Source: Terriglobales bacterium
GTDB taxonomy: Bacteria; Acidobacteriota; Terriglobia; Terriglobales; Acidobacteriaceae
NCBI GenBank assembly: GCA_051006995.1
Contig: JBPCSQ010000022.1
Span: forward strand, 8,047 to 72,046
DNA: 64,000 nt
Direction of reading: 5' to 3'
Positions 1 through 64,000 of this stretch are shown here, piece after piece; position 1 is the first letter of the stretch, and each line of letters starts with the position of its first letter. The notes beneath the pieces were generated by a model that did no database searches, had not been told where the DNA came from, and saw only the letters and a program-made list of their open reading frames with translations. A program made the position numbers and the translations under genes.

Positions 1-333
1 CTGCGCTTTTATCCGAACACCGATCTCGCCGGCAACGCGCAGTTTTATCTCGCCGATCTCGAATACCGCCAGGGCAACTACGAAGCGGCGGTGAAGGACT
101 ATGACAAAGTCCTGGAGCAGTATCCCAGCGGCAACAAGGCGCCGGCGGCGCAACTGAAGAAGGGCTTCGCGTTGCTGGAACTCGGCCAGAAGAACGAAGG
201 CGTGCGCGAGCTGAACAGCCTGATCCAGCGCTATCCGCGCTCGCTCGAAGCGGACCAGGCCCGCAAGCGCCTGGCATCGCTGGGCGCCACGCGGCCCGCG
301 CGACCGGCGGCAAAGAAGCCGCGAGGGGAGTAG
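1..333 (+). CDS. C-terminal part of a TPR-repeat periplasmic protein, YbgF/CpoB-like (5' end outside window)
   Basis: Frame 1 is open from base 1 (LRFYPNTDLAGNAQFYLADLEYRQGNYEAAVKDYDKVLEQYPSGNKAPAAQLKKGFALLELGQ...). The TPR-like repeats resemble the YbgF C-terminus. The track lists only the part from the internal Met at 91. Confidence 0.55.
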   Translation: MRFYPNTDLAGNAQFYLADLEYRQGNYEAAVKDYDKVLEQYPSGNKAPAAQLKKGFALLELGQKNEGVRELNSLIQRYPRSLEADQARKRLASLGATRPARPAAKKPRGE

Positions 334-337
334 GCAT

Positions 338-375
338 CAGGCTCTAGGCTTCAGCTCAGGCGCAAGGCTTCGGGC
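338..375 (+). repeat. Intergenic word repeat, copy 1 (AGGCTTCAG...AGGCGCAAGGCT)
   Basis: caggctctaggcttcagctcaggcgcaaggcttcggg. The 12-mer aggcgcaaggct at 358-369 recurs at 18086-18097 and 43943-43954, and as aggcgcaaggca at 815-826. Confidence 0.6.
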
Positions 376-383
376 GTTCCAGC

Positions 384-704
384 CTATTTCAGTTTTAGGC
401 TCCGCAAACACCAGCGGATTTCCTGCGCCATATCAACCACGCGCATGCCTTCCTTGACCATGAGCTTGCAGGAGATGGCGGTGTGCTGTTGGGTGCCCTC
501 ACCCATGTCGAAGGTGACGCGGCAGTACTGGCAGTCCTCGTTCCAGCAGAAGCGTCCGCAGGCCACGTCTTCCGGCGCCAGGTACTGCATGGCGCGCAGC
601 AGCATGTTGTCTTCGGGAACCTCGAACTCTTTTCCTGCGATGATGATCTTGACGAGTTTCTCGTATGGCCGGAACAGAGGCCCGGGGCTGCTCATGGGCG
701 GCAT
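384..704 (-). CDS. Small (2Fe-2S)-binding-like protein (Fer2_4-type fold)
   Basis: 106 aa. The pattern IIIAGKEFEVPEDNMLLRAMQY...CGRFC...CQYCRV...SCKLMVKEGMRV resembles the N-terminal 2Fe-2S domains of oxidoreductase subunits. Met4 (695) is an alternative start. Confidence 0.45.
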   Translation of the reverse strand: MPPMSSPGPLFRPYEKLVKIIIAGKEFEVPEDNMLLRAMQYLAPEDVACGRFCWNEDCQYCRVTFDMGEGTQQHTAISCKLMVKEGMRVVDMAQEIRWCLRSLKLK

Positions 705-740
705 TTTACAGCCGCTAGCCGCCAGCCCCTAGTCGCTAGA

Positions 741-771
741 GAGTTTTGAGTTGTGAGTTCTGAGTTGTGGG
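741..771 (+). repeat. Short tandem word repeat AGTTNTG x4
   Basis: gagttttg agttgtg agttctg agttgtg ggg, directly visible. A related GGAGTT word run lies at 1653-1690. Confidence 0.6.
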
Positions 772-1292
772 ACTGAGGCGCAAAGCCCAAGGCGCGAGGT
801 ACAAGGGAAAACGTAGGCGCAAGGCATCCAGCGCGAGCCGCAGCCAGCGGTCCGAGGGCTGCCTGGAATGGTTTGCTGTCCGCCTTGAGCCTTGTGCCGA
901 GCACCTCTTGAGCGTAAGCAAAAGGGCGGCCGCGGAGGGGAGTCCGGGCCGCCCGGGAACAGCCGGCCATGCGTAACCGGCCCTTGTTACAGGAGGCGAT
1001 CATCCGGAAGCGGCCGTCTGGGGACAGCCGGCTTCCGAATGCATGAGCGAAGACTTCAACCCAAAGCCTTCGTTAGGTCAGACCCATTTATCGCAGAGAA
1101 GTTGCGGTGCGCCGCGCCAGGGCTAAAGCCCTTTCTTTGTAGAAGCGGTTTCACCGGGCTAAAGCCCGGTGCTCCCACCGAATGTTTGCCGAGCGGTTTC
1201 ACCCGAATCCCGGATTCCCCATTCTTGATTCTGCATTCGTGTTGTGGGCAACGGCAGCCTGCGATTTCGCCATCTGCTGAACGAGGAGTCTT

Positions 1293-1643
1293 ATGCCAAA
1301 TAAACCACCGCGTAATGATGTGGACGGCGGCAAGGGCGCCGTGGAGCAGGACCGCAGATCGCAGAACACCAACACTTCTCTCAACGGACAGCTTGCGCAC
1401 CGAACCAATGATCCGCTGGTGAAGGCCAGCGACTCCGATTTTCCTGAGCCGGACGGTGGCGATGAGCACACCGGAGAGCGTGAAGACTACGACCTGGCGC
1501 GCAAGGCGGCGGTGCGTGGCGGGGCACCGCGCGGGACTCCCGCCAATGAAGATGATCCGGAAGGCGCGCAGCAGGACCAGGATCCCGACCAACGCCCGAA
1601 GCAAAATCAGGGCGGGAAGAAGGACGATCCGCTGGCGGCGTAA
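1293..1643 (+). CDS. Small hydrophilic, probably disordered hypothetical protein
   Basis: 116 aa rich in D/E/N/Q/G/P. A GAGGAG Shine-Dalgarno lies 6 nt before the ATG and a strong terminator hairpin follows. I recognise no domain. Confidence 0.5.
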   Translation: MPNKPPRNDVDGGKGAVEQDRRSQNTNTSLNGQLAHRTNDPLVKASDSDFPEPDGGDEHTGEREDYDLARKAAVRGGAPRGTPANEDDPEGAQQDQDPDQRPKQNQGGKKDDPLAA

Positions 1644-1702
1644 ACACGAGTGAGGAGTTGGTAGTTAGGAGTTAGCGGCCGCGGAGTTGAGCGGACAACA
1701 AT

Positions 1703-1735
1703 AAAGCCCCGCATCCGGCGGGGCTTTTGATTTTC
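1703..1735. terminator. Bidirectional rho-independent terminator
   Basis: aaaGCCCCGCatccgGCGGGGCttttgatttt. The 7-bp GC stem has A/T runs on both sides. It sits between the convergent 1293..1643 (+) and korB (-) genes. Confidence 0.7.
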
Positions 1736-1759
1736 CTAACTCCTAACTAGCAACCGCTG

Positions 1760-2806
1760 CTAACGAAGTTCTTCCATACACTGCTCCAGGACTTCTCGCG
1801 AGGGGCGAACCACCGACTCGGGCAGCGTGGCCAGCGGCTCGTCCACCACATTGAGCAGGTCCATGAAAGTCGGCGCCTTGGTATTGACGTAAAACACGCC
1901 GGTAAGGATTTCGCCCTTATCGTGCGCCTCGGCCAGGCGCTTGAGTCCTTCGGCCTTATTGGTCGGGTCGTATTCTTCTTCGATCTTGCGCAGACGCAGA
2001 CGCGAGCCGTCGTGCATGCTGACGTCTACGGTCGCCCCGGCCTCGTACTCCACGTCAATATCCTCAAACGACGGCACGAAATTCACTTCCTGGAGCGGCT
2101 CGTCGTGGTCCTTGGTGAACTTGTAGGACTTGGTGGAGCCCTCGTGATCATTGAAGGTCACGCACGGCGAAATAACGTCGAGCATGGCGGTGCCGCTGTG
2201 GGCGATGGCGGCCTTCAGCATGGCGAGCAGTTGCTTCTTGTCGCCGGAGAAGGAGCGGCCGACGTAGGTTGCGCCCAGCATGATGGCCAGCGAGCAAGTG
2301 TCAATCGGCGGCAGGTCATTGACCACGCCACTCTTGAGTTTCGAGCCGATGTCGGCGGTGGCGGAGAACTGGCCCTTGGTGAGACCGTACACGCCGTTGT
2401 CCTCGATGATGTAGATCATCGGCATGTTGCGGCGCATGAGATGAACGAACTGGCCGATGCCAATGGAGGCGGTGTCGCCGTCGCCGCTGACGCCGAGCGC
2501 GATGAGCTTGTGGTTGGCCAGCAGCGCGCCGGTGGTCACCGACGGCATGCGGCCGTGCACGGCGTTAAAGCTGTGGGAGCGGCCCATGAAGTACGCCGGG
2601 CTCTTGGAGGAGCATCCGATGCCGGAGGGTTTGATGACGCGCTCGGGTTGAATGCCCATTTCGTACATGGCATCAATGATGCGCTCGGAGATGGCGTTGT
2701 GGCCGCAGCCGGCGCAGAGGGTGGTCTTACCGCCGCGGTAGTCAATGACGGTCAGCCCGATGCGATTGGTCTTCTGCGGCGATTGAGAAGTAGGAGTCGT
2801 TGCCAT
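1760..2806 (-). CDS. korB: 2-oxoacid:ferredoxin oxidoreductase, beta (TPP-binding) subunit
   Basis: 348 aa. It has CAGCGH near the N-terminus and a TPP-binding GDGD...IGIGQF..IIEDNGVYGLTKGQ motif. It lies 2 nt downstream of the alpha subunit gene. Confidence 0.85.
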   Translation of the reverse strand: MATTPTSQSPQKTNRIGLTVIDYRGGKTTLCAGCGHNAISERIIDAMYEMGIQPERVIKPSGIGCSSKSPAYFMGRSHSFNAVHGRMPSVTTGALLANHKLIALGVSGDGDTASIGIGQFVHLMRRNMPMIYIIEDNGVYGLTKGQFSATADIGSKLKSGVVNDLPPIDTCSLAIMLGATYVGRSFSGDKKQLLAMLKAAIAHSGTAMLDVISPCVTFNDHEGSTKSYKFTKDHDEPLQEVNFVPSFEDIDVEYEAGATVDVSMHDGSRLRLRKIEEEYDPTNKAEGLKRLAEAHDKGEILTGVFYVNTKAPTFMDLLNVVDEPLATLPESVVRPSREVLEQCMEELR

Positions 2807-2808
2807 AA

Positions 2809-4647
2809 TTACCGGCCTTCCTGGGAAATGATGTCGTCGGTTACGGAGCGGGCGTCAATCGGCAAGCCATTCCAGTGACGGACGCTGTGCAGTTTGGTGA
2901 GCTGCGCTGGATCGAGGTCGATCTTCAGCAGTTGCAGCATCTGCGCGTCGCGGTTCTGGTCCACCACGTAGACGCGTTCGTGCGAGGCGACGAACTCGTG
3001 CACGTCGCGATTGAACGGGTAAGCGCGGAGGCGGAGGTAGTCGGCTTCGACGCCGTACTCCTTGCGCAATTGGTCGCGGCTTTCCACCAGCGCCCAGTGC
3101 GAGGTGCCGTAGGCGATGATGCCAATCTTCGATTTGCCGTTCTGGACCATCTCAGGCTTGGGCACATGCGAGCGCGCGGTGTCGAACTTACGATCGAGGC
3201 GCTCCATGTTGTTCATGTAGTCGTCGGGACGCTCGCTGTACTGCGCCTTGTCGTTGTGCCCGCTGCCACGGGTGAAGTAGGCGGCAGCAGGATGCTCGGT
3301 ACCGGGAAGGGTGCGATAGCCGATACCGTCGCCGTCCACATCCTTGTAGCGAGCGAACTCGCCGAGGCGGTCGAGATCCTTCTTAGTGAGCACCTTGCCG
3401 CGGGAGATGGGCTTGTCGGGATACTGGAAGGGTTCGGACATCCAGTTGTTCATTCCGAGATCGAGATCGGAAAGAACGAAGACGGGCGTTTGGAATTGCT
3501 CGGCCAGGTTGAACGCTTCTCCCGCCATGCTGAAGCACTCGTGCACGGAAGAAGGGAACAGCATGATGTGCCGGGTGTCGCCGTGGGAGAGGAATGCCGT
3601 GGAAAGCACATCGCCCTGCGCGGTCCGCGTCGGCAAACCGGTGGAAGGCCCAACGCGCTGGATGTTCCAGATGACGCCGGGCACCTCGGCGTAATAGCCG
3701 AGGCCGGTGAATTCGGCCATGAGCGAGATGCCCGGGCCGGCGGTGGCGGTCATGGAGCGCGCGCCCGCCCAACCCGCGCCCAGCACCATGCCGATGGCGG
3801 CAAGTTCGTCTTCAGCCTGGACAATGGCGAAGGTCGCTTTGCCCTCTTTATTGATGCGGTATTCCTTCATGTACTCGATGAGGGTCTCGACAAGCGAAGA
3901 CGAGGGCGTGATCGGGTACCAGGTGACCACGGTGACGCCGGCAAACATGCAGCCGAGTGCGGCGGCGGAGTTGCCGTCAATGATGATCTTGCCCTGGTTC
4001 TTGTCCATGCGCTCGATGCTGAAAGGATCGGCCTTGGGCAGGGAAGCGACGGCGTAGTCATAGCCGGCCTTGGCGGCATTGACGTTAAGGTCCGCGGCCT
4101 TCACCTTGCGCCCGAACTGCTTGCGGATGGCCTTCTCGACCTCGGTCATGTCGAGCTTCAGGATCTGCGCCACCACGCCGACGTAAATCATGTTCTTGAC
4201 CAGCTTGCGCAGCTTGGCTTCGGGGCAGACGGTGGCGACCAACTTGTCGAACGGCACCGAATAAAACGAGAGGTCCTGGCGCAACGAGCGGAGGTTGAGA
4301 GGCTCGTCGTAGAGGGCGGCGGCGCCTGGCGCCAGCGACATTACATCCTCGTGCGCGGTTTCCGGGTTCATGGCGACGAGGAAATCAATTTCCTTTTTGC
4401 GCGCGATGTACCCGTCCTTGTTGGCGCGAATGGTGTACCAAGTGGGCAAACCGGCGATGTTGGAGGGGAACAGGTTCTTGCCGGAGACAGGCACGCCCAT
4501 CTGGAAGATGGTGCGCAGCAGGACCGTGTTCGCCGATTGCGAGCCGGAGCCGTTGACCGTGGCCACCTGCAGAGAAAAATCGTTAACTACGCGCTTCTGC
4601 TCGAGGCGGCTGGAGAGTTCTTGCGCCCCGATGTCAGTCGTTGCCAT
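2809..4647 (-). CDS. korA: 2-oxoacid:ferredoxin oxidoreductase, alpha subunit (fused gamma+alpha domains)
   Basis: 612 aa. The N-terminal part is a POR gamma-like domain (GSGSQSANTVLLRTIF). The central part is a pyrimidine-binding domain (ITPSS..., ATAGPGISLMAE). Confidence 0.85.
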   Translation of the reverse strand: MATTDIGAQELSSRLEQKRVVNDFSLQVATVNGSGSQSANTVLLRTIFQMGVPVSGKNLFPSNIAGLPTWYTIRANKDGYIARKKEIDFLVAMNPETAHEDVMSLAPGAAALYDEPLNLRSLRQDLSFYSVPFDKLVATVCPEAKLRKLVKNMIYVGVVAQILKLDMTEVEKAIRKQFGRKVKAADLNVNAAKAGYDYAVASLPKADPFSIERMDKNQGKIIIDGNSAAALGCMFAGVTVVTWYPITPSSSLVETLIEYMKEYRINKEGKATFAIVQAEDELAAIGMVLGAGWAGARSMTATAGPGISLMAEFTGLGYYAEVPGVIWNIQRVGPSTGLPTRTAQGDVLSTAFLSHGDTRHIMLFPSSVHECFSMAGEAFNLAEQFQTPVFVLSDLDLGMNNWMSEPFQYPDKPISRGKVLTKKDLDRLGEFARYKDVDGDGIGYRTLPGTEHPAAAYFTRGSGHNDKAQYSERPDDYMNNMERLDRKFDTARSHVPKPEMVQNGKSKIGIIAYGTSHWALVESRDQLRKEYGVEADYLRLRAYPFNRDVHEFVASHERVYVVDQNRDAQMLQLLKIDLDPAQLTKLHSVRHWNGLPIDARSVTDDIISQEGR

Positions 4648-4893
4648 GAATCGCCATCCTTTTCAGTGCAGCGGGTTCCACAATTAGGGGTAGGAATTCA
4701 TTTCATTATACGGCACCCAGTGGGACGCGGGCGAGGCGCGAAAACAGCGGCAGCATTGGTCATACCAGTCCCGTACACCGCACGATCAATTGGATGATCC
4801 TGTGGTCGCACGGATTCTATATCGTACTGCGATATGTTGCAATCACGGGGGCCCTGGCCAGTACCCACATCTGCCAAGCCCGGGCACCGCAGA

Positions 4894-4920
4894 CAAAAAA
4901 AGGCGGGCCGCAGCCCGCCT
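4894..4920 (-). terminator. Rho-independent terminator of the TPR lipoprotein gene
   Basis: The minus strand reads GGCGGGCTGCGGCCCGCC followed by TTTTTTTT, 25 nt past the stop at 4945. Confidence 0.7.
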
Positions 4921-4944
4921 GGAAATTACTGTTCAAACAGAACG

Positions 4945-6267
4945 CTACTGCGGTGGTTTGCGGCGCGCCGGCGCCTTATGGGCGGGAGCCTTGGCCGCGG
5001 GCTTGGCCGACTTGGTTTGCACCAGCGTGCCTTCGTTCATGTGGATCATGAAGGGACTCGCGTCGTAGGTGTCGGGAACGCCTTCCACCTGCGTCTGCGC
5101 GCCGGTCTTGGGCATGAGCGTGGCCGGGATGGGAGCCTTCATGGTGAGGTCCACATCGGCCTTGTTCTGCTGGATATCGTCGGCGGTGGCGGCCAGCATG
5201 AGCCTGGTCTTGCCGGCATCAATGACTTTGGCGACAAAAGCAATGGGTTTGCCCTTGATCTGGTTCCAGACCTGGTCTGCGGCTTGCTGATTTCCGGAGG
5301 TCAGGATGAGCTGGAATTCGTCAAATGACATCTGCGCGACGGGCTTGGAGGCGGCGAGTTTAGCTGCCTGCTCGGCGGGCGTGGGCGCCGGCTGCACGGC
5401 GAAACCCTGGGGCGGATCGGGAGTGGTCTTGGCCTGCGCCAGGAGCTGGTCCCAACCGTCCTCGCCTCCATGATAGACGCGGTAGGCACGCTTGCCGTAG
5501 GCGGCAATCTGGGCCTCGGCGGGCGTGCCGGAAGCCAGATTGGCGGCGCGGGCGATGTACCAGAGACCGCGAACGTCCTGCGGCTTCTGTTGCAAGTAGG
5601 CCAGCGCCAGCGGATAGACGTTACGCAAATCGGTGGGCTGGGCCTGGACGGCCTGGGTCAAATAGCGCGAGGCATTGGCGTAATCTTTCTGCTGCAAAGC
5701 GGCCATGCCGGCGGCGCCGGCGAAAATCGCGGAGGTCTGCGACTTCAATTTCTCCCAATCGGCGGCGCTCAACTCGGGCGGCTTGGCCGCGCTCTGCAGA
5801 GCTTGCAGACCTTTTTGCGCGTACTGCGATGCCTGCTGCAAAGCGGTGGCGGCGTTCGGCCCGCCCTGCTCGGCCTGCTGGCGGGCAAGATAGGTCAGCA
5901 GGGCAAGAGCGCGCAGGTTGCCGGGATCACCCTGGAGCAGGCGATTGGCGGCGTCCACCACTTTCTGCTGGTTGCCGAGCTGCTGGTAGGTCGCCATCAG
6001 CAACTCCAGCGCGCCGACCTTGACCACGCTATTGGGATACTGCTGGAGAAAGGTTTCCAGCGCCTGGGCCTTGGCGTTGGGATCGGACTGGTTGAGCGCG
6101 GTGACGTAGGCGTTATATTCGGCGGGGTCTTTGATGGTGGGACCGGCCGCGGCTTGTCCCCCCTGCGCCTGCGCTTGTCCGCCCGGCGCTTGTGTCTGCG
6201 CGCTATCCTGCTGCGCCATGGCTACGACGGTCAGCAACAGCACCACCACGATGAGCGACTTCTTCAT
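4945..6267 (-). CDS. Secreted TPR-repeat protein
   Basis: I place the start at MKKSLIVVVLLLTVVAMAQQ (signal peptide), with GGAG 7 nt upstream. There is a low-complexity Q/A/G linker and then TPR-like repeats. The track ORF extends 16 codons further upstream. Confidence 0.7.
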   Translation of the reverse strand: MKKSLIVVVLLLTVVAMAQQDSAQTQAPGGQAQAQGGQAAAGPTIKDPAEYNAYVTALNQSDPNAKAQALETFLQQYPNSVVKVGALELLMATYQQLGNQQKVVDAANRLLQGDPGNLRALALLTYLARQQAEQGGPNAATALQQASQYAQKGLQALQSAAKPPELSAADWEKLKSQTSAIFAGAAGMAALQQKDYANASRYLTQAVQAQPTDLRNVYPLALAYLQQKPQDVRGLWYIARAANLASGTPAEAQIAAYGKRAYRVYHGGEDGWDQLLAQAKTTPDPPQGFAVQPAPTPAEQAAKLAASKPVAQMSFDEFQLILTSGNQQAADQVWNQIKGKPIAFVAKVIDAGKTRLMLAATADDIQQNKADVDLTMKAPIPATLMPKTGAQTQVEGVPDTYDASPFMIHMNEGTLVQTKSAKPAAKAPAHKAPARRKPPQ

Positions 6268-6568
6268 GCACTGGCTCCTTCGACTCTCGGGAAAGTAGCG
6301 ATGTCTTCCACGCACAGGGTCATGCGGAGATCACACGCACGGCTTGACAGCATCCGTGCCGGGGCCCGGAAACGGCGAATTCTTACTACCGCCCGCCCTG
6401 ATTCCGCTTCTAAAGAGCAGGACGCTCAGAGGCAAGGGATTATAAGAACCGCCTCGTACAAAGGCAAGTTACGACACGGGTGCGGCTTTCCTTTGCAAGT
6501 TGGATGCCGAAGGGATGCTGCTGGATGTTTTCTCCGGAGCAGGGTAGTCGAAAGGAAGAACAACGGCG

Positions 6569-7297
6569 ATGAAGGCGGAAACAGCGAAGCCGCTGGGCGG
6601 CAAAGTGGCGGTGGTCACGGGCGGAGGACGCGGTATCGGAGCGGCGATTTCGCGCCGGTTGGCGGAACTCGGCGCGGCGACGGTGATCTGCGGGCGCTCG
6701 CAGACGACCCTTGACAAGGCGGCGGCGATGATGGGAACAAATGCCGCGACCGTGGAGCCAATTGTCTGCGACATTACTCATCTGGCCTCGGTGGAGGCGC
6801 TGGCCGCGCAGGTGCAGAAGAAGTTCGGCCGCTGCGACATCCTGATCAACAACGCGGGCGTGGGCGCGTTCAGCACGCCGCTGCACCAGCTTTCGCCGGA
6901 GGTCTGGGACCGGGTGATGGAAACGAACCTGCGCGGCGTGTACTACATGATCCGCGCGTTTGCGCCGATGATGATGGCGGCCGGAGGCGGGGATATCGTC
7001 AACATCTCTTCGATCGCGGGAAAAAACGCACTGGCCAATGGCGCGGCGTACGCCGCTTCCAAATGGGGACTGAACGGGCTGAGCTATTCGGTCGCCGAGG
7101 AGCTACGCGGGCACAAGATCCGGGTGAGCGTGGTTTGTCCGGGCAGCACGGTGAGCGAGTTGAGCCCACACGAGGGACGCGACTCGCGCAAAATGCTGCA
7201 AGCCAGCGACGTGGCGCACGTGGTCGAGATGTTGGTGACGCAAGCGCCGCAATCGTTCGCCAGCGAAGTGGTGCTGCGGCCGACGCAGAAACCCTGA
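6569..7297 (+). CDS. Short-chain dehydrogenase/reductase (SDR) family oxidoreductase
   Basis: It has a TGGGRGIG Rossmann motif, NNAG, and a S...YAASK catalytic motif. Length is 242 aa. Confidence 0.85.
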   Translation: MKAETAKPLGGKVAVVTGGGRGIGAAISRRLAELGAATVICGRSQTTLDKAAAMMGTNAATVEPIVCDITHLASVEALAAQVQKKFGRCDILINNAGVGAFSTPLHQLSPEVWDRVMETNLRGVYYMIRAFAPMMMAAGGGDIVNISSIAGKNALANGAAYAASKWGLNGLSYSVAEELRGHKIRVSVVCPGSTVSELSPHEGRDSRKMLQASDVAHVVEMLVTQAPQSFASEVVLRPTQKP

Positions 7298-7419
7298 GGG
7301 AATTGCGGAGTTACGGAATTGGGTAATCGCCTCAATCGTAGCTCCACGGCAGGTTTGTATTTCGCCATAGCGGGTGCTAACATCCCCAACCTTAGGCATC
7401 CTCCAGGAGGTTGTGCTGT

Positions 7420-7728
7420 ATGTCCGACAGAGAAGGAAATGGCTTCTTGTGGTTCCTGACCGGCTTGGGCATCGGGGCGGCGATCGGCGTTTTGTACGCG
7501 CCGCGCTCCGGACGTGAAACGCGGGAGACGCTGATCAGCCGGGCCGAGGAAGGCCGCGACCTGGTGAAAGAGCGCGCGCAGCGCGCCCGCGAGCAGGCCA
7601 ACGATTGGGTGGAGAAGGGCCGCGACGTTCTGAACCAGCAGAAAGAGCAGTTCAAGAGCGCCTACGACGCGGGCCGGCAAGCCTATCGGGAGGCGACCAG
7701 CGAGGCGCCCGGAGGCAAGAACGTCTAG
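7420..7728 (+). CDS. YtxH domain-containing (general-stress-like) protein
   Basis: GFLWFLTGLGIGAAIGVLYAPRSGRETRE is followed by a coiled-coil-like charged tail. AGGAGG lies 9 nt before the ATG at 7420. The track start (TTG 7411) is less likely. Confidence 0.75.
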   Translation: MSDREGNGFLWFLTGLGIGAAIGVLYAPRSGRETRETLISRAEEGRDLVKERAQRAREQANDWVEKGRDVLNQQKEQFKSAYDAGRQAYREATSEAPGGKNV

Positions 7729-7746
7729 GGCCGCGAGTAATCATCT

Positions 7747-8247
7747 ATGGAGAGCCGCTTCGACATTCTGCTGATCGAACTGGGAGTCGGTATCGCCGTC
7801 GAGATCGGCATCATGATCGCCATCTTGCTGGTGGTGAGGAAGAGCAGCGCCCGGGTGGAGTCGCTCGCCAACGAGGTCAAGAGCAAGGCATTGCCCACGC
7901 TGGAATCGGCCCAGGCACTGCTGGAGAGCTCACGGCCGAAGATCGAGGAGTTGATCACCAACGCCGCCGCATCGGCTGCCATGGTGAAGGCACAACTGGA
8001 GCGGGTGGACGGCACAGTCACCGACGTGGTGGACCGTACGCGCCTGCAGGTGATTCGCGCGGATGAGTTGGTGACGCGGACGCTCGATCGGGTGGAAGAA
8101 ACCACGGAACTGGTGCAGCACACGGTGGTTTCGCCGGTGCGTCACATCGCCGGCATCGTCTCGGGCGTAACCGCCGTGCTGGGAAATTTACTCGGCCACC
8201 GGGGCCGTACGCGCGAGGGAGCACCGCAAGATGAGATGTTCATCTAG
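7747..8247 (+). CDS. Membrane-anchored coiled-coil protein (DUF948-like)
   Basis: It has one N-terminal TM segment (ILLIELGVGIAVEIGIMIAILLVV) followed by a helical region. It lies 18 nt after the YtxH gene, so the two are probably co-transcribed. Confidence 0.5.
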   Translation: MESRFDILLIELGVGIAVEIGIMIAILLVVRKSSARVESLANEVKSKALPTLESAQALLESSRPKIEELITNAAASAAMVKAQLERVDGTVTDVVDRTRLQVIRADELVTRTLDRVEETTELVQHTVVSPVRHIAGIVSGVTAVLGNLLGHRGRTREGAPQDEMFI

Positions 8248-8283
8248 CCGCTAAACGCTAGTCGCCAGCAGAACTAAAGCAAT

Positions 8284-8312
8284 GCCCGCTTCGAACAGCG
8301 GGCTTTTGTTTT
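8284..8312 (+). terminator. Rho-independent terminator
   Basis: GCCCGCTtcgaacAGCGGGC followed by TTTTGTTTT. It also lies just downstream of the convergent thiO-like gene. Confidence 0.7.
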
Positions 8313-8320
8313 GGCGTGGA

Positions 8321-9406
8321 TTATGGGCGGCGGAAACGGGCCGGGGAGAACGGAAGAACATCGAACTGCGGTGACTCGCCGCGAACGAGTTGGGTCATGA
8401 GGGCGGCGGTGACGGGCGCCAGCAGAATGCCGTCGCGATAGTGGCCGGCAGCGACGAAGTATCCGTCGAATTCACCTGCCCCGAGGATCGGGAGCTCGTC
8501 GGGAGTGCCGGGCCGAAGCCCGGCCCACGCCTCCAGCATGCGCGCCTGCCCGAGTTCGGGAACCATGTCCGAGGCCCTCTGATGAAGAAGCTGGATGGTG
8601 TCGGGAGTGACACGTTTATCGAATCCGACATGCTCCAGGGTCGAGCCGGCCAGGATACGGCCATCGCTGTGCGGGACCAGGTACACCTCCGGGGCGCGCA
8701 CCACGTGGCGCAGCATCTCGCGGCGAGGCGCGATCAGTGCCAGCATTTGGCCTTTGACAGGAATGGTGGGCACCGCCCCCGGCCGCAAATCTGCCGCCCA
8801 TGCCCCGGCGCAGTTCACCACCACGGGCGCACGGAAGCTGGTCTTTTCGGTGCGAACTCCTTGCACCGTTTTGCCTTTGGCAAGCAGCTCGACGGCCGGA
8901 CTGCCGGCAGCGATCTCGATCTGCCGGTGCTTGGCCGCTTTCAAAGCCGCGGCCATGAGAGTGCGGGGATCGAAGCTGCGCTCGCGCAACAGCATGGCCA
9001 CGCCGGTATATGACAAGCAGGGCTCCAATTCCTTGAGTTTGGCGGTATCGGCGACGCTGGAGGCAATCGCGCCCATGCTGGCATTCGATTCCGGGAAGAA
9101 TAGGGTGCCGTGCTCGCGCAAGTCGATGTGCTCGCCGGATTCGTCCTGCAATTCGTGAACGAACTCCGGATAAAGACGGGAGCTGGCGACAGCCAGCGGG
9201 CGGGAGCTGGCGACAGCCAGCGGGCGCAGGACCTCGGGCAGATGTGGGTCGAGTTCGGCCAACATGCCGGCGGCAGCCCAGGAGGCTTCGCGGCCTGGCT
9301 CGCCACGCTCGACGATTAGGACCTGGGCGCCGTGCCGGCGAAGTGACAGAGCCAGGGAGAGACCCACAATGCCGCCACCGACAACGATCACGTCCCAGGT
9401 TTTCAC
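8321..9406 (-). CDS. thiO: FAD-dependent glycine oxidase ThiO-like (DAO family)
   Basis: It has the VIVVGGGIVGLS dinucleotide fold and a C-terminal GHYRDGILLAPVTA motif typical of ThiO. It contains an in-frame 24-bp duplication. Confidence 0.65.
   Translation of the reverse strand: MKTWDVIVVGGGIVGLSLALSLRRHGAQVLIVERGEPGREASWAAAGMLAELDPHLPEVLRPLAVASSRPLAVASSRLYPEFVHELQDESGEHIDLREHGTLFFPESNASMGAIASSVADTAKLKELEPCLSYTGVAMLLRERSFDPRTLMAAALKAAKHRQIEIAAGSPAVELLAKGKTVQGVRTEKTSFRAPVVVNCAGAWAADLRPGAVPTIPVKGQMLALIAPRREMLRHVVRAPEVYLVPHSDGRILAGSTLEHVGFDKRVTPDTIQLLHQRASDMVPELGQARMLEAWAGLRPGTPDELPILGAGEFDGYFVAAGHYRDGILLAPVTAALMTQLVRGESPQFDVLPFSPARFRRP
9178..9225 (-). repeat. Perfect 2 x 24-bp in-frame tandem duplication inside thiO-like gene
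   Basis: gggagctggcgacagccagcgggc occurs twice (9178-9201 and 9202-9225). This encodes RPLAVASS-RPLAVASS. Confidence 0.9.
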
Positions 9407-9632
9407 GGCAACATTGTAGATGCCGTCGGAGGCGAGAAAGAGAGTTACAGCCGGCAGTTCCAGTTAGCTGCCGGTAGAGAGTCCCCAACCGCTGGCGGAG
9501 AATGCCAGTCGCTGCTAATTCCCGGCGCTTCTGTTATTTACATTGACGATACGCATCGGCGTGCGCTAGCTTGGCATCTTTTATACTAGAGGGTGGGGAG
9601 TTCCGGCCTGTGCGCCGGACCAATCAGACAGA

Positions 9633-10610
9633 ATGACTGCAAGCCAGGCAAAATCGCTTTTGTTATTGAAGCCAAGGGGTTTCTGCGCCGGCGTGGTGCG
9701 CGCCATAGACATCGTGCGGATCGCGCTGGAGACCTTCGGTCCGCCCATTTATGTGCGCAAGGAGATCGTGCACAATCGGTATGTGGTGGAGGAGCTCTCG
9801 GCCAAGGGAGCCATCTTTGTAGACAGCGTGGACGAGGTGCCTTCGGGGGAGCGGGTGATTTACAGCGCTCACGGGGTGGCGCCTGAGGTCCGTGATGCCA
9901 GCCAGGATCGAAATCTGCGGGTGATTGATGCCACCTGCCCGCTGGTGACCAAGGTCCACGTGGAGGCGGTCCGCTTCGCCAAAGAGGGGTACTCGCTCAT
10001 CCTGATCGGCCATCGTGATCACGACGAGGTGATCGGGACCTTGGGTGAGGCGCCCTTGGTGACCCAGGTAGTGGGCTCGGCAAGGGAAGTGGAGCAGTTG
10101 CACGTCCCCGACCCAAACCGGGTGGCGTACCTGACTCAGACCACGCTTAGCCTGGATGAGACGCGGGACATCGTCGAGGCGTTGAAGAAGAAATATCCCA
10201 ACATCAAAGGGCCGGCGGCGCAGGACATCTGCTACGCGACGGAGAACCGCCAGACGGCGGTCAAGCACATTTGCAGCGAGGTGGATCTGTTGTTGGTGGT
10301 GGGTTCCGACAACAGCTCCAATTCGAAGCGGTTGGTGGAGGTGGCGCGCAGCCTGCGGACTCCTTCGCATCTCATCGAGAACTATCGGGCAATCAAGCCA
10401 GAATGGCTGGAGCAAGTGCAAAACGTGGCGGTCACGGCGGGAGCGTCGGCGCCGGAATGCCTGGTGGAGGAAGTGGTGGATTTCCTTCGCGACAAGGGCT
10501 TCAGCAACCTGCGTGAGGTGGAGGTAATGCCGGAGAATGTGCGCTTCGGGCTGCCACCGGAGATCGTGGAAGCCATCGGCAGCGCGCCGGCGGTTACCGC
10601 CGCAGAATAA
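9633..10610 (+). CDS. ispH: 4-hydroxy-3-methylbut-2-enyl diphosphate reductase
   Basis: 325 aa with GFCAGVVRAI, HNRYVV, SAHGV, ATCPLVTKVH, GHRDHDEV and SSNSKRL, the full IspH/LytB motif set. Confidence 0.9.
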   Translation: MTASQAKSLLLLKPRGFCAGVVRAIDIVRIALETFGPPIYVRKEIVHNRYVVEELSAKGAIFVDSVDEVPSGERVIYSAHGVAPEVRDASQDRNLRVIDATCPLVTKVHVEAVRFAKEGYSLILIGHRDHDEVIGTLGEAPLVTQVVGSAREVEQLHVPDPNRVAYLTQTTLSLDETRDIVEALKKKYPNIKGPAAQDICYATENRQTAVKHICSEVDLLLVVGSDNSSNSKRLVEVARSLRTPSHLIENYRAIKPEWLEQVQNVAVTAGASAPECLVEEVVDFLRDKGFSNLREVEVMPENVRFGLPPEIVEAIGSAPAVTAAE

Positions 10611-10655
10611 TTTTCGTACAGGAGAGTTCGGGCGGATCTTCCCCCAGAGCCCCAG

Positions 10656-12614
10656 ATGGCATTTGGCAAGATTGACGACGTGCTGAGCCGCGTGGCCGCC
10701 GCAGTGGATGCGGCGCGCAAGTACCTGTTCTCCATCCAGCATCCGGACGGGTATTGGTGCGGCGAACTCGAGGCCGACTCGACCCTCGAGTCCGACTACA
10801 TCATGATGCACACGCTGCTGGGGACCGGCGATCCCGCCAAGTTCGGCAAGGCAGCGCAGTGGATCCTGGACCACCAAAACCAGGACGGCGGATGGCCGAT
10901 TTTTGAGGACGGGCCATCCGACGTCAGCGCCTCCATCAAGGCCTACTTCGCGCTGAAGCTTGCCGGGTTCAATGCCGACCACGCCGCCTTGGTGAAGGCG
11001 CGCCAGGCCATCAGCGATCTGGGCGGGCCGACGAAGGCGAATACCTACACCAAGATTTATCTCTGTTTTTTCGGCCAGTACGACTGGTTCGCGGTGCCGG
11101 CAATTCCACCGGAGATCGTGCTGTTTCCCAACTGGTTCTGGTTCAATATCTACGAGATTTCATCGTGGTCGCGAGCCATCTTTATTCCGCTGGCCATCGT
11201 GTACGCCAAGAAGCCGTACAAGAAAATTCCGGTGGAGATGGGGATTGAGGAACTGTTCCCCGCCGGGCGCGAACACACCAACCTACACCTGCACTGGGAT
11301 GCAAAGATTGTCAGCTGGCGCAACTTCTTCCTGTTCCTGGATCGGGCAACGCACTGGTTCGAGCGCTTCCACATCCGGCCGCTGCGCTCGATCGCGCTAG
11401 CCGCCGCCGAGGAGTGGATGCTGGAGCGCTGCGAGATGAGCGATGGCGTGGGCGCCATTTACCCCGCCATGATGAACTCCATCATCGCGCTGCGCTGCCT
11501 CGGGTATTCGGTGGACGATCCGCAATTCATCCGCGCCATGGATGAGTTCGAGGCGCTGGGCATCGAGGAAGAGAAGACGTTCCGCATGCAGCCGTGCAAG
11601 TCGCCGGTATGGGACACGGGATACGCGCTGTATGTGCTGGGGGAAAGCGGGGTCAGCGGCAAAGACCCCCGGATGATTGCCGCCGCAGAATGGGTGCTGA
11701 AGAAGCAGGTGACGCACAAGGGTGACTGGTCGGTGAAAAATCCGAAGGCGCAGCCGGCGGGCTGGTACTTCGAGTTTAACAACGAGTTTTATCCCGACGT
11801 GGACGACACGGCGCAAGTCTGCCTGGGTCTGAATGAAGTGGACCACCCCAACGAGCGCTACCAGCGCGAATCGGTGCAGCGCGCCATGGATTGGGTGTTC
11901 TCCATGCAGTGCCGCAACGGGGGCTGGGCGTCGTTCGACAAGAACAACGAGAAGATGGTGTTCCAGTACATCCCGTTCGCTGATCACAACGCCATGCTTG
12001 ATCCGCCGACGGTAGACATCACCGGGCGCGTACTGGAAATGCTGGCGGAACACGGCTACACCCAACAGGACAAGCGCGTGCAGAAGGCCATCCAGTTCAT
12101 CCTCGAGGAGCAGGAACCCGACGGCGCCTGGTTTGGACGTTGGGGATGTAACTACATTTATGGAACGATGCTGTGCCTGCGCGGGCTGGAAGCGATCGGT
12201 GTGGACCACCACGAGCCGTACATTCAGCAAGCGGCGGAGTGGTTGCGCATGGTGCAGAACCCGGACGGCGGCTGGGGCGAGAGCGTGTGGTCGTATCACG
12301 ATGCCAGGGCGCGGGGAGTAGGCCCGAGCACGGCGTCACAAACGGCCTGGGCAGTGCTAGGTTTACTGGCCGCCGGCGACACCCGCAGCGACTCGGTTCA
12401 TCGTGGCGTGGCGTATTTGCTGAAGACGCAGCGCAGCAATGGATCGTGGTGGGAAAAGTGGTACACGGGAACGGGCTTCCCGAAGGTTTTCTACCTCAAG
12501 TACCACATGTACGCCGAATACTTCCCGCTGCTGGCGCTGGCGACATACGCCAAAGTGATGAATGGCGAATCGGAGCAACGATCGGTGCTCGATCAAAATC
12601 TGGGAGAGGCATAG
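10656..12614 (+). CDS. shc: Squalene-hopene cyclase
   Basis: 652 aa with repeated QW motifs (QNQDGGW, QCRNGGW, QEPDGAW, QNPDGGW, QRSNGSW) and the DVDDTA catalytic motif. Confidence 0.95.
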   Translation: MAFGKIDDVLSRVAAAVDAARKYLFSIQHPDGYWCGELEADSTLESDYIMMHTLLGTGDPAKFGKAAQWILDHQNQDGGWPIFEDGPSDVSASIKAYFALKLAGFNADHAALVKARQAISDLGGPTKANTYTKIYLCFFGQYDWFAVPAIPPEIVLFPNWFWFNIYEISSWSRAIFIPLAIVYAKKPYKKIPVEMGIEELFPAGREHTNLHLHWDAKIVSWRNFFLFLDRATHWFERFHIRPLRSIALAAAEEWMLERCEMSDGVGAIYPAMMNSIIALRCLGYSVDDPQFIRAMDEFEALGIEEEKTFRMQPCKSPVWDTGYALYVLGESGVSGKDPRMIAAAEWVLKKQVTHKGDWSVKNPKAQPAGWYFEFNNEFYPDVDDTAQVCLGLNEVDHPNERYQRESVQRAMDWVFSMQCRNGGWASFDKNNEKMVFQYIPFADHNAMLDPPTVDITGRVLEMLAEHGYTQQDKRVQKAIQFILEEQEPDGAWFGRWGCNYIYGTMLCLRGLEAIGVDHHEPYIQQAAEWLRMVQNPDGGWGESVWSYHDARARGVGPSTASQTAWAVLGLLAAGDTRSDSVHRGVAYLLKTQRSNGSWWEKWYTGTGFPKVFYLKYHMYAEYFPLLALATYAKVMNGESEQRSVLDQNLGEA

Positions 12615-12623
12615 GCTGAACTG

Positions 12624-13742
12624 ATGGCAGTACCGGTTTCACAGATGTGGACGGTTGCGACCTACGTCCTGAAGCAGAAGCTGAAGGGACGCAAGCGGTA
12701 TCCGCTGGTGCTGATGCTGGAACCTCTGTTCCGCTGCAATCTGGCGTGCGCCGGATGCGGCAAGATCCAGTACCCGGGCCACGTGCTGAAGATGCAGCTC
12801 ACGCCGGAAGAATGCTTCAAAGCGGTAGAAGAGTGCGGCACGCCCACGGTCGCCATTCCGGGTGGGGAGCCGCTGTTACATCCGCAGATCGCTGAAATCG
12901 CGGCCGGGCTGGTGGCGCGCAAGAGGTACATCTATTTGTGCACCAACGCGCTGCTGCTCAAAGAAAAGCTCCATCTGTTTCAGCCCAGCAAGTACCTGAC
13001 GTTCTCCGTCCATCTCGATGGCGAAAAGGAGAATCACGATTTCTCGGTGTGCCTGGAGGGCGGATACGAGAAGGCGGTGGAGGGGATTCGCGAGGCTCTG
13101 CGGCGTGGCTTCCGGGTGACGACGAATACGACGCTGTTCGACGGCGCCGACCCCAAGAGTGTGCGCGCGTTTTTCGATCAGATGATGGAGCTGGGCATCG
13201 AGGGCATGATGCTCTCGCCGGGATATTCCTACGACAAGGCGCCCGACCAGAGCCACTTTCTAGGCCGCTCACGCACGCGGCGGCTTTTTCGCGCCATATT
13301 GTCAAATCGCAAAGCAAACTGGCGATTCAACATGTCGCCGCTGTTTCTTGAGTTCCTGATGGGCAAGCGCACCTACCCATGCACCGCGTGGGGCATGCCG
13401 ACATTCAATGTGTTCGGCTGGCAGAAGCCCTGCTACCTCCTGCAGGACGGCTACGCCGATTCGTTTGCCGAGCTCCTGCAAGGCACGGAGTGGGAGCGCT
13501 ACGGAACCGAGTCCGGCAATCCCAAGTGCGCCAATTGCATGGTGCACAGCGGCTACGAGGCCTCGGCGGTGAACGACACCTTCAGCTCGCTACGCGGCAT
13601 CTGGGCGACAGCGCGCGCCAGCTTCAGCCGTTATCGCGATCCCGAGGCGGCGGCACTGCTGAATGAGCCGGTGCGCCCGGTACATGCTTTCAATCCCCTG
13701 GTGCAGATCGAGTCGCAGCCGGCGCAGGAGAGCCGCGCGTGA
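12624..13742 (+). CDS. hpnH: Adenosylhopane synthase, radical SAM protein HpnH
   Basis: It has a radical SAM CNLACAGC cluster motif and a C-terminal SPASM-like Cys pattern (CTAWG...CANCMVHSG). It lies 9 nt after shc, the classical hpnH position. Confidence 0.88.
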   Translation: MAVPVSQMWTVATYVLKQKLKGRKRYPLVLMLEPLFRCNLACAGCGKIQYPGHVLKMQLTPEECFKAVEECGTPTVAIPGGEPLLHPQIAEIAAGLVARKRYIYLCTNALLLKEKLHLFQPSKYLTFSVHLDGEKENHDFSVCLEGGYEKAVEGIREALRRGFRVTTNTTLFDGADPKSVRAFFDQMMELGIEGMMLSPGYSYDKAPDQSHFLGRSRTRRLFRAILSNRKANWRFNMSPLFLEFLMGKRTYPCTAWGMPTFNVFGWQKPCYLLQDGYADSFAELLQGTEWERYGTESGNPKCANCMVHSGYEASAVNDTFSSLRGIWATARASFSRYRDPEAAALLNEPVRPVHAFNPLVQIESQPAQESRA

Positions 13743-14173
13743 CCGGCAAGGAATGCGGCAACCAGCCGCGCGTCCAGGATCCCGACTCGCTGGAAGTGGT
13801 GGAAGGCCGCCGGCGCGAGCAACTGGAAGGATGGGTGCCGAAGCTGGCGAATGAGGAAGAACTGCGCCAGGCGCTGGAGCAGGCCTTCGACTACCGCGGC
13901 GATGTGCTCATCACTTGCAAGGACGGCAGCAAGATTGAGGGATACATTTTCGATCGCCGTAGCGGGCGAACGCTGGCTGATTCCGTGGTCCGCCTGATGC
14001 CCAAGGACACACGGCAGAAGATTTCGATTAAGTATTCGGACATCGCGGCCTTGGCATTCACCGGCCGCGACATGGCCGCCGGTAACAGCTGGGAATCGTG
14101 GGTACGGCAGTATTGGGAAAAGAAGACAGCCGGCGAACAGGACATCTCTCTGCAACCGGAACGCCTGGAATAA
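13739..14173 (+). CDS. Hypothetical soluble protein embedded in hopanoid operon
   Basis: 144 aa. The GTG start overlaps the hpnH stop (GTGA) and the ORF ends 7 nt before hpnA. I recognise no TM segment and no domain. The start codon is uncertain. Confidence 0.45.
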   Translation: MTGKECGNQPRVQDPDSLEVVEGRRREQLEGWVPKLANEEELRQALEQAFDYRGDVLITCKDGSKIEGYIFDRRSGRTLADSVVRLMPKDTRQKISIKYSDIAALAFTGRDMAAGNSWESWVRQYWEKKTAGEQDISLQPERLE

Positions 14174-14180
14174 CGGCGGG

Positions 14181-15179
14181 ATGAAAGCCTTCGTCACAGG
14201 AGCGACCGGCTTCGTCGGAAGCCATGTTGCGCGCGAACTGGCGGCGCAAGGGGCGGAGCTGCGGTTGCTGGTGAGGCGCACCAGTCCCACGCGAAATATC
14301 GAAAATCTCAATGCCGATCGCGTTTTTGGGGATCTGGCCGATACGGCGGGCCTGCGCCCGGCCATGAGCGGCTGCGATGCGGTATTTCATGTCGCGGCCG
14401 ACTACCGCTTGTGGACACGCGACGCCGCCGACGTGACTTCAATGTATCGCTGTAACGTGGAGGGAACGCGCGGACTGATTGAGACCGCGCGGCAAGCGGG
14501 AGTGAAGCGCATCGTTTACTGCTCGACGGTTGCCACCATGGGATTCACCGGCAACGGCCGGCCCGCGGATGAAACTTCTCCCGTGCGAGCAGAGGAGATG
14601 ATCGGGCATTACAAGCGGTCGAAGTTCGTGGCCGAGCAGGTCGCGCTGGAGGCCGGGCGGTCCGGAGGCGACGTCATCGTCGTTAATCCGACGGCGCCGG
14701 TGGGAGAGCAAGACGTCAAGCCCACGCCGACGGGACGAATCATTCTCGATTTTGTGAAGCGCCAATTTCCCGCGTACGTAGAGACGGGACTCAACATCGT
14801 GGACGTGCGGGAGGTCGCGCGCGGACACGTGGCGGCGCTGGAAAAGGGAAAGCCGGGAGAGCGCTACATCCTGGGCGGCGAGAACCTGACGTTGAAGCAG
14901 ATCCTCGACAAGCTAGCCGCGATTACCGGCATTGCGGCGCCGCGGATCAAGCTGCCATATGTGGTTGCGCTGGCCGCTAGTGTGGGCGATACGGTCGTGA
15001 CAGGGAAGATTCTGCGACGGGAGCCGCGCGTCAGCCTCGACGCAGTGCGTATCGGACGCAAAAAAATGTGGGTGACCTCGGCGAAGGCGGAGCGGGAACT
15101 GGGCTGGCGAATCGTGCCGGTGGATGATGCCTTGCGCAGGGCGGTGGAATGGTTTCGGGCAAACGGCTATGCCGGCTGA
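14181..15179 (+). CDS. hpnA: Hopanoid-associated NAD-dependent sugar epimerase/dehydratase family protein HpnA
   Basis: It has a VTGATGFVGSHV Rossmann motif, a YKRSK catalytic motif, and the expected position in the hpn cluster. Confidence 0.8.
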   Translation: MKAFVTGATGFVGSHVARELAAQGAELRLLVRRTSPTRNIENLNADRVFGDLADTAGLRPAMSGCDAVFHVAADYRLWTRDAADVTSMYRCNVEGTRGLIETARQAGVKRIVYCSTVATMGFTGNGRPADETSPVRAEEMIGHYKRSKFVAEQVALEAGRSGGDVIVVNPTAPVGEQDVKPTPTGRIILDFVKRQFPAYVETGLNIVDVREVARGHVAALEKGKPGERYILGGENLTLKQILDKLAAITGIAAPRIKLPYVVALAASVGDTVVTGKILRREPRVSLDAVRIGRKKMWVTSAKAERELGWRIVPVDDALRRAVEWFRANGYAG

Positions 15180-15180
15180 A

Positions 15181-15870
15181 ATGGCCATCATCGCGGCTTT
15201 GCGGCGTGAAATTTGGCCGCTGGTAAAGACCTGGAAACAGCGAGCGGGGCCAGGTCACATCGAGATTTTCGAGAAGGACAGGTCGGTGGCCATCTGCGGC
15301 GGGGTGGGCGCAGCAGCGGCCCGGGCGGCAGCGGAGTTGGCGTTTGGCATGGCGCGGCCCTGCGTAGTAATCTCTGCGGGCTTTGCCGGGGCACTGGAGC
15401 CCGGCCTGGCGGCCGGAGACGTATTTACGCCGGCGGTGGTAATCGACGCTCGATCGGGACGCAAGTACCCGGCTGGGAATGGTCGAGGCACATTGGTAAG
15501 CGCCTCCGCAGTGAGCAATACGGCCGCCAAGCGCGAATTGGCGACCAAGTTCGGCGCCCAGGCGGTGGACATGGAAGCGGCTGCCGTAGCTGAGGTTGCG
15601 GAAGCACACGGCGTGGCATTCGCTGCGGTAAAGGGGATTTCCGATGCTGCCGGTTTTGTCCTGCCGCCGGTAGCGCGGTTTGTGGATGAATCAGGACGAT
15701 TCCATACCGGGCGCTTCGTGGTGCGTCATTTAATGCGGCCATGGACTTGGCCCAACTTGGCGCGGTTGGCGGTAAATAGCGGGCGTGCATCTCGGGAACT
15801 TTGTCGTACCCTGCTGCATCTGATTGAGAAACAAGCACGAGAAGTCCCAGATGCTGTAAGTCGAACTTGA
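15181..15870 (+). CDS. hpnG: Hopanoid-associated phosphorylase/nucleosidase HpnG (PNP/UDP family)
   Basis: The features GFAGAL, AVDMEAAAVA and KGISD fit the nucleoside phosphorylase fold. The ATG at 15181 is 1 nt after the hpnA stop. An alternative ATG at 15169 overlaps hpnA. Confidence 0.78.
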   Translation: MAIIAALRREIWPLVKTWKQRAGPGHIEIFEKDRSVAICGGVGAAAARAAAELAFGMARPCVVISAGFAGALEPGLAAGDVFTPAVVIDARSGRKYPAGNGRGTLVSASAVSNTAAKRELATKFGAQAVDMEAAAVAEVAEAHGVAFAAVKGISDAAGFVLPPVARFVDESGRFHTGRFVVRHLMRPWTWPNLARLAVNSGRASRELCRTLLHLIEKQAREVPDAVSRT

Positions 15871-16985
15871 TGGCAGTGGCCACACAAACCGGTGTTGCCC
15901 GCGATGCAGTGGCTATTCCCGCCACTATGCGGGCGGCGGTCTATCGGGGCAAGAACGATGTGCGGGTGGAAGAGGTTCCGGTACCGAAGATTGAAGCCGG
16001 CGAACTGCTGATTCAAGTCCACACCTGCGGCATCTGCGGCACCGACCTAAAAAAGATTTCAACTGGATCGCACTCCGCCCCTCGTATTTTCGGCCATGAG
16101 ACGGCAGGGACAGTGGCTGCTGTCGGCCGGGATGTGAAAGGTTATGCGCTTGGGGACCGGGTCAGCGTCTTCCACCACATTCCTTGCGGCGACTGCTACT
16201 ACTGCCGGCATAAAGTCTTTGCCCAATGCCCCGTTTACAAGCAGGTTGGCTGTACGGCGGGATTTGAGCCGAGTGGAGGCGGATTTTCGGAGTACGTCCG
16301 TGTAATGGACTGGATTGTTGCCCGTGGCGGCGTAGTCAAGCTGCCCGATGACGTTTCTTTTGAGCAGGCCTCTTTCATTGAACCGATCAACACCTGCATG
16401 AAGGGAATTGAAACTCTGGGCCTGAAGAGCGGCGAAACGGTGCTAGTGATTGGACAAGGTCCTATCGGTATCCTATTGGCGGCATTGGCACAAAAGTCGG
16501 ATGCACAGGTAATAACTTCCGATTTATTTCCTCAGAGGCTTACAATATCCGATGGCTTCGGCCTTGGCAGGTCCATTGACGCGTCCAGGACGGATACAGT
16601 CCAGACGGTGCGGCAGTGGACCGATGGACGAGGCGCCGACGCCGTGGTCCTGGCGGTAGCCGGGACGGCCCTGATTCGGACTGCCATGGACGCAGCCCGG
16701 CCCGGGGGCAGGGTCCTCCTGTTTGCGCAGACGGTACGAGGAGAGGCCGTCATTGACCCTGCTGCGATCTGCGTGGATGAAAAGACTCTGTTGGGCTCCT
16801 ACAGCGCCTCCATCGACCTTCAGGCCCAGGCCGTAAGTTTTGTCTGCCGCCGGGAAATGGAGCTGGAGCGGCTTATCTCGCACCGTTTCGCCCTGGCGGA
16901 GGCGGTGGAAGCATTGAACTTGGCCGCGAATCCACGACCGGAGTCAATGAAGGTCGTGATTCAGCCGGCGTTGCGAACGGCATGA
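15870..16985 (+). CDS. Zn-dependent medium-chain dehydrogenase (polyol/threonine dehydrogenase type), copy 1
   Basis: Catalytic Zn ligands are CGICGTD and GHE. The structural Zn motif is CGDCYYCRHKVFAQC and the Rossmann motif is VIGQGPIG. The ATG at 15870 overlaps the hpnG stop (ATGA). The alternative start MRAAVY is at 15927. Confidence 0.8.
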   Translation: MAVATQTGVARDAVAIPATMRAAVYRGKNDVRVEEVPVPKIEAGELLIQVHTCGICGTDLKKISTGSHSAPRIFGHETAGTVAAVGRDVKGYALGDRVSVFHHIPCGDCYYCRHKVFAQCPVYKQVGCTAGFEPSGGGFSEYVRVMDWIVARGGVVKLPDDVSFEQASFIEPINTCMKGIETLGLKSGETVLVIGQGPIGILLAALAQKSDAQVITSDLFPQRLTISDGFGLGRSIDASRTDTVQTVRQWTDGRGADAVVLAVAGTALIRTAMDAARPGGRVLLFAQTVRGEAVIDPAAICVDEKTLLGSYSASIDLQAQAVSFVCRREMELERLISHRFALAEAVEALNLAANPRPESMKVVIQPALRTA

Positions 16986-17016
16986 GGCTTCGCGGCCGGC
17001 GAAAGGAACTTGGATA

Positions 17017-18066
17017 GTGAACAGACAGATGACAGCAGCCGTCCTTTATGGCAAAGAGGACGTAAAAATTGAAAAGGTGCCGATCCCGCGTGTCGGACAC
17101 GGCGAAGTTCTGATCAAGGTTCAGGTCGCCCTGACCTGCGGTACCGACTTGAAGGTTTATCAGCGTGGTTATCACGCGCGAATGATCGTGCCCCCGGCCC
17201 TGTTCGGGCACGAACTGGCCGGTACCATCGAAGAGGTCGGACCCGGCGTTCGCTTCTTCCGCACCGGCATGCGCGTGGTGGCGCTGAACTCGGCGCCCTG
17301 CCAAATGTGCTTTTATTGCTCCAAGCACCAGGAGAACCTCTGCGAGGACTTGCTGTTCAACAACGGCGCCTACGCCGAGTACATTAAGATTCCGCGGCGG
17401 ATCGTGGAAAGCAACATGCTCGCCGTGCCGGCGAACGTGAGCTACGAGGAAGCGGCGATGGTGGAACCGCTGGCCTGCGTGCTGCGCGGCCTGCATGAAA
17501 CCAACGTCGAGATCGGCGACACGGTGGTGGTAATCGGCGGAGGCCCGATCGGGCTGATGTTCGTGCAGGTGGCAAAGTTGACCGGCTGCAACGTAATCTC
17601 GGTGGCCAAGCGGGATTCCCAGGTGGCGGCCGCCAAGAAGCTTGGCGCTGACGAGATCGTGCAGATTACCCAGGTCCAGGATGCGGTGGACGCGGTACGG
17701 GCGCTGACGCCCGACCGGCGCGGCGCCGACGTCGTGGTCGAGGCCGTAGGTCGTCCCGAGGCGTGGGAGTGGGCCATTGACATGGTTCGCAAGGGCGGCA
17801 CGGTGAACTTTTTCGGCGGCTGCGCGAGTGGTACCACGGTCGCGCTGGACACGAACCGCCTGCACTATTCCGAAATTACGCTCAAGGCGACGTTCCATCA
17901 CACGCCAGAGACGGTACGCAAGGCGTTTGCGTTGATCGCGGAGCGCAAGATTCGCGGCGCCGACTACATCACCGGGGAAGCACCCCTGTCGCGGCTGCAG
18001 CACGTTCTGCGGCACATGCTGAACCGGAATGGCGACATCAAGACCGCCATCATTCCGGGACACTGA
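17017..18066 (+). CDS. Zn-dependent medium-chain dehydrogenase (polyol/threonine dehydrogenase type), copy 2
   Basis: It has LTCGTDLK, GHE, the structural Zn motif CQMCFYCSKHQENLC, and the VIGGGPIG Rossmann motif. The start is GTG 17017 or ATG 17029. Confidence 0.8.
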   Translation: MNRQMTAAVLYGKEDVKIEKVPIPRVGHGEVLIKVQVALTCGTDLKVYQRGYHARMIVPPALFGHELAGTIEEVGPGVRFFRTGMRVVALNSAPCQMCFYCSKHQENLCEDLLFNNGAYAEYIKIPRRIVESNMLAVPANVSYEEAAMVEPLACVLRGLHETNVEIGDTVVVIGGGPIGLMFVQVAKLTGCNVISVAKRDSQVAAAKKLGADEIVQITQVQDAVDAVRALTPDRRGADVVVEAVGRPEAWEWAIDMVRKGGTVNFFGGCASGTTVALDTNRLHYSEITLKATFHHTPETVRKAFALIAERKIRGADYITGEAPLSRLQHVLRHMLNRNGDIKTAIIPGH

Positions 18067-18070
18067 AATA

Positions 18071-18104
18071 CAGGCTCCAGGCTTCAGGCGCAAGGCTCCA
18101 GGCT
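18071..18104 (+). repeat. Intergenic word repeat, copy 2
   Basis: caggctccaggcttcaggcgcaaggctccaggct, immediately after the stop of the second dehydrogenase gene. Confidence 0.6.
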
Positions 18105-18135
18105 GTTAACCGGGACCTTGCGCCTTCTGTTTTGT
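18087..18135 (+). terminator. Putative terminator built from the word-repeat element
   Basis: GGCGCAAGG (18087-18095) pairs with CCTTGCGCC (18116-18124), followed by TTCTGTTTTGT. The 20-nt loop is large, so this is tentative. Confidence 0.4.
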
Positions 18136-18163
18136 CCTGTGCCGCTGTGGTTAAATTGACCTG

Positions 18164-19090
18164 TTGACCGCTCCCCCCAACTCGGTGCCGTTCGCGGGAC
18201 TGCCGCCGGAGTACGCCATTCCGGCCCAGGCGCCGTCGCTAACAGAGGCACGCGCCTACTGCGAGCGCCTGGCGCGCAGCCATTACGAAAACTTCTCGGT
18301 GGCGACGTGGTTCCTGCCGAAGCGGCTGCGGCCGCACTTTTCCAGTGTGTACGCCTACTGCCGGATTTCCGACGATCTCGGTGATGAAGTCGGCGATCCG
18401 AAGGAATCGTTAAGGTTGCTGGATGAATGGGAAGTCGAGCTCAACGCCTGCTATGACGGGGCGCCCCGGCATCCGGTTTTCGTCGCGTTGCGCGAGACCG
18501 TACGCGCGTGCCAGATTCCGAAGCAGCCGTTCGCCGATCTGCTGAAGGCCTTCCGGCAGGATCAGGCGGCGGGACGGTACCCGACGTTTGAGGACGTTCT
18601 GGCTTACTGCCGATACTCCGCCAACCCGGTGGGGCGGTTGGTGCTGTACGTCTGCGGATATGGTGATGAGGAATGCCAACAGCTTTCCGACTTCACCTGC
18701 ACGGCGCTGCAACTGGCGAACTTCTGGCAGGACGTCTGGCCGGACTTCGGGAAGGGGCGGATCTACATTCCGCTGGACGACCTGCGAAGCCATGGGGTGA
18801 CGGAAGAGGACATAGCGCAACGCCGCTCGACGCAGCAATTTCGGCAGCTGATGAAGTTCGAGGTCGAGCGTGCGCGCGAGTGGTTCGAACGCGGTCTGCC
18901 GCTGGCCAAGAAGGTGGACCCGGAGCTGGCGATTGATATCGAGCTGTTCAGCCGCGGCGGACGGGAGATTCTGAACGCAATCGAGCGGCAGGACTACGAC
19001 GTGCTAACGAGGCGTCCGGTGATTTCCAAGTCACGGAAGCTGATGCTGGTGGCAAGAGCGGCGCTGGGAAAGGTCGGCAGACTGAAATGA
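18164..19090 (+). CDS. hpnC: Squalene synthase-like protein HpnC (hydroxysqualene synthase)
   Basis: It belongs to the trans-isoprenyl diphosphate synthase head-to-head family (YENFSVATWFLP, YAYCRISDDLGDE, QLANFWQDV). It has a TTG start and its stop overlaps the hpnD ATG. Confidence 0.82.
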   Translation: MTAPPNSVPFAGLPPEYAIPAQAPSLTEARAYCERLARSHYENFSVATWFLPKRLRPHFSSVYAYCRISDDLGDEVGDPKESLRLLDEWEVELNACYDGAPRHPVFVALRETVRACQIPKQPFADLLKAFRQDQAAGRYPTFEDVLAYCRYSANPVGRLVLYVCGYGDEECQQLSDFTCTALQLANFWQDVWPDFGKGRIYIPLDDLRSHGVTEEDIAQRRSTQQFRQLMKFEVERAREWFERGLPLAKKVDPELAIDIELFSRGGREILNAIERQDYDVLTRRPVISKSRKLMLVARAALGKVGRLK

Positions 19091-20031
19091 GCGCTGTGAT
19101 TCAGGCCGACCCCGCACGTCCGGCAAACGTCGCCCCGCTGCAACTCCGCACCGCCTATGGTGTCTGCCGGCACATTACGCGCTCGGCCGCGCGAAACTTC
19201 TACTATGCATTCCTGGTGCTGCCCCGGCGCAAGCGCGACGCGCTGAGCGCGGTATACGCGTTCATGCGCCACGCCGACGACCTCAGCGACGATCCCCAGC
19301 TCCCACCCGCGGAGAAACGTGCCAAGCTGGCGGCGTGGCTGGGAGCGCTGCAGGCCGTTACCGGCGGAGAGCCGACCGACGATCCGGTGCTCATGGCCGT
19401 CGCCGACAGCCAGCGGCGTTTCAAGATTCCTCTGGAGCTGCTGGAGAAGCTGGTCTACGGCACGGCCATGGATGTCCAGCTTCCTGACGGGCGGCAACCC
19501 GCAGCCGACAACCCCATCGTCTTGTATGGCACGTTCGACGATCTTTACGGCTACTGCTACCACGTTGCGTCAGTAGTTGGCCTGGCCTGCATTCGCGTCT
19601 TCGGTTACCGCGACTCCGCGGCGGAAAAGCTGGCCGAGCGCTGCGGCGTGGCCTTCCAACTCACCAACATCATCCGCGACCTGAAGGAAGATGCCGCCAT
19701 GGGCCGCGTCTACCTGCCACAGGAAGACCTCGACAAATTTCACATCACGCCCACCATGTTTGCCAACGTTGCGGACCCCTGGGCGTTTCGCCCGCTGCTG
19801 GAGGTGGAAGCGGAACGGGCACGCGAGCTCTACCGTTCCGGACGGGAGTTGATCGCGTACGTGGACGAGGACAGCCGCGCAGCATTGTGGACCCTGGTAG
19901 AAATTTACAGCCGGCTGCTGGAGAAAATCGCGACCACCAACTATGACGTTTTCACACGGCGTGTACGCCTGACCACTAGCGAGAAGCTGCGTATCCTTGC
20001 GAAAGGCCTTTGGCGGCGGATCCGCGAATGA
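19087..20031 (+). CDS. hpnD: Presqualene diphosphate synthase HpnD
   Basis: It is a phytoene/squalene synthase family member (RNFYYAF, YAFMRHADDLSDD, QLTNIIRDLKED). It has ATGA overlaps with both hpnC and hpnE. Confidence 0.85.
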   Translation: MSAVIQADPARPANVAPLQLRTAYGVCRHITRSAARNFYYAFLVLPRRKRDALSAVYAFMRHADDLSDDPQLPPAEKRAKLAAWLGALQAVTGGEPTDDPVLMAVADSQRRFKIPLELLEKLVYGTAMDVQLPDGRQPAADNPIVLYGTFDDLYGYCYHVASVVGLACIRVFGYRDSAAEKLAERCGVAFQLTNIIRDLKEDAAMGRVYLPQEDLDKFHITPTMFANVADPWAFRPLLEVEAERARELYRSGRELIAYVDEDSRAALWTLVEIYSRLLEKIATTNYDVFTRRVRLTTSEKLRILAKGLWRRIRE

Positions 20032-21449
20032 GCGCCGCCGCACGTCCTACGGTTGCCGTGGTGGGCGGCGGGCTGGCGGGTCTGGCGGCAGGTTGCGCGC
20101 TGGCCGATGCCGGGTTTCAGATATCGCTGCTGGAGCGCCGCCCTTATCTTGGCGGGCGCGCCTCGTCCTACCAGCATCCCGGCACCGGGGAAGTGGTGGA
20201 CAACTGCCAGCACGTACTGCTGGGCTGCTGCACCAACCTGATCGATTTGTATCGGCGCATCGGCGCCGAAGACAAGATTCGCTGGTACCGCCGGCTGACA
20301 TTCATCGAGCCCGGCGGGCGCCGCTCGGTCATTGAGCCGGGAATCCTGCCGGCCCCGCTGCACAGCGCCGGGTCTTTCATAGCCGCAGCATTCTTGTCGT
20401 TGCCGGACAAGCTGGCGATCGCGCGTGGGATGCTGTCGCTCCTAGGCGGCCTGCCCGCCGACCTTGACCCGCCCTTCCTGCACTGGTTGCGAGCGCATGG
20501 CCAAACGCAGGCGGCCATTGACCGCTTCTGGAAGGTCGTGCTGGTGAGTGCGCTGAATGAAGACCTGGAGCGGATGTCGTCACGCTATGCGGCGCAGGTC
20601 TTTCGCGAATCATTCCTGAAATCGGCGGAGGCGGGAAGGCTGGGAATTCCCGCTGTGCCGCTGTCGGAGCTCTACGGGATCGCAGGTGACCACATCCGCA
20701 CGCACGGCGGCGAGGTGCAGCTGCGGGCCACAGTGGAATCTGTTCGGGTGCGCAAAGAGGACGCGACGTTGTGCATCGGCGGAAACGAGAAGGTCTTTGA
20801 TTACGTGGTGCTGGCCGTGCCGTTCCAGGGACTGGCATCCATGCTGCCGCCTGACCACGAAGCTGCGCCCCTGCGCTCGGCCCTGGAGCAGTTCGAAACA
20901 TCCCCGATTACCGGAATTCATTTGTGGTTCGACCGCCAGGTTACCGACCTGGATCATGCCGTGCTGCTGGACCGCACCATCCAGTGGATGTTCCACAAAA
21001 GCAGTTTCCAGAGTGCTGATGGGGAGCGAGGTACCGGAAACCAGAAACCAGAAGCCAGGAACTCGTATATCGAGCTGGTGGTCAGCTCCTCAAAAAACCT
21101 TGTGGATATGCCGAAGCAGGAGATCGTCGATCTCGCAATGGGCGAGTTGCAGGAATTTCTGCCCAAGGTGGCAAACGCGCAGTTGCTGAAGTCCACGGTG
21201 ATCAAGGAAGTGAACGCGACATACGCGCCGCTGCCGGGCACGGATGCATACCGAGCGGCGAGCCGGTCTCCTTGGCCGCGCGTGTTCCTGGCCGGCGATT
21301 GGACTGCGACGGGGTGGCCCGCCACCATGGAGGGCGCCGTCCGCAGCGGATATCTTGCAGCCGAGGCGCTTTCCCAAACCGCCGGTACTGCTGCGAAATT
21401 TCTGGTTCCCGATCTAGCGGCACGCGGACTGATGCGCCTGCTCGGCTAA
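20028..21449 (+). CDS. hpnE: Hydroxysqualene dehydroxylase HpnE (FAD-dependent amine-oxidase fold)
   Basis: It has the VAVVGGGLAGLAAG dinucleotide motif and a C-terminal FLAGDWT...ATMEGAVRSG motif. The ATG at 20028 overlaps the hpnD stop. Confidence 0.85.
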   Translation: MSAAARPTVAVVGGGLAGLAAGCALADAGFQISLLERRPYLGGRASSYQHPGTGEVVDNCQHVLLGCCTNLIDLYRRIGAEDKIRWYRRLTFIEPGGRRSVIEPGILPAPLHSAGSFIAAAFLSLPDKLAIARGMLSLLGGLPADLDPPFLHWLRAHGQTQAAIDRFWKVVLVSALNEDLERMSSRYAAQVFRESFLKSAEAGRLGIPAVPLSELYGIAGDHIRTHGGEVQLRATVESVRVRKEDATLCIGGNEKVFDYVVLAVPFQGLASMLPPDHEAAPLRSALEQFETSPITGIHLWFDRQVTDLDHAVLLDRTIQWMFHKSSFQSADGERGTGNQKPEARNSYIELVVSSSKNLVDMPKQEIVDLAMGELQEFLPKVANAQLLKSTVIKEVNATYAPLPGTDAYRAASRSPWPRVFLAGDWTATGWPATMEGAVRSGYLAAEALSQTAGTAAKFLVPDLAARGLMRLLG

Positions 21450-21487
21450 TCCTCCGCCTCGTACTGCTCAACCTATCTCCAACAGGA

Positions 21488-21868
21488 TTAGACGGCGACC
21501 AGGGCGACTCCGCCGGCCACCAGGACTGCGGCTAGCCAGCGTCGCCGGTCCACGCGCTCGTGCAGGAAGATTTTCGCTACAAAAGCGTTTCCGATAAACG
21601 TCAGCGAAGCCGAGGCGGGCGCTACCAGGCTCACGTCGGCCCAGGACAGGGCGAAGAGCAGGGAAAAGAAGGCGACGGCCATGAAGGCAATGCCCACCCA
21701 CAGGGTAGAGTTCGAAACTACCACTTTCACAGTTGCCCACAACCCACGCTGGTGATAGAGGTTAGCGACTTCACCAACTTGTTTCATGGCGAGGGAAGTT
21801 AAGATGTCGCCGGCCACTGCGGCGGCCACGACGGCGAAGATGCTCCCCCAAGTGTAAGCCTCTCTCAC
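21488..21868 (-). CDS. Half-size EamA/DMT-type 4-TM membrane protein (second of a pair)
   Basis: 126 aa with four hydrophobic segments. The GTG start overlaps the stop of the upstream paralogue (GTGA) and AGGAGA lies 6 nt upstream. The track ORF is N-terminally over-extended. Confidence 0.6.
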   Translation of the reverse strand: MREAYTWGSIFAVVAAAVAGDILTSLAMKQVGEVANLYHQRGLWATVKVVVSNSTLWVGIAFMAVAFFSLLFALSWADVSLVAPASASLTFIGNAFVAKIFLHERVDRRRWLAAVLVAGGVALVAV

Positions 21869-22290
21869 GCCGTATCTCCTGCTGGCGGGGCTTGCGAATG
21901 GACGCCGCGCGCGTCCGGTGTCTTGGCGGGACCGGCGGTGACAAATCCCACCCCTACGGCAATGAGCACGATTCCCGCCCAACGCGTCGGGGAGATTTCC
22001 TCATGGAGGAAGAACTTGGCCATCAGCGCCATCAGGATGTAACCGACGGCCGTGGCCGGCAGGACGTAGGTGAGATCGGCGAACGAGAGCGCCGTCAGGT
22101 AGCTGATAAAAAATCCGAGCAGCAGCACAATACCGACCGCCACCCACGGGGTGAAGATGGCGGCAATGGCGCCGGTCCAGTGGCTGAGGGAGAGGGCGCC
22201 CACTTGCTTCATACCGCGCGACAGCGCGACGTCCCCGCAGGCGCCGAACACGACGACGCCCGCCAGGATGGCGATCTTACGGAAGGTCAC
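21865..22290 (-). CDS. Half-size EamA/DMT-type 4-TM membrane protein (first of a pair)
   Basis: 141 aa with four hydrophobic segments and EamA-like sequence (GDVALSRGMKQVG...FLHEEISPTRWAGIVLIAVGV). It starts 9 nt after the radical SAM gene stop. Confidence 0.6.
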   Translation of the reverse strand: MTFRKIAILAGVVVFGACGDVALSRGMKQVGALSLSHWTGAIAAIFTPWVAVGIVLLLGFFISYLTALSFADLTYVLPATAVGYILMALMAKFFLHEEISPTRWAGIVLIAVGVGFVTAGPAKTPDARGVHSQAPPAGDTA

Positions 22291-22299
22291 AGGCTTGTC

Positions 22300-23820
22300 T
22301 CAGGCGTTGATTGGTTCGACCGAGGGCTCCGTTTCCGACTGGGGTTCACCACCCGGCAGGGGAGGCGGAGGCGCAGTGGCCTGCTGCGCGCGCTGTTCTT
22401 TGACGTAGCGGTTGCGGCTGGCGCGCAGCTTCAAGAAGCCCTTGGCCTCTTTGTAAAGGCGTTTGCGTTCCTCGGAGTTGAACACGGCCTTGCGCACGAT
22501 GCGAAACACGGCCCTTGGGCGGAAGTAGTACTCGTCGTAGAAGCGGTGTACCGCCTCCATGATGACGTCGGCCGGGAGTCCGGGGTACTCGATGTGCGCC
22601 AATTGGTGCCCGCCGGCGTCCACCATCGCTTTGTTCGCCAGATAGCCGTTGCGCACCACGAAGTCATACATCTCGGTGCCAGGGTAGGCATGTGCTACCG
22701 AAACCTGAATGGTTTCAACATCCAGTTCCTTGGCGAAATCAATGGTGCGGCGGATGGATTCGCGGGTTTCGCCAGGCAGGCCGAGGATGAAGTCGCCATG
22801 AATCACCAGGCCGAGCTTTTTGCAATCCTTGGTGAACTGGCGGGCGCGCTCGAGGGTGGCGCCTTTCTTGATGTTTTTGAGAATCTGCGCGTCGCCGGAT
22901 TCGTAGCCCACAATGAGCAGCCGGCAGCCGGACTCGCGCATGGCCTTCAGCGTCTCGTAGTCGGTAGTGACGCGCGAAGTGCAGGACCAGGTCAGCTTGA
23001 GCGGCTTCAGCTTCTCGCAAAGCTCGATGGTGCGTGCTTTTTGGATGTTGAATGTATCGTCGTCGAAGAAGAATTCCTTCACGTCCGGCCAGTACTGCTT
23101 GGCTTTGGCCATCTCGCTGGCAACTCGATCGGTCGAGCGCTTTCGCCACGGATGTCCGCTCAGCGTCTGCGGCCACAGGCAGAAGGTGCACTGCGCCGGA
23201 CAGCCGCGCGTGCTGTACAAGGCCACGAATGGATGCTTCAGAAACGGGACGTTGTAGCGGCGGACATCGAGATCGCGCTTGTAAATATCGGTGACATCCG
23301 GCAGAGCATCGAGGTCGCTGACCTGCGGTCCCTCCGGATTGTGAACTACCTTACCGTTCTGGCGATAAGAGACGCCGGGGATCTCCTGCAGCGGCTTGCC
23401 ATTGGCAAAGTCCACCACGGCGTAATCGAACTCGCGCCGGACAATGAAATCAATTTCAGGACATTCGGCGAGCGACTTCTCCGGCAGCACGGTGACATGC
23501 GGTCCGACGAAGGCAATCTTGATGTTGGGATTCGCGCTCTTAATGGCGGCTGCCAGGCGCATGTCGCCGGGAAAACCCGGTGTGCTGGTAAACAGCACCA
23601 GGAAATCGTACTCGCGAGCGATCTCAATGGTCTGGTCGCCGTCAATGTGGTGCGGAGGGGCGTCCAACAGGCGCGAACCCTCCAGCATTCCTGCCGGATA
23701 GGCGAGCCAGACCGGGTACCAGTAGGATTCGATTTCGCGGGTCGCCGGCCAGCGAGAGCTGGCGCCGCCATCAAAGTTCTCGAACGAAGGGGGGTTCAGG
23801 AACAGCGTTCTCAGCGGCAT
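22300..23820 (-). CDS. hpnJ: B12-binding-domain radical SAM protein, HpnJ-like
   Basis: The N-terminus LFLNPPSFENFDGGASSRW...REIESYWYPVWLAYPAG matches my recollection of HpnJ family N-termini. The radical SAM motif is CPAQCTFC. The C-terminal tail is proline-rich. Confidence 0.65.
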   Translation of the reverse strand: MPLRTLFLNPPSFENFDGGASSRWPATREIESYWYPVWLAYPAGMLEGSRLLDAPPHHIDGDQTIEIAREYDFLVLFTSTPGFPGDMRLAAAIKSANPNIKIAFVGPHVTVLPEKSLAECPEIDFIVRREFDYAVVDFANGKPLQEIPGVSYRQNGKVVHNPEGPQVSDLDALPDVTDIYKRDLDVRRYNVPFLKHPFVALYSTRGCPAQCTFCLWPQTLSGHPWRKRSTDRVASEMAKAKQYWPDVKEFFFDDDTFNIQKARTIELCEKLKPLKLTWSCTSRVTTDYETLKAMRESGCRLLIVGYESGDAQILKNIKKGATLERARQFTKDCKKLGLVIHGDFILGLPGETRESIRRTIDFAKELDVETIQVSVAHAYPGTEMYDFVVRNGYLANKAMVDAGGHQLAHIEYPGLPADVIMEAVHRFYDEYYFRPRAVFRIVRKAVFNSEERKRLYKEAKGFLKLRASRNRYVKEQRAQQATAPPPPLPGGEPQSETEPSVEPINA

Positions 23821-24093
23821 GCGATTGATTCGGTTATCCTACCATCCCTCTCTACAATTTTCGGCTGGGCCGGCCAACAAGCAACAAAAAATTGCCCGTG
23901 CGCTTGCGCTGCTGGTACCAACTCAATCTAGGTTAACAGGAAGCCGTTCCCCACCGAAGGCAATCAGGTTCAATGGTAACTTAGATGAGCTGAAAGGCAA
24001 AAGAATTCAGTAGTTTGCGCAGGAAAGTCATCGCGCGAAGCCTTCCGCCGCTCGCTTTTCCGAGAGGCTGGAACCAAAGGCCCGCAGCCGGTT

Positions 24094-25425
24094 TCACGGT
24101 GTTGCCCACCCCTCCAATTGATGCAGCGCGCGGAGTAGCTGCAGCTCGGCTTTCTGCAGCTCAAATGTCATATCCAAATAGGTCGAATACTTGTCGGTGC
24201 TCTGAATGCGGGCCATTTCCAGGTCCTTGGGCCCGGGCGGGGGAGTTGGAGTCTGACCGGGTGCCGCCGGGCTACCGGGCGCGCCAGCCTGAATGCGGGC
24301 CTGGACCGCGTCGGCCTGCTCCTGGGACAGTTGATAATCGAGCTCTGCCACCTGCTGCGCGGCCAGGAGTTGCTTGATGGACCGGGCCAGCTTGATGGTG
24401 TCGTTGGAAACCTGCTGTCGGGTGTTTTCCGCCTGACGCCGCGCCTTGGCGGCTTCGGCGTCGGCGACGTCGGCATGCGCCCGGCCAGCAAAATTCAGCA
24501 CCGGAAAACGGATGGCGACTCCGATGGTCGCATTATTGCTCTGGAAGCGATTGAAGTAGAGATCGTAGTTGTTATAGCGGGTGAACAGGCCGTACTGCGC
24601 GACCGCATCCACGGAAGGAAGCAAGGTGCGGTGCTCGCCGAGGGCGCGCATTGCAACCGCTTGCGCCGTCTGCTCCGCCTGCCTCACCGCGGGATTGGAG
24701 GCCAGCACCGCGGCGACGATGTCGGGCTGCTTGCTGGCATCCGGAATCTCCGGGATGGATTCGGTGACAGTCTCGATCGAGTTGGCCGGCAGGCCGATGA
24801 GTTGCGCCAGGCGCTCGCGCAGCACGGCAGCTGCGCCCTCGGCATCGGCCTGACGCATGAGAACTTGCGCGGCGGCGAGCTTGGCGCGGGTCAGGTCCAT
24901 TTGGGTATCCACCCCGGCCTTCATGCGCTCGGTGACAACATTGACCAGGCGGTCGGCCTCGCTCTGCTGCTGGCTGAGCAGGCGCATGCGGGAGGTGAGC
25001 GTGTCGAGCTGGATGTAGGTGATGACGGCTTCCAGCAAGGTCGCAGCTCGCTGATCGGCAGAGCCGGAGGCGCTGGCCTCCCATTCGCGCTTCGCGGAGC
25101 GGACGAACTCACGCTGCGCCGGGTTGATGAGGTACGACTGGTAGCTGACCTGAAACACCGAGGGCGCCGAGCCCTCGATGCTGAGCGGAAAGCCGAACGT
25201 CTTCGCCAGCCCGGAACCCACTACCAGCGTCGGCAAGAAAGCGTTGCGCGCTTCCAGATAAGCGGCGTGCGCGCGTTCCTGGTCCGCAGCCGCTGTGGAT
25301 GCGGCCCCATGCTGCAACGCCAATTGCATGGCTCGGCGAAAGGGAAGTGGTTCCGACCATCCCGAAGTAACCAGTAAAACCAGCAGGAATACGCAACCCA
25401 GTGATCGCAAGATGAAGGCTTTCAT
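24094..25425 (-). CDS. TolC-family outer membrane efflux protein
   Basis: It has the signal peptide MKAFILRSLGCVFLLVLLVTSGWS and two OEP-type repeats with long helical segments. I moved the start from the track start to the Met with the signal peptide. Confidence 0.8.
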   Translation of the reverse strand: MKAFILRSLGCVFLLVLLVTSGWSEPLPFRRAMQLALQHGAASTAAADQERAHAAYLEARNAFLPTLVVGSGLAKTFGFPLSIEGSAPSVFQVSYQSYLINPAQREFVRSAKREWEASASGSADQRAATLLEAVITYIQLDTLTSRMRLLSQQQSEADRLVNVVTERMKAGVDTQMDLTRAKLAAAQVLMRQADAEGAAAVLRERLAQLIGLPANSIETVTESIPEIPDASKQPDIVAAVLASNPAVRQAEQTAQAVAMRALGEHRTLLPSVDAVAQYGLFTRYNNYDLYFNRFQSNNATIGVAIRFPVLNFAGRAHADVADAEAAKARRQAENTRQQVSNDTIKLARSIKQLLAAQQVAELDYQLSQEQADAVQARIQAGAPGSPAAPGQTPTPPPGPKDLEMARIQSTDKYSTYLDMTFELQKAELQLLRALHQLEGWATP

Positions 25426-25524
25426 GGCAAATACCTTCCCAGTTGGAATCGCAGGCGAGTATAGCAATTGGGTTCAGGGTTCTCGGTGGCCGGATACTCC
25501 AGCGGCAGCGAAGCCCGGTGCGCT

Positions 25525-25560
25525 GTTATGCTTGTGTACAGAGTTATGCTTGTGTACAGA
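25525..25560 (+). repeat. Perfect 2 x 18-bp tandem repeat in divergent promoter region (candidate operator)
   Basis: gttatgcttgtgtacaga occurs twice (25525-25542 and 25543-25560). Each unit contains the palindromic hexamer TGTACA. It lies between the tolC-like (-) and macB-like (+) starts. Confidence 0.85.
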
Positions 25561-25598
25561 GCCGGTCACAACCGACCGACTACCGTGAACCGTTAACC

Positions 25599-26795
25599 AT
25601 GATCAGAGGCGAAACCTGGAACACGGCCCTGGACGCGCTGCGCGCCAACAAGGTGAAGGCGGCGCTCACCATGTTCGGCGTGGTCGTAGGCAGCGCCTGC
25701 CTGGTTCTGGTGGTCACTATCGGCCTCAGCGGCAAGCAATACATCCTCCATCAGATCGAAGGCATTGGTTCCAACCTCATCTACGCCAGCCACACCCAGG
25801 CCGGACCTCTCGAGCCGCGCCCGTTAGCCGATGAAATTTCGATCGCCGATTTGCAGGCGGTTCGGCAACTTCCTGGGGTGGTCTACGCAGCGGGGACCTA
25901 CGACACCGTGGTTACCATTTCTCTGGGGAAGGCTGAGCACGCCGTCAGCATCGTCGGAGTAACCAATGATTTCGCAAAGGTTCGGAACCTCGACGTCGTA
26001 AGAGGCCGCTTTCTAGACGATCTCGACATGGATAGCCGCGCCAAGGCGTGCGTCATTTCCGAGCAACTGGCGAAAGTCCTGCCTTATGACAACCCGATCG
26101 GGCAGGTCATCAAAGTCCTCAACCTGAGCCTCACCGTGGTTGGCGTTTTTAAAGAGCGTGTCGCCACCTTCGGCTTTTCCGAGATCACACCGGAAACCCT
26201 CATCGTTCCGTACAGCCTCAGCCGTTTATTCAGTGGCGAGCAGTACATTCGAACGCTCTACGCACAGGCGGAATCGCCTGATGACACGCCCCGGGTCACC
26301 CGCGAGATCCTGAACCTAATGCAGAGCCGCCACCGTCCTGAGGCCGTTTACACTGTGCTGAACCTTGCAGCCATGCTCGGCGCGGCCCGGCGGATTGCCA
26401 ACGCCTTAACCATCGTGCTGCTCGTCATCGGCTCTGTCACCTTGATCATCAGCGGCATCGGCATTATGAACATCATGCTGGTCACCGTGACGGAGCGGAC
26501 GCGCGAGATCGGCGTGCGCATGGCCATCGGTGCGCGTCGCAGCGAGATCGCCTGGCAGTTCCTGCTTGAGGCGTTCATTATCAGCGGCGCCGGCGCGGTA
26601 CTCGGTATTACTCTCGCGGTGGGGATCCCGATCGTGCTGCAACTGGTATTCCTGAAGAATCTCTACCTGCCGATTTCCTGGATTTCCGTGATCGTTTCGC
26701 TGGTGGTGTCGTGCAGCACGGGAATTCTCTTCGGCTTCCTTCCGGCGCGCCGCGCCTCCTTGCTCCAGCCCACCGAAGCTCTGCACTATGAATGA
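25599..26795 (+). CDS. MacB-type ABC transporter permease (MacB periplasmic core domain + FtsX), no ATPase domain
   Basis: 398 aa with the start at MIRGETWNTALDALRANKVKAALTMFGVVVG. The C-terminal FtsX motif is ERTREIGVRMAIGARRSEI. The track ORF carries a 52-codon spurious leader. Confidence 0.82.
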   Translation: MIRGETWNTALDALRANKVKAALTMFGVVVGSACLVLVVTIGLSGKQYILHQIEGIGSNLIYASHTQAGPLEPRPLADEISIADLQAVRQLPGVVYAAGTYDTVVTISLGKAEHAVSIVGVTNDFAKVRNLDVVRGRFLDDLDMDSRAKACVISEQLAKVLPYDNPIGQVIKVLNLSLTVVGVFKERVATFGFSEITPETLIVPYSLSRLFSGEQYIRTLYAQAESPDDTPRVTREILNLMQSRHRPEAVYTVLNLAAMLGAARRIANALTIVLLVIGSVTLIISGIGIMNIMLVTVTERTREIGVRMAIGARRSEIAWQFLLEAFIISGAGAVLGITLAVGIPIVLQLVFLKNLYLPISWISVIVSLVVSCSTGILFGFLPARRASLLQPTEALHYE

Positions 26796-28098
26796 ACGCG
26801 CCATCGATGGCGAAGCAGCGCCGGAGTTGATTCCGCGCGGGCACATCGCGCTCATGGTGCTGGCCGGACTCGTTGCGCGCCTGGCCACGGTCGCGTTTCT
26901 CTATCGCGATCATCTCGATCCGTCGCGACATAACTGGGAATTCGGCTGGGAGATGGGTATGGTGGCGCAGTCGTTAGCCGCAGGTCACGGCTTCGGCTCG
27001 CCTTTTCCCGGAGGGACTACCGGTCCAACGGCGATGCTGCTGCCGGTATATCCAGCGATCCTGGCGGCGGCGCTCAAAATTTTCGGCGGCATCAATACTG
27101 CGGCAGTCGTGGCCGTGATGGCCGTCAACAGTCTGCTCTCGGCGCTGACCGCTGTTCCCGTGTTTCTGCTGGCCCGCCGCGAGTTCGGGACCAGAGTCGC
27201 AATCTGGGCAGGATGGATCTGGGCGTTCTTTCCCTACGGCGTATATCTAGCCGGTGGGCGGGTATGGGATACGCAGGCGATCACACTGCTGCTGGCGTGG
27301 CTGTTGTACTTCACGTACCGCCTTGCCGAGAGCTTTCGGATTTCGCTTTGGCTGCTCTACGGAGTGCTGTGGGGATTGGCTGCGTTGACCAACCCTTCTC
27401 TGCTGGTAGTGCTGCCAGTGTTACTCGGCGTGGTCTGCTACCGCTGGCATCGCAACCGTCAGCCATGGTTCGCACGCGCCGTGATCGTGGCGCTGATATT
27501 GGCGGCGATGGTCACGCCGTGGGAAATTCGCAATTATCGCGTTTTTCACCAATTCATCCCGCTGCGCGACAATTTCTGGATGGAGGTCCGCATTGGCAAC
27601 ACCGGGGACCTCAGCAACATTGATCCTGACTGGACACATCCCTGGTGGCCGGCACGCTTTCAGGAGTTCCAACAATGGGGCGAACTGGGATTCATAGCCG
27701 AATCGCGGCGTCAGGCGGTCGATTTTATCAGTAGATATCCCGGCATGTTCGCGTGGATCACCGCCAAGCACGTGGTCTTCACCTGGACGGGCTTCTGGAG
27801 CCTCGATCCCGCTTATACGCGGGAGGAGCCCATGCAGATCCCCAACGTGATCTTCTGCTCGTTCTGGACAGTGGTGATGATCTTTGGACTGCGCCGGGCT
27901 CGGGCTGTGCACGGCTGGACAGAACTGCTGCCGTACCTCGCCGTCTTGGCGCTGTACCCCGCGCTGTTCTACATTTCCCATCCTACGCTTGAGTACCGCC
28001 ACGTGGTGGACCCGGTGGTGGTGGTGTTTAGCGCGTGCGCGCTGGCAAGGTGGCGAACAAACTCATCGCTGGAAAAAGCGAAGGCGCAGGCCGGATGA
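26788..28098 (+). CDS. GT-C fold membrane glycosyltransferase (family 39 / ArnT-PMT-like)
   Basis: 436 aa with about 10 predicted TM segments and an N-terminal region typical of ArnT-like enzymes. The start overlaps the permease stop by 8 nt. Confidence 0.6.
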   Translation: MNERAIDGEAAPELIPRGHIALMVLAGLVARLATVAFLYRDHLDPSRHNWEFGWEMGMVAQSLAAGHGFGSPFPGGTTGPTAMLLPVYPAILAAALKIFGGINTAAVVAVMAVNSLLSALTAVPVFLLARREFGTRVAIWAGWIWAFFPYGVYLAGGRVWDTQAITLLLAWLLYFTYRLAESFRISLWLLYGVLWGLAALTNPSLLVVLPVLLGVVCYRWHRNRQPWFARAVIVALILAAMVTPWEIRNYRVFHQFIPLRDNFWMEVRIGNTGDLSNIDPDWTHPWWPARFQEFQQWGELGFIAESRRQAVDFISRYPGMFAWITAKHVVFTWTGFWSLDPAYTREEPMQIPNVIFCSFWTVVMIFGLRRARAVHGWTELLPYLAVLALYPALFYISHPTLEYRHVVDPVVVVFSACALARWRTNSSLEKAKAQAG

Positions 28099-28126
28099 CC
28101 TGCGCCGCAGCTTCGGAACTCTAAGC

Positions 28127-29131
28127 TTAGTGCCGGTTCAGCCGGTCCAGCGCCGCCCGCGCCAGGTCGAAATCTTTGGCCAAGGCCAGGGCGGCTTTGT
28201 ACTCTTCGGCTGCGGCAGCGTTATCTCCTTGTTTCTCCAGGATCTCGCCCAACAGATAATGCGCCTGGAATGCCGGGGCCTCTTCCACCGGACCGCGCAG
28301 GTAGTTGCGGATGCATTGCGCGGCGGCTACGAAATTTCGACCCGCCCCGAACAACACCTGCGCTGCGTCGTAGAGAACCGACGGCCGCCGCGTGTTCGCT
28401 TCAATGGCGCGATTGATCGCCCGCTCGACATCATCGGGCCGGTTCTGACGCGCGTAGAACGATGCCAGGTTGAGCCAGTACAAACCTTTGTCGCCGCCGG
28501 CGGTAATGGCTTGCGTGTACAACTGCTCGGCGGAGTCATAGCGCTTTTCTTTCTCGGCCATGCGGCCCCGAAGCCAGAGAGCGCGCGCCCTGTCGCGCTC
28601 CGACAGAAGATCGGCTTGCTGCTGCGCCTTGTTCTTTCCGCCGCCAAGGAACGACGGCGCCTCGATATAAAATTCAGCCAAGTCACTGCGTGCTGCCATG
28701 TTGGAGGCGTCCAGTTGCACAGCACGCTCGAACTCCTGCCGGACCCTCTTCCCTAACTGGGCGGCAGCAACGAATTGCGAGCGCGGCAGGTGGGAAGCTT
28801 TCTCCCCGTAGGCGCGCGCCAGCCACATGTGATAGTCGCTATTGTTGGAATCGAGAGCGACGGCTCTTTCGCCGGCGGCAATGGCGTCGTCCCAGCGCTG
28901 AACAGCAAAATAGCTGCGCGAAAGCAGGTTGTAAGCGCGCGCGTCGCGCGGATCCGACTTCAGATGCACGTCGAGGAGGCGAAGCGCGTCGTCCACGCGC
29001 CCGGCGGAAAGCAAATCGCCGGCGCCCGCGGGGGTCATCGCGGCGGTGCTCGGAGACGTGGAATTGGACGCCGCCCACATCGGGGTCAGCGCCAGCGCCA
29101 CAACCACGAGGACCGTCGCCTTGCGCATCAT
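28127..29131 (-). CDS. Secreted TPR-repeat protein
   Basis: It has the signal peptide MMRKATVLVVVALALTPMWA followed by TPR repeats. The ATG overlaps the adaptor gene stop (ATGA). Confidence 0.7.
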   Translation of the reverse strand: MMRKATVLVVVALALTPMWAASNSTSPSTAAMTPAGAGDLLSAGRVDDALRLLDVHLKSDPRDARAYNLLSRSYFAVQRWDDAIAAGERAVALDSNNSDYHMWLARAYGEKASHLPRSQFVAAAQLGKRVRQEFERAVQLDASNMAARSDLAEFYIEAPSFLGGGKNKAQQQADLLSERDRARALWLRGRMAEKEKRYDSAEQLYTQAITAGGDKGLYWLNLASFYARQNRPDDVERAINRAIEANTRRPSVLYDAAQVLFGAGRNFVAAAQCIRNYLRGPVEEAPAFQAHYLLGEILEKQGDNAAAAEEYKAALALAKDFDLARAALDRLNRH

Positions 29132-30381
29132 TGCTCCACCACGTGTACCGACATGCCGGGCTTGAGCGGCTGCTGGGTTTCGGCACGCAGCGCCACCACC
29201 GCCTTGTCGGACAGTCCCTTGGTCACTTCAATCTGTGTCAGGTTGGAGACCGAAGTCTCGACATCCTGACGCTTCAGTTCGCCGTCCGCGATCTGCAACA
29301 CGAATTGGCGGCCGTCGTCCTGGTGAATCGCCTCGCGCGGGACGGTCAGCGCGTTGGGGTGCTCCGCCGTGACGATTACTAGATTAACGTTCACATTGGG
29401 CAAAAGTTTCTCGCCTGGGTTCGATACCATACACGTGAACTCGCCCACATTGCGAGTGCCGAGGGTAACCACGGTAGTCGGTACGCGAGTCACCTGGCCT
29501 TGCCAGGTCTGTCCCGGGACGGCATCCCAGCTCACTCGAATCGGCTCTCCGGGACGCAGGCGTCCGATATCGGGCTCATCTACGAATGCTCGCAATTGCA
29601 CTTGGGACAAATCCGCCACCTGCACCAGCAGGTCGCCGGTCTGAACGAACTGACCGGGACGAACCGGCAGCGAGTACACCTTGCCATCCCGTGGAGCTGT
29701 CACATTGGATTGTTTCAGCAACTGCTGGGCTGCGGTATATGCGGCCTGGGCCTCCTGCTCCCTCGCCTGGACCCGTGCCACATCCGGCGGGGCATAGCGC
29801 GATCCCAACTTTTGCTGGAGCAGGGAAACCTGCGCCTGCGCCGTGCTCAGGCGGTTTTCGGCATCGGAGACTTCCCCCTGGGAGGCGGCCCCCCGCTGCT
29901 GCAGGGCCTTCACGGCCTCGAGATTACGTTGAGCCGCATTCCGCTCGGTGGCGGCGGTGGAAAGCTGCGCCTGGGTGGTGAGGACCTCTTCGCGTGTCCC
30001 ACCGTGTTGTACGGTATGGAGGTCAGCTTCCGCAGCCTTCACCTGGGCCAGAGCTTTGGCGGCCTGGCTGCGCGCATCGGCGGCATCCAGCTCCAGCAGC
30101 AGTTGGCCGGCTCTGACGTGATCGCCTTCGCGCACCAACACCCGCTTGACCGTGGTGGCCGACGGGGCGTGCGCCTCAAAGTTGTTGATGGGTTCGATCT
30201 TGCCGTTGGTTTGGATGGTAGCGGTTATGGTCTGGCGCTCTGCCTTGGCCGCCCGAACGGGGATTTCGCTCCGGCGCGACACAAACGCCCCGAAGATGAT
30301 TACCGCCACCACGATGGCGGCGAGAATCCACCACAGCCGCCGGGCTCCGGCGCTGCCTTGTTCATTTTGCTGGCGTGCCAT
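29128..30381 (-). CDS. Efflux periplasmic adaptor (HlyD/MacA family)
   Basis: It has an N-terminal TM anchor, a long coiled-coil hairpin (AAEADL...LSTAQAQVSLLQQKL), a lipoyl-like domain and beta-barrel domains. Confidence 0.85.
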   Translation of the reverse strand: MARQQNEQGSAGARRLWWILAAIVVAVIIFGAFVSRRSEIPVRAAKAERQTITATIQTNGKIEPINNFEAHAPSATTVKRVLVREGDHVRAGQLLLELDAADARSQAAKALAQVKAAEADLHTVQHGGTREEVLTTQAQLSTAATERNAAQRNLEAVKALQQRGAASQGEVSDAENRLSTAQAQVSLLQQKLGSRYAPPDVARVQAREQEAQAAYTAAQQLLKQSNVTAPRDGKVYSLPVRPGQFVQTGDLLVQVADLSQVQLRAFVDEPDIGRLRPGEPIRVSWDAVPGQTWQGQVTRVPTTVVTLGTRNVGEFTCMVSNPGEKLLPNVNVNLVIVTAEHPNALTVPREAIHQDDGRQFVLQIADGELKRQDVETSVSNLTQIEVTKGLSDKAVVALRAETQQPLKPGMSVHVVEQ

Positions 30382-30481
30382 TTCTAACGTTATGAGTATA
30401 ACTTAGCTATAACCCCGCCCGGGTCCTGATGTTTCCGTCTAGAACACTGCTGGACAACAGCTTGTGCCGTTCAGGATAGTG

Positions 30482-30493
30482 AGCTGTACAGCT
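30482..30493. promoter_or_regulatory. Perfect 12-bp palindrome AGCTGTACAGCT (candidate operator)
   Basis: It lies in the 244-bp divergent region between macA-like (-) and yihY (+). A second CTGTACA is at 30554-30560 and GGCTGTcgttACAGCC is at 30577-30592. Confidence 0.4.
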
Positions 30494-30625
30494 GATTTCG
30501 ATGCTCCTGCCGGGTGCGATGATTCCGGCGCCACCGAGCCTATCGGCATCCAACTGTACAAGAATGCCAGGGCCAGGGCTGTCGTTACAGCCGATCCCAT
30601 ACTGCCGTTTTGAGGGAGGAGCACA

Positions 30626-31606
30626 GTGAGACGGGTATTCGCCCAGATTACCGATTTCGCCCGCAAGACGGGAGACGTGTTCCGCAAGGTGTACGTGGAC
30701 CTGGCCGACAACCACACCATGGCGATGGCGGCGGGACTGTCGTACTACTTCGTCATGTCGTTGTTTCCGCTGCTGATCGTGGCGGCAGCCGTGCTCGCCT
30801 ACCTGCCCATACCAGATATATTCGACCGCATCATCGGCGCGATGGCCACCGTGATTCCACCCGACAGCATGGGTTTGGTGCGAGCGGTGTTGAAGGACGT
30901 GATCAGCCCCAACAAAGGGGGATTCCTGACGTTTGGCATCCTGGGCACTTTGTGGGCCGCCAGTGGCGGGTTCACCAGCCTTATCGAGGCTCTCAATGTT
31001 GCCTACAACGTTCCAGAAACACGTCCCATGTGGAAGACGCGTCTGTTGGCGCTGCAGTTGATGTTCGTCACCGGCACACTGATGGTGATGGGTGTGATGG
31101 TGATGTGGGCGGGCCCTCAATTCGGTCCCTGGCTGGCCGCAAAAATGGATCTCAGCAGGCTCTTCGCCGAGGTCTGGCCAGTGCTGCGCTGGGTGCTGGC
31201 GCTCGGTTTCTTGGTGCTCGGAGTGGAGCTGCTCTTTTACTGGGCGCCGAACGTCAAACAGCGCTTTTTCGCCACGCTGCCCGGTGCCACCATGGGCGTC
31301 GGTTTTTGGATCGGGACGTCCTATCTGCTGGGCATCTACTTCCGCAATTTCGCCAATTACAACAAGACCTACGGCGCGCTCGCTGGCGCGATTGCGCTGA
31401 TGGCGTGGCTGTACTACAGCTGGCTGGTGATCCTGGTAGGCGCCGAATTCAATTCCGAGCTGCTCAAGATCAGCGGCCACGGCGCCCTGCCGCTGAAGCA
31501 GCCGCCGCCCCATGCCATCCGCGTCCGTCCTCCCTGGGAGGTCGACTTGCGCACCACCGAACAGAAGGCCAAGGACAGCGGCAAATCCACCGATATCGCG
31601 GCCTGA
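30626..31606 (+). CDS. YihY/BrkB family membrane protein
   Basis: The N-terminus HTMAMAAGLSYYFVMSLFPLLIV is typical of YihY. There are about 6 TM segments. The start is GTG, with GAGGGAGGA upstream. Confidence 0.8.
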   Translation: MRRVFAQITDFARKTGDVFRKVYVDLADNHTMAMAAGLSYYFVMSLFPLLIVAAAVLAYLPIPDIFDRIIGAMATVIPPDSMGLVRAVLKDVISPNKGGFLTFGILGTLWAASGGFTSLIEALNVAYNVPETRPMWKTRLLALQLMFVTGTLMVMGVMVMWAGPQFGPWLAAKMDLSRLFAEVWPVLRWVLALGFLVLGVELLFYWAPNVKQRFFATLPGATMGVGFWIGTSYLLGIYFRNFANYNKTYGALAGAIALMAWLYYSWLVILVGAEFNSELLKISGHGALPLKQPPPHAIRVRPPWEVDLRTTEQKAKDSGKSTDIAA

Positions 31607-31633
31607 CGCCGCTCGGCAGCTATAATTGCCGCG

Positions 31634-32044
31634 ATGCCACGCCAGCAACCACGCTATACGCCGGAACACGCGCGCTCCGGCCTGAGTGCGAAGTTTCCCG
31701 ACATCGAAACCTGGCCGAATCAGTTTTCGAGTTACGAAATTGTCGTGGATATTCCGGAATTCACTTCCGTCTGTCCGAAGACCGGGCTGCCGGATTTTGG
31801 CGTGCTCACCATCCGTTACATGCCCGACAAACGCTGCCTGGAACTGAAGTCGCTCAAGGAATACCTGCTCGGCTACCGCAACCTCGGCATCTTCCAGGAG
31901 AACATCGTAAACCGCGTGCTCGAAGATGTGGTGCGCGCGGCCAAGCCGTTGTGGGCCGAAGTGAAGGGCACGTTCCATCCGCGGGGCGGTATCGGTACCG
32001 TGGTCGAGGCGCGCTGGCCGCGCCGTCCCCTCCGTCGCGGATGA
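31634..32044 (+). CDS. queF: NADPH-dependent 7-cyano-7-deazaguanine (preQ0) reductase, unimodular type
   Basis: It has EFTSVCPKTGLPDF (catalytic Cys) and the QueF motif SLKEYL..YRN..IFQE. Length is 136 aa. Confidence 0.9.
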   Translation: MPRQQPRYTPEHARSGLSAKFPDIETWPNQFSSYEIVVDIPEFTSVCPKTGLPDFGVLTIRYMPDKRCLELKSLKEYLLGYRNLGIFQENIVNRVLEDVVRAAKPLWAEVKGTFHPRGGIGTVVEARWPRRPLRRG

Positions 32045-32093
32045 AAGCTCCATGACGTGCCCCGCTCTGCTCTGCTAAACTTCCCGCCCATTC

Positions 32094-33326
32094 ATGCCGA
32101 CTCGCCAGTATCCGCGCGCCGCGCTGATTACGCTGACGGCCCTCAATCTCTTCAACTACATTGATCGCTACGTGCTGTTCGCCGTCCAGCCGCTCATCCA
32201 GCACGAATTTCACGTTAACGACATCGCCATCGGATTCCTGACCACCGCTTTTTTCTGGTGCTACATGGGAGTTGCGCCGTTCGTCGGTGTGCTCGGCGAC
32301 CGCTATCCGCGCAAGTGGATCATCGTGGGTGGAGCGCTGGTGTGGAGCGCGGCCACGCTGCTTACGGCGGTGACCTTCGACTTCCGCACTCTGCTCATCC
32401 GGCATGTGATTGTCGGCATCGGCGAGGCCAGCTTCGGGATCGTTGCCCCGGGATTCATTTCCGACCTCTATTCCGAGGAACGGCGCGGCCGTGTCATGTC
32501 CATTCTCTACCTGGCGCAACCGGTGGGCAGCGCGCTCGGCTACATGATTGGCGGCCAACTGGGACAGCTTTATGGCTGGCGCGCCCCCTTCTACGTTGCC
32601 GCTGCGCCCGGATTTGTGCTCGCCTTGTGTTTTGTTTTTCTGCCCGAACCGCCGCGCGGCAACGCCGACCGGCTGCGGGAGACACACGAGCGCGGCACCG
32701 TTCGCGGCCTGTTCCACAATCGCGCCTTCTGGACGGCGACGCTGGCCATGGCGCTGGTCACGTTTGCCCTGGGCGGCATGTCGGTATGGATGCCGACCTT
32801 CCTGCACCGCATGCGTGGTATTCCGTTGGGAAGAGCCGGCGTGATCTTCGGCGGCATCACGGCGGTCACCGGGGTTTTCGGCACCCTGACCGGCGGCTGG
32901 ATCGGCGACCGCCTGCTGCGGCGCACTCCAGCCGCGCATTACCTGATCGCCAGCTTTACGCTGGTGCTCGCCGCCCCGGCCATGGTGGTGGCCATCTTCA
33001 CCGGCGGACGCTACATGTTTCCCGCGATGTTCGTAGCCGCTTTCCTGCTGTTCATGAATACCGGCCCGCTGAATGCGGCCGTAGTGACCTCGGTTGGCGC
33101 ACATATCCGCGCCACTGCCGTCGCCGTGAACATCTTCACCATCCACCTGCTCGGCGACAGCTTCTCGCCACAGCTCATGGGCTACATTTCCGCGCGCAGC
33201 TCGCTGGACAAGGCCTTTATTGCCGCTTTCTTCGCGATCTTCGGCGCGGCGGTAGTCCTGTTCTACGGCAGGCGCTATGCGCCTCGACTCGCTATCGGGC
33301 AGCAATCCGGCGGCACGGCCTCGTGA
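32094..33326 (+). CDS. MFS transporter, Spinster-like subfamily
   Basis: It has LNLFNYIDRYVLFAVQPLIQHEF...GVLGDRYPRKWII and 12 predicted TM segments. Confidence 0.78.
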   Translation: MPTRQYPRAALITLTALNLFNYIDRYVLFAVQPLIQHEFHVNDIAIGFLTTAFFWCYMGVAPFVGVLGDRYPRKWIIVGGALVWSAATLLTAVTFDFRTLLIRHVIVGIGEASFGIVAPGFISDLYSEERRGRVMSILYLAQPVGSALGYMIGGQLGQLYGWRAPFYVAAAPGFVLALCFVFLPEPPRGNADRLRETHERGTVRGLFHNRAFWTATLAMALVTFALGGMSVWMPTFLHRMRGIPLGRAGVIFGGITAVTGVFGTLTGGWIGDRLLRRTPAAHYLIASFTLVLAAPAMVVAIFTGGRYMFPAMFVAAFLLFMNTGPLNAAVVTSVGAHIRATAVAVNIFTIHLLGDSFSPQLMGYISARSSLDKAFIAAFFAIFGAAVVLFYGRRYAPRLAIGQQSGGTAS

Positions 33327-34486
33327 GCGCGTTTCTGTGGTGGATTGCCGGTGTGATGCTGGCGTGGGTCTGGATCGGCCGCTTCCTGGATGCGCTCGGC
33401 ATGCGGAAGATCCCCGACATCGCGCTGCCGGACTGGGATTGCATGCCCCAGCCGGCGCCATCCCTCAGCATCATCGTTCCCGCCCGCAACGAGCAGACAA
33501 AGGTGGAAGCAGCGCTGACCTCTCTGTTGCGGCTGGAGTATCCCGACTGCGAGATTCTCGCCGTTGATGATCGTTCCAGCGACGCCACGGGAGAGATCAT
33601 GGACCGAATCGCCTCGGCGCACCCGGCAAGTCCCGCCCTGAAAGTTCTGCATGTTCGTGACCTGCCTCCAGGCTGGCTCGGCAAGCCGCACGCCATGTGG
33701 ACCGCGGCCCAGCAGGCTCGCGGCGAATGGCTACTGTTCACCGATGCAGACGTGACCTTCCGTCCCGATTCATTGCGGCGCGCACTCGCCCACGCGGAAG
33801 CCGTGGGCGCCGATCACCTTGTCGTGTTTCCCACGCATCAGCTGCGCAGCCTTGGTGAGAAGATCATGATGGCCGGATTTCAAATGCCGTTCGTGTTTGG
33901 CCACCGTCCGTGGAGAGTGCACGATCCGAAGGCCAAAGATTTCATCGGCCTTGGCGCATTCAACCTCATCCGTCGGGAGGCTTACGAAGCGGTCGGTACG
34001 TTCAAGGTCCTCCGCATGGAAGTGGTGGACGACATGAAGCTGGGAAAGCTCGTGAAGCTGCACGGCTGGCGGCAGCGAAATGTTTTCGGCTCGGAACTCC
34101 TGGAACTACATTGGGGAAGCGGGGCGCGCGGGCTCATTGCCAACCTTACCAAGAACATGTTTGCCGTCCTTGAGTTCAGGCCGTGGAAAACGTTCGGAGC
34201 CGCTACCCTCTGGCTGTTCCTCAATTTCATGCCGGTGCTCGGCGTTTGCCTGGCAGACGGATGGGCGAGAATTCCATACGCCGCCGCATTAGGGGCAATT
34301 TTTCTTCTCTACGTCGGCATGTCGCGCCGCACAGTGCCGGTGTGGGCGTTCTTCGTCTATCCCCTGAGCGCGGCGCTGATCGTCTTCACGTTATTGCGCT
34401 CAATGGCGCACACCCTGCGCCATCGCGGCATCATCTGGCGCGACACGCACTACAGCCTCGAGGAGTTACGAAAAGGTTTAATGTAA
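33323..34486 (+). CDS. Family 2 glycosyltransferase with flanking TM segments (HpnB/HpnI-like)
   Basis: The GT-A core is LSIIVPARNEQ...ILAVDDRSSDATG...LLFTDADV. It has N- and C-terminal TM helices. The GTG at 33323 overlaps the MFS stop (GTGA). I cannot separate HpnB from HpnI by eye. Confidence 0.7.
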   Translation: MSAFLWWIAGVMLAWVWIGRFLDALGMRKIPDIALPDWDCMPQPAPSLSIIVPARNEQTKVEAALTSLLRLEYPDCEILAVDDRSSDATGEIMDRIASAHPASPALKVLHVRDLPPGWLGKPHAMWTAAQQARGEWLLFTDADVTFRPDSLRRALAHAEAVGADHLVVFPTHQLRSLGEKIMMAGFQMPFVFGHRPWRVHDPKAKDFIGLGAFNLIRREAYEAVGTFKVLRMEVVDDMKLGKLVKLHGWRQRNVFGSELLELHWGSGARGLIANLTKNMFAVLEFRPWKTFGAATLWLFLNFMPVLGVCLADGWARIPYAAALGAIFLLYVGMSRRTVPVWAFFVYPLSAALIVFTLLRSMAHTLRHRGIIWRDTHYSLEELRKGLM

Positions 34487-34502
34487 GCGGGTTCGAAACG
34501 GG

Positions 34503-34919
34503 CTAGTGTTTCGGCGCGGTCGCCCCGAATTTGCCCTTCTTCTCGACGTCGTAATCTTTCGGAACCGGAGGAAGCTTGGCGTGCTCGCCTTTCAGTTGCC
34601 GGGCGTCACGCAGCACGATTTCTGCCTGGCCTCGCCATAGCTGGATTTTCCCGTAAATCTCAATGCTCTGGCCCTCGAGCGCGCGGACGTCGCCCACATT
34701 CTTCAAGCTGCTGGGAAACACGACCACCGTGAATGGGCACTTGCGGTAGTTATCGCAAAAATTCAGGAAGAAAGTCCCGCTCTTGCTTTGACCAACGTTG
34801 ATGACCTTGCCGGTTACGCAGGTTTGTTCGCCAACCTTGTCAGGAGCTTGTTCAAAGGGAATGCAAGCCGCCGCCGCTGGGGGGGAGCAGAGAATTAGAA
34901 GTGTGAGCAGCAGCCTCAT
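34503..34919 (-). CDS. Small secreted hypothetical protein (possible OB-fold)
   Basis: 138 aa with the signal peptide MRLLLTLLILCSPPAAAAC. The pattern VTGKVINVGQSKSGTFFLNF...EIYGKIQLWRGQAEIVL looks beta-rich. Confidence 0.45.
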   Translation of the reverse strand: MRLLLTLLILCSPPAAAACIPFEQAPDKVGEQTCVTGKVINVGQSKSGTFFLNFCDNYRKCPFTVVVFPSSLKNVGDVRALEGQSIEIYGKIQLWRGQAEIVLRDARQLKGEHAKLPPVPKDYDVEKKGKFGATAPKH

Positions 34920-35028
34920 GGCGAGCGCAATTATCCCGCGTCGCCTCGAGCAGGTGGACGGAAAAGAGCTTGCGAGGCACGCGGCGCGTGCCCCTGGGTT
35001 CCAAAACGAAAAATTGGGGAAATCAGTA

Positions 35029-35055
35029 GGGAAGCGCGGCCGAGGCCGCGCTCCC
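35029..35055 (-). terminator. Possible terminator hairpin downstream of STAS gene
   Basis: GGGAGCGCGGCC-tc-GGCCGCGCTTCCC on the minus strand (one bulge). The T-rich tract follows only after 8 nt, so this is weak. Confidence 0.3.
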
Positions 35056-35062
35056 GGGTGGA

Positions 35063-35410
35063 TTACTTGCCGAAGGAAGCCACCGCGGTAGCTTCGTCGT
35101 CCTTAATATCAAACACGGTATAGAGCTTCGTTATTTGGAGCAGGTCGTGCACTTTCTTGGTCAGGTTGAGGAGCTTCAACTCGCCGCCGCCATTGCGAAC
35201 GGTGGTGAAGGCGCTGACCAACTCGCCGATCCCCGAGCTGTCGATATAGGTGACATCGCCCAGGTTGAGCAGGATTTTCTTGGCGCCCTTGCCGAGCAGG
35301 TCGCGGACCAAGTCGCGCAACACGACGCTGCCTTCTCCTAAAGTAATGCGGCCGCTCAGGTCGACGATGGTGACGCCATCGACCTGCCGCGTACTGGATT
35401 TCATCGTCAC
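35063..35410 (-). CDS. STAS-domain anti-sigma-factor antagonist (SpoIIAA/RsbV-like)
   Basis: 115 aa with the motif [11 protein letters not shown], which contains the phosphorylatable Ser. Confidence 0.85.
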
Positions 35411-35862
35411 TTGGATTCCTCCTTGCCCTCGACGGCCCCGCCGTGGGCATGCTTGATCATCGTGATTTCCGTACCTGGACCCAGGTCTCGAATGCGCACC
35501 TCGTCCATGAAGGCCTTAATCAGAAAAATGCCGCGCCCGGACTGCTTTAAAAGGTTTTCCGGCGCCAGCGGATCGGGAACTGCCGCCAGATCCAGGCCGC
35601 GCCCCTCGTCGGCCACGGTGATCACCAGAGATGAGCCGGTGTTCTCCAGGCCGACCGTCATCTTTTTCGCAGGATCGTAAGAATTGCCGTGCAGCACCGC
35701 GTTAACTGTTGCCTCGCGCACGGCCATGGAAATGCGATTGAGGTCGTCGTCGTCAAAGCCGAGTTTCGACGCCATCTTGCTTGCCAACTCTTCGGCCTGG
35801 TTTACGCTTTCGAGCGTGGAATCCAGCCGATATGAGACCCGCATCGCGGCCATGTCGGACAT
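35407..35862 (-). CDS. Anti-sigma regulatory factor, Ser/Thr protein kinase (RsbW/SpoIIAB-like HATPase)
   Basis: It has [14 protein letters not shown] (N box) and DEGRGL...[15 protein letters not shown] (G boxes). I moved the start to MSDMAAM. Its stop overlaps the STAS start. Confidence 0.8.
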
Positions 35863-36116
35863 AATTGCACTCGGGCGCACGTGCCGCCAAGCAGTTCCAT
35901 CCTCGGCTGGCCTTGGCTCGAAAGGCGTTAGTTTGCCTTTCGCGCTGCCGAATGTCAACGCGAATGCTTTCCTGGCGATGCCGGGGGCGCGCTGGCGCTG
36001 CTCTGTTCCAGTCCAGTGCAAAAAAAGGAGCGCCTCTGCAAAACGATGGTGCAATCCGGCTCGGCGCTTCGGTATGCTCGGACTGGCATCTCAAGAGCCA
36101 TAGTTCTTGCAGGGCA

Positions 36117-36148
36117 TTGGAAGGCTGGAACCTGAAGCCTGGAGCCGG
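36117..36148 (-). repeat. Intergenic word repeat, inverted copy
   Basis: ttggaaggctggaacctgaagcctggagccgg. The reverse complement contains ggctccaggcttcagg. Confidence 0.5.
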
Positions 36149-36151
36149 TCC

Positions 36152-37396
36152 GTGACGTCCACACTTGCACTTACCGAGCTGCTGAAAACGCCGGTGTTCG
36201 ACTCCTCCGGCGCCATGGCTGGGCGTGTGCGTGAACTGGCGTTGTGCCCGCAGGAAGATCCACTGCGCATTTCTGCCCTGGTGGTGCGCACCAAATCCGG
36301 CGATCGCCTGTTGTCCTTCGGCCAGGTGGAATCTATTGACGGCATGGTGAAGGCGCGCAATCGGGCTTCCGAATGGCCGCCGTTTGCCGGTGAAGGTTTT
36401 CTGCTGCTGGAGCGCGATTTGCTCGACCAGCAGATCATTGACGTTCACGGTCGCAAAGTGGTTCGCGTAAACGACGTGGACCTTCACCAGGATCTCAGCA
36501 ATCACCACGTTGCGCTCAAGATGGCTGCCGTGGACGTGGGCGCGCGCGGCGCTGTCCGCCGCCTGCTCAAAGGTCTGGTGCCGATGGCTGCGCTGCGGCC
36601 GCTGCTGCGAAAGCTCCCGGAAAAGCTTATCCCGTGGGAGTTCGTGGACCTGATCGAGACCGATCCGGCGCGCCGCGTGAAGCTGAAGATTACGCAGGAC
36701 AGGCTGGCCAAGCTGCATCCCGCCGACATTGCTGACATTGTCGAAGAGCTCGCTCCGGCGGAGCGCGAAGCCGTGTTCGAAACCCTGGATGAGGAAGTCG
36801 CGGCCGAGGCACTCGAGGAGATCAATCCCAAGCTGCAGGTGTCCATCGTCGAGTCGCTCGATTCCGACCGCGCCGCCGACATCGTCGAGGAAATGGATCC
36901 GGACGCTGCCGCCGACCTGCTGGCCGACCTGCCCGAGGAACGCTCCCAGGAAATCCTGGAGGAAATGGAGCCGGAGCAGCGCGACGAGGTCAGCGAACTG
37001 CTGGAATTCGAGGAAAATACTGCTGCCGGCCGCATGACGACCGAATACATGGCGTTGAACGCCAACGCCCGCGTCGCCGATGCCATCGAAATGCTGCGTA
37101 ATTTCGAAGGAGGCATCGAGAGCGTCAGCACCATCTTCCTTCTCGATGAGGCGGGTAAGCTCGTGGGCGCCGTGCCGCTTTCCAAGATCGTGGTTTCGTC
37201 CACCGACGCGCCGCTGCTCTCGCTCACGATCGATCCGCTCCTTTCCGTTCACGCCGGGGCGCGCGAAAAAGACGTCGCCGAAACCTTCGATAAATACAAC
37301 CTGCTCACGCTGCCGGTGGTGGACCACGACGGCAAGCTCACTGGCGTAATCACCGCCGACGACGTGATCTCGCTTTTGCGCACCAAGCTCCGGTAA
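36152..37396 (+). CDS. Soluble PRC-barrel + MgtE-N + CBS-pair protein (no MgtE membrane domain)
   Basis: It has an N-terminal PRC-like segment, an acidic MgtE_N helical repeat (DIVEEMDPDAAADLLADLPEE) and two CBS motifs. It ends without TM helices. The start is uncertain (GTG 36152 or ATG 36107). Confidence 0.7.
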   Translation: MTSTLALTELLKTPVFDSSGAMAGRVRELALCPQEDPLRISALVVRTKSGDRLLSFGQVESIDGMVKARNRASEWPPFAGEGFLLLERDLLDQQIIDVHGRKVVRVNDVDLHQDLSNHHVALKMAAVDVGARGAVRRLLKGLVPMAALRPLLRKLPEKLIPWEFVDLIETDPARRVKLKITQDRLAKLHPADIADIVEELAPAEREAVFETLDEEVAAEALEEINPKLQVSIVESLDSDRAADIVEEMDPDAAADLLADLPEERSQEILEEMEPEQRDEVSELLEFEENTAAGRMTTEYMALNANARVADAIEMLRNFEGGIESVSTIFLLDEAGKLVGAVPLSKIVVSSTDAPLLSLTIDPLLSVHAGAREKDVAETFDKYNLLTLPVVDHDGKLTGVITADDVISLLRTKLR

Positions 37397-37460
37397 TCCC
37401 GGTGTGGCACTCGGGCGCTCGCGTGTGAAGCCGTCAAACGTAATCATCCGTTACACTCAT

Positions 37461-38687
37461 ATGCCGATGGCCGCAATTACCTACCTCGAATGCTCCAGGT
37501 GCGGGGAACACATCACAGCCGATGAGCCGCGCACCGTGTGTCCGCGCGATGGGGGGTCGCTCTACGTTCGCTACGATCTCGCCAACATCGGACAGACCTT
37601 TACCCGCGAGTCGCTCTCCGGGCGCACGGCTTCCATGTGGCGCTACGCGGACGTGCTTCCAGGCGACAATCCCGTCACGCTCGGCGAGGGCTTCACTCCG
37701 ATGTTGCCGAGCCGGCATTCGCCCAACGTTTTCATTAAGGATGAGGGCATTAATCCCACGGGATCGTTTAAGGCGAGAGGAATGTCGGCGGCGGTCACCA
37801 TGGCGCGTGCTTACGGACTGAAAAAACTGGCGGCGCCGTCGGCCGGCAATGCCGCCAGTGCGCTCTCTGCTTACGCCGCCGCGGCCGGCATCGAAGCGCA
37901 TATCTTCATGCCCAAGGACGTGCCACAAGCCAACCTGATCGAGTGCCAGGCCTATGGCGCGCACGTCAACCTGGTGGACGGGCTCATCGGCGATTGCGCG
38001 CGCATGATTGGCGAGCGCAAGCAGCAGGAGGGCTGGTTCGACGTCTCGACACTCAAGGAACCATTCCGCGTCGAGGGCAAAAAGACAATGGGTTACGAGA
38101 TCGCCGAACAACTCGGATGGAGCTTGCCCGACGCGATCTTCTATCCGACCGGCGGTGGCGTTGGCATGATTGGCATGTGGAAGGCCTTCGAGGAAATGGA
38201 AACGCTAGGCTGGATCGGCTCCAAGCGCCCGAAGATGATCGCCGTACAAGCTGCCGGCTGCGCTCCCATCATCAAGGCTTGGGAGGAGCACAAAGCGGTG
38301 TCCGAGGCTTGGCAAAACGCCGCCACGATTGCTGCCGGCCTGCGCGTGCCCAAGGCGTACGCCGACTACATCGTCCTCGACATCCTGCGCAAGAGCGGCG
38401 GCACCGCCGTTGCGGTGACCGACGACGAAATCATGGATGCGTTCCAGTCATGGGCGCATGAGGAAGGTGTTTTCGCAGCGCCGGAGGGCGCAGCTTCGCT
38501 GGCGGGATATCGCAAGCTGCTCGCGTCCGGCTTTCTGAAACCTAGCGACACGGTCGTGCTGTTTAACACCGGCTCGGGGCTGAAATACATTGACGTGATC
38601 GCCGCGTATTTGAAGGCTGAAACGCGTTCGCCCTCGAATGCGCCGCCCCCGCGCCGCGCGATCGGCGGCATCATCCAGCCATACTGA
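37461..38687 (+). CDS. thrC: Threonine synthase
   Basis: It has an N-terminal zinc-ribbon-like CSRCG...CPRDG, the PLP lysine motif NPTGSFKARG and a GGGVGMIG loop. I moved the start to the ATG at 37461. Confidence 0.85.
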   Translation: MPMAAITYLECSRCGEHITADEPRTVCPRDGGSLYVRYDLANIGQTFTRESLSGRTASMWRYADVLPGDNPVTLGEGFTPMLPSRHSPNVFIKDEGINPTGSFKARGMSAAVTMARAYGLKKLAAPSAGNAASALSAYAAAAGIEAHIFMPKDVPQANLIECQAYGAHVNLVDGLIGDCARMIGERKQQEGWFDVSTLKEPFRVEGKKTMGYEIAEQLGWSLPDAIFYPTGGGVGMIGMWKAFEEMETLGWIGSKRPKMIAVQAAGCAPIIKAWEEHKAVSEAWQNAATIAAGLRVPKAYADYIVLDILRKSGGTAVAVTDDEIMDAFQSWAHEEGVFAAPEGAASLAGYRKLLASGFLKPSDTVVLFNTGSGLKYIDVIAAYLKAETRSPSNAPPPRRAIGGIIQPY

Positions 38688-38763
38688 TGCAAAGCTGGAG
38701 CGCGTTCGCCCTCGAACGCGCTGTGTGGTACACGCGCCCTCGCAGACTGCATATACTGGGCCA

Positions 38764-39969
38764 ATGACGGAACGCCTCTACTACACCGACCCCACGCTCA
38801 TGGAATTTGAGGCCGAGGTCGTGCGCACGAACGATGGCGGAGTCGTCCTCGACCGCACTGCTTTCTATCCCACCAGCGGCGGCCAGACGTTTGACACCGG
38901 CTGGATTGAATCTGCCGATTTTCGCGTGCGCGTGAAGGACGTTTCAGAGGACGAATCCGGAGACGTCCTCCACCGCCTCGAATCCGTCGTGGCCATCGCT
39001 CCCGGCGCCCGCGTGCGCGGCGCCATTGACGCTCCCCGCCGCCGCGACCACATGCAGCAGCACACCGGCCAGCACCTGCTCTCCGCCGTGTTCATCGAGC
39101 TGTTCAATGCGGCCACGGTTTCCTTCCACATGGGCGACGAGAGTTGCACGATTGATCTGGACGTCAAGACGCTCTCATCGGAGCAGGTCTGCGAGGCAGA
39201 ACATCGCACCAACGAGATCATCGCCGACGACGTTCCGGTGGAGATCAAGTTTGCCACGCTGGAGGAAGCCAAGCAGCTTGGCGTACGCAAGATTCCGCCC
39301 GATATCACAGACACGCTGCGCCTCATCGAGATTCGTGGTCGCGATCTGACCGCCTGCGGTGGGACGCATGTCAGCCGCACCGGCGAGATCGGCGCTGTCC
39401 TGCTGCGCAAAGTCGAGAAGGTCAAGCAGGGCGTGCGCCTCGAGTTCGTCTGCGGCGGCCGCGCAATTGTCGTTGCACGCAAGGACTTCGACACGCTGAC
39501 CACGGCGGCTGCGCTGTTTTCCAGCCATATCTACGATGTCCCCGAGCAGATTCGCAAAACGCTCGACGAGTCCAAAGCGGCAGGGAAGCGCGAGTTGAAG
39601 ATGCAGGCCGAGCTGGCGGAATTCATGGCCGCTCGCATCGTTGCCGAAACTCCCAAGAAGAACGGCCTTCGCCTGGTGAAACGTGTCTTCAACGACCGGG
39701 ACCTCGCCTTCATCAAGCTGCTGGCGCAGAAACTGGCGGTGCATCCGGGAGTGGTCGCATTACTGGCTACAACCTGCCAATCGCCGGCACTCATCTTTAC
39801 GCAATCGCCGGGCGGTCACCTCGATATGGGTGCGCTCATGAAAGAGGCAGTCGCTTCGCTGGGTGGCCGGGGCGGCGGTTCACGCGACATGGCGCAGGGC
39901 GGGGCTCCGCCCGGAGCTGACCTGCACGCTGCCATCGAAGTCATCGCCGCGAAGCTTGAGGGTTCGTAA
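38764..39969 (+). CDS. alaX: Alanyl-tRNA editing protein AlaX-L-like
   Basis: It has the HMQQHTGQHLLS (HxxxH) and CGGTHV zinc motifs of the AlaRS editing domain. The C-terminal DHHA1-like motif is GGRGGGSRDMAQGG. Confidence 0.8.
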   Translation: MTERLYYTDPTLMEFEAEVVRTNDGGVVLDRTAFYPTSGGQTFDTGWIESADFRVRVKDVSEDESGDVLHRLESVVAIAPGARVRGAIDAPRRRDHMQQHTGQHLLSAVFIELFNAATVSFHMGDESCTIDLDVKTLSSEQVCEAEHRTNEIIADDVPVEIKFATLEEAKQLGVRKIPPDITDTLRLIEIRGRDLTACGGTHVSRTGEIGAVLLRKVEKVKQGVRLEFVCGGRAIVVARKDFDTLTTAAALFSSHIYDVPEQIRKTLDESKAAGKRELKMQAELAEFMAARIVAETPKKNGLRLVKRVFNDRDLAFIKLLAQKLAVHPGVVALLATTCQSPALIFTQSPGGHLDMGALMKEAVASLGGRGGGSRDMAQGGAPPGADLHAAIEVIAAKLEGS

Positions 39970-40115
39970 TTACCACAGAACGAGCTTACTGACATATACG
40001 GAGACAAACACAAGAAAGAACAGGCTCGGTGTGCCTGTACGTCCTCGCCGTGTCAGTAGTGATTGGGCCCCTCGCGGTGAACCGCAGCGAATCCAATGCT
40101 AAAGTAAAGCCGCGC

Positions 40116-41468
40116 ATGGACCGCCTGGTCGCCATCAACATGCTGATTCAGCTCGGCGTGGCCGCCGCCGTGGCCAGCGCACTGGTGCGTTCGCGGCAAT
40201 TCAAGGAGCTGCTCTTTCGCGAGCGGCGCACTATCTCCGAGACCCTGAACCTGGTGATCTGGATCGGCACGCCGTTCGCCCTCGGCGTGGTGGTGCGCGT
40301 CACCGCGCCCAGCTTCCTCGCCGCCGACCTGTCGTTCGAGGCTTCCATGCTTACCGGCGTCATGGGCGGGCCGCTGGCCGGAGTGCTGGGCGGAATTTTC
40401 GTCTCGCTGCCGTCGGTGGTCCATCGCGAGTGGTTCAACATGCCGTTCTGCATCCTGGCGGGCGCGATTGCTGGCACCATTCGCGAGATCGCCGGCGATC
40501 CCGAGATCATCTGGTCGTTTTCGCCGTTCATTGATCTCAGCATTTATCGCTGGATCAAGAAGGGCTTGCCGCGCCCAATGCTGGACTGGCAGATCGCCTT
40601 CTTCCTGCTCATCCTGGTGCTGCGCTTCCTGAAAATCGAACTGCACCGCTGGAACCCGAACCACATTTTCAGCGTGGACAGCGCCACCTGGGGAGTGCTG
40701 GTGGCCATCTTCGCGGCCTCGGTCATGTGCGTAGCCATTCCGCTGAAGATCTGGAACAACACGCGCATGGAAATCAAGCTGGAGGAGCAGCAGCGCGCCT
40801 TGCTGCACGCGCGCATGGAGGCCCTGCAGAGCCAGATCAATCCCCACTTCCTGTTCAACACCCTGAATTCGGTCGCCTCGCTGGTGCGCTTCGATCCTGA
40901 CACCGCGCGCGGGGTCATCGTCAAGCTGGCCAGCATTCTGCGGCGTCTGCTGCGCAAGGGCGACGCATTCGTGCAATTGCGCGAAGAGTTCGATTTTATT
41001 GACGACTACCTCGACATCGAGGTGGTGCGCTTCGGCCGCGACAAGCTGCGCGTGGTCAAAGATCTGGAGCCCGAGTCGCTGGAGGCCGTCGTGCCCAGCA
41101 TGTTGTTGCAGCCGCTGGTGGAGAACTCGCTGAAGCACGGGCTGGGGCCGAAAATCGAGGGCGGCACCCTGTACCTACGCAGCCGGCTTCACGACAGAAA
41201 GGTCGAAGTGGAAGTCGAAGACGACGGCGTCGGGATGGGCGCGGCGCATCTTCTTGAGCGGCCCAGCGGCGTGGGCGGTAGCGGCATCGGTATGGCTAAC
41301 GTTGCCGAGCGCCTGAAGGTGCTCTACGGGGAATCGGCAAGCATGGTGATTTCCGCCGGTTCGATGGGCGGCACCATCATTCGCCTGACGCTGCCGGTCG
41401 TACATCCGCAGCAGGAAGGCACTGCCGCAGCCGCGTACTCCGAGACGCGAACGACGACGCCACGATAG
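40116..41468 (+). CDS. LytS/YehU-family sensor histidine kinase (5TMR-LYT + His_kinase + HATPase)
   Basis: It has a multi-TM N-terminus, the INPHFLFNTLNS H-box and LLQPLVENSLKHG. No LytTR regulator gene is adjacent. Confidence 0.8.
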   Translation: MDRLVAINMLIQLGVAAAVASALVRSRQFKELLFRERRTISETLNLVIWIGTPFALGVVVRVTAPSFLAADLSFEASMLTGVMGGPLAGVLGGIFVSLPSVVHREWFNMPFCILAGAIAGTIREIAGDPEIIWSFSPFIDLSIYRWIKKGLPRPMLDWQIAFFLLILVLRFLKIELHRWNPNHIFSVDSATWGVLVAIFAASVMCVAIPLKIWNNTRMEIKLEEQQRALLHARMEALQSQINPHFLFNTLNSVASLVRFDPDTARGVIVKLASILRRLLRKGDAFVQLREEFDFIDDYLDIEVVRFGRDKLRVVKDLEPESLEAVVPSMLLQPLVENSLKHGLGPKIEGGTLYLRSRLHDRKVEVEVEDDGVGMGAAHLLERPSGVGGSGIGMANVAERLKVLYGESASMVISAGSMGGTIIRLTLPVVHPQQEGTAAAAYSETRTTTPR

Positions 41469-41504
41469 CGTCACTGTTCAATCCACGGAGATGATGTTCC
41501 AGAG

Positions 41505-42746
41505 CTACTGCAGCTTGTAATGCCCCGCGCCGGATGAGAGGCCCGCAGAAAGCTGCTCCAGGATGTGGTACTGGCCGTAAACGTCCCAGAACTTGCCGGT
41601 AAATTTCATTGCCTTCGACATCACCAGACCGGCGGCCAAGCCAATCATTTCTGCCTCGATCTGGGACGCGCTGGCAGGAGCGCTCAATTTCCGCTCCAGG
41701 ACGGACTTGCAGAGCGCGCCACGCTCGGCCGGCGGTTGCTCGCCGTCCCACTTGCCGGCAGCGCAGGAAAGCCCGATCTGGATAGCTATGCCGGCCTGCA
41801 GTTCTTTCGCCAGCTTTGCGTTATCGAGCTTTACGTTCCACCCCTTTGCCGACTCGATGGCCGCTTTCGCGTCGGCGTTCTCTTCGACCTTACGCACCCA
41901 TTCGATACTGGCGGCGATAGCCGTGTTCACCGCAAGCTGCTGGTGAGCAGCGATGGAAGCGCCGTCTCCTTCGTGCGCTGGAACCGCTCCGGCGGCGTGG
42001 TAGGAGGCCTCGGAGCGCAACGGCTGACCTGGATTTTCGTACTCCTTGTAAATAAGCCCCGAATTGTCGTGGTTCATGTGCGTGTGGGTATTGGCAGCGT
42101 CGGTCAGAGCCGGATAAATGCCGCTCGTCACTTGGAAGGGCCACTTGGCTGGATCGGCATATTTGGCGCGGAACTCGAACCAGGTCGGCGCACGTTTTTG
42201 CCCGGACGACTCCTCGAGCTTGACGCTGGTCTGGTTGAAGTCGAAGTGCACCCAGTCAGAGTGACTGTAAAAGTCCTGTACGGCGTGAAGGGAGGCGCCC
42301 AGGGTGATCAGCACCAGAACCTTTCGCGTGCGATCGTCGAGGCCTGTTTGCTTGCCAAAGCCGGCAAGGAGCTTTTGCGTGCTTTGTAGAAGCTGAGCGA
42401 ACAGGTAATCGAACTGCGCATCGCGGCTCAGCTCGCCATTGAGGTTGTCAAAATGAAGAAAGACGGCCGAGCCCTGCGAGGCTGCGTTCTGCGAGACGTA
42501 GCCGGAAAGCTTTTGCAAATCGGCGCCTTGTAAGTGCTCGGAAACGTACTGCGAGACCGGCCCGAACAGGTCAGGTGAGAAATTGCCCAATTGCATGATC
42601 TTCCAGGCATCCTCGCTGAAGCCAAACTCCTGGCCGACCCTGTGGCTGGCCTGCGAATGCCAGAAGGTGTCAAATCCGGCCGCCGGCGAGGCCAGAAACG
42701 CAATGAGCGTTACCATGGCGGAGGTCTTCTTGAGTACTTCCCACAT
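41505..42746 (-). CDS. Secreted protein with Het-C / zinc phospholipase-C-like histidine motifs
   Basis: It has a signal peptide (MWEVLKKTSAMVTLIAFLASPAAG), an N-terminal FWH, LHAVQDFYSHSDW and HTHMNHDN. I moved the start off the part of the track ORF that overlaps bshA. Confidence 0.45.
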   Translation of the reverse strand: MWEVLKKTSAMVTLIAFLASPAAGFDTFWHSQASHRVGQEFGFSEDAWKIMQLGNFSPDLFGPVSQYVSEHLQGADLQKLSGYVSQNAASQGSAVFLHFDNLNGELSRDAQFDYLFAQLLQSTQKLLAGFGKQTGLDDRTRKVLVLITLGASLHAVQDFYSHSDWVHFDFNQTSVKLEESSGQKRAPTWFEFRAKYADPAKWPFQVTSGIYPALTDAANTHTHMNHDNSGLIYKEYENPGQPLRSEASYHAAGAVPAHEGDGASIAAHQQLAVNTAIAASIEWVRKVEENADAKAAIESAKGWNVKLDNAKLAKELQAGIAIQIGLSCAAGKWDGEQPPAERGALCKSVLERKLSAPASASQIEAEMIGLAAGLVMSKAMKFTGKFWDVYGQYHILEQLSAGLSSGAGHYKLQ

Positions 42747-42792
42747 CGCTGAGTCGAATCTTACGCCTGTCGGGGAGTAGACGAGCGAAAAC

Positions 42793-43935
42793 CTACGCCT
42801 TCTTTTCCAGGACTTGGCGATAGAATTTTTCGTACTGCGGAATGATGCGGGTGGAGCAGAAGTGCCCTTGCGCGACGGTGCGGCCCTCGCGCGCCATCTG
42901 CTTGCGTTTGGCATCGTCGGTGAGCAGGTCTACAGCGCAACGCGCCATCTCCTCGACATCGCCTACTTCGGCCAGAAACCCGGTTTTGCCGTGCTCGATG
43001 ACTTCCGGCATACCGCCGACGTTGGTTCCAATGGGGACAACCTCGCAGGCCATCGCCTCCAGAGCTGCCAGGCCGAACGATTCCAACTGGCTGGGCAGGA
43101 GCATCACGTCGGCAGTAGCCAACTTCTCATGCACCCGGTCCTGCTTGCCCAGAAAAATGATGCGGTCGTGGATGCGCTTGTCCATCGCCATCCACTCGGC
43201 GCGCGAGCGTTCCGGGCCATCGCCGATCAGTAACAGCTTGGCCGGAACCTTCTTCTGCACCAGGTCGAAGATTTCAATCACGTCCTGAATGCGCTTGACC
43301 GGGCGGAAATTGCTGAGATGCACGAGCAGGCGCTCCTCATCGCGGGCGAACTCGCGACGGCGCTCCTGCCATTGCGGATCGCGGCGGTAGATATCGCAAT
43401 TGACGAAGTTGTAGATCACCTTAATGGAATCGGAGAGGCCGAACTCGGAGAGCGTGCGCTCGCGCAGGTACTTGGAGATGGCGGTGACGCCGTCGCTTTG
43501 CTCGATGGAGAAGCGCGTGATCGGCAGGTACGACCGGTCCTGCCCGACCAGCGTGATATCAGTGCCGTGCAAGGTGGTGACAAAGGGCAGGCGGCGCGCG
43601 CGCGGCGACTTGTCGAGCATCTGCTTCGCCAGGTAGGCGCTCACCGAATGTGGGATGGCATAGTGCACGTGCAGCAGGTCGAGCTCGTAAATCTCGGCGA
43701 CCTCGGCCATGCGCGTGGCCAGCGCCAAATCGTAAGGCGGGAATTCGAAGAGCGGATAGTGCGAGACCTCGACCTCGTGGTACCAGATGTTGGGCTGCGG
43801 CCCCGACAACCGGAATGGCTGCGCATAGGTGATGAAGTGGACGTGGTGGCCGCGCTGGGCGAGTTCGATGCCCAACTCAGTGGCGACCACGCCGCTGCCG
43901 CCATAGGTCGGATAACAGGTGATGCCGATTTTCAT
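42793..43935 (-). CDS. bshA: GT4 glycosyltransferase, BshA-like (N-acetyl-alpha-D-glucosaminyl L-malate synthase)
   Basis: MKIGITCYPTYGGSGVVATELGIELAQRGHHVHFIT matches my recollection of BshA N-termini. The C-terminal ESFGLAALEAMA motif fits GT4. Confidence 0.7.
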   Translation of the reverse strand: MKIGITCYPTYGGSGVVATELGIELAQRGHHVHFITYAQPFRLSGPQPNIWYHEVEVSHYPLFEFPPYDLALATRMAEVAEIYELDLLHVHYAIPHSVSAYLAKQMLDKSPRARRLPFVTTLHGTDITLVGQDRSYLPITRFSIEQSDGVTAISKYLRERTLSEFGLSDSIKVIYNFVNCDIYRRDPQWQERRREFARDEERLLVHLSNFRPVKRIQDVIEIFDLVQKKVPAKLLLIGDGPERSRAEWMAMDKRIHDRIIFLGKQDRVHEKLATADVMLLPSQLESFGLAALEAMACEVVPIGTNVGGMPEVIEHGKTGFLAEVGDVEEMARCAVDLLTDDAKRKQMAREGRTVAQGHFCSTRIIPQYEKFYRQVLEKKA

Positions 43936-43937
43936 AG

Positions 43938-43968
43938 GCACAAGGCGCAAGGCTCAAGGCGAAAGGAG
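43938..43968 (+). repeat. Intergenic word repeat, copy in bshA 5' region
   Basis: gcacaaggcgcaaggctcaaggcgaaaggag contains aggcgcaaggct at 43943-43954. Confidence 0.55.
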
Positions 43969-44169
43969 CAACCGGACAATGTAACAGACGCGCCGCTAGG
44001 TCTGCGGTTATGGGTCCACGGTTGGCGGTTTACGTTGACGACACCGTGAGCTGCAGAATCAGACTGCGATTGCGATAAAACGCTGCTGGAAGAGCGCGGA
44101 GGTCTGATTGCTTTGCCGGCGCGATAGATGTGGGGCGAACCGCCGAAAACCGTCAGCCGTAAATCGAAA

Positions 44170-44556
44170 TCAGGCTTCGCCCTTGGAGCCCACGGGCTGT
44201 TCTTCGCGATTCGCTTCGTCGAGGTAGAGCTTGATTTTTTCCAGTAGGGAAGGGAAGAGCTCTTCCTTGTTGAGGCAGGCCTTGACGTCATCGCCGCCCT
44301 CGACCGGGCCATAGCCGGTGACGATGATGACGGGAGTTTCGGGGCTGGTGGCGTGGATCTTGCGGGCCAGTTCCAGGCCATTCATGCCGTCCATGCGGAA
44401 GTCGGTGACCAGGATGTCGAACTTTTCGCGCTCGAATTTTTCCAGGGCGTCGGCGGCATTGTAGGCGCAGACGGCGCGGTATCCCTGCATTTCCAGGATC
44501 TCGCAACTGAGGCGAGCCAGTACCTCGTGGTCATCAACGAACAGTATGGTTTTCAT
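44170..44556 (-). CDS. Single-domain response regulator (CheY-like receiver)
   Basis: 128 aa with the acidic pocket and phospho-acceptor Asp motifs FVDDHE and ILVTDFRM, TGY, and the conserved K. Confidence 0.85.
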   Translation of the reverse strand: MKTILFVDDHEVLARLSCEILEMQGYRAVCAYNAADALEKFEREKFDILVTDFRMDGMNGLELARKIHATSPETPVIIVTGYGPVEGGDDVKACLNKEELFPSLLEKIKLYLDEANREEQPVGSKGEA

Positions 44557-44733
44557 GCGAGGCCCTCTCGGGTTGGCGAAACGAGTCGGCCAGGCGCACC
44601 GGCATCCGGGGCGGCCAGGCTCCCTGATTGGTTTCTTCTACTCAGGAAAAGGATGCACGAAGGCAAAAATTATAGCCAATCGGGGTCGAAATGAACCGGT
44701 TTGCAACCTCGTCCGAGCCAGGCCAGGGCGCGT

Positions 44734-44762
44734 TTGACCCGGTATTATCGGGTACGTATACT
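44734..44762 (+). promoter_or_regulatory. Sigma-70-type promoter for the tRNA pair
   Basis: TTGACC (44734-44739), a 17-nt spacer, then TATACT (44757-44762). The -10 ends 30 nt upstream of tRNA-Val. Confidence 0.55.
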
Positions 44763-44792
44763 GCCAAGCAGCGGATATTTTGCCCCTGTTCG

Positions 44793-44869
44793 GGGCGGTT
44801 AGCTCAGCTGGTTAGAGCGTCTGCCTTACAAGCAGAAGGTCGCTGGTTCGAGTCCAGCACTGCCCACCA
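44793..44869 (+). tRNA. tRNA-Val (anticodon TAC), CCA encoded
   Basis: I folded the cloverleaf by hand. The acceptor is gggcggt/actgccc, the D arm gctc/gagc, the anticodon stem tctgc/gcaga with loop cTTACaa, and the T arm gctgg-ttcgagt-ccagc. Confidence 0.9.
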
Positions 44870-44890
44870 TATTTGGCGCCGGTTCATACC

Positions 44891-44967
44891 GGGGACGTAG
44901 TTCAGTTGGTTAGAACGCTGCCCTGTCACGGCAGAGGTCGCGAGTTCGAGTCTCGTCGTCCCCGCCA
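44891..44967 (+). tRNA. tRNA-Asp (anticodon GTC), CCA encoded
   Basis: The acceptor is ggggacg/cgtcccc, the anticodon stem ctgcc/ggcag with loop ctGTCac, and the T arm gcgag-ttcgagt-ctcgt. Confidence 0.9.
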
Positions 44968-45059
44968 TTCTTCTCTTCACATGCTGTTGCTTCGACGCGG
45001 ACTTAAGCCCGAGTCTCGCACGTAGCGCTCCGGCTACCCCGTCCACGTACAATACACGC

Positions 45060-45752
45060 GTGAGCGAGCTGGTATTCCTCCTGGAGGACGACGCCGACAT
45101 CGCGCGCCTGGTGCGGCATCAGCTGGAGACCGCGGGCTACCGAACGCGGGTCTTTTCTTCGGCGGCCACTTTTGTTGCCGAGGCGCAGAAACAGCGTCCC
45201 GCGCTCTGCCTGCTCGACATCATGGTTCCCGACGGCAACGGCCTGGAAGTCTGCCAGGAAATCCGCCGCTCTGCCTCGATCGCATCCACACCGATCGTTT
45301 TCCTGACCGCCAAGACATCAGAGGCGGACAAGGTGCTCGGCCTCGAACTCGGCGCCGACGACTACATCAGCAAGCCTTTCAGCCCGCGCGAACTGGTGGC
45401 TCGCACCAAGGCAGTGCTGCGCCGCTTTGAGCGTCCGCTGGCACTCACCCCGGTCCATGCTGGCGACGTTCAACTGGACCCGGCGTCGGTCACCGTAACG
45501 GTTCGCGGCCAGCCGGTCGAGACCACCGCGACCGAGTTCCGCCTGCTGGATTACCTGGCGCGTCATGCGGGCCGCGTCTTCAGCCGCGATCAGTTGCTCG
45601 ATGCCGTTTGGCGCGACACCACCTTTGTTACGCCACGCTCGGTGGACGTCTACATCCGCCGCCTGCGCGAAAAAATCGAGCGCGACCCGGAAAATCCGGA
45701 GTACCTGAGGACCGTCCGCGGCATGGGATATCGCTTCGAGGCGCCCAAATGA
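45060..45752 (+). CDS. OmpR/PhoB-family response regulator
   Basis: The receiver domain has LLDIMVPDGNG and DDYISKPF. The winged-helix output domain has TEFRLLDYL and TVRGMGYRF. The start is GTG. Confidence 0.85.
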   Translation: MSELVFLLEDDADIARLVRHQLETAGYRTRVFSSAATFVAEAQKQRPALCLLDIMVPDGNGLEVCQEIRRSASIASTPIVFLTAKTSEADKVLGLELGADDYISKPFSPRELVARTKAVLRRFERPLALTPVHAGDVQLDPASVTVTVRGQPVETTATEFRLLDYLARHAGRVFSRDQLLDAVWRDTTFVTPRSVDVYIRRLREKIERDPENPEYLRTVRGMGYRFEAPK

Positions 45753-47479
45753 GGAAGCGGATTTTCTTCAAGCTCCTGGGCGCGTTCCTTGCAGTGATCG
45801 CGGTTGCCACGCTGACGCTCGACCTCGGAATCCGCGGCTCCTGGGAACAGTCGCTCTACGCCGAAATCCAAACCAGCCTGACGCAGAAAGCCAGGCTGTT
45901 CGCACTTTCCGTCGAACAGGAGCGTGACCGGCGGTCGTACCAGCAAATCGCTAACGAAATCTCCGAGCGCGCCGACGCGCGCGCCACCGTCATTGAGCCC
46001 GGCGGACGAGTGCTGGCCGACACGCGCGCGAACCCCGCGGAAATGGAAAATCACGCCACGCGCCCCGAATTCATCGCCGCGCTTCACGGCCACATGGGCA
46101 GCAACATTCGCACCAGCCATACGGTCGGCATCCCATTTTTGTACGTGGCCGCCCCGATTTCAGGGGGCGCCGTTCGGCTGGCTTACCCACTTTCGTCCAT
46201 CCAGGCCATGACGCGGCACGTGCGCCTGCACCTGCTCTACGCGTCGTTGGCAGCGCTGGCGCTGGCCACGCTGATCTCGGCGCTGGTGGCGCACGCCATT
46301 GCGCGGCGATTGCAGCGCATTGTGGTGTTTGCCGAGCGCATTGCCGTGGGCGATTTGACCGCGCGGATTGCGCCGCGCTCGCAGGATGAAATCGGGCAGG
46401 TCGCGGCCGCGCTGGATCATACGGCCCGCCGCCTGGAGCAAACCTTCGCCGCGGTCGAAGCCGGGCGCGCCCAATTGGAGGCCCTGCTCAACAGCATGCA
46501 GGACGCAGTTCTAGCGGTGTCCAAAGATCGCCGAGTCCAATGGTCGAACGGTCCTATGCAGAGCTTGACGCGGCTCTCCAATGGGGCCGCCATGACCGAC
46601 ATCATTCGCGACCCACAATTCCTGCAGGCTGTAGAGGGCACGCTCGCCAGTGCCGAACCGCACAGCGCACGCGCCACCTCTGTTGCTCCAGGACGCACCT
46701 TCAGCGTGACCGCGGCGCCCATGCACGGAGGCGGTGCCGTTGCCGTGTTGCACGATATCAGCGACGTCGAACGTGTGGAGAAAACGCGCCGCGATTTCAT
46801 TGCCAACGTCTCGCATGAATTGCGTACTCCGCTCACTTCCATTCAGGGCTACGCGGAAACGCTACTTGACATGGAACCCGCGCCTGGCGCGAACGAGCGC
46901 CGCGCTGAATTCCTCGAGGTGATTCGCAAGAATGCCAGCCGGATGAGCCGGCTGACGGAAGACCTGCTGGTTCTGGCGCGCGTCGAATCCGGTGAACAGC
47001 CCTTCCACCTCCGCGCCGCCGCCCCCGCCGAGTTGCTGGAGGACGCCGCCGAGAGCTTCCGGGAGACCACGGCGGCCGCTGGAATCGAGTTGGTCGCCGC
47101 CAGCCAGGCAATGCAACCGGTTCAGGCGGATGGCGATGCCATTCACCAGGTGTTCGCCAACCTGATTGACAATGCAATGAAATATGGCGCCGGGGGCAAG
47201 AAAATCGAGATCGGCGCGTGCGATCGTGGCGATGCGGTTGAATTTTATGTCCGCGACTTCGGCGCCGGTATTGCTTCCGAGCACCTGCCGCGGCTGTTCG
47301 AACGCTTTTATCGCGTGGACAAGGCGCGATCTCGTGAATCGGGCGGAACCGGCCTGGGGCTCGCCATCGCCAAGCACATTGTGCGCGCGCACGGCGGAGC
47401 GATTCGCGTCAGCAGCGAGCTCAATCACGGGGCAACGTTTTCATTCAGCCTGCAACGCGCCGATGTCCCACCCGCCTAA
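45749..47479 (+). CDS. PhoR-like sensor histidine kinase (TM-HAMP-PAS-HisKA-HATPase)
   Basis: It has the FIANVSHELRTPLTSIQGY H-box, DNAMKYG and GTGLGLAI. The ATG overlaps the regulator stop (ATGA). The track ORF start lies inside the regulator gene. Confidence 0.82.
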   Translation: MRKRIFFKLLGAFLAVIAVATLTLDLGIRGSWEQSLYAEIQTSLTQKARLFALSVEQERDRRSYQQIANEISERADARATVIEPGGRVLADTRANPAEMENHATRPEFIAALHGHMGSNIRTSHTVGIPFLYVAAPISGGAVRLAYPLSSIQAMTRHVRLHLLYASLAALALATLISALVAHAIARRLQRIVVFAERIAVGDLTARIAPRSQDEIGQVAAALDHTARRLEQTFAAVEAGRAQLEALLNSMQDAVLAVSKDRRVQWSNGPMQSLTRLSNGAAMTDIIRDPQFLQAVEGTLASAEPHSARATSVAPGRTFSVTAAPMHGGGAVAVLHDISDVERVEKTRRDFIANVSHELRTPLTSIQGYAETLLDMEPAPGANERRAEFLEVIRKNASRMSRLTEDLLVLARVESGEQPFHLRAAAPAELLEDAAESFRETTAAAGIELVAASQAMQPVQADGDAIHQVFANLIDNAMKYGAGGKKIEIGACDRGDAVEFYVRDFGAGIASEHLPRLFERFYRVDKARSRESGGTGLGLAIAKHIVRAHGGAIRVSSELNHGATFSFSLQRADVPPA

Positions 47480-47499
47480 CCCCCTATGCACGCTCGCCC

Positions 47500-47616
47500 A
47501 CGTCCATCCGCCAGGCTCTGGATGCCCTGCTGATCGCGCGCAACCTCGAGCGCGTGGGCGATCACGCGACCAACATTGCCGAAGACGTCATCTTCTGGGT
47601 CCGCCGCGGCGACTAG
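47500..47616 (+). pseudogene. phoU: Relic of the 3' end of phoU (last ~38 codons only)
   Basis: It translates as [38 protein letters not shown]. This matches the conserved C-terminal PhoU motif (LERxGDHATNIAE). There is no room for the rest of the gene after the kinase stop at 47479. Confidence 0.6.
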
Positions 47617-48338
47617 CCCACCGCTTCGGCGGCTTCGTTTTCCGTAACCACACGCCCGTCGAGCAGATGAATGCCTCGCTCTGCATGCTGCGCAAATCGA
47701 GGATCATGCGTGACCATGCAGATGGTTGCGCCCTCCCGATGCAATTCGTGCAGCAGATCCATCACGGCGTTGGCATTCTGCGAGTCGAGGTTCCCGGTGG
47801 GCTCGTCGGCGAGCAGGATCGAGGGACTTCCAGCAAGCGCTCGTGCCACGGCGACGCGTTGTTGCTGGCCACCTGAGAGTTGGGACGGATAATGCGCAGT
47901 CCGATGGCTCATGCAGACGCGCTCCAAGGCTTGCTGGACGCGCTGCTTTCTTTGCGTGCCGCTCATGCCGCGGTAGGTCAAAGGAAGCTCCACGTTCTCA
48001 TATACAGTGAGATCACCGATCAGGTTGAAGCTTTGGAAAATGAAGCCGATCTCACGGTTTCGGATGATGGCGCGCTCGCCGATATCGAGGTTCTCCAGGG
48101 CTTTACCCTTGAGCAGGTAGCGCCCGCCGCTGGGAGAATCGAGCAGGCCGACAATGGCGAGCAGCGTGGACTTGCCGGAACCCGATGGGCCGTGGATGCA
48201 CACGTACTCGCCCCGGCGGATCTCGAGGTTAATGCTCGCCAGGGCGTGGGTTTCGACTTCGTCCGTGTAAAACACCTTGCTGATGTCTTGCATGCAAATC
48301 AGCACATCATCTGCCCGGTTCATATCGCCTCGATTCAT
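47613..48338 (-). CDS. ABC transporter ATP-binding protein (MacB/LolD type)
   Basis: It has Walker [10 protein letters not shown], the signature LSGGQQQR and Walker B ILLADEPT. The ATG at 48338 overlaps the adaptor stop (ATGA). Confidence 0.88.
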
Positions 48339-49603
48339 TCCAACCGAATTCGGTCGTACTGCTCCCAACGGGACATATCGGAAAGGATGACCTGATCGCC
48401 ATCCTTCAGCCCGCCCAGAATTTCCACGGTGCTCACCGAGCTGCGGCCCAGCATGACCTGGATGCGGGACGCGGTCTTGCCATCGGCCTCAAGCTTGAAC
48501 AGCCCGACTGTAGTCTTCTCCTGGCCTGATGCCGGACGCCCCACCAAAAGCACGTTCGCAATGCGCTCCAGGTCCACAGTGCCGTCCACGCTGAGGTCCG
48601 GAACTGCGCCGGGCGGCAGGTCTCCGGCCAACGCCACGTCCACGGTTCGCGTGCCGTTCTGCACCGACGGGTCAATGCGAATCACCTTTCCCTCGATCAT
48701 CCCGTTGTGCGTATCCACCTGCGCAGGCTGGCCCAGTTGTACATCCTTGGCCTGGCTCTCCGGAATCTTGAGTTCAGCCTTCAGGCGCTTGGGGTTGGCG
48801 ACTTTGGCGATGGTTATTCCCGCCGCCACCTGCTGTCCCTCCTGGAGAGGATTGCCGTTCAGGCTGAGCTCCTGCAGGATGCCGTCCATACCGGCACGGA
48901 CCTGGAGCATGCTTCGTTGCTTCTGCTGAAGATCGAACACAGCGCGTGCCTGTTCTACCTTCGCTTTCTCGGCCGCCAACTGTGCCTCGAGTTGTTTTTG
49001 CGTGTTCAGGTACCGTTGGTCCTCGATGTCGGCGCGCAGGGTGAGCTGACGAGCACTCCCGGCTGAAATTTTTCGCGCCTGTTCGGAAATCACGCCGACT
49101 TTGGACAGTTCGGCGTCCGTGTCGGCCTTCATCTGTGCGTCGTCTGCTTCCTGCCGGGACTTGGCGGTGGCGGCCTTCTGGTCGAGCACTTGGCTTTGCA
49201 GCGTGACCTCGAGGTTATGGTATTGCGCTTCCGCGGCGCGGACTTTCCATTCGGCATCAAAGGCTTGCTGCTCGACTGTGGGGTTGGTCAGGATGACCAT
49301 GACCGTATCGGCCTTCACCGGCGTGCCGGGACGGATCAGAATCTTTTCCACCCGGCCGTCGGTAATGGTTGGGATCCAGCGAATTTCCTCGGGTGTCAGC
49401 GTACCCAGCCCGCGCACCTGGCGCACCATGGGTCCGCGCTTTACGGTGTCAATCCATACGCCAGAGCGTTCCACCGAGGGCATGGCCGGCCTGAGCTTGG
49501 ATACGCCCATCGTGATTGCGGACACCACCACGAGCGCGCCGACGAGATACGCGATACGCCGTCGGCGTCGGGCTTGCGCCGCAAATGGTCGTGCAACGTC
49601 CAT
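48335..49603 (-). CDS. Efflux periplasmic adaptor (HlyD family)
   Basis: It has a TM anchor (IAYLVGALVVVSAITMG) plus coiled-coil and barrel domains. AGGAGA lies before the ATG at 49603, 7 nt after the permease stop. Confidence 0.82.
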   Translation of the reverse strand: MDVARPFAAQARRRRRIAYLVGALVVVSAITMGVSKLRPAMPSVERSGVWIDTVKRGPMVRQVRGLGTLTPEEIRWIPTITDGRVEKILIRPGTPVKADTVMVILTNPTVEQQAFDAEWKVRAAEAQYHNLEVTLQSQVLDQKAATAKSRQEADDAQMKADTDAELSKVGVISEQARKISAGSARQLTLRADIEDQRYLNTQKQLEAQLAAEKAKVEQARAVFDLQQKQRSMLQVRAGMDGILQELSLNGNPLQEGQQVAAGITIAKVANPKRLKAELKIPESQAKDVQLGQPAQVDTHNGMIEGKVIRIDPSVQNGTRTVDVALAGDLPPGAVPDLSVDGTVDLERIANVLLVGRPASGQEKTTVGLFKLEADGKTASRIQVMLGRSSVSTVEILGGLKDGDQVILSDMSRWEQYDRIRLE

Positions 49604-49610
49604 GAATCTC

Positions 49611-52262
49611 CTAGTCGCGCAGCGCGCGAATTGGGTCCGTTCTCGTCGCACGCCACGCCGGCAGCAAACACGCGGCCAGCGATGCCAATGTGATCACCAC
49701 CAGCGCCGTGCCGAATGACAGCGGGTCGCGAGGGCTCACCCGATAGAGCATGTATCCGAGCAGGCGCGTGGTCGCCAGCGCCGCGGCCAGGCCGATGAGC
49801 ACGCCGATGGTGGTCAGCATCAGGCCTCGCGACATCACGAGCCGTAGCAGATGTCCAGGCGCAGCGCCCAAAGCGACCCGCAGCCCCAGTTCGCGTGTGC
49901 TCTGCGACACGGTGTACGACATCACGCCGTACAGCCCGATGGTCGCCAGCAACAGCGCCAGCCCGCCGAAAACGCCGAGCAGCATGCCGGCAATGCGCTG
50001 CGAAGATGTCTGTAGGTTTACCACCTCGCGCAGGGTGATCACGCGAAACGGCGACACGGCAGGATCGAGTACGTGGATTTCCTTAGTGAGCAGCGGCGCC
50101 AGAGACGCAGGCTGTTGGCGCGTCCGCAGGAGCAGCCCCACAGAGGTAAAGAAGTTCTGTCGTAGCGGTACGTAGAAGAACGGCCGCGCGGTCTCCGTCA
50201 TTTTGTGGTACTGCGCATTGCGTGCGACGCCGACGATTTGCATCCATCGGCCTTTGACCTGGATGCGCTTGCCGATGGGATCGGCGCCGCGCCAATATTG
50301 CGTCGCCATCGTCTCGTTGACGACGGCAACCAGCGGAGCGTTCGGATCGTCGGCGCGCGTGAAGTCGCGTCCATGGATCAGCGGGATGCCGACGGTACTG
50401 AAGTAACCGGGACTGATCTCGCTATATTCGACCGTGGGCTGTTGATCGGGCGGAGTCTGGTATCCGTCCACCACAACCGGAGTCGTAGAGTAAGTCTGAA
50501 AGCTGAACGGAATAATGCGCGCGTACGCCGCCGATTCGACACCCGGAAGGGTTTGCACACGGTCCATCAATTGGTCTTCGAAGGTGCGCGCCCGTGGCAC
50601 ATCGTATCCGGCGTCAAACAGGCCGATGTACGTGATGAGCACGCCGTCGGCATTGAAGCCGGGATCGGCGGTGTGGATCCTCCGCAGGCTCTGCATTAGC
50701 AGACCGGCCCCCACCAGCAGCACGAAACTCAACGCCACTTGCACGAGCACGAGAGAAGAGCGCAGCCAGGAACCGCGCTTGCCGCCGATCACGCCGACGG
50801 AGTCGGTCTTCAGCGTGCCCGCGATGTCCACGTTGCTGCTCTGAATTGCCGGAACCACGGCGAACAGAACGGTCGAGAGCAGGCAGACCGAGGCGCTCAC
50901 CACCACCACCCGCCAGTCGAGATGGCCGGCGATGTGCAGCTTCACCGAGCGGATCGGCATTACCAACACCAGCAGGTTGCGGCACCAATGTGCCACCAGC
51001 ATGCCGCCGCAGAGCGAGAGCGTAGCGAGGATCAGTCCCTCGGTCATGAGCTGCTTGAGCAGGCGCGCGCGCCCGGCGCCCACCGCCATGCGGACACTCA
51101 TCTCGTGACGGCGCGCGAAGGCCCGCACCAGCAGCAGGTTGCTCACGTTGGCGCATGCAATCAATAGGACCAGGAACGTCACGACGGCGGTGATCTTAAG
51201 CGTCGGAAGTAAAACCGACGAGCCGTTGAACGGGGCCTGCCATAAAGGCAGCAGCCTGACTCCGCGTCCGCGGTTCGTCGCCGGAAAGTCAGCCTCGAGG
51301 CGGCGCGCGACGGCTGAGATCTCCTGCTCGGCCTGCTCACGCGTTACGCCGGGCTTGAGTCGTATGAATGGCTCAATCCAGCGCGCACCACGGTCTTCGA
51401 GCATGTAGCCGGAGGAATCGAAACGTTCCTGCATCGACAGCGGCACCCAGAACTGCCACTCATACCCGACAAAGGTGCCGAAAAAACCTTCCGGTGCGAC
51501 GCCGACGATGGTGTGCGGCATGCTGTTGAACAGCTGCGTCCTGCCGATCACGTTGGGATCGCCGCCAAAGCGGTCTTTCCACATCCCGTTGCTGATCACG
51601 ACGACCGGATGCGCATTGCGGCCGACATCCTCGCCCGGCTGGAATCCGCGCCCGAGTACCGGTCGGATTCCCATCGCGTCGAAATAATTCGCCGACACCA
51701 TGCTGCCGGTGGCGCGCTCGGCGCGGTCGCCGATGCTGAGCGTTGTGCCGGTTATCTTTTCGGCGATGACGGCTTCCAGCAGCTTGCAGTTGCGTCGGAA
51801 ATCGAGCAGATCGGGCAGGGAACTCGGTTGAAAGCCCTCCGTCCCGCGTGAGGTGCCAGCCAGCACGAAAAGCCGACCCTGGTCCTTTACCAGTGGATAG
51901 GGGCGTAGCAACGTGCCCTCAATCCAGCTGAACACCGCCGCGTTAGCGCCAATGCCGAGTGTCAGGCACAAAATTGCGAGCACGGAAAACCCCGGGCTGC
52001 GGCGAAGCATGCGCAAGCCGAAGCGGAGGTCGGAGAAGAAGGTGTGCAGGCCGTGAAAAAGCCGGGTTTCGCGGCACTGCTCCTTGAAATTCTCCACCGA
52101 GCCGAATTCGAGTTGCGCGTGCCGCTCAGCCTCAGCCGGCGGAACGCCGGAGCGCTGCAAGTCGGCCGCACGCTCGGCGATGTGCGCGTGAAATTCCTCT
52201 TCTAACGACCGGTCGAGATCATCGAGGCGAAAGAGCCGGTCGAGGAGCGCCCTGAGGGACAT
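49611..52262 (-). CDS. Duplicated MacB-core/FtsX permease of the ADOP type with N-terminal permease-prefix helix domain
   Basis: 883 aa. The N-terminus is MSLRALLDRLFRLDDLDRSLEEEFHAHIAERAADL...FGLRMLRRSPGFS. Two MacB_PCD+FtsX modules follow. The start is 2 nt after the padR stop. Confidence 0.85.
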   Translation of the reverse strand: MSLRALLDRLFRLDDLDRSLEEEFHAHIAERAADLQRSGVPPAEAERHAQLEFGSVENFKEQCRETRLFHGLHTFFSDLRFGLRMLRRSPGFSVLAILCLTLGIGANAAVFSWIEGTLLRPYPLVKDQGRLFVLAGTSRGTEGFQPSSLPDLLDFRRNCKLLEAVIAEKITGTTLSIGDRAERATGSMVSANYFDAMGIRPVLGRGFQPGEDVGRNAHPVVVISNGMWKDRFGGDPNVIGRTQLFNSMPHTIVGVAPEGFFGTFVGYEWQFWVPLSMQERFDSSGYMLEDRGARWIEPFIRLKPGVTREQAEQEISAVARRLEADFPATNRGRGVRLLPLWQAPFNGSSVLLPTLKITAVVTFLVLLIACANVSNLLLVRAFARRHEMSVRMAVGAGRARLLKQLMTEGLILATLSLCGGMLVAHWCRNLLVLVMPIRSVKLHIAGHLDWRVVVVSASVCLLSTVLFAVVPAIQSSNVDIAGTLKTDSVGVIGGKRGSWLRSSLVLVQVALSFVLLVGAGLLMQSLRRIHTADPGFNADGVLITYIGLFDAGYDVPRARTFEDQLMDRVQTLPGVESAAYARIIPFSFQTYSTTPVVVDGYQTPPDQQPTVEYSEISPGYFSTVGIPLIHGRDFTRADDPNAPLVAVVNETMATQYWRGADPIGKRIQVKGRWMQIVGVARNAQYHKMTETARPFFYVPLRQNFFTSVGLLLRTRQQPASLAPLLTKEIHVLDPAVSPFRVITLREVVNLQTSSQRIAGMLLGVFGGLALLLATIGLYGVMSYTVSQSTRELGLRVALGAAPGHLLRLVMSRGLMLTTIGVLIGLAAALATTRLLGYMLYRVSPRDPLSFGTALVVITLASLAACLLPAWRATRTDPIRALRD

Positions 52263-52264
52263 GC

Positions 52265-52606
52265 TCAGGCCTCCTCCGGCCGCGCTTTGAGGACCGCCGC
52301 AACCGCCGACGCCACACGGTTCCAGTTCTCGGTCTGTTCCCGAAGCTGCTTCTCGCCCTTGCGCGTGAGCCGATAGTACTTCGCTCGCCGGTTGTTGTCG
52401 GAAACACCCCACTCCGAGGCCAACATCCCGCGTTCCTCCAGCCGGTAGAGCGCAGGGTAGAGCGCCCCTTGTTCCACCAGGAACGCGCCGCCTGAAATTT
52501 GCTGGATGCGGAGGAGCACACCGTAGCCGTGAAGAGATCCAAGCGAAACGGCCTTGAGGATCAACAAGTCAAGAGTGCCGGGAAGAATATCGGCAGAGTA
52601 CGCCAT
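52265..52606 (-). CDS. PadR-family transcriptional regulator
   Basis: It has LDLLILKAVSLGSLHGYGV...LYPALYRLEERGML...RRAKYYRLT. I prefer the ATG at 52606 (AAGGGG 8 nt upstream). The GTG at 52615 is the alternative. Confidence 0.88.
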   Translation of the reverse strand: MAYSADILPGTLDLLILKAVSLGSLHGYGVLLRIQQISGGAFLVEQGALYPALYRLEERGMLASEWGVSDNNRRAKYYRLTRKGEKQLREQTENWNRVASAVAAVLKARPEEA

Positions 52607-52617
52607 CCCATTCACCC

Positions 52618-52639
52618 CTTCCTAACCTAGTTAGGGAAG
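52618..52639. promoter_or_regulatory. Imperfect inverted repeat upstream of padR (candidate autoregulatory operator)
   Basis: cTTCCTAAC-cta-GTTAGGGAAg. The arms differ by a single-base bulge. It lies 12-33 nt upstream of the padR ATG. Confidence 0.45.
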
Positions 52640-52701
52640 CTAGCATCGCTCTCCTAAGCAGTCAAGGGGAAGACGGCGAAGTCACAACTTTTTACAAACG
52701 T

Positions 52702-53361
52702 TTACAGCTGGGCCGTGGAAGCCGCTTTGGCAGTGCGCGGAACAATCGTGCGCCACTCCAGGAAGATGCTCGGCAGGAACGCCGCCATCGCAATCGTGGT
52801 CCAGACCACCATCTCGATGCCGGGCCAGCCCAGGCGGAAGATCGGCGGGATCGGAATGAGGATACGGGCGACGGTAAAGACCATAGCGAACGGATAGCTG
52901 CGGATGATCCAGCGGCGATGCTGGGCGACATTGCCGCTGCGGACGCAATACAGGGCGATGGCGGTTGTGATCATCCAGCCAAACGATTGCACGGCGGAGG
53001 CGGCGACAAGCGATAGCGTATCCACTCGCATTGCCACCGGAATCGCAAACGGTCCGGCAATGAAGACGCTGGCTACATACACGTAGCCGAGCGTGCGATG
53101 GACTTTGAGATAGCGCGCCCGCAGGCGGTTGGAGAACTGGAAGACGCCGAGAACCATGGCCAATGCTCCGAAGAGCGCATGGATGGCCAAATACGCCTTG
53201 GCCGGCGCGAAGTGCCGGGCGATTTCCGAATGCGGATCGAGAATCTGGTGGTTCTTCCCGTACGTCACGAAGACGGTGACGGCCAGGAAAAGTACGAAAA
53301 ATATCAGCTTGGTCCGCGAATGCGGCCGGGGAGCAAAACTGGGCGCGGTCGCCGTCGACAT
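52702..53361 (-). CDS. Membrane protein, DUF2306-like
   Basis: 219 aa with about 6 TM segments and a HRTLGYVY motif. Confidence 0.55.
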   Translation of the reverse strand: MSTATAPSFAPRPHSRTKLIFFVLFLAVTVFVTYGKNHQILDPHSEIARHFAPAKAYLAIHALFGALAMVLGVFQFSNRLRARYLKVHRTLGYVYVASVFIAGPFAIPVAMRVDTLSLVAASAVQSFGWMITTAIALYCVRSGNVAQHRRWIIRSYPFAMVFTVARILIPIPPIFRLGWPGIEMVVWTTIAMAAFLPSIFLEWRTIVPRTAKAASTAQL

Positions 53362-53514
53362 GAACTCACCCCTGAGTTGAACACCAGCGTATGGCAGAGC
53401 GCTAACGGTGTCAATTGGAGGAGGCGGCCCTCCAATGTGAGCTGCAGGCCAGAGCTGCCGGATGTTCGCTCCTCCTGAGACAAACGCGAGTGTGACTGCG
53501 GCATCTGAACCCTG

Positions 53515-56493
53515 GTGCGATCGCGGACGCGTAGTTGGGCCCTTGTCCTCGCCGGGCTGCTGATTTCGGCATTATCGTCATCGTTGCTCGGCCAAACCGG
53601 GCCGACCGCCACGCCACAGCAAGCTCCACGCACCGCTCCTCAAACCAGGGAAGTGCTGCCGTCGTACGAGGGGCAGCACGTCACCACCGTCGAACTGGCC
53701 GGCCAGCCCGAACTCGACATGCGGCCGCTGCAGTCACTGGTCGCCCAGAAGGCGAACCAGCCCTTCTCACAAGACAAGGTCAACCAGACCATCCGGGCGC
53801 TCACGAAGCTGAAGCGCTTCCAGGCGGTGGAGTTGGAAGTCCGCCCGGAAGCGAAGGGAGTGCGCGTGCTGTTTGTGCTGCAGCCGGCGGTGTATTTCGG
53901 CATTTACGAATTTCCCGGCGCGGTGCAGAAGTATCCGTACTCCCGGCTGCTGCAAGTGGCGGATTATCCGCCGCGCGGGGCCTACACTCCGGTGGATGTG
54001 CGCGACGCGCAGGATGCTCTCACCAGATTCTTTCAGCGTGCAGGCTATTTCGAGAACGAAGTTTTACCCCAGGTTCTGGTAGACCGGCAAAACGGGCTCG
54101 CCAACGTGACCTTCCATGTCACATTGAACCGGCGGGCAAAGTTCGGCAATGTGCACATCAACGGCGCCACGCCGCAGGAAACCGAGCGCCTGACCTCCAA
54201 GCTGCATTCGTGGATCGCCCGCCTGCGGTCCTCGGCCATCATTCCCGGCAAGACGTTTAATCCGACCACGCTGCGCAACGGCACGCAATACATCAATAAA
54301 GCGCTCATGAAGGAGGGGTTTCTCGGCGCCGAGGTGAACCTGGTAGGCGCGGAGTACGACCCGAAGACCAATCGTGCCGATATCAGCTACAACGTTCGCA
54401 CCGGGTCGAAGGTGGAAGTCAAAGTCGAGGGCGCGCGCCTTTGGCCATGGACGAAAAAGAAAGAGCTGCCCGTGTTTCAGCAGGCGGGGATCGATCCAGA
54501 GATCATCCAGGAAGGCCGCGCCAACCTGCAGTCCTATTTCCAGTCCAAGGGATTCTTTGACGCCAATGTAAGGGTCACCGAGCAGCAGCAATCGGGAAAA
54601 GATAGCATCGTTTACCAAATTACGAAGGGCCCACGCCACAAAGTAGCGGGTGTTGCGATTGCCGGCAACGATCACATCTCGGAGGACGTGCTGGAGAAGG
54701 GAATTACGGTCGAGAAGGGTCATTTCTTCTCGCACGGCAAGTACAGCGACAAGCTGGTGCACAAGAGCGTGAAGAACTTGGAGGCCGTGTACAAGGCGGA
54801 GGGATACAGCTCGGTCAAGATCGTTCCTCAGGTCACCAACACGGCGGGAAATATCCGGGTCACGTTCCGCGTGAACGAAGGTCCGCAGGACGTGGTGGAG
54901 GCGCTGCGCGTGGAAGGCAACAACACGCAGCCCATGGCGAACCTCCTGCCGGGCGGCCCGAGGCTCGCTCCGGGGCAGGCGTATTCGCAGAAGCACGTTG
55001 ACGAGGATCGCAACCACATCCTGGCGAAATATCTGAACCTCGGCTACCTGAACGCCAGCTTTCGCGAGACCGCCGCCACGGTAAACAAGGACCCGCACCG
55101 GCTGGCGGTGGTGTACCACATCACGGAAGGCCCCCAGGTGCACATCGCCAACGTGGTAACGCTGGGCCGCCGGGTCACCAGGCAGACGCTGGTTTCCCGC
55201 AGCATCAGCGATCTCGAGCCGCGGCGGCCATTGCGGGAGAGCACGCTGCTCTCCAACGAGAGCGAGCTTTACAACGCCGGCATCTTCGATTGGGCGGAGA
55301 TTGATCCGCGGCGGACCATCACCACGCAGAACCAGGAAGACGTACTGGTCAAGGTGCACGAATCCAAGCGCAACTCGATTACCTACGGCGGCGGTTTTGA
55401 GGTCATCAACCGTGGCGGCAGCCTGCCCAGCGGAACCGTGGCCGTGCCGGGGCTGGCGCCGGTGGGCTTGAGCAAGCAATTCCAGACCAGCGAAAAAACC
55501 TTCTATGGTCCGCGCGGCAACTTCCAGTACACCAGGAAGAACATCCGCGGGAAAGCTGAGACGCTCACGCTGTCGGGACTCGCCGGGCGGCTGGATCAGC
55601 GGGGCAGCGTTAACTTCATGGACCCGCATTTCCGCTACACCAACTGGCAGTCCACCTTCTCCCTCTCCGGCGAACACAACAGCCAGAACCCGATCTTCAC
55701 CTCGCGCCTGGCGGAGGCGGGATGGCAGTTGCAGCGTCCCCTCAACCCCGACAAGACCACCAACTTGTTTGTGCGCTACAGCTTCCGTGAAACCGGGATC
55801 ACGCGGCTGCTGATTCCAGACTTGATTCCATCTTCGGACCGGCACGTCCGTCTGTCTACGGTTTCGAGCACGCTGGTTCGCGACACGCGCGACAACATCC
55901 TGGACGCGCACAAGGGTCTCTATCAAACCGTCGAATTCGACCTCAACCCATCGGCGCTGGGTTCCTCGGTTAGCTTTGCCAAGATGCTCGGCCAGGTCGC
56001 TTACTACAAGAAGGTCAAGTTCAACACCATCTGGGCAAACAGTATGCGGGTGGGAACTGAGCAGCCGTTTGCCGGCAGCCATGTTCCCATCAGCGAGGCG
56101 TTTTTCTCCGGCGGTGGAAGCACGCTTCGTGGCTTTCCGCTGAATGGCGCGGGACCGCAGCGCACCATCCAGGCCTGCGGGACCACCGGCTGCTTCCCGA
56201 TGGTGGTGCCGGTCGGAGGCAAGCAACTCGCAATCCTGAACTCCGAGTTCCGCATTCCAGTGCCGCTCGATTTGCCGCTAGTGGACAAAAAGCTGAGCAT
56301 CGTGCCGTTCTACGATGGCGGCAACGTATTCCAGCACATCGGCTTTCACGGGCAGTGGACGAATACCATTGGCGGCGGAATCCGCTATGAGACTCCCGTC
56401 GGTCCAGTGCGGCTGGACATCGGCCACAACTTGAACGCGCCGCCTGGAATCAAAACCACACAGATCTTCGTCACGCTGGGACAAGCCTTTTGA
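53515..56493 (+). CDS. Omp85-family outer membrane protein assembly factor (BamA/TamA-like, extended POTRA region)
   Basis: 992 aa with a signal peptide, repeated POTRA-like modules and a C-terminal Omp85 barrel (GGGSTLRGF...RLDIGHNL...FVTLGQAF). The start is GTG. Confidence 0.8.
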   Translation: MRSRTRSWALVLAGLLISALSSSLLGQTGPTATPQQAPRTAPQTREVLPSYEGQHVTTVELAGQPELDMRPLQSLVAQKANQPFSQDKVNQTIRALTKLKRFQAVELEVRPEAKGVRVLFVLQPAVYFGIYEFPGAVQKYPYSRLLQVADYPPRGAYTPVDVRDAQDALTRFFQRAGYFENEVLPQVLVDRQNGLANVTFHVTLNRRAKFGNVHINGATPQETERLTSKLHSWIARLRSSAIIPGKTFNPTTLRNGTQYINKALMKEGFLGAEVNLVGAEYDPKTNRADISYNVRTGSKVEVKVEGARLWPWTKKKELPVFQQAGIDPEIIQEGRANLQSYFQSKGFFDANVRVTEQQQSGKDSIVYQITKGPRHKVAGVAIAGNDHISEDVLEKGITVEKGHFFSHGKYSDKLVHKSVKNLEAVYKAEGYSSVKIVPQVTNTAGNIRVTFRVNEGPQDVVEALRVEGNNTQPMANLLPGGPRLAPGQAYSQKHVDEDRNHILAKYLNLGYLNASFRETAATVNKDPHRLAVVYHITEGPQVHIANVVTLGRRVTRQTLVSRSISDLEPRRPLRESTLLSNESELYNAGIFDWAEIDPRRTITTQNQEDVLVKVHESKRNSITYGGGFEVINRGGSLPSGTVAVPGLAPVGLSKQFQTSEKTFYGPRGNFQYTRKNIRGKAETLTLSGLAGRLDQRGSVNFMDPHFRYTNWQSTFSLSGEHNSQNPIFTSRLAEAGWQLQRPLNPDKTTNLFVRYSFRETGITRLLIPDLIPSSDRHVRLSTVSSTLVRDTRDNILDAHKGLYQTVEFDLNPSALGSSVSFAKMLGQVAYYKKVKFNTIWANSMRVGTEQPFAGSHVPISEAFFSGGGSTLRGFPLNGAGPQRTIQACGTTGCFPMVVPVGGKQLAILNSEFRIPVPLDLPLVDKKLSIVPFYDGGNVFQHIGFHGQWTNTIGGGIRYETPVGPVRLDIGHNLNAPPGIKTTQIFVTLGQAF

Positions 56494-59400
56494 GCGCCGC
56501 GCCGCAATTTCCGCATGACTTTCGCCAGCCGCAGGAGCCGCCGCGTCCGCCGCACCGCCGCGCATGGTGGAAACGCGTGCTTGGGTGGACTGCCGCGATC
56601 ATCGCCGCGCTGATCGTGCTGGTGGTCATCGCGCTAGTGGTTCTGCTGCGCACCAGCGCAGGCCAGCGATACGTGCTGCGCACGGTGCAGGAAAAGGTCA
56701 CGGCGGCGCTGGGCACAAACGTTCGCATCGGCAGCTACGGCCTGCACTTCTCCGGGATCAGCCCGACCGTAGACTTGAACAATGTGGTGGTCGCGGGCGC
56801 ACCGCCCTATACCACTCCGCCGTTGCTGACCGTGGACCGCCTTCATGTTTCGGTGCAGATTGTGTCCCTGCTGAGCCAGAAGTGGTACCTGCAGGACATC
56901 GCAATCACCCATCCGGTGGCGCATGTTTTCGTGGATGCGCACGGCACCGACAACTTGCCTCAGACGAAGAGCAACCAGAGCAGCAACCAGACCAGCATCT
57001 TTGATCTTGGCGTCCGTCATGCGCTGCTCGACCGCGGTGAGGTTTACTACAACAATCGCAAAAGCGTGCTCGACGCCGATCTGCACGATGTGAATTTCCA
57101 GTCGGCATTCGACACCGCGAACCGCGCCTATTCCGGCACTCTGAGCTATCGCAACGGCCATCTGAAGATGGAGAACTTCAACCCGTTGCCGCACGCCATG
57201 GACGCGCAGTTCGTCGCCACTCCGACAGCATTCACTCTCAAACGGGCGGTGCTGACGAGCGGCGCGTCGCAGTTCATCCTGACGGCCACGCTTCAGGATT
57301 ACGCTCACCCCAAACTGCGCGCGCAGTACCAGGCGACGGTGAATTCCGGCGAGATCCGCCGGATCCTGAAGAACAATGCGCTGCCCAGCGGTGAGATCCA
57401 CGCGGCGGGTTCCCTGGACTATGCGGCGAAGCCCGATGTGCCCATGCTCGCCGCCGTGGTGCTGAACGGCACCATCAATAGCGATGCGCTGCACGTCACT
57501 ACGCCAAGCTTTCGCGGCGATATTCGCAATATTGTCGCGGCCTACACGGTGAATCATGGCAACGCCGATATCCGCAATCTGCACGCCAACCTGCTCGGGG
57601 GCGCGCTGACCGGGGCGCTAACCATCCGCGATCTCGCGGGAGCTTCACGTTCGCACCTGACGGCGGCACTGAAAGGCGTGTCGCTGGCCGACCTGAAATC
57701 CATGATGAATTCGCCGGCCATGCGCCAGGTGGCGCTCACGGGCTCGGTAGACGCGAATGCCGACGCAACCTGGGGCAAGACCATGGACGACATGGTCGCC
57801 CGTGCCGACGCCACCCTCCATGCCGGCGTGGCGCCCGCCACCCAGGCCGGCAACTCGGTTCCAGTGAACGGCGTGGTGCACGCCCGCTACGCGGCTGCGA
57901 GCAAGGAAATCTCGCTGGCCGACAGCTACCTGCGCCTGCCGCAGACCTCGCTGACATTCGACGGAACCGTGAGTGAACGCTCGGCGCTGGCCGTCCGCCT
58001 GCAATCCAATGATCTCAACGAGCTGGAGACGATTGCCGATGAATTCCGCGCGCCCGGATCGGCGCCGTTTGGGCTATACGGCCAGGCCTCCTTCAATGGA
58101 AACGTGCGCGGTTCCACGGCAGCGCCGCAGATGAGCGGGCAACTGATCGCTACGAACCTGCGGGTGAAAGGAAGCGCGTGGCGGCTGCTGCGCACCAACA
58201 TTGAGGCCAGCCCGTCCTTCGCCAGCCTGCAGAATGGCGAGCTCGATGCCGTGCAGCGCGGCCGCGTCACCTTCAATCTCAGGACCGGGCTGCGCAAGTG
58301 GGCGTTCACCGAGACCAGCCCCATTGAAGTCAGCCTGAATGCTTCACAGCTGAATGCCGCTGATCTCGCCAGGGCGGCGGGAACGACGACGCCGGTCTCC
58401 GGGACGCTCTCGGCCAAAGTTTCGCTGCAGGGTACGGAGCTGAACCCGGTTGGGCAGGGGCAACTCACCCTCGCGGACGCCAAGATTTCTGGGCAGCCGG
58501 TGCAATCGCTGAACGCCAATTTCAATGGCAACGGCGATATCGTCCACGCGAATATGACCGTACACCTACCGGCAGGCCGTGCCGATGCGGTGCTTACCTA
58601 TTTGCCCCGGCAGCAGGGATACGATGCCCAACTCCGCGCCGTCGGCATTCGACTGGCGCAACTGCAGGCCATCAAGGACCGCAATCTTGACCTGCAGGGC
58701 GTGCTCAACATCACAGCAAACGGCCATGGCACGCTGAAGGACCCAGGCCTGAACGCCAGCCTGCAAATCCCCAAGCTCACCATGCACGGGCAGACAGTCA
58801 GCGGGCTTTCCCTGCAAGCCGCTGTGGCGAATCATGTGGCCAACGTCGCTCTGGACTCATCGGTCATCAATACGCAAATCCATGGTCGCGGGCGGATCGC
58901 GCTGACCGGCAACTACGAGACTAATGCCACGCTGGACACGCAGCCCATCCAACTGGAGCCGCTGGTGGCCTTGGCTGCTCCGTCGCAGGCGGGCAACATC
59001 AAGGGGCAAACGGAACTGCACGCGACGGTACGCGGACCACTGAAAGACAAGAAGCTGCTGGCCGCCCAGGTGGTCATCCCAACCTTACAGGTGAACTTTA
59101 AGAATACGGTGCAAATTGGTGCAGTACAGCCGATTCACCTTGATTATGCCAATGGAGTCTTGCAGCTTCAGCGCGGCGCCCTACGCGGCACCGACACCGA
59201 CCTTCAGTTTCAGGGTACGGTGCCCGTAGCGAGCAGTCAGCCGATGTCGCTGCTGCTGCAGGGGATCGTGGACCTGCAATTGGCCCAGCTCATGAATCCG
59301 GACATCAGCAGCTCGGGCCAGCTTCGCTTCAACATCAACTCCTACGGCCGGCGTGCCAACCCCGACGTGCAGGGGCAGATCAACATCGTGAATGCCAGCT

Positions 59401-60503
59401 TCGCAACCGGCGACGTGCCGCTGGGATTGCAGAACGGCAATGGGGTCCTGACGCTAACCAAGGACCGCCTGGACATTACGCACTTCACCGGCAACGTGGG
59501 TGGCGGCGAGGTCACGATGAGCGGTGGCGTCGTCTATCGCCCCGCGATCGGATTCCAGCTTGCCATGAAGAGCGAGCGGGTACGCCTGCTGTATGAAGGA
59601 GTGCGCGCGACGGTTGGGAGCGACCTGGCGCTGACCGGTTCCACCGACCTAGCACAGCTACGCGGGCAGGTGCGCGTTATGCAACTGCAATTCGCGCCGG
59701 ATTTCGATATTCAGGAGTTCATGGGATCGCTGGGCGGCGGGGCATCGGTGCCGCCGCCGACCTCCGGCTTCAGCAATGCGCTGCGGATGGATGTCGGGCT
59801 GGTGTCGTCCACCGGCATCAACCTCGTCAGCCGGACCTTGAGCGTGGCCGGCAACGCAAACCTGCGGATTACCGGCACCGCGGCGCAGCCTGTTATTTTG
59901 GGACGCGTGAACCTCAATGGCGGCGATCTGATTTTCAACGGCAACCGCTACACGCTGCAGCAGGCGACGCTGGATTTCGTTAACCCATCGCAAACCCAAC
60001 CGGTGGTGAACGCGCAGATAAACACTACCATTCAGCAGTACAACGTCCAGATGCACTTCTGGGGCCCGGCCGACCACCTGCACACCAGCTACTCGTCGGA
60101 CCCGGCGCTGCCTCCCAGCGACATCATCAACCTGGTGGCGTTCGGCAAGACGAGCGAGTCCGCTGCCGCGAACCCGTCACCGCCGGGACAGCTGGGCGCC
60201 GAATCGCTGGTCGCGAACCAGGTAAGCAGCCAGGTCACCAGCCGCGTATCCAAAGTAGCGGGCATCTCGCAGCTCTCCGTGGATCCACTCATGGGCTGCG
60301 ACCAGCAGAGCCGCGGCGCCTGTGTGACTATCCAGCAGCGCGTCACCAGCAAGATTTTCGTTACCTTCGGGACCGATGTCACCTCGACGCAACGCGACAC
60401 CATCAAGCTGGAATACCAGAAGAGCCGCCGCGTCTCCTTCAGCGGCACCCGCGACCAGAACGGCGGGTTCGGCTTTGACACGCGCATTCACAAAGACTGG
60501 TAA
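56490..60503 (+). CDS. tamB: TamB-like translocation and assembly module protein (AsmA/DUF490 family)
   Basis: 1337 aa with an N-terminal TM anchor, a long beta-rich repetitive body, and a conserved C-terminal region (ISQLSVDP...IKLEYQ). The TTG start overlaps the Omp85 stop. Confidence 0.75.
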   Translation: MSAAPQFPHDFRQPQEPPRPPHRRAWWKRVLGWTAAIIAALIVLVVIALVVLLRTSAGQRYVLRTVQEKVTAALGTNVRIGSYGLHFSGISPTVDLNNVVVAGAPPYTTPPLLTVDRLHVSVQIVSLLSQKWYLQDIAITHPVAHVFVDAHGTDNLPQTKSNQSSNQTSIFDLGVRHALLDRGEVYYNNRKSVLDADLHDVNFQSAFDTANRAYSGTLSYRNGHLKMENFNPLPHAMDAQFVATPTAFTLKRAVLTSGASQFILTATLQDYAHPKLRAQYQATVNSGEIRRILKNNALPSGEIHAAGSLDYAAKPDVPMLAAVVLNGTINSDALHVTTPSFRGDIRNIVAAYTVNHGNADIRNLHANLLGGALTGALTIRDLAGASRSHLTAALKGVSLADLKSMMNSPAMRQVALTGSVDANADATWGKTMDDMVARADATLHAGVAPATQAGNSVPVNGVVHARYAAASKEISLADSYLRLPQTSLTFDGTVSERSALAVRLQSNDLNELETIADEFRAPGSAPFGLYGQASFNGNVRGSTAAPQMSGQLIATNLRVKGSAWRLLRTNIEASPSFASLQNGELDAVQRGRVTFNLRTGLRKWAFTETSPIEVSLNASQLNAADLARAAGTTTPVSGTLSAKVSLQGTELNPVGQGQLTLADAKISGQPVQSLNANFNGNGDIVHANMTVHLPAGRADAVLTYLPRQQGYDAQLRAVGIRLAQLQAIKDRNLDLQGVLNITANGHGTLKDPGLNASLQIPKLTMHGQTVSGLSLQAAVANHVANVALDSSVINTQIHGRGRIALTGNYETNATLDTQPIQLEPLVALAAPSQAGNIKGQTELHATVRGPLKDKKLLAAQVVIPTLQVNFKNTVQIGAVQPIHLDYANGVLQLQRGALRGTDTDLQFQGTVPVASSQPMSLLLQGIVDLQLAQLMNPDISSSGQLRFNINSYGRRANPDVQGQINIVNASFATGDVPLGLQNGNGVLTLTKDRLDITHFTGNVGGGEVTMSGGVVYRPAIGFQLAMKSERVRLLYEGVRATVGSDLALTGSTDLAQLRGQVRVMQLQFAPDFDIQEFMGSLGGGASVPPPTSGFSNALRMDVGLVSSTGINLVSRTLSVAGNANLRITGTAAQPVILGRVNLNGGDLIFNGNRYTLQQATLDFVNPSQTQPVVNAQINTTIQQYNVQMHFWGPADHLHTSYSSDPALPPSDIINLVAFGKTSESAAANPSPPGQLGAESLVANQVSSQVTSRVSKVAGISQLSVDPLMGCDQQSRGACVTIQQRVTSKIFVTFGTDVTSTQRDTIKLEYQKSRRVSFSGTRDQNGGFGFDTRIHKDW

Positions 60504-60613
60504 AGCAGATCAGACACCAAGGCTGCACCGAGGAAAAGAACATTACAAAAGCATTCCTCGATCAGTTTTCCCGGTCAGCCTCGGTGTGCACCGAGTCTCG
60601 GTGGTGAATGGAA

Positions 60614-61048
60614 TTACTTGCCAATCCCGAGCAATTCGACGTCGAAGATCAGCTCGGCATTGGGCGGGATTACGCCGCCGGCGCCGCGCGATCCATAGCC
60701 CAACGATGCCGGGATGTGGAGCTGGCGCTTGCCGCCGACCTTCATCCCCGCGACACCTTCGTCCCAGCCTTTGATGACCTCGCCGGCGCCAAGCTTGAAG
60801 TCAAATGGCCCACGGCCAATCGAGCTGTCGAACTTTTTGCCGTTGGTCAACCAGCCGGTGTAATTGACCTTCACCTTATCGCCAGCTTTGGCTGCGGCGC
60901 CGGTGCCTTCCTTGATGTCCCAGTACTTCAATCCATCGGCGGTAGTGACGCCCTTACCTTCGACCTTGGTTGGGGCGCTGTTGCTCTGCGCAAATACCAT
61001 TCCGACCACAAACAGCAACGTCAACATGCTGCATACCAGTTTGATCAC
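60614..61048 (-). CDS. Secreted FKBP-type peptidyl-prolyl cis-trans isomerase
   Basis: It has a signal peptide and the FKBP core ([16 protein letters not shown]...[15 protein letters not shown]...[14 protein letters not shown]). Confidence 0.88.
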
Positions 61049-61178
61049 GCGGTTCTCTCCTTATGGCAATCCTAAGACGCTAACACCCCGCGGCGGGATG
61101 CGCCACTACCGCCGGCGAGTTTGGGACAGGTCAACGGGCAAGGTACAATCCTCGTTTTGCGATAGATCGCCGGGGTGA

Positions 61179-64000
61179 ATGATGCGCCGCCTGCTCATGT
61201 GTCTGCTGCTTGTTTCGACCGCTGTTCCACTCGCAGCCCAGCAGTTTGATCCATCCGTATTCTCTGACATGCGTTGGCGCCTGATCGGGCCCTTTCGCGC
61301 CGGACGTACCGTCGCGGCGACCGGAATTCCCGGACACCAAAACGTCTTCTACATGGCCGCCAACAACGGAGGCGCATGGAAGAGCGACGACTACGGCCGC
61401 ACCTGGACTCCGATATTCGATGGCCAAAGCACGCAATCGGTGGGTGCGCTGGCGGTCGCGCCCACCAATCCGAACATCATTTACATCGGCAGCGGCGAAG
61501 GCTTGCAGCGGCCCGACCTCTCGGTGGGCAACGGGATTTACAAGTCCACCGATGGCGGCAAGACCTGGGAGCACCTCGGGCTGCGCGATGGCCAGCAGAT
61601 ACCAGTGGTGCTGGTGGACCCGCGCAATCCGGAGCGAGTATTCGCGGCCGTGCTCGGTCATCCTTATGGGCCGAATCCGGAGCGCGGCGTATTCCGTTCG
61701 ACCGACGGCGGCAAAACCTGGAAAAAGGTCTTCTACAAGGACGAGAACACCGGTGCTGTCGAACTCGCGTTCGACCCGAAGAATCCTGAGATTCTCTATG
61801 CCGTGCTGTTTGCCGGGCGTCGTCCACCATGGACGACCGGCGGCACAATCCTCGGTGCGGGCAGCGGGCTATTCAAGTCCACCGACGCCGGCGATACCTG
61901 GCAGCCGCTGACGCGTGGTCTGCCAACATGGACGGAAAAACTCGGTCGCATCGGGCTGGGACTCGCGCCCAGTGATTCCAACCGCATTTATGCGCTGGTG
62001 CAGGCCGAACGCCAACACGGCGGGATCTATCGCTCCGACGATGCCGGTCAGAGTTGGACGCGTGTCAACGACGAGAACCGTATCTGGGGCCGGGGTGACG
62101 ACTTCGCCGAAGTGAAGGTGGATCCGCGCAATCCCGACACGGTGTACGTGGCGAATACCACGACGTACAAGTCCACCGATGGCGGACACAATTTCACCGC
62201 CATCAAGGGCGCGCCTGGCGGTGACGATTACCACCGCATCTGGATCAATCCGGAAAATCCCGACATCATCCTGCTGGGCGCGGACCAGGGCGCCACGCTG
62301 AGCGTGAACGGCGGCCGCACCTGGAGCAGTTGGTACAACCAGCCGACGGCGCAGTTCTACCACGTGATCACTGACAACCAATTTCCGTATTGGGTGTACG
62401 GCGGCCAGCAGGAGAGCGGCTCCATCGGCATCGCCAGCCGCAGCGACTACGGCGAGATCACCTTCCGCGACTGGCACACCGTCGGCATCGAGGAGTACGG
62501 CTATGCCGCGCCCGATCCCCTCGATCCCAACATCATTTACGGCGGCAAGGCAAGCCGCTACGACTCGCGTACGACGCAGGCCCAGGATGTCTCACCTGTG
62601 ATCGTCCGAACGGGGAAGTACCGCTTCAACCGCACCGCGCCGCTGATCTTTTCTCCCGTGGACAAGCGCGTGCTGTATCTGGGATCGAACGTGCTGTTCA
62701 AAACCACCAACGGCGGGCAGAACTGGCACATCATCAGCCCGGACCTGACGCGGGACCATCCGGGCGTGCCGGCGAACCTGGGCAATTTCGCCGCCGGCGA
62801 CAAGAGCGAGCATCGTGGCGTCATCTACAGCATTGGCCCGTCGCCGAAAGACGGCACCGTCATCTGGGCGGGCACCGACGATGGGCTGGTGCACCGCACG
62901 GCCGACGGCGGCAAGACGTGGCAGAACGTCACCCCTCCGGAGCTGACCCCGTGGAGCAAAGTGGCGCAGATTGATGTCGGCCATTTCGACGCCAACACTT
63001 GCTACATCGCCGTCAATCGTCTTCGCCTCGACGACCTGCACCCGTACGCCTACCGCACCCACGACGGGGGCGATACCTGGACCAGGATTGTGAGCGGGCT
63101 GCCGGATTCGCCGGTGAATGCCGTCCGCGAGGATCCCGAGCGCAAGGGCCTGCTGTTTGCCGCTACCGAGACGGGAGTTTCGGTCTCCTTCGACGACGGC
63201 GATCACTGGCAGTCGCTGCAGCAGAACCTTCCCGCGTCGTCCGTGCGCGACCTGGTAGTGCACGGCGATGATCTCGTAGTCGGCACGCACGGGAGATCTT
63301 TCTGGATTCTTGACGACATCACTCCGCTGCGGCAGCTCAGCGAGAAGGCCGTGGCAGCGCCGGCTGTGCTGTTTCGTCCGCAGCTCGCGTATCGCGTGCG
63401 GCGCAGCACCAACACCGACACGCCGCTTCCGCCGGAGGAGCCTGCCGGGCAAAATCCGCCCGATGGCGCCATCATCAACTACTGGTTGAAGAGCGACGGC
63501 GGTCGCGCCGTGCTCGAGATTCTGGACAGCACCGGCAATCTGGTGCGCAGCTTCGCCAGCACCGACCGCCCGACGGCCGTTGACCCGAAGGAGTTGAACG
63601 TCCCTTCGTACTGGATTCGGCAGCCGCGTGTACTTGCAGCGAGTGCCGGCATGCATCGCTGGATCTGGGACTTGCATTATCCAGCGCCGGCGGCCCTCCA
63701 TACCGAGCCGCCAATTTCCGCGATTCCGCACGACACCCCAATTGGTCCGCAGGGTCCGCGGGCGCTGCCGGGTCAATATACGGTGCGCCTGACTGTCGGC
63801 GGCACCACGTATTTGCAGCCGCTCACTGTGAAGATGGACCCACGCGTCAGCACGCCGGCGGCTGCCCTGGGACAGCAGTTCTACACCGAGACCAAGATCG
63901 CCGAAGCGTTGCGCGACGACTATGACGCGTTAAAGCAGGTGAAGTCGGTGCGCTCCCAACTGAAGGACCTACTCGCGCGAAACGGCCAAGCGCCCGTCTC
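61179..64000 (+). CDS. Large exported BNR/Asp-box repeat protein (sortilin/VPS10-like beta-propeller), 3' end outside window
   Basis: I read it directly from the sequence: MMRRLLMCLLLVSTAVPLAAQQ..., with repeated S/TxDGGxTW boxes (KSTDGGKTW, RSTDGGKTW, KSTDAGDTW, RSDDAGQSW, TADGGKTW, THDGGDTW). It is absent from the ORF track because no stop occurs before the window end. Confidence 0.75.
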   Translation, partial: MMRRLLMCLLLVSTAVPLAAQQFDPSVFSDMRWRLIGPFRAGRTVAATGIPGHQNVFYMAANNGGAWKSDDYGRTWTPIFDGQSTQSVGALAVAPTNPNIIYIGSGEGLQRPDLSVGNGIYKSTDGGKTWEHLGLRDGQQIPVVLVDPRNPERVFAAVLGHPYGPNPERGVFRSTDGGKTWKKVFYKDENTGAVELAFDPKNPEILYAVLFAGRRPPWTTGGTILGAGSGLFKSTDAGDTWQPLTRGLPTWTEKLGRIGLGLAPSDSNRIYALVQAERQHGGIYRSDDAGQSWTRVNDENRIWGRGDDFAEVKVDPRNPDTVYVANTTTYKSTDGGHNFTAIKGAPGGDDYHRIWINPENPDIILLGADQGATLSVNGGRTWSSWYNQPTAQFYHVITDNQFPYWVYGGQQESGSIGIASRSDYGEITFRDWHTVGIEEYGYAAPDPLDPNIIYGGKASRYDSRTTQAQDVSPVIVRTGKYRFNRTAPLIFSPVDKRVLYLGSNVLFKTTNGGQNWHIISPDLTRDHPGVPANLGNFAAGDKSEHRGVIYSIGPSPKDGTVIWAGTDDGLVHRTADGGKTWQNVTPPELTPWSKVAQIDVGHFDANTCYIAVNRLRLDDLHPYAYRTHDGGDTWTRIVSGLPDSPVNAVREDPERKGLLFAATETGVSVSFDDGDHWQSLQQNLPASSVRDLVVHGDDLVVGTHGRSFWILDDITPLRQLSEKAVAAPAVLFRPQLAYRVRRSTNTDTPLPPEEPAGQNPPDGAIINYWLKSDGGRAVLEILDSTGNLVRSFASTDRPTAVDPKELNVPSYWIRQPRVLAASAGMHRWIWDLHYPAPAALHTEPPISAIPHDTPIGPQGPRALPGQYTVRLTVGGTTYLQPLTVKMDPRVSTPAAALGQQFYTETKIAEALRDDYDALKQVKSVRSQLKDLLARNGQAPV

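What the first reader, a model, noticed from the sequence alone, without database searches (positions are those of the whole stretch)
15870..18066. Two polyol-type Zn dehydrogenases inside the hopanoid side-chain operon: candidates for the missing ribosylhopane reductase
**Seen in the sequence.**
- Two paralogous MDR dehydrogenases both carry catalytic (C...GHE) and structural (CxxCxxCx7C) zinc motifs and a GxGPIG Rossmann fold.
- They lie directly after hpnG. The first ATG overlaps the hpnG stop.
- A terminator-like hairpin at 18087-18135 separates this unit from hpnCDE.
- This places them in one apparent transcription unit: ispH-shc-hpnH-orf-hpnA-hpnG-adh-adh.

**Established knowledge.** HpnH makes adenosylhopane and HpnG removes adenine to give ribosylhopane. 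To my knowledge, the NAD(P)H-dependent enzyme that reduces ribosylhopane to bacteriohopanetetrol has not been assigned to a gene.

**Inference.** Sugar/polyol-type MDR enzymes in exactly this position are plausible candidates for that step, or for a further oxidation or reduction of the polyol side chain.
Basis: partly seen in the sequence, partly recalled or inferred. Interest (0 to 1): 0.78.

Follow-up and report, generated by a model that had tools for sequence, protein, structure and literature searches.

The report
Paired zinc dehydrogenases in hopanoid cluster
Two adjacent zinc-dependent sugar-alcohol-type dehydrogenase genes really do sit inside the hopanoid lipid gene cluster of this soil acidobacterium and nearly all its relatives; they are reasonable but unproven candidates for a missing step in hopanoid side-chain synthesis, and the gene association was already published in 2017.

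Summary
Window 15870-16985 (MDR1, 371 aa) and 17017-18066 (MDR2, 349 aa) encode two polyol-dehydrogenase-type Zn-MDRs. They lie between hpnG and hpnC in a Terriglobales hopanoid supercluster: ispH-shc-hpnH-ug3-hpnA-hpnG-MDR1-MDR2-hpnC-hpnD-hpnE, with hpnJ convergent.

These genes are 'ug1' and 'ug2' of Sinninghe Damste et al. 2017, listed there as function not established.

What this analysis adds:
- **Obligate pair.** MDR2 follows MDR1 in 132/132 loci, with a 4-nt overlap in 79.
- **Complementary cofactor signatures.** MDR1 is NAD-type (invariant Asp); MDR2 is NADP-type ([V/M/A]-K-R).
- **Tightest linkage is to hpnCDE, not hpnG.** hpnCDE follows in 117/117 loci (114 within 1 kb); hpnG precedes in 109/130.
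- **A deeply divergent acidobacterial lineage** keeps the pair between hpnA and a squalene synthase plus shc.
- **Orthologous pairs elsewhere lack hpn neighbours.** This holds in Omnitrophota and in one unidentified GC-rich lineage.
- **Seven hpn clusters from Proteobacteria and Streptomyces** contain no such gene.
- **MDR2's nearest outside relatives** sit in sugar or polyol catabolic clusters.

The pair most likely carries out redox chemistry on the ribose-derived polyol end of C35 hopanoids. The specific 'ribosylhopane reductase' reading remains possible (about 0.2-0.25). It is lineage-restricted at best and nothing here tests it directly.

The parts
15870..16985 (+). MDR1 (= ug1 of Damste 2017): 371-aa Zn-dependent MDR of the polyol-dehydrogenase type, with an NAD(H)-type signature (invariant T-S-D at the end of beta2)
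   Evidence: The start overlaps the hpnG stop by 1 nt. The hallmark motifs FHHIPC, LFAQT and GSYSAS are conserved out to Omnitrophota orthologues.
17017..18066 (+). MDR2 (= ug2): 349-aa Zn-dependent MDR with an NADP(H)-type signature ([V/M/A]-K-R replaces the Asp). It is the slowest-evolving protein of the cluster.
   Evidence: The AF2 model has pLDDT 92.5. Foldseek gives only generic Zn-MDR neighbours at 25-30% identity. Identity to orthologues is 61-94%, median 84%.
18086..18134 (+). Imperfect GC-rich hairpin followed by a U-rich tail between MDR2 and hpnC (terminator-like)
   Evidence: fold; z -2.6. The consensus scan did not find it. A comparable element is present in only 6/72 related loci.
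15124..15870 (+). hpnG-like nucleosidase/phosphorylase (PNP_UDP_1), a divergent member
   Evidence: TIGR03468 105 bits, below the cut-off of 187. Only 37-52% identical among Terriglobales.
14181..15179 (+). hpnA (extended SDR, 'hopanoid-associated sugar epimerase')
   Evidence: TIGR03466 485 bits, above cut-off. It lies directly upstream of the MDR pair in the divergent lineage L141/L182.
13739..14173 (+). ug3: 144-aa conserved hypothetical protein. Its GTG start overlaps the hpnH stop by 4 nt.
   Evidence: It was found in related loci only next to hpnH, or at a contig edge where hpnH is cut off.
12624..13742 (+). hpnH (adenosylhopane synthase, radical SAM)
   Evidence: TIGR03470 533 bits
10656..12614 (+). 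shc (squalene-hopene cyclase)
   Evidence: TIGR01507 743 bits
9633..10610 (+). ispH
18164..19090 (+). hpnC (hydroxysqualene synthase)
   Evidence: TIGR03464 356 bits. It follows MDR2 in 117/117 evaluable loci, 114 of them within 1 kb.
19087..20031 (+). hpnD (presqualene diphosphate synthase)
   Evidence: TIGR03465 247 bits, slightly below the cut-off of 279
20010..21449 (+). hpnE (hydroxysqualene dehydroxylase)
   Evidence: TIGR03467 490 bits
22300..23820 (-). hpnJ (B12-binding radical SAM, cyclitol-ether formation), convergent with hpnE
   Evidence: TIGR03471 780 bits, above the cut-off of 578

Best explanation
MDR1 and MDR2 are a co-inherited, usually translationally coupled pair of polyol-dehydrogenase-type zinc MDR enzymes. 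In Acidobacteriota they have become a fixed part of the hopanoid gene cluster.

**Shown.**
- Both keep every catalytic-zinc, structural-zinc and Rossmann residue.
- MDR1 carries the acidic residue that specifies NAD(H). MDR2 carries the small-plus-basic residues that specify NADP(H).
- They are always adjacent.
- They stay with hpn genes through several independent rearrangements.

**Inferred.**
- The pair works as a two-step redox couple on a vicinal-polyol substrate.
- In Acidobacteriota that substrate is most likely the ribose-derived C5 end of extended (C35) hopanoids, meaning ribosylhopane or bacteriohopanetetrol, or a sugar or cyclitol head group attached to it.
- MDR2 would be the NADPH-dependent reducing partner. 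It could reduce the open-chain carbonyl of ribosylhopane, or a keto intermediate, to the polyol.
- MDR1 would be the NAD+-dependent oxidising partner, converting a secondary hydroxyl to a ketone.
- Together they would give reduction plus re-oxidation (a hopanoid 'polyol pathway'), or inversion of one carbinol centre.

Whether the net reaction includes the missing ribosylhopane to BHT step cannot be decided from sequence.
For: - **Domains, motifs and conservation:**
- **Cofactor signatures:** TSD is found in all 120 MDR1 orthologues. [V/M/A]KR is found in all 120 MDR2 orthologues. It aligns with the Ala-Arg of the NADP-dependent ketose reductase 1E3J.
- **Pairing:** MDR2 is immediately downstream of MDR1 in 132/132 evaluable loci, and the stop and start overlap by 4 nt in 79 of them.
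- **hpn linkage in Terriglobales:** hpnG lies upstream in 109/130 loci. hpnC-D-E follows MDR2 in 117/117, within 1 kb in 114.
- **Linkage survives rearrangement:**
  - inversion of the ispH-shc-hpnA-hpnG block (L078, L115, L123 and others);
  - the split arrangement of Terriglobus roseus, MDR2-hpnCDE with a 4-nt overlap;
  - L100, hpnA-hpnG-MDR1-MDR2-hpnCDE at about 65% identity;
  - a deeply divergent Acidobacteriota lineage with a different order, ispH-hpnA-MDR1-MDR2-SQS-shc.
- **Nearest non-acidobacterial relatives of MDR2** (46-52% identity). Three of the four contexts examined are sugar or polyol catabolic clusters, which points to a polyol-type substrate:
  - DeoC aldolase and a sugar ABC transporter;
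  - FGGY kinases, Dak and RpiB;
  - DeoR, an FGGY kinase and a class II aldolase in Rhodococcus.
- **Pathway gap:** besides hpnA and ug3, these are the only unassigned enzymes in a cluster that otherwise encodes every known step. SD1 Acidobacteria make tetrafunctionalised BHPs (PMC5462960).
Against: - Orthologous pairs (50-56% identity, same hallmark motifs, same NAD/NADP split, 4-nt overlap) occur in Omnitrophota MAGs, followed by a Peripla_BP_2 gene, and in a GC-rich unidentified lineage next to proline dehydrogenase. Neither has an hpn gene within 10 kb. The ancestral function need not involve hopanoids.
- No homologue lies within 30-41 kb of hpnH in seven proteobacterial or actinobacterial clusters.
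- MDR2 is more conserved than ispH or hpnH (median 84%), whereas the bona fide side-chain enzyme hpnG is the least conserved. That pattern is unusual for a lipid-tailoring enzyme.
- The most stable neighbour is hpnCDE (squalene synthesis), not hpnG.
- There is no biochemical or genetic evidence of any kind.
- The intact BHP structures of SD1 Acidobacteria are unknown, because they were analysed only after Rohmer degradation (PMC5462960).
Confidence: 0.45

Rival explanations
1. One reading: one of the two enzymes is the missing NAD(P)H-dependent ribosylhopane reductase that makes bacteriohopanetetrol in Acidobacteriota. MDR2 is the more likely, given its NADP-type signature. This is a special case of the best explanation.
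For: - The gene for this step has not been established (PMC12583986).
- The pair follows hpnG in most Terriglobales, and the MDR1 start overlaps the hpnG stop in the window.
- MDR2 has an NADP-type motif. From my own recollection of Bodlenner et al. 2015, which I did not read here, the Methylobacterium cell-free reduction depended on NADPH.
- Relatives act on sugars and polyols.
Against: - Homologues are absent from the hpn clusters of BHT-producing Proteobacteria and Streptomyces.
- C. thermophilum makes BHT without ug2 (PMC5462960).
- The pair occurs without an adjacent hpnG in several lineages, and without any hpn gene in Omnitrophota.
- The characterised relatives (sorbitol, xylitol, threonine, galactitol-1-P, idonate and butanediol dehydrogenases) interconvert secondary alcohols and ketones. 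They do not reduce an aldose C1.
- One reduction does not explain an obligate NAD-type plus NADP-type pair.
Confidence: 0.22
2. The pair is a general sugar or polyol redox module that is not specific for hopanoids, for example an epimerisation couple. It could also be an NADH/NADPH-exchanging substrate cycle that supplies reducing power. It merely shares regulation with isoprenoid and hopanoid genes in Acidobacteriota.
For: - The same pair occurs in non-hpn contexts in Omnitrophota and in one other lineage.
- MDR2 is very strongly conserved, like a housekeeping gene.
- The closest outside relatives are catabolic.
- The complementary NAD and NADP specificities are what a transhydrogenating cycle or an epimerase couple needs.
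Against: - Adjacency to hpn genes has been kept through inversions, splits and a completely different gene order across deeply divergent Acidobacteriota. Chance would not do this.
- No sugar transporter, kinase or aldolase accompanies the pair in any acidobacterial locus.
- Some Omnitrophota are reported to carry shc (PMC12324291), so the non-hpn loci do not prove hopanoid independence.
Confidence: 0.22
3. The pair, or at least MDR2/ug2, serves squalene synthesis together with HpnC, HpnD and HpnE, as Damste et al. tentatively grouped it in their 'cluster A'.
For: - hpnC-D-E follows MDR2 in 117/117 loci.
- MDR2 overlaps hpnC by 4 nt in Terriglobus roseus and in L101.
- Stand-alone MDR1-MDR2-hpnCDE units exist with unrelated upstream genes.
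- In L182 the pair abuts a single HpnD-like synthase and shc.
Against: - The FPP to PSPP to hydroxysqualene to squalene route has no step with an obvious need for a zinc alcohol dehydrogenase.
- HpnCDE from other bacteria suffice in E. coli, as summarised in PMC5462960.
- hpnCDE clusters of other phyla lack the MDRs.
- The family's relatives use hydrophilic polyols.
Confidence: 0.08

Closest known systems
ug1 and ug2 of the acidobacterial hopanoid gene clusters (Sinninghe Damste et al. 2017, Front Microbiol 8:968, PMC5462960)
   Same: These are the same genes.
- ug1 is a 'Zn-dependent alcohol dehydrogenase ca. 370 aa' following hpnA-hpnG (their cluster C).
- ug2 is a 'Zn-binding alcohol dehydrogenase ca. 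350 aa' preceding hpnC-hpnD-hpnE (their cluster A).
- ug3 is the ~150-aa ORF after hpnH.
- All three are listed as 'function not established'.
   Different: That paper:
- treated ug1 and ug2 as members of separate clusters;
- proposed HpnA, not the MDRs, for the ribosylhopane to BHT step;
- did not note the obligate pairing, the translational coupling, the complementary cofactor signatures or the non-hpn orthologues outside the phylum.
NADP(H)-dependent ketose reductase / sorbitol dehydrogenase branch of Zn-MDRs (PDB 1E3J, 1PL6) and L-threonine 3-dehydrogenases (2D8A, 2DFV)
   Same: - Same fold: TM 0.87-0.89 for the MDR2 model.
- Same Cys-His-Glu(+Glu) catalytic zinc site and four-Cys structural zinc lobe.
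- MDR2 shares the Ala/basic NADP determinant of 1E3J.
   Different: - Only 25-30% identity.
- Both proteins score far below every curated NCBIfam cut-off: tdh 161-176 bits against 458, IolM 154 against 450, galactitol-1-P dehydrogenase 112-137 against 550.
- The substrate is unknown.
- The characterised enzymes act singly, not as an NAD/NADP pair.
NAD+/NADPH dehydrogenase couples that invert a carbinol centre or shuttle aldose-polyol-ketose. Examples: B. subtilis IolG/IolX with IolW for inositol epimerisation, and the aldose reductase plus sorbitol dehydrogenase polyol pathway. This comparison rests on my own knowledge, not on a tool result.
   Same: Two dehydrogenases of opposite cofactor preference encoded together. 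This is the logic I infer for MDR1 and MDR2.
   Different: - Those systems use GFO/IDH/MocA or AKR enzymes rather than two MDRs.
- They act on soluble substrates.
- No such couple is known for a hopanoid.

Membership tests
Zinc-dependent medium-chain dehydrogenase/reductase, polyol-dehydrogenase branch | GroES-like ADH_N domain plus Rossmann ADH_zinc_N domain | tested here: met
   PF08240 and PF00107 both score above their gathering cut-offs for both proteins.
Zinc-dependent medium-chain dehydrogenase/reductase, polyol-dehydrogenase branch | Catalytic zinc ligands Cys (CGTD), His-Glu (GHE) and the 'EP' Glu; structural zinc CxxCxxCx7C; GxGxxG | tested here: met
   Read from the translations. 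Invariant in 19 MDR1 and 23 MDR2 orthologues.
L-threonine 3-dehydrogenase (TIGR00692 / NF003808) | Score at or above the curated equivalog cut-off | tested here: not met
   161 and 176 bits against a cut-off of 458
scyllo-inosose 3-dehydrogenase IolM (NF041097) and galactitol-1-phosphate 5-dehydrogenase (NF007642) | Score at or above the curated cut-off | tested here: not met
   154 bits against 450, and 112-137 bits against 550
Sorbitol / L-iditol 2-dehydrogenase (the name JGI gives these proteins) | Close sequence relationship to characterised SDH, and activity on sorbitol or iditol | tested here: inconclusive
   25-28% identity to 1PL6, 3QE3 and 1E3J. Activity cannot be tested here, and the name is an automatic label.
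Hopanoid (hpn) biosynthesis gene set | Conserved gene-neighbourhood with shc/hpn genes across independent lineages | tested here: met
   - At least 160 Terriglobales loci.
- Terriglobus roseus.
- L100 (taxon unknown).
- The divergent Acidobacteriota lineage L141/L182 with a different gene order.

Hopanoid (hpn) biosynthesis gene set | Association with hpn genes outside Acidobacteriota | tested here: not met
   - There is none in seven hpn clusters of Alpha- and Betaproteobacteria and Streptomyces.
- The Omnitrophota and L183 pairs have no hpn neighbours.
- Whole-genome co-occurrence could not be tested.
Hopanoid (hpn) biosynthesis gene set | Mutant or enzymatic evidence of a hopanoid substrate | not testable with these tools
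   None exists in the literature searched.
Ribosylhopane reductase (activity defined biochemically by Bodlenner et al. 2015; no gene known) | NADPH-dependent reduction of ribosylhopane to BHT | not testable with these tools
   Only the cofactor signature of MDR2 is consistent with it.
Ribosylhopane reductase (activity defined biochemically by Bodlenner et al. 2015; no gene known) | Present wherever BHT is made via HpnH/HpnG | tested here: not met
   - Absent from the sampled proteobacterial and actinobacterial hpn clusters.
- The best homologue on the B. cenocepacia replicon that carries hpnH is 32% identical and about 1.3 Mb away.
- ug2 is absent from the BHT producer C. thermophilum (PMC5462960).

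The most novel reading that the evidence does not exclude
The pair is a hopanoid 'polyol pathway'.
- MDR2 is the long-sought NADPH-dependent ribosylhopane reductase of Acidobacteriota.
- MDR1 then oxidises a secondary hydroxyl of BHT (for example C-34) with NAD+.
- Together they yield keto-BHT or, after re-reduction, a BHT stereoisomer.

This would identify genes both for the missing BHT-forming step and for the origin of BHT stereoisomers used as sedimentary biomarkers.
Probability: 0.1. Interest if true: 0.8.

Novelty: new member of a known kind. Interest (0 to 1): 0.45.

Why it matters
**If the pair acts on the hopanoid side chain.**
- The conversion of ribosylhopane to bacteriohopanetetrol is the one core step of extended-hopanoid biosynthesis with no assigned gene.
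- The pair would give two concrete, easily cloned candidates for that step.
- It could also point to a so-far unseen modification of acidobacterial hopanoids, whose intact structures have never been determined.

**If it does not.** The finding is an uncharacterised but ordinary pair of sugar-alcohol-type dehydrogenases whose clustering was already reported.

Tried and rejected
1. **Reaching beyond Terriglobales with the collection scans.**
   - I got outside the order only by stepping through the 50%-cluster representatives and a third homologue search seeded with the distant member P0244.
2. **Nearby nucleoside phosphorylase in Omnitrophota.** I tested whether the PNP_UDP_1 gene near the Omnitrophota pair is an HpnG. 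It is a housekeeping purine nucleoside phosphorylase, PRK08202 373 bits. Rejected.
3. **Structure.**
   - The MDR1 AlphaFold model from a shallow alignment was poor (pLDDT 65), so I did not use it.
   - The MDR2 model was good (pLDDT 92.5). Foldseek returned only generic Zn-MDRs at 25-30% identity, which says nothing about the substrate.
4. **'orf679'.** I first treated the 679-aa ORF at 21892-23931 (+) as a conserved gene. It is the antisense shadow of hpnJ on the minus strand.
5. **HpnA as the reductase** (the proposal of Damste et al.). It cannot be tested here. The same paper cites evidence that hpnA is dispensable for BHT in B. cenocepacia.
6. **Literature searches.**
   - A later functional assignment of ug1/ug2 and intact BHP structures of SD1 Acidobacteria turned up nothing.
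   - A search for a role of a dehydrogenase in the HpnCDE route also found nothing; of its 25 hits I read only one paper.
7. **Whole-genome questions left open.** I could not test whether the pair-bearing Omnitrophota MAGs or the L182 lineage encode shc, hpnH or hpnG.


Full report
**What is in the window**

The window comes from a Terriglobales (Acidobacteriota) MAG; the MDR1 protein is 100% identical to an NCBI 'Terriglobales bacterium' entry. On the + strand, with gaps of -4 to 45 nt, lie:

| Gene | Coordinates | Note |
|---|---|---|
| ispH | 9633-10610 | |
| shc | 10656-12614 | |
| hpnH | 12624-13742 | |
| ug3 | 13739-14173 | 144-aa ORF with no family match |
| hpnA | 14181-15179 | |
| hpnG-like | 15124-15870 | divergent nucleosidase |
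| MDR1 | 15870-16985 | |
| MDR2 | 17017-18066 | |
| hpnC | 18164-19090 | |
| hpnD | 19087-20031 | |
| hpnE | 20010-21449 | |

hpnJ is convergent on the minus strand at 22300-23820. No further hopanoid genes were found downstream.

**Checking the observation**

- Both proteins have ADH_N plus ADH_zinc_N domains.
- Both have the catalytic CGTD...GHE motif, the CxxCxxCx7C structural-zinc lobe, the 'EP' glutamate of the polyol-dehydrogenase branch, and GxGPIG. These residues are invariant in orthologues.
- The MDR1 ATG shares one base with the hpnG stop. Its short N-terminal extension is conserved, so that start is real.
- MDR2 starts at a GTG that is conserved in almost all related loci.
- The two proteins are 31% identical.
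- The hairpin after MDR2 folds as described: stem 18086-18125 plus a U-rich tail, z -2.6.

Neither protein reaches the curated cut-off of any named NCBIfam enzyme. The best matches are threonine dehydrogenase, IolM and galactitol-1-P dehydrogenase, each at a third or less of the required score. The best solved structures are 25-35% identical generic Zn-MDRs.

**Already in the literature**

Sinninghe Damste et al. 2017 (PMC5462960) described three recurring acidobacterial clusters:
- ug2-hpnC-hpnD-hpnE;
- ispH-shc-hpnH-ug3;
- hpnA-hpnG-ug1.

Their Table S1 lists ug1 as a Zn-dependent ADH of about 370 aa, ug2 as a Zn-binding ADH of about 350 aa, and ug3 as a hypothetical protein of about 150 aa. 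All are 'function not established'. The window's MDR1, MDR2 and orf144 are these genes.

That paper suggested HpnA for ribosylhopane to BHT. It cited evidence that hpnA is dispensable in Burkholderia. It noted that ug2 is absent from Chloracidobacterium thermophilum, which makes BHT and its cyclitol ether. A November 2025 survey still states that the enzyme for ribosylhopane to BHT has not been established (PMC12583986). I found no later functional work on ug1 or ug2.

**Synteny within Acidobacteriota**

I fetched 80 species-level genome loci and 80 metagenome loci and mapped the window's proteins onto them.
- MDR2 lies immediately downstream of MDR1 in 132/132 evaluable loci.
- The MDR1 stop and the MDR2 GTG overlap by 4 nt in 79 of them, and most of the rest are within a few bases. 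The window's 31-nt gap is atypical.
- hpnC-hpnD-hpnE follows MDR2 in 117/117 evaluable loci, within 1 kb in 114.
- hpnG lies directly upstream of MDR1 in 109/130.
- In the other 21, the ispH-shc-hpnA-hpnG block is inverted, hpnA directly precedes the pair (L141), or unrelated genes lie upstream. L147, for example, has phosphoketolase and acetate kinase there.
- In Terriglobus roseus, MDR2 (61% identical) overlaps hpnC by 4 nt and has no MDR1 or hpnG upstream.

A strong hairpin plus T-run follows MDR2 in only 6/72 loci.

Conservation is uneven. Median identity to the window is 84% for MDR2, 83% for hpnH, 81% for ispH, 72% for shc, 71% for MDR1 and 45% for hpnG.

Two further lineages keep the linkage:
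- L100 (taxon unknown) has hpnA-hpnG-MDR1-MDR2-hpnCDE at about 65% identity.
- L141/L182, labelled only 'Acidobacteriota bacterium', has ispH-hpnA-MDR1-MDR2-(HpnD-like synthase)-shc between housekeeping genes. MDR1 is 53% and shc 45% identical to the window. No hpnG or hpnH lies within 10 kb.

**Outside Acidobacteriota**

*Hopanoid clusters without the MDRs.* tblastn of HpnH against plasmids and chromids gave hopanoid clusters from Mycetohabitans, Roseomonas, Streptomyces, Azospirillum, B. cenocepacia, C. metallidurans and Methylobacterium. None has an MDR1 or MDR2 homologue within 30-41 kb. The only hit is an unrelated 29%-identical MDR beyond two IS elements in Roseomonas.

*Nearest relatives of MDR1.* It has no plasmid-borne relative above 36% identity.

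*Nearest relatives of MDR2 (46-52% identity).* Their contexts are:
- a Ktedonobacterales-type stand-alone gene;
- a gene beside a DeoC aldolase and a sugar ABC transporter;
- one of three MDRs among FGGY kinases, Dak, RpiB and a sugar transporter;
- a Rhodococcus plasmid gene with DeoR, an FGGY kinase and a class II aldolase.

*Orthologous pairs with no hpn neighbours.*
- Omnitrophota MAGs carry MDR1-like (50-52%, with the FHHIPC, LFAQT and GSYSAS motifs) and MDR2-like (52-56%) genes, overlapping by 4 nt and followed by a Peripla_BP_2 gene. They lie among ileS, lgt, lspA and proC. No hpn gene lies within 10 kb.
- The nearby PNP_UDP_1 gene is a housekeeping purine nucleoside phosphorylase, not HpnG.
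- A GC-rich unidentified lineage has QueF-proline dehydrogenase-MDR1-MDR2.
- A preprint reports low-level SHC presence in Omnitrophota (PMC12324291), so I cannot say whether these particular genomes make hopanoids.

**Cofactor signatures**

- All 120 MDR1 orthologues have T-S-D at the end of the second Rossmann strand.
- All 120 MDR2 orthologues have [V/M/A]-K-R there. This aligns with the Ala-Arg of the NADP(H)-dependent ketose reductase 1E3J.
- The Omnitrophota pair shows the same split: Asp in the MDR1-like protein and G-K-G in the MDR2-like protein.
- By the established rule for Rossmann folds, MDR1 should prefer NAD(H) and MDR2 NADP(H). This is inference, not measurement.

**Interpretation**

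Retention of the pair next to hpn genes through inversions, splits and a wholly different gene order argues that in Acidobacteriota it functions with the hopanoid pathway. Three things point to a two-step redox couple on a vicinal polyol:
- the polyol-type family;
- the sugar-catabolic outside relatives;
- the obligate NAD-type/NADP-type pairing.

The only such moiety in the pathway is the ribose-derived end of C35 hopanoids or an attached sugar or cyclitol. This is my best explanation (confidence about 0.45).

The specific claim that one enzyme is the ribosylhopane reductase is a subset of it. I put it at about 0.22, because it:
- would be lineage-restricted;
- does not explain the need for two enzymes;
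- is not the family's usual chemistry;
- is weakened by the stronger linkage to hpnCDE and by the non-hpn orthologues.

The other rivals are a general polyol or cofactor-balancing module merely co-regulated with isoprenoid genes (about 0.22) and an accessory role in squalene synthesis (about 0.08).

The unusually high conservation of MDR2 compared with true side-chain enzymes is unexplained. It mildly favours a less peripheral role.

**Verdict**

The gene association is already published. The functional hypothesis is reasonable and readily testable, but only circumstantially supported and partly weakened by the wider comparison. What this analysis adds:
- the strict pairing and coupling;
- the complementary cofactor signatures;
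- the primacy of the hpnCDE linkage;
- the divergent acidobacterial arrangement;
- the non-hpn orthologous pairs outside the phylum.

Noticed in passing
window 13739-14173 (+): ug3 is a 144-aa soluble ORF with no Pfam or NCBIfam match, and its GTG start overlaps the hpnH stop by 4 nt. In related loci it appears only next to hpnH, or at a contig edge where hpnH is cut off. In 4 of every 5 loci where shc and hpnA were both mapped, hpnH and ug3 are missing together from between them. hpnH-ug3 therefore looks like a two-gene module of unknown significance.
   Followed up: partly
window 21892-23931 (+) versus 22300-23820 (-): A 679-codon open frame on the + strand is an antisense artefact. The real gene is hpnJ on the minus strand (TIGR03471 780 bits). 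The artefact even produced 'conserved' tblastn hits in 49 related loci and one in Methylobacterium.
   Followed up: yes
window 15124-15870 and related loci: The acidobacterial hpnG is by far the fastest-evolving gene of the cluster (37-52% identity within the order). It scores below the TIGR03468 cut-off, and its ORF overlaps hpnA by 56 nt, so its true start is probably further downstream. MDR2 next door is the slowest-evolving gene (median 84%), yet drops to 61% in Terriglobus, where it is uncoupled from MDR1.
   Followed up: partly
L078, L115, L123, L129, L140, L142, L144, L160 (also L122, L127, L153): There is a recurrent inversion of the ispH-shc-hpnA-hpnG block relative to MDR1-MDR2-hpnCDE. 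It puts MDR1 at the head of a divergently oriented unit.
   Followed up: partly
L087 (Mycetohabitans), L088 (Roseomonas), L089 (Streptomyces): In two proteobacterial replicons the hopanoid cluster lies next to a phosphonate-lipid set: aepX, aepY, an aminotransferase, phosphocholine cytidylyltransferase and a lysyl-PG-synthase-domain protein. In Streptomyces it lies next to a cytidylyltransferase, an Fe-ADH and a CDP-alcohol phosphatidyltransferase. This is a repeated pairing of hopanoid genes with unusual polar-lipid head-group genes.
   Followed up: no
L096, L098, L099 (Omnitrophota): The MDR1-like/MDR2-like pair is followed in all three contigs by a Peripla_BP_2 substrate-binding protein gene, with weak matches to heme, B12 and F420 binders. 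It abuts or overlaps MDR2 in each. This is a conserved three-gene unit of unknown function.
   Followed up: partly
L003 (about 10001-12200): MDR1, MDR2 and hpnC each gave split or lengthened tblastn matches in this genome locus: the MDR1 match spans 1654 nt, and MDR2 and hpnC each give two hits. This suggests frameshifts or assembly errors in that long-read MAG.
   Followed up: no

What the first reader, a model, noticed from the sequence alone, without database searches (positions are those of the whole stretch)
21488..23820. hpnJ-like radical SAM gene in an operon with two translationally coupled half-size EamA transporters
**Seen in the sequence.** The HpnJ-like gene is followed at a 9-nt gap by two paralogous 4-TM EamA-type proteins whose genes overlap (GTGA). 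The whole operon is convergent on hpnE.

**Established knowledge.** HpnJ acts with the glycosyltransferase HpnI and the deacetylase HpnK to make bacteriohopanetetrol cyclitol ether. Neither gene is adjacent here. The only GT2 candidate lies 10 kb away, at 33323-34486.

**Inference.** Paired half-size small-multidrug-resistance-like (drug/metabolite transporter-type) proteins are known as heterodimeric lipid-linked sugar flippases (ArnE/ArnF). This pair could therefore flip a glycosylated hopanoid or a lipid-linked precursor across the inner membrane. No such step has been described for hopanoids, where export is otherwise attributed to the RND protein HpnN.
Basis: partly seen in the sequence, partly recalled or inferred. 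Interest (0 to 1): 0.62.

Follow-up and report, generated by a model that had tools for sequence, protein, structure and literature searches.

The report
Hopanoid head-group transporter pair candidate
Two small, paired membrane-protein genes that follow the hopanoid gene hpnJ belong to an unnamed family that travels with, or is fused to, the enzymes that put an amino sugar on hopanoid lipids throughout the Acidobacteria, which makes the pair the best available candidate for the unknown protein that moves these lipids across the inner membrane.

Summary
On the minus strand, a true hpnJ (22300-23820) is followed after 9 nt by a 141-aa protein (E1, 21865-22290). E1 overlaps by GTGA a 126-aa paralogue (E2, 21488-21868). 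The unit converges on hpnCDE.

E1 and E2 are 4-helix proteins. Their predicted fold matches the small-multidrug-resistance (SMR) proteins EmrE and Gdx. Their best named sequence relative is ArnE, at scores far below membership.

**Linkage.**
- In 301 Acidobacteriota genomes the pair occurs in 34 of 37 with hpnJ, and in one of 264 without.
- That one genome has a truncated hpnJ beside the pair.
- In other classes the order is hpnJ-hpnK-E1-E2-hpnI.
- In Blastocatellia, E2 is fused in frame to HpnI.
- Two of the three hpnJ genomes that lack the pair carry an HpnL-like, flippase-like gene in the same operon, as Proteobacteria do.
- This genome has neither HpnL nor HpnN.

**Reading.** The pair is most likely a heterodimeric, SMR-type flippase for bacteriohopanetetrol (BHT) glucosamine or BHT cyclitol ether. 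The genomic link is shown; transport is inferred.

I found no published description. Earlier notes of this scan reached the same reading in other genomes.

The parts
22300..23820 (-). hpnJ, a B12-binding radical SAM enzyme that forms the cyclitol ether head group of bacteriohopanetetrol
   Evidence: TIGR03471 779.7 bits against cut-off 577.6. PF02310 and PF04055 domains. CPAQCTFC at residues 207-214. It is the only copy in the genome.
22291..22299 (-). 9-nt spacer between the hpnJ stop and the E1 start
   Evidence: Read directly from the sequence.
21865..22290 (-). E1, a 141-aa 4-helix SMR-fold / EamA-like half transporter and first subunit of the pair
   Evidence: GTG start; the N-terminus MTFRK is conserved in orthologues. 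PF00892 28.1 bits. AlphaFold2 pLDDT 84.8 with helices 3-30, 48-70, 73-94 and 101-118. The top ten Foldseek matches are EmrE or Gdx-Clo.
21875..21880 (-). AGGAGA ribosome-binding site for E2, inside the end of E1
   Evidence: Lies 6 nt upstream of the E2 GTG.
21488..21868 (-). E2, a 126-aa paralogue of E1 and second subunit; its start overlaps the E1 stop (GTGA)
   Evidence: 42% identical to E1, E 7e-17. ArnE model 23.1 bits and E 6e-5, below cut-off. D21, E104, R109, R110 and W111 are invariant. K+R count is 8.9 in loops 1 and 3 against 0.8 elsewhere.
21450..21487 (.). 38-nt spacer between the convergent stops of hpnE and E2
   Evidence: No terminator-like site was found there by the simple scan.
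18164..21449 (+). hpnC, hpnD and hpnE (squalene synthesis), convergent on the hpnJ-E1-E2 unit; context only
   Evidence: TIGR03464 355.7 bits. TIGR03465 246.9 bits (below cut-off 278.6). TIGR03467 489.5 bits.
23821..24093 (-). 273-nt non-coding leader upstream of hpnJ, presumed promoter region of the three-gene unit
   Evidence: A terminator-like hairpin lies at 24099-24082, after the upstream tolC-like gene. No sigma-70 consensus was found.

Best explanation
**What it is.** hpnJ, E1 and E2 form one transcription unit. E1 and E2 are two paralogous 4-helix proteins of the DMT superfamily with the SMR protomer fold. They most likely assemble into an antiparallel heterodimer in the inner membrane.

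**Family.** The pair belongs to an unnamed family that is a dedicated part of the hopanoid amino-sugar head-group module:
- HpnI adds GlcNAc to bacteriohopanetetrol (BHT);
- HpnK removes the acetyl group;
- HpnJ contracts the ring to the cyclitol ether.

**Proposed mechanism (inferred).**
- The three enzymes act at the cytoplasmic face, because they need UDP-GlcNAc, S-adenosylmethionine and a reductant.
- The E1/E2 dimer binds that cationic head group in a central cavity lined by the conserved helix-1 carboxylates (D20 in E1, D21 in E2).
- It moves the head group to the periplasmic leaflet by alternating access. The hopanoid rings stay in the lipid phase through a lateral opening. The movement is possibly coupled to proton antiport, as in SMR transporters.

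**Relation to HpnL.** In Proteobacteria and in a few Acidobacteria, the unrelated flippase-like protein HpnL sits in the same operon position and probably does the same job.

**Shown:** gene structure, family assignments, fold prediction, conserved synteny, fusion to HpnI, and mutual exclusion with HpnL-like genes in the operon.

**Inferred:** heterodimer formation, antiparallel topology, substrate, direction and energy coupling.
For: 1. **Identity.** HpnJ lies over its curated cut-off. The window also carries shc, hpnH, hpnA and hpnCDE.

2. **Fold.**
- The E1 model has pLDDT 84.8 and four transmembrane helices.
- All ten best PDB matches are SMR proteins, EmrE and Gdx-Clo, with target-normalised TM-scores of 0.59-0.76.
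- The best named sequence relatives are ArnE and 10-helix DMT carriers.

3. **Co-occurrence.**
- The pair is present in 34 of 37 HpnJ-positive genomes and in 1 of 264 others. Fisher p is 3e-40, not corrected for phylogeny. Seven taxonomic families are involved.
- 22 pairs lie within 300 nt of hpnJ and 8 have one gene in between.

4. **Operon membership.** The order hpnJ-hpnK-E1-E2-(ddpX)-hpnI occurs in two other families, with HpnK and HpnI over their cut-offs.

5. **Fusion.**
- E2::HpnI occurs in frame in Blastocatellia, downstream of hpnK-E1.
- The E2 part of that fusion finds 221 protein clusters at E <= 1e-5. The best 120 listed are nearly all 520-570 aa and carry EamA plus GT2 domains.

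6. **When the operon is broken up**, the pair stays with hpnI (G186), with hpnJ (this genome) or beside hpnE (L122, L124, L125).

7. **Genomes without hpnJ** have E-like::GT21 fusions, or the order YdjC, E-like, GT21::ABC.

8. **Displacement.**
- The three HpnJ-positive genomes without the pair have hpnI-J-K-hpnL-like (G056), hpnJ-hpnL-like (G276) or hpnJ-K-I (G024).
- Mycetohabitans has hpnI-J-K-hpnL and no E1 or E2.

9. **This genome has no HpnL and no HpnN**.

10. **Conserved residues.**
- The helix-1 acid is conserved: D in 30 of 30 E2 sequences; D in 55, N in 7 and E in 1 of 63 E1 sequences. It is E in the fusions.
- E97 and W104 are invariant in both subunits.

11. **Topology.**
- E2 has a strong positive-inside bias, which places both its ends outside.
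- That fits the fusion, where one helix and an RDRQRQR stretch separate E2 from the cytoplasmic GT domain.
- A cyanobacterial single-chain homologue has an extra hydrophobic segment between its halves. That gives 9 helices, so the halves are inverted.

12. **Precedent for a lipid-like substrate.** An SMR protein is solved in complex with a cationic head group carrying a long alkyl tail (8vxu, Gdx-Clo with a cetyltrimethyl ligand, listed).
Against: - No experiment bears on transport.
- HpnI, HpnK and HpnJ work in Proteobacteria without this pair, so it is not needed for catalysis as such.
- Four Korobacter-like genomes have hpnJ but only a paralogous 'b-type' pair in an unrelated context. G024 has hpnJ-K-I with neither the pair nor an adjacent HpnL-like gene. 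The function is therefore dispensable or replaceable.
- E1 and E2 fail the curated ArnE model (23.1 against 92 bits) and have no PF00893 match.
- The profile alignment to EmrE covers only helices 3-4, so equating the helix-1 acid with EmrE Glu14 is my own reading.
- E1 has no clear charge bias (3.3 against 2.7), so the antiparallel arrangement is not established.
- The E2 domain and the linker of the fusion model have low confidence.
- SD1 Acidobacteria are reported to lack hpnK (PMC5462960). Here only two YdjC proteins below the cut-off exist, at 197 bits against 232.6. It is therefore not certain which head group this organism makes.
- No RNA data exist for co-transcription.
Confidence: 0.55

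Rival explanations
1. The pair is a non-transporting membrane subunit of the HpnI (or HpnI/K/J) complex. It would recruit bacteriohopanetetrol from the bilayer, or hold the glycolipid head group at the membrane surface for the soluble enzymes HpnK and HpnJ. It would not move the product to the other leaflet.
For: - The fusion partner is the first enzyme, HpnI, not the last.
- The pair also occurs with HpnI-like enzymes where hpnJ is absent.
- HpnJ and HpnK have no membrane segments of their own and must reach a membrane lipid (domain content).
Against: - Unfused HpnI has its own transmembrane helices, and its fold resembles membrane-integrated GT2 enzymes that take lipid or polymer acceptors unaided.
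- Proteobacterial HpnI/J/K work without the pair (PMC12583986, citing Schmerk 2015).
- The conserved membrane-embedded carboxylates and the SMR fold are hallmarks of transport rather than scaffolding.
- The alternative operon partner, HpnL, matches a flippase-like domain model.
Confidence: 0.17
2. The pair is an ArnE/ArnF-type flippase for a polyprenyl-phosphate-linked sugar. That sugar would feed a periplasmic GT-C (ArnT-like) transferase, and the link to hopanoid genes would be secondary.
For: - ArnE is the best named relative.
- In one related genome the pair is followed by an ArnT-like GT-C gene (L123).
- A membrane gene at window 26788-28098, which another first-stage note calls GT39/ArnT-like, lies 3 kb upstream of hpnJ. 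It had no NCBIfam match here.
Against: - No polyprenyl-phosphate glycosyltransferase (ArnC-like) lies in any of the operons examined.
- The pair sits between hpnK and hpnI and is fused to HpnI, which uses a nucleotide sugar and a hopanoid acceptor.
- Presence of the pair tracks hpnJ almost one to one.
- The GT-C neighbour was seen in only one locus.
Confidence: 0.08
3. The pair is an ordinary SMR-like exporter of a small cationic solute (guanidinium, a polyamine or a quaternary ammonium compound), or it is otherwise unrelated to hopanoids and merely sits beside hpnJ.
For: - The fold matches EmrE and Gdx.
- Paralogous b-type pairs occur in unrelated contexts (phoU/ddl; MacB-type permease and asparagine synthase).
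- A cyanobacterial single-chain homologue is not next to hpn genes.
Against: - Synteny holds across several classes.
- In-frame fusion to HpnI occurs in 221 protein clusters.
- The pair is almost absent from genomes without hpnJ.
- There is no PF00893 match.
Confidence: 0.06

Closest known systems
ArnE/ArnF (PmrM/PmrL), the undecaprenyl-phosphate-4-amino-4-deoxy-L-arabinose flippase of E. coli and Salmonella (function from my own knowledge: Yan, Guan and Raetz 2007)
   Same: - Two adjacent, paralogous proteins of about 110-140 aa with four helices each, translationally coupled, of the DMT/SMR kind.
- They lie in an operon with the enzymes that build a lipid carrying a cationic amino sugar.
- ArnE is the best named relative in NCBIfam and by tblastn against Pantoea arnE, E about 1e-4.
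   Different: - The scores are far below the ArnE cut-off: 23.1 against 92 bits.
- The lipid would be a triterpenoid glycoside, not a polyprenyl phosphate sugar.
- The partners are HpnI/HpnK/HpnJ, not ArnA-D and ArnT.
- One subunit can be fused to the glycosyltransferase.
SMR transporters EmrE and Gdx, and the paired SMR heterodimers (EbrAB, MdtIJ)
   Same: - The predicted protomer fold is the same.
- The size and the four helices agree.
- A conserved carboxylate lies in helix 1.
- One subunit has a strong charge bias and the other a weak one, as expected for a fixed antiparallel heterodimer.
   Different: - There is no Pfam PF00893 match.
- The profile alignment to EmrE covers helices 3-4 only.
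- Loop 1 is long and includes an extra short helix.
- The LHE...RW motif is conserved.
- The genomic context points to a lipid, not a drug.
HpnL (TIGR03476; LPG-synthase-TM / flippase-like family), the unassigned membrane protein of proteobacterial hpnI-J-K-L operons
   Same: - It occupies the same operon position.
- It is mutually exclusive with the pair in the operons examined.
- Both are integral membrane proteins related to flippases of cationic amino lipids.
- Its function is also unknown (PMC12583986; bioRxiv 10.1101/2025.07.29.667474).
   Different: - It is an unrelated fold and family: a single chain of about 320-350 aa.
- This genome has no HpnL.
- The acidobacterial HpnL-like proteins score below the curated cut-off, at 111.7 and 155 bits against 195.65.
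HpnN, the RND transporter that moves hopanoids from the inner to the outer membrane
   Same: It is the only hopanoid transporter with experimental support (cited in PMC12583986).
   Different: - It is a different family and a different step: between membranes rather than between leaflets.
- It is absent from this genome, with a best score of 19 bits.

Membership tests
HpnJ (TIGR03471) | Whole-protein score at or above the curated equivalog cut-off | tested here: met
   779.7 bits against 577.6; the match covers 2-471 of 472 model positions.
HpnJ (TIGR03471) | N-terminal B12-binding domain, radical SAM domain and a CxxxCxxC cluster motif | tested here: met
   PF02310 58.1 bits and PF04055 76 bits. 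CPAQCTFC at residues 207-214.
HpnJ (TIGR03471) | Occurs in a genome that has the hopanoid core pathway | tested here: met
   In the same window: shc 743 bits, hpnH 533 bits, hpnA 485 bits and hpnC/hpnE.
HpnJ (TIGR03471) | Converts BHT-glucosamine to BHT cyclitol ether | not testable with these tools
   This needs lipid analysis of a mutant. Canonical hpnK is missing here: two YdjC proteins score 197 bits against a cut-off of 232.6.
ArnE/ArnF | Score over the curated ArnE (NF011625) or ArnF model cut-off | tested here: not met
   E2 scores 23.1 bits against 92. E1 has no match to either model.
ArnE/ArnF | Two adjacent, co-translated, paralogous 4-helix subunits | tested here: met
   GTGA overlap. 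42% identity. Four helices.
ArnE/ArnF | Encoded within the arn operon (with ArnC and ArnT) and acting on undecaprenyl-phosphate-Ara4N | tested here: not met
   The neighbours are hpn genes, and no ArnC-like gene lies in any operon examined. The substrate cannot be tested here.
SMR family (Pfam PF00893; EmrE, Gdx) | Sequence match to the family model | tested here: not met
   No PF00893 match at E <= 0.001. hhalign to EmrE aligns helices 3-4 only, probability 61%.
SMR family (Pfam PF00893; EmrE, Gdx) | 4-helix protomer fold | tested here: met
   All ten top Foldseek matches are EmrE or Gdx-Clo, with probability 0.94 to 1.0 and target TM-scores of 0.59-0.76. The model has pLDDT 84.8.
SMR family (Pfam PF00893; EmrE, Gdx) | Essential membrane-embedded carboxylate in helix 1 (Glu14 of EmrE) | tested here: inconclusive
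   An acid is conserved in helix 1 of both subunits. Its equivalence to Glu14 rests on my own pattern match, not on a computed alignment.
SMR family (Pfam PF00893; EmrE, Gdx) | Antiparallel dimer | tested here: inconclusive
   E2 is strongly biased and E1 is balanced. The fusion to HpnI fits E2 with both ends outside. The 9-helix single-chain homologue implies inverted halves. No dimer model could be made.
EamA / DMT superfamily (Pfam PF00892) | Score at or above the gathering threshold of 28.2 bits | tested here: inconclusive
   E1 28.1 bits and E2 22.6 bits. Most homologues carry a precomputed PF00892 hit. There are weak profile matches to SLC35B1, NIPA2 and the CMP-sialic acid transporter.
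HpnL (TIGR03476) | Sequence membership | tested here: not met
   No match in the whole genome. E1 and E2 belong to another superfamily. Only the operon position is shared.

The most novel reading that the evidence does not exclude
E1/E2 would be the first dedicated inner-membrane flippase for a hopanoid glycolipid, and the first SMR-type lipid flippase whose substrate is not a polyprenyl phosphate sugar. It would be proton-coupled through its two helix-1 carboxylates. It would be functionally interchangeable with HpnL, which would thereby also receive its long-missing function. The E2::HpnI fusions would then be natural synthase-flippase machines that hand the product directly from the glycosyltransferase to the transporter.
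Probability: 0.4. Interest if true: 0.8.

Novelty: new variant of a known kind. Interest (0 to 1): 0.64.

Why it matters
Hopanoids are the bacterial counterparts of sterols and the source of the most abundant molecular fossils. How the extended, amino-sugar-bearing forms get from their cytoplasmic site of synthesis to the outer leaflet and the outer membrane is unknown.
- The only transporter with experimental support, HpnN, is missing from this organism.
- HpnL has had no function since it was named.

A small, genetically simple pair that is tied to HpnI/HpnK/HpnJ by synteny, fusion and mutual exclusion with HpnL gives a concrete, testable candidate for the leaflet-crossing step. It also suggests the same role for HpnL.

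It would extend the substrates of SMR-fold proteins from drugs and polyprenyl-linked sugars to triterpenoid glycolipids.

For annotation, the fused proteins are at present named simply 'HpnI' and the pair 'EamA family transporter'.

Tried and rejected
1. **The pair goes with B12-radical SAM enzymes in general.**
- A second pair in this genome (G000:C4:192039-192805) lies 1.7 kb from another B12-rSAM gene.
- ddl lies between them and the genes converge. The other neighbours are phoU-like and peptidase genes.
- The same b-type pair elsewhere sits beside a MacB-type permease and an asparagine synthase.
- Rejected.

2. **Natural E1::E2 single-chain forms in Terriglobia as proof of a parallel dimer.**
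- Six apparent fusions were found.
- All are singletons and two have garbled segments.
- The contig of P0245 has split hpnJ, hpnE and hpnD genes.
- They were rejected as assembly indels.

3. **The GT2 at 33323-34486 as HpnI.** Rejected: HpnI model 51.6 bits, HpnB-like 148 bits.

4. **Co-transcription from RNA-seq.** Only two DNA metagenome runs hold the stretch, so no RNA evidence exists.

5. **Extending the test to other phyla.**
- The genome search cannot be centred on a locus of another collection.
- Plasmid records gave proteobacterial hpnI-J-K-L without the pair, and a cyanobacterial single-chain homologue without hpn neighbours.
- A paper lists an 'EamA-like transporter' in the Leptospirillum hopanoid cluster (PMC12654047). 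I could not check it.

6. **A full alignment to EmrE** succeeded only for helices 3-4.

7. **Promoter and terminator scans** gave nothing above the shuffled background.

8. **The contexts of the two hpnI and two hpnK-like genes of this genome** show no hopanoid or transporter neighbours.
Full report
**1. What is in the sequence**

Three genes lie head to tail on the minus strand.
- A 506-aa gene at 22300-23820 ends with TGA.
- Nine bases later (GACAAGCCT), a GTG opens a 141-aa gene, E1 (21865-22290).
- The E1 stop overlaps the GTG start of a 126-aa gene, E2 (21488-21868), as GTGA. AGGAGA lies six bases upstream of that start.
- E2 ends 38 nt from the stop of the convergent hpnE (20010-21449).
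- Upstream of the first gene is a 273-nt leader. It follows a terminator-like hairpin behind a tolC-like gene.

The stated coordinates, the 9-nt gap and the overlap are therefore all correct.

**2. Identities**

- The 506-aa protein is HpnJ. TIGR03471 scores 779.7 bits against a cut-off of 577.6, and the next family scores 141 bits.
- It has a B12-binding domain, a radical SAM domain and CPAQCTFC at residues 207-214. It is the only copy in the genome.
- The window also carries ispH, shc (743 bits), hpnH (533), hpnA (485), an hpnG-like gene, two zinc dehydrogenases, hpnC, hpnD and hpnE.
- E1 and E2 are paralogues: 42% identity, E 7e-17.
- Their family matches are weak. Pfam EamA gives 28.1 and 22.6 bits against a gathering score of 28.2. 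TMEM234 gives 26.2 bits. The NCBIfam ArnE model gives 23.1 bits for E2 against a cut-off of 92.
- Public sources call the homologues 'DMT-like permease' or 'EamA family transporter'.

**3. Fold**

- An AlphaFold2 model of E1, built from 93 sequences, has pLDDT 84.8. It has four long helices (3-30, 48-70, 73-94, 101-118) and a short helix in loop 1.
- Against the PDB, the ten best matches are all SMR proteins: EmrE and Gdx-Clo, probability 0.94 to 1.0, target-normalised TM-score 0.59-0.76. Ten-helix DMT carriers follow.
- Sequence profiles reach only weak matches to SLC35B1, NIPA2 and the CMP-sialic acid transporter. They align to EmrE over helices 3-4 only.
- tblastn of E1 against plasmid records finds annotated arnE genes of Pantoea at E about 1e-4.
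- The pair is therefore a divergent, unnamed branch of the DMT superfamily with the SMR protomer fold. It is not a member of the ArnE, ArnF or PF00893 families by their models.

**4. Conserved residues and topology**

- Both subunits keep G-D in helix 1. The acid is D in 30 of 30 E2 sequences. In E1 it is D in 55, N in 7 and E in 1 of 63 sequences.
- Both also keep an A-D-L/V motif after helix 2, P78, and L-H-E...R-W between helices 3 and 4.
- E2 carries 8.9 Lys+Arg in loops 1 and 3 against 0.8 at its ends and loop 2. By the positive-inside rule its ends face the periplasm.
- E1 is balanced, at 2.7 against 3.3.
- Two further observations fit an antiparallel pair.
  - In the E2::HpnI fusions, E2 is joined to HpnI by a non-hydrophobic linker. 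Then follow one hydrophobic helix and RDRQRQR before the glycosyltransferase domain, which must be cytoplasmic.
  - A 280-aa single-chain homologue in Gloeothece verrucosa has a 39-residue hydrophobic stretch between its halves. That is room for one extra helix plus helix 1 of the second half, which gives nine helices and inverted halves.
- These are sequence-based inferences. No dimer model could be made, and the E2 and linker parts of the fusion model are of low confidence.

**5. Linkage near this genome**

- HpnJ as query returned 80 loci from Terriglobia-like genomes.
- In 64 of the 73 loci with more than 1.2 kb of downstream DNA, E1 and then E2 follow hpnJ on the same strand, at 47-70% identity. 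HpnJ itself is 76-83% identical.
- All nine exception genomes hold a pair elsewhere.
  - In three, the pair still lies beside hpnE, convergent as here, and hpnJ has moved away (L122, L124, L125).
  - In one, it is followed by an ArnT-like GT-C gene (L123).
  - In four Korobacter-like genomes, only a more distant 'b-type' pair is found, next to a MacB-type permease and an asparagine synthase.

**6. Linkage across the phylum**

- In 301 Acidobacteriota genomes, 37 have HpnJ over the cut-off.
- A profile of E1 finds two adjacent matches in 34 of them.
- It finds two adjacent matches in only one other genome, G206, where a truncated hpnJ lies beside the pair.
- Fisher's exact p is 3e-40. This is not corrected for relatedness. 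The positive genomes come from seven taxonomic families.
- Spacing:
  - 22 pairs lie within 300 nt of hpnJ;
  - 8 have one gene in between;
  - 1 lies 8 kb away;
  - 3 lie on another contig.
- In families f49 and f39 the intervening gene is hpnK (295-310 bits against a cut-off of 232.6), and hpnI (365-386 bits against 310) follows the pair. The order is hpnJ-hpnK-E1-E2-(ddpX-like)-hpnI.
- In G186 the pair travels with an HpnI-type GT21 gene instead of hpnJ.
- In two Blastocatellia genomes the order is hpnK-like, E1, then E2 fused in frame to HpnI, giving proteins of 556 and 539 aa.
- A search with the E2 part of that fusion finds 221 clusters at E <= 1e-5. The best 120 listed are nearly all 520-570 aa and carry EamA plus GT2 domains. 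NCBI names them simply 'HpnI'.
- Genomes without hpnJ have an E-like::GT21 fusion (G150), or the order YdjC, E-like, GT21::ABC-ATPase (G115).
- The family is therefore tied to the whole amino-sugar module, and most tightly to HpnI.

**7. Displacement by HpnL**

- Three HpnJ-positive genomes lack the pair. Their HpnJ proteins are only 47-49% identical to this one, as distant as proteobacterial HpnJ.
  - G056 has hpnI-hpnJ-hpnK followed by an HpnL-like gene.
  - G276 has an HpnL-like gene 12 nt after hpnJ. This is the best HpnL match of the whole phylum scan, at 155 bits.
  - G024 has hpnJ-hpnK-hpnI with neither.
- The HpnL-like proteins also match the 'flippase-like domain' model TIGR00374 below its cut-off of 43.2 bits.
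- In Mycetohabitans rhizoxinica the order is hpnI-hpnJ-hpnK-hpnL with overlapping stops and starts. That HpnL scores 327.7 bits. No E1 or E2 is present there or at the Methylobacterium locus.
- No genome of the scan has an HpnL match over the cut-off, and the genome of this window has no match at all.
- It also lacks HpnN.
- Two unrelated membrane proteins thus alternate in one operon position. This is the pattern expected of non-orthologous displacement.

**8. Mechanism**

- According to the literature, HpnI makes BHT-N-acetylglucosamine, HpnK deacetylates it and HpnJ forms the cyclitol ether (PMC12583986, citing Schmerk et al. 2015).
- All three enzymes need cytoplasmic substrates, so the products arise in the inner leaflet.
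- The products carry a large polar head group with a free amine and need help to cross the bilayer.
- I propose that the E1/E2 dimer binds the protonated amine between its two helix-1 carboxylates. It would move the head group across by alternating access while the ring system slides through a lateral opening. This movement is possibly driven by proton antiport.
- Precedents:
  - ArnE/ArnF handle a lipid-linked amino sugar (my own knowledge);
  - Gdx-Clo has been solved in complex with a cationic head group on a long alkyl tail (entry 8vxu, listed);
  - the flippase domain of MprF, to which HpnL-type proteins are related, moves the cationic lipid lysyl-phosphatidylglycerol (my own knowledge).
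- Confidence:
  - about 0.9 that the pair is a dedicated part of the hopanoid amino-sugar module;
  - about 0.55 that it is the flippase.

**9. Rivals**

- A non-transporting subunit of the HpnI complex (0.17). This fits the fusion to the first enzyme, but not the SMR fold, the buried carboxylates or the replacement by a flippase-like protein.
- A polyprenyl-phosphate sugar flippase for a GT-C enzyme (0.08). This fits the ArnE similarity and one locus, but no ArnC-like gene is ever present.
- An ordinary small-cation exporter or chance neighbour (0.06). This is contradicted by the synteny, the fusion and the co-occurrence.

**10. What is known**

- Sinninghe Damste et al. 2017 (PMC5462960) describe the acidobacterial hopanoid clusters. 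[quoted passage not shown]
- The preprint 'Origin and transport of bacterial hopanoids' proposes HpnL, HpnM, HpnS and HpnT. It lists 'EamA domain' only as item 130 of a supplementary table.
- The 2025 alphaproteobacterial survey states that the function of hpnL is unknown.
- A Leptospirillum paper lists an 'EamA-like transporter' among the domains of the hopanoid cluster.
- Searches for hopanoid with EamA, and for hpnI/hpnK with flippase, found nothing further.
- Earlier notes of this scan, on other genomes, reached the same candidate-flippase reading. They are AI notes, not independent evidence. I read them.

**11. Verdict**

- The interpretation passes every computational test that could be run and is extended by the hpnK/hpnI linkage, the HpnI fusion and the HpnL displacement. 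The transport function remains an inference.
- I file it as a new variant of a known kind: a paired small DMT/SMR lipid-linked amino-sugar flippase acting on a hopanoid glycolipid.

Noticed in passing
G000:C4:192039-192805 (locus L099 6007-6803): This genome holds a second, more distant pair of coupled half-size EamA genes (145 and 120 aa). It lies between a phoU-like gene and a convergent ddl, and an uncharacterised B12-binding radical SAM gene lies just beyond ddl. The same b-type pair in other Terriglobia lies next to a MacB-type permease and an asparagine-synthase-like amidotransferase (L127, L128, L130). Its function is unknown.
   Followed up: partly
G000:C37:196611-197480 and G000:C28:108008-108862 (L007, L008): Two YdjC-family genes match the HpnK model end to end but score below its cut-off (197 and 196 bits against 232.6). 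SD1 Acidobacteria are reported to lack hpnK. One of the two lies beside a polyprenyl-phosphate-type GT2. Which protein, if any, deacetylates BHT-GlcNAc here is open.
   Followed up: partly
G000:C15:30160-31269 and G000:C10:29258-30397 (L001, L002): Two hpnI genes score over the cut-off (386.7 and 318.5 bits). Both lie far from all other hpn genes. The second has an N-terminal extension of about 125 aa that is not E2-like.
   Followed up: partly
L103 2591-4822 (-), genome G115: An HpnI-type GT21 glycosyltransferase is fused to an ABC-transporter ATPase domain (743 aa). It lies downstream of a YdjC deacetylase and a single E-like 4-helix gene, in a genome without hpnJ. This is an unusual architecture that again couples this glycosyltransferase to transport.
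   Followed up: no
L108 4607-5362 (-) and L109 4846-5577 (-): In two genomes of the same family as this one, a gene of 243-251 aa with no Pfam or NCBIfam match lies directly downstream of hpnJ. In L108 it separates hpnJ from the pair.
   Followed up: no
L104 7771-8454: A D-Ala-D-Ala dipeptidase (DdpX/VanX-like, 155 bits, below cut-off) lies between the pair and hpnI in one hpnJ-hpnK-E1-E2-hpnI operon.
   Followed up: no
window 24094-28098: Directly upstream of hpnJ lie a tolC-like gene, a MacB-type permease without an ATPase domain, and an overlapping membrane gene with no NCBIfam match. Another first-stage note calls that gene GT39/ArnT-like. MacB-type permeases also flank the b-type pairs elsewhere, so a link between these permeases and the small pairs may be worth a look.
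   Followed up: no
L134 8989-9831 (Gloeothece verrucosa PCC 7822 plasmid NC_014533.1): A 280-aa single-chain homologue carries both halves (each with the G-D helix-1 motif) and an extra hydrophobic segment between them. It is annotated 'DMT family transporter'. It is not near hpn genes, and no HpnI is encoded on that plasmid.
   Followed up: partly
window 19087-20031 and 15124-15870: hpnD (246.9 bits against 278.6) and the hpnG-like gene (105 bits against 187) fall below their curated cut-offs, although they sit in the expected places in the cluster.
   Followed up: no
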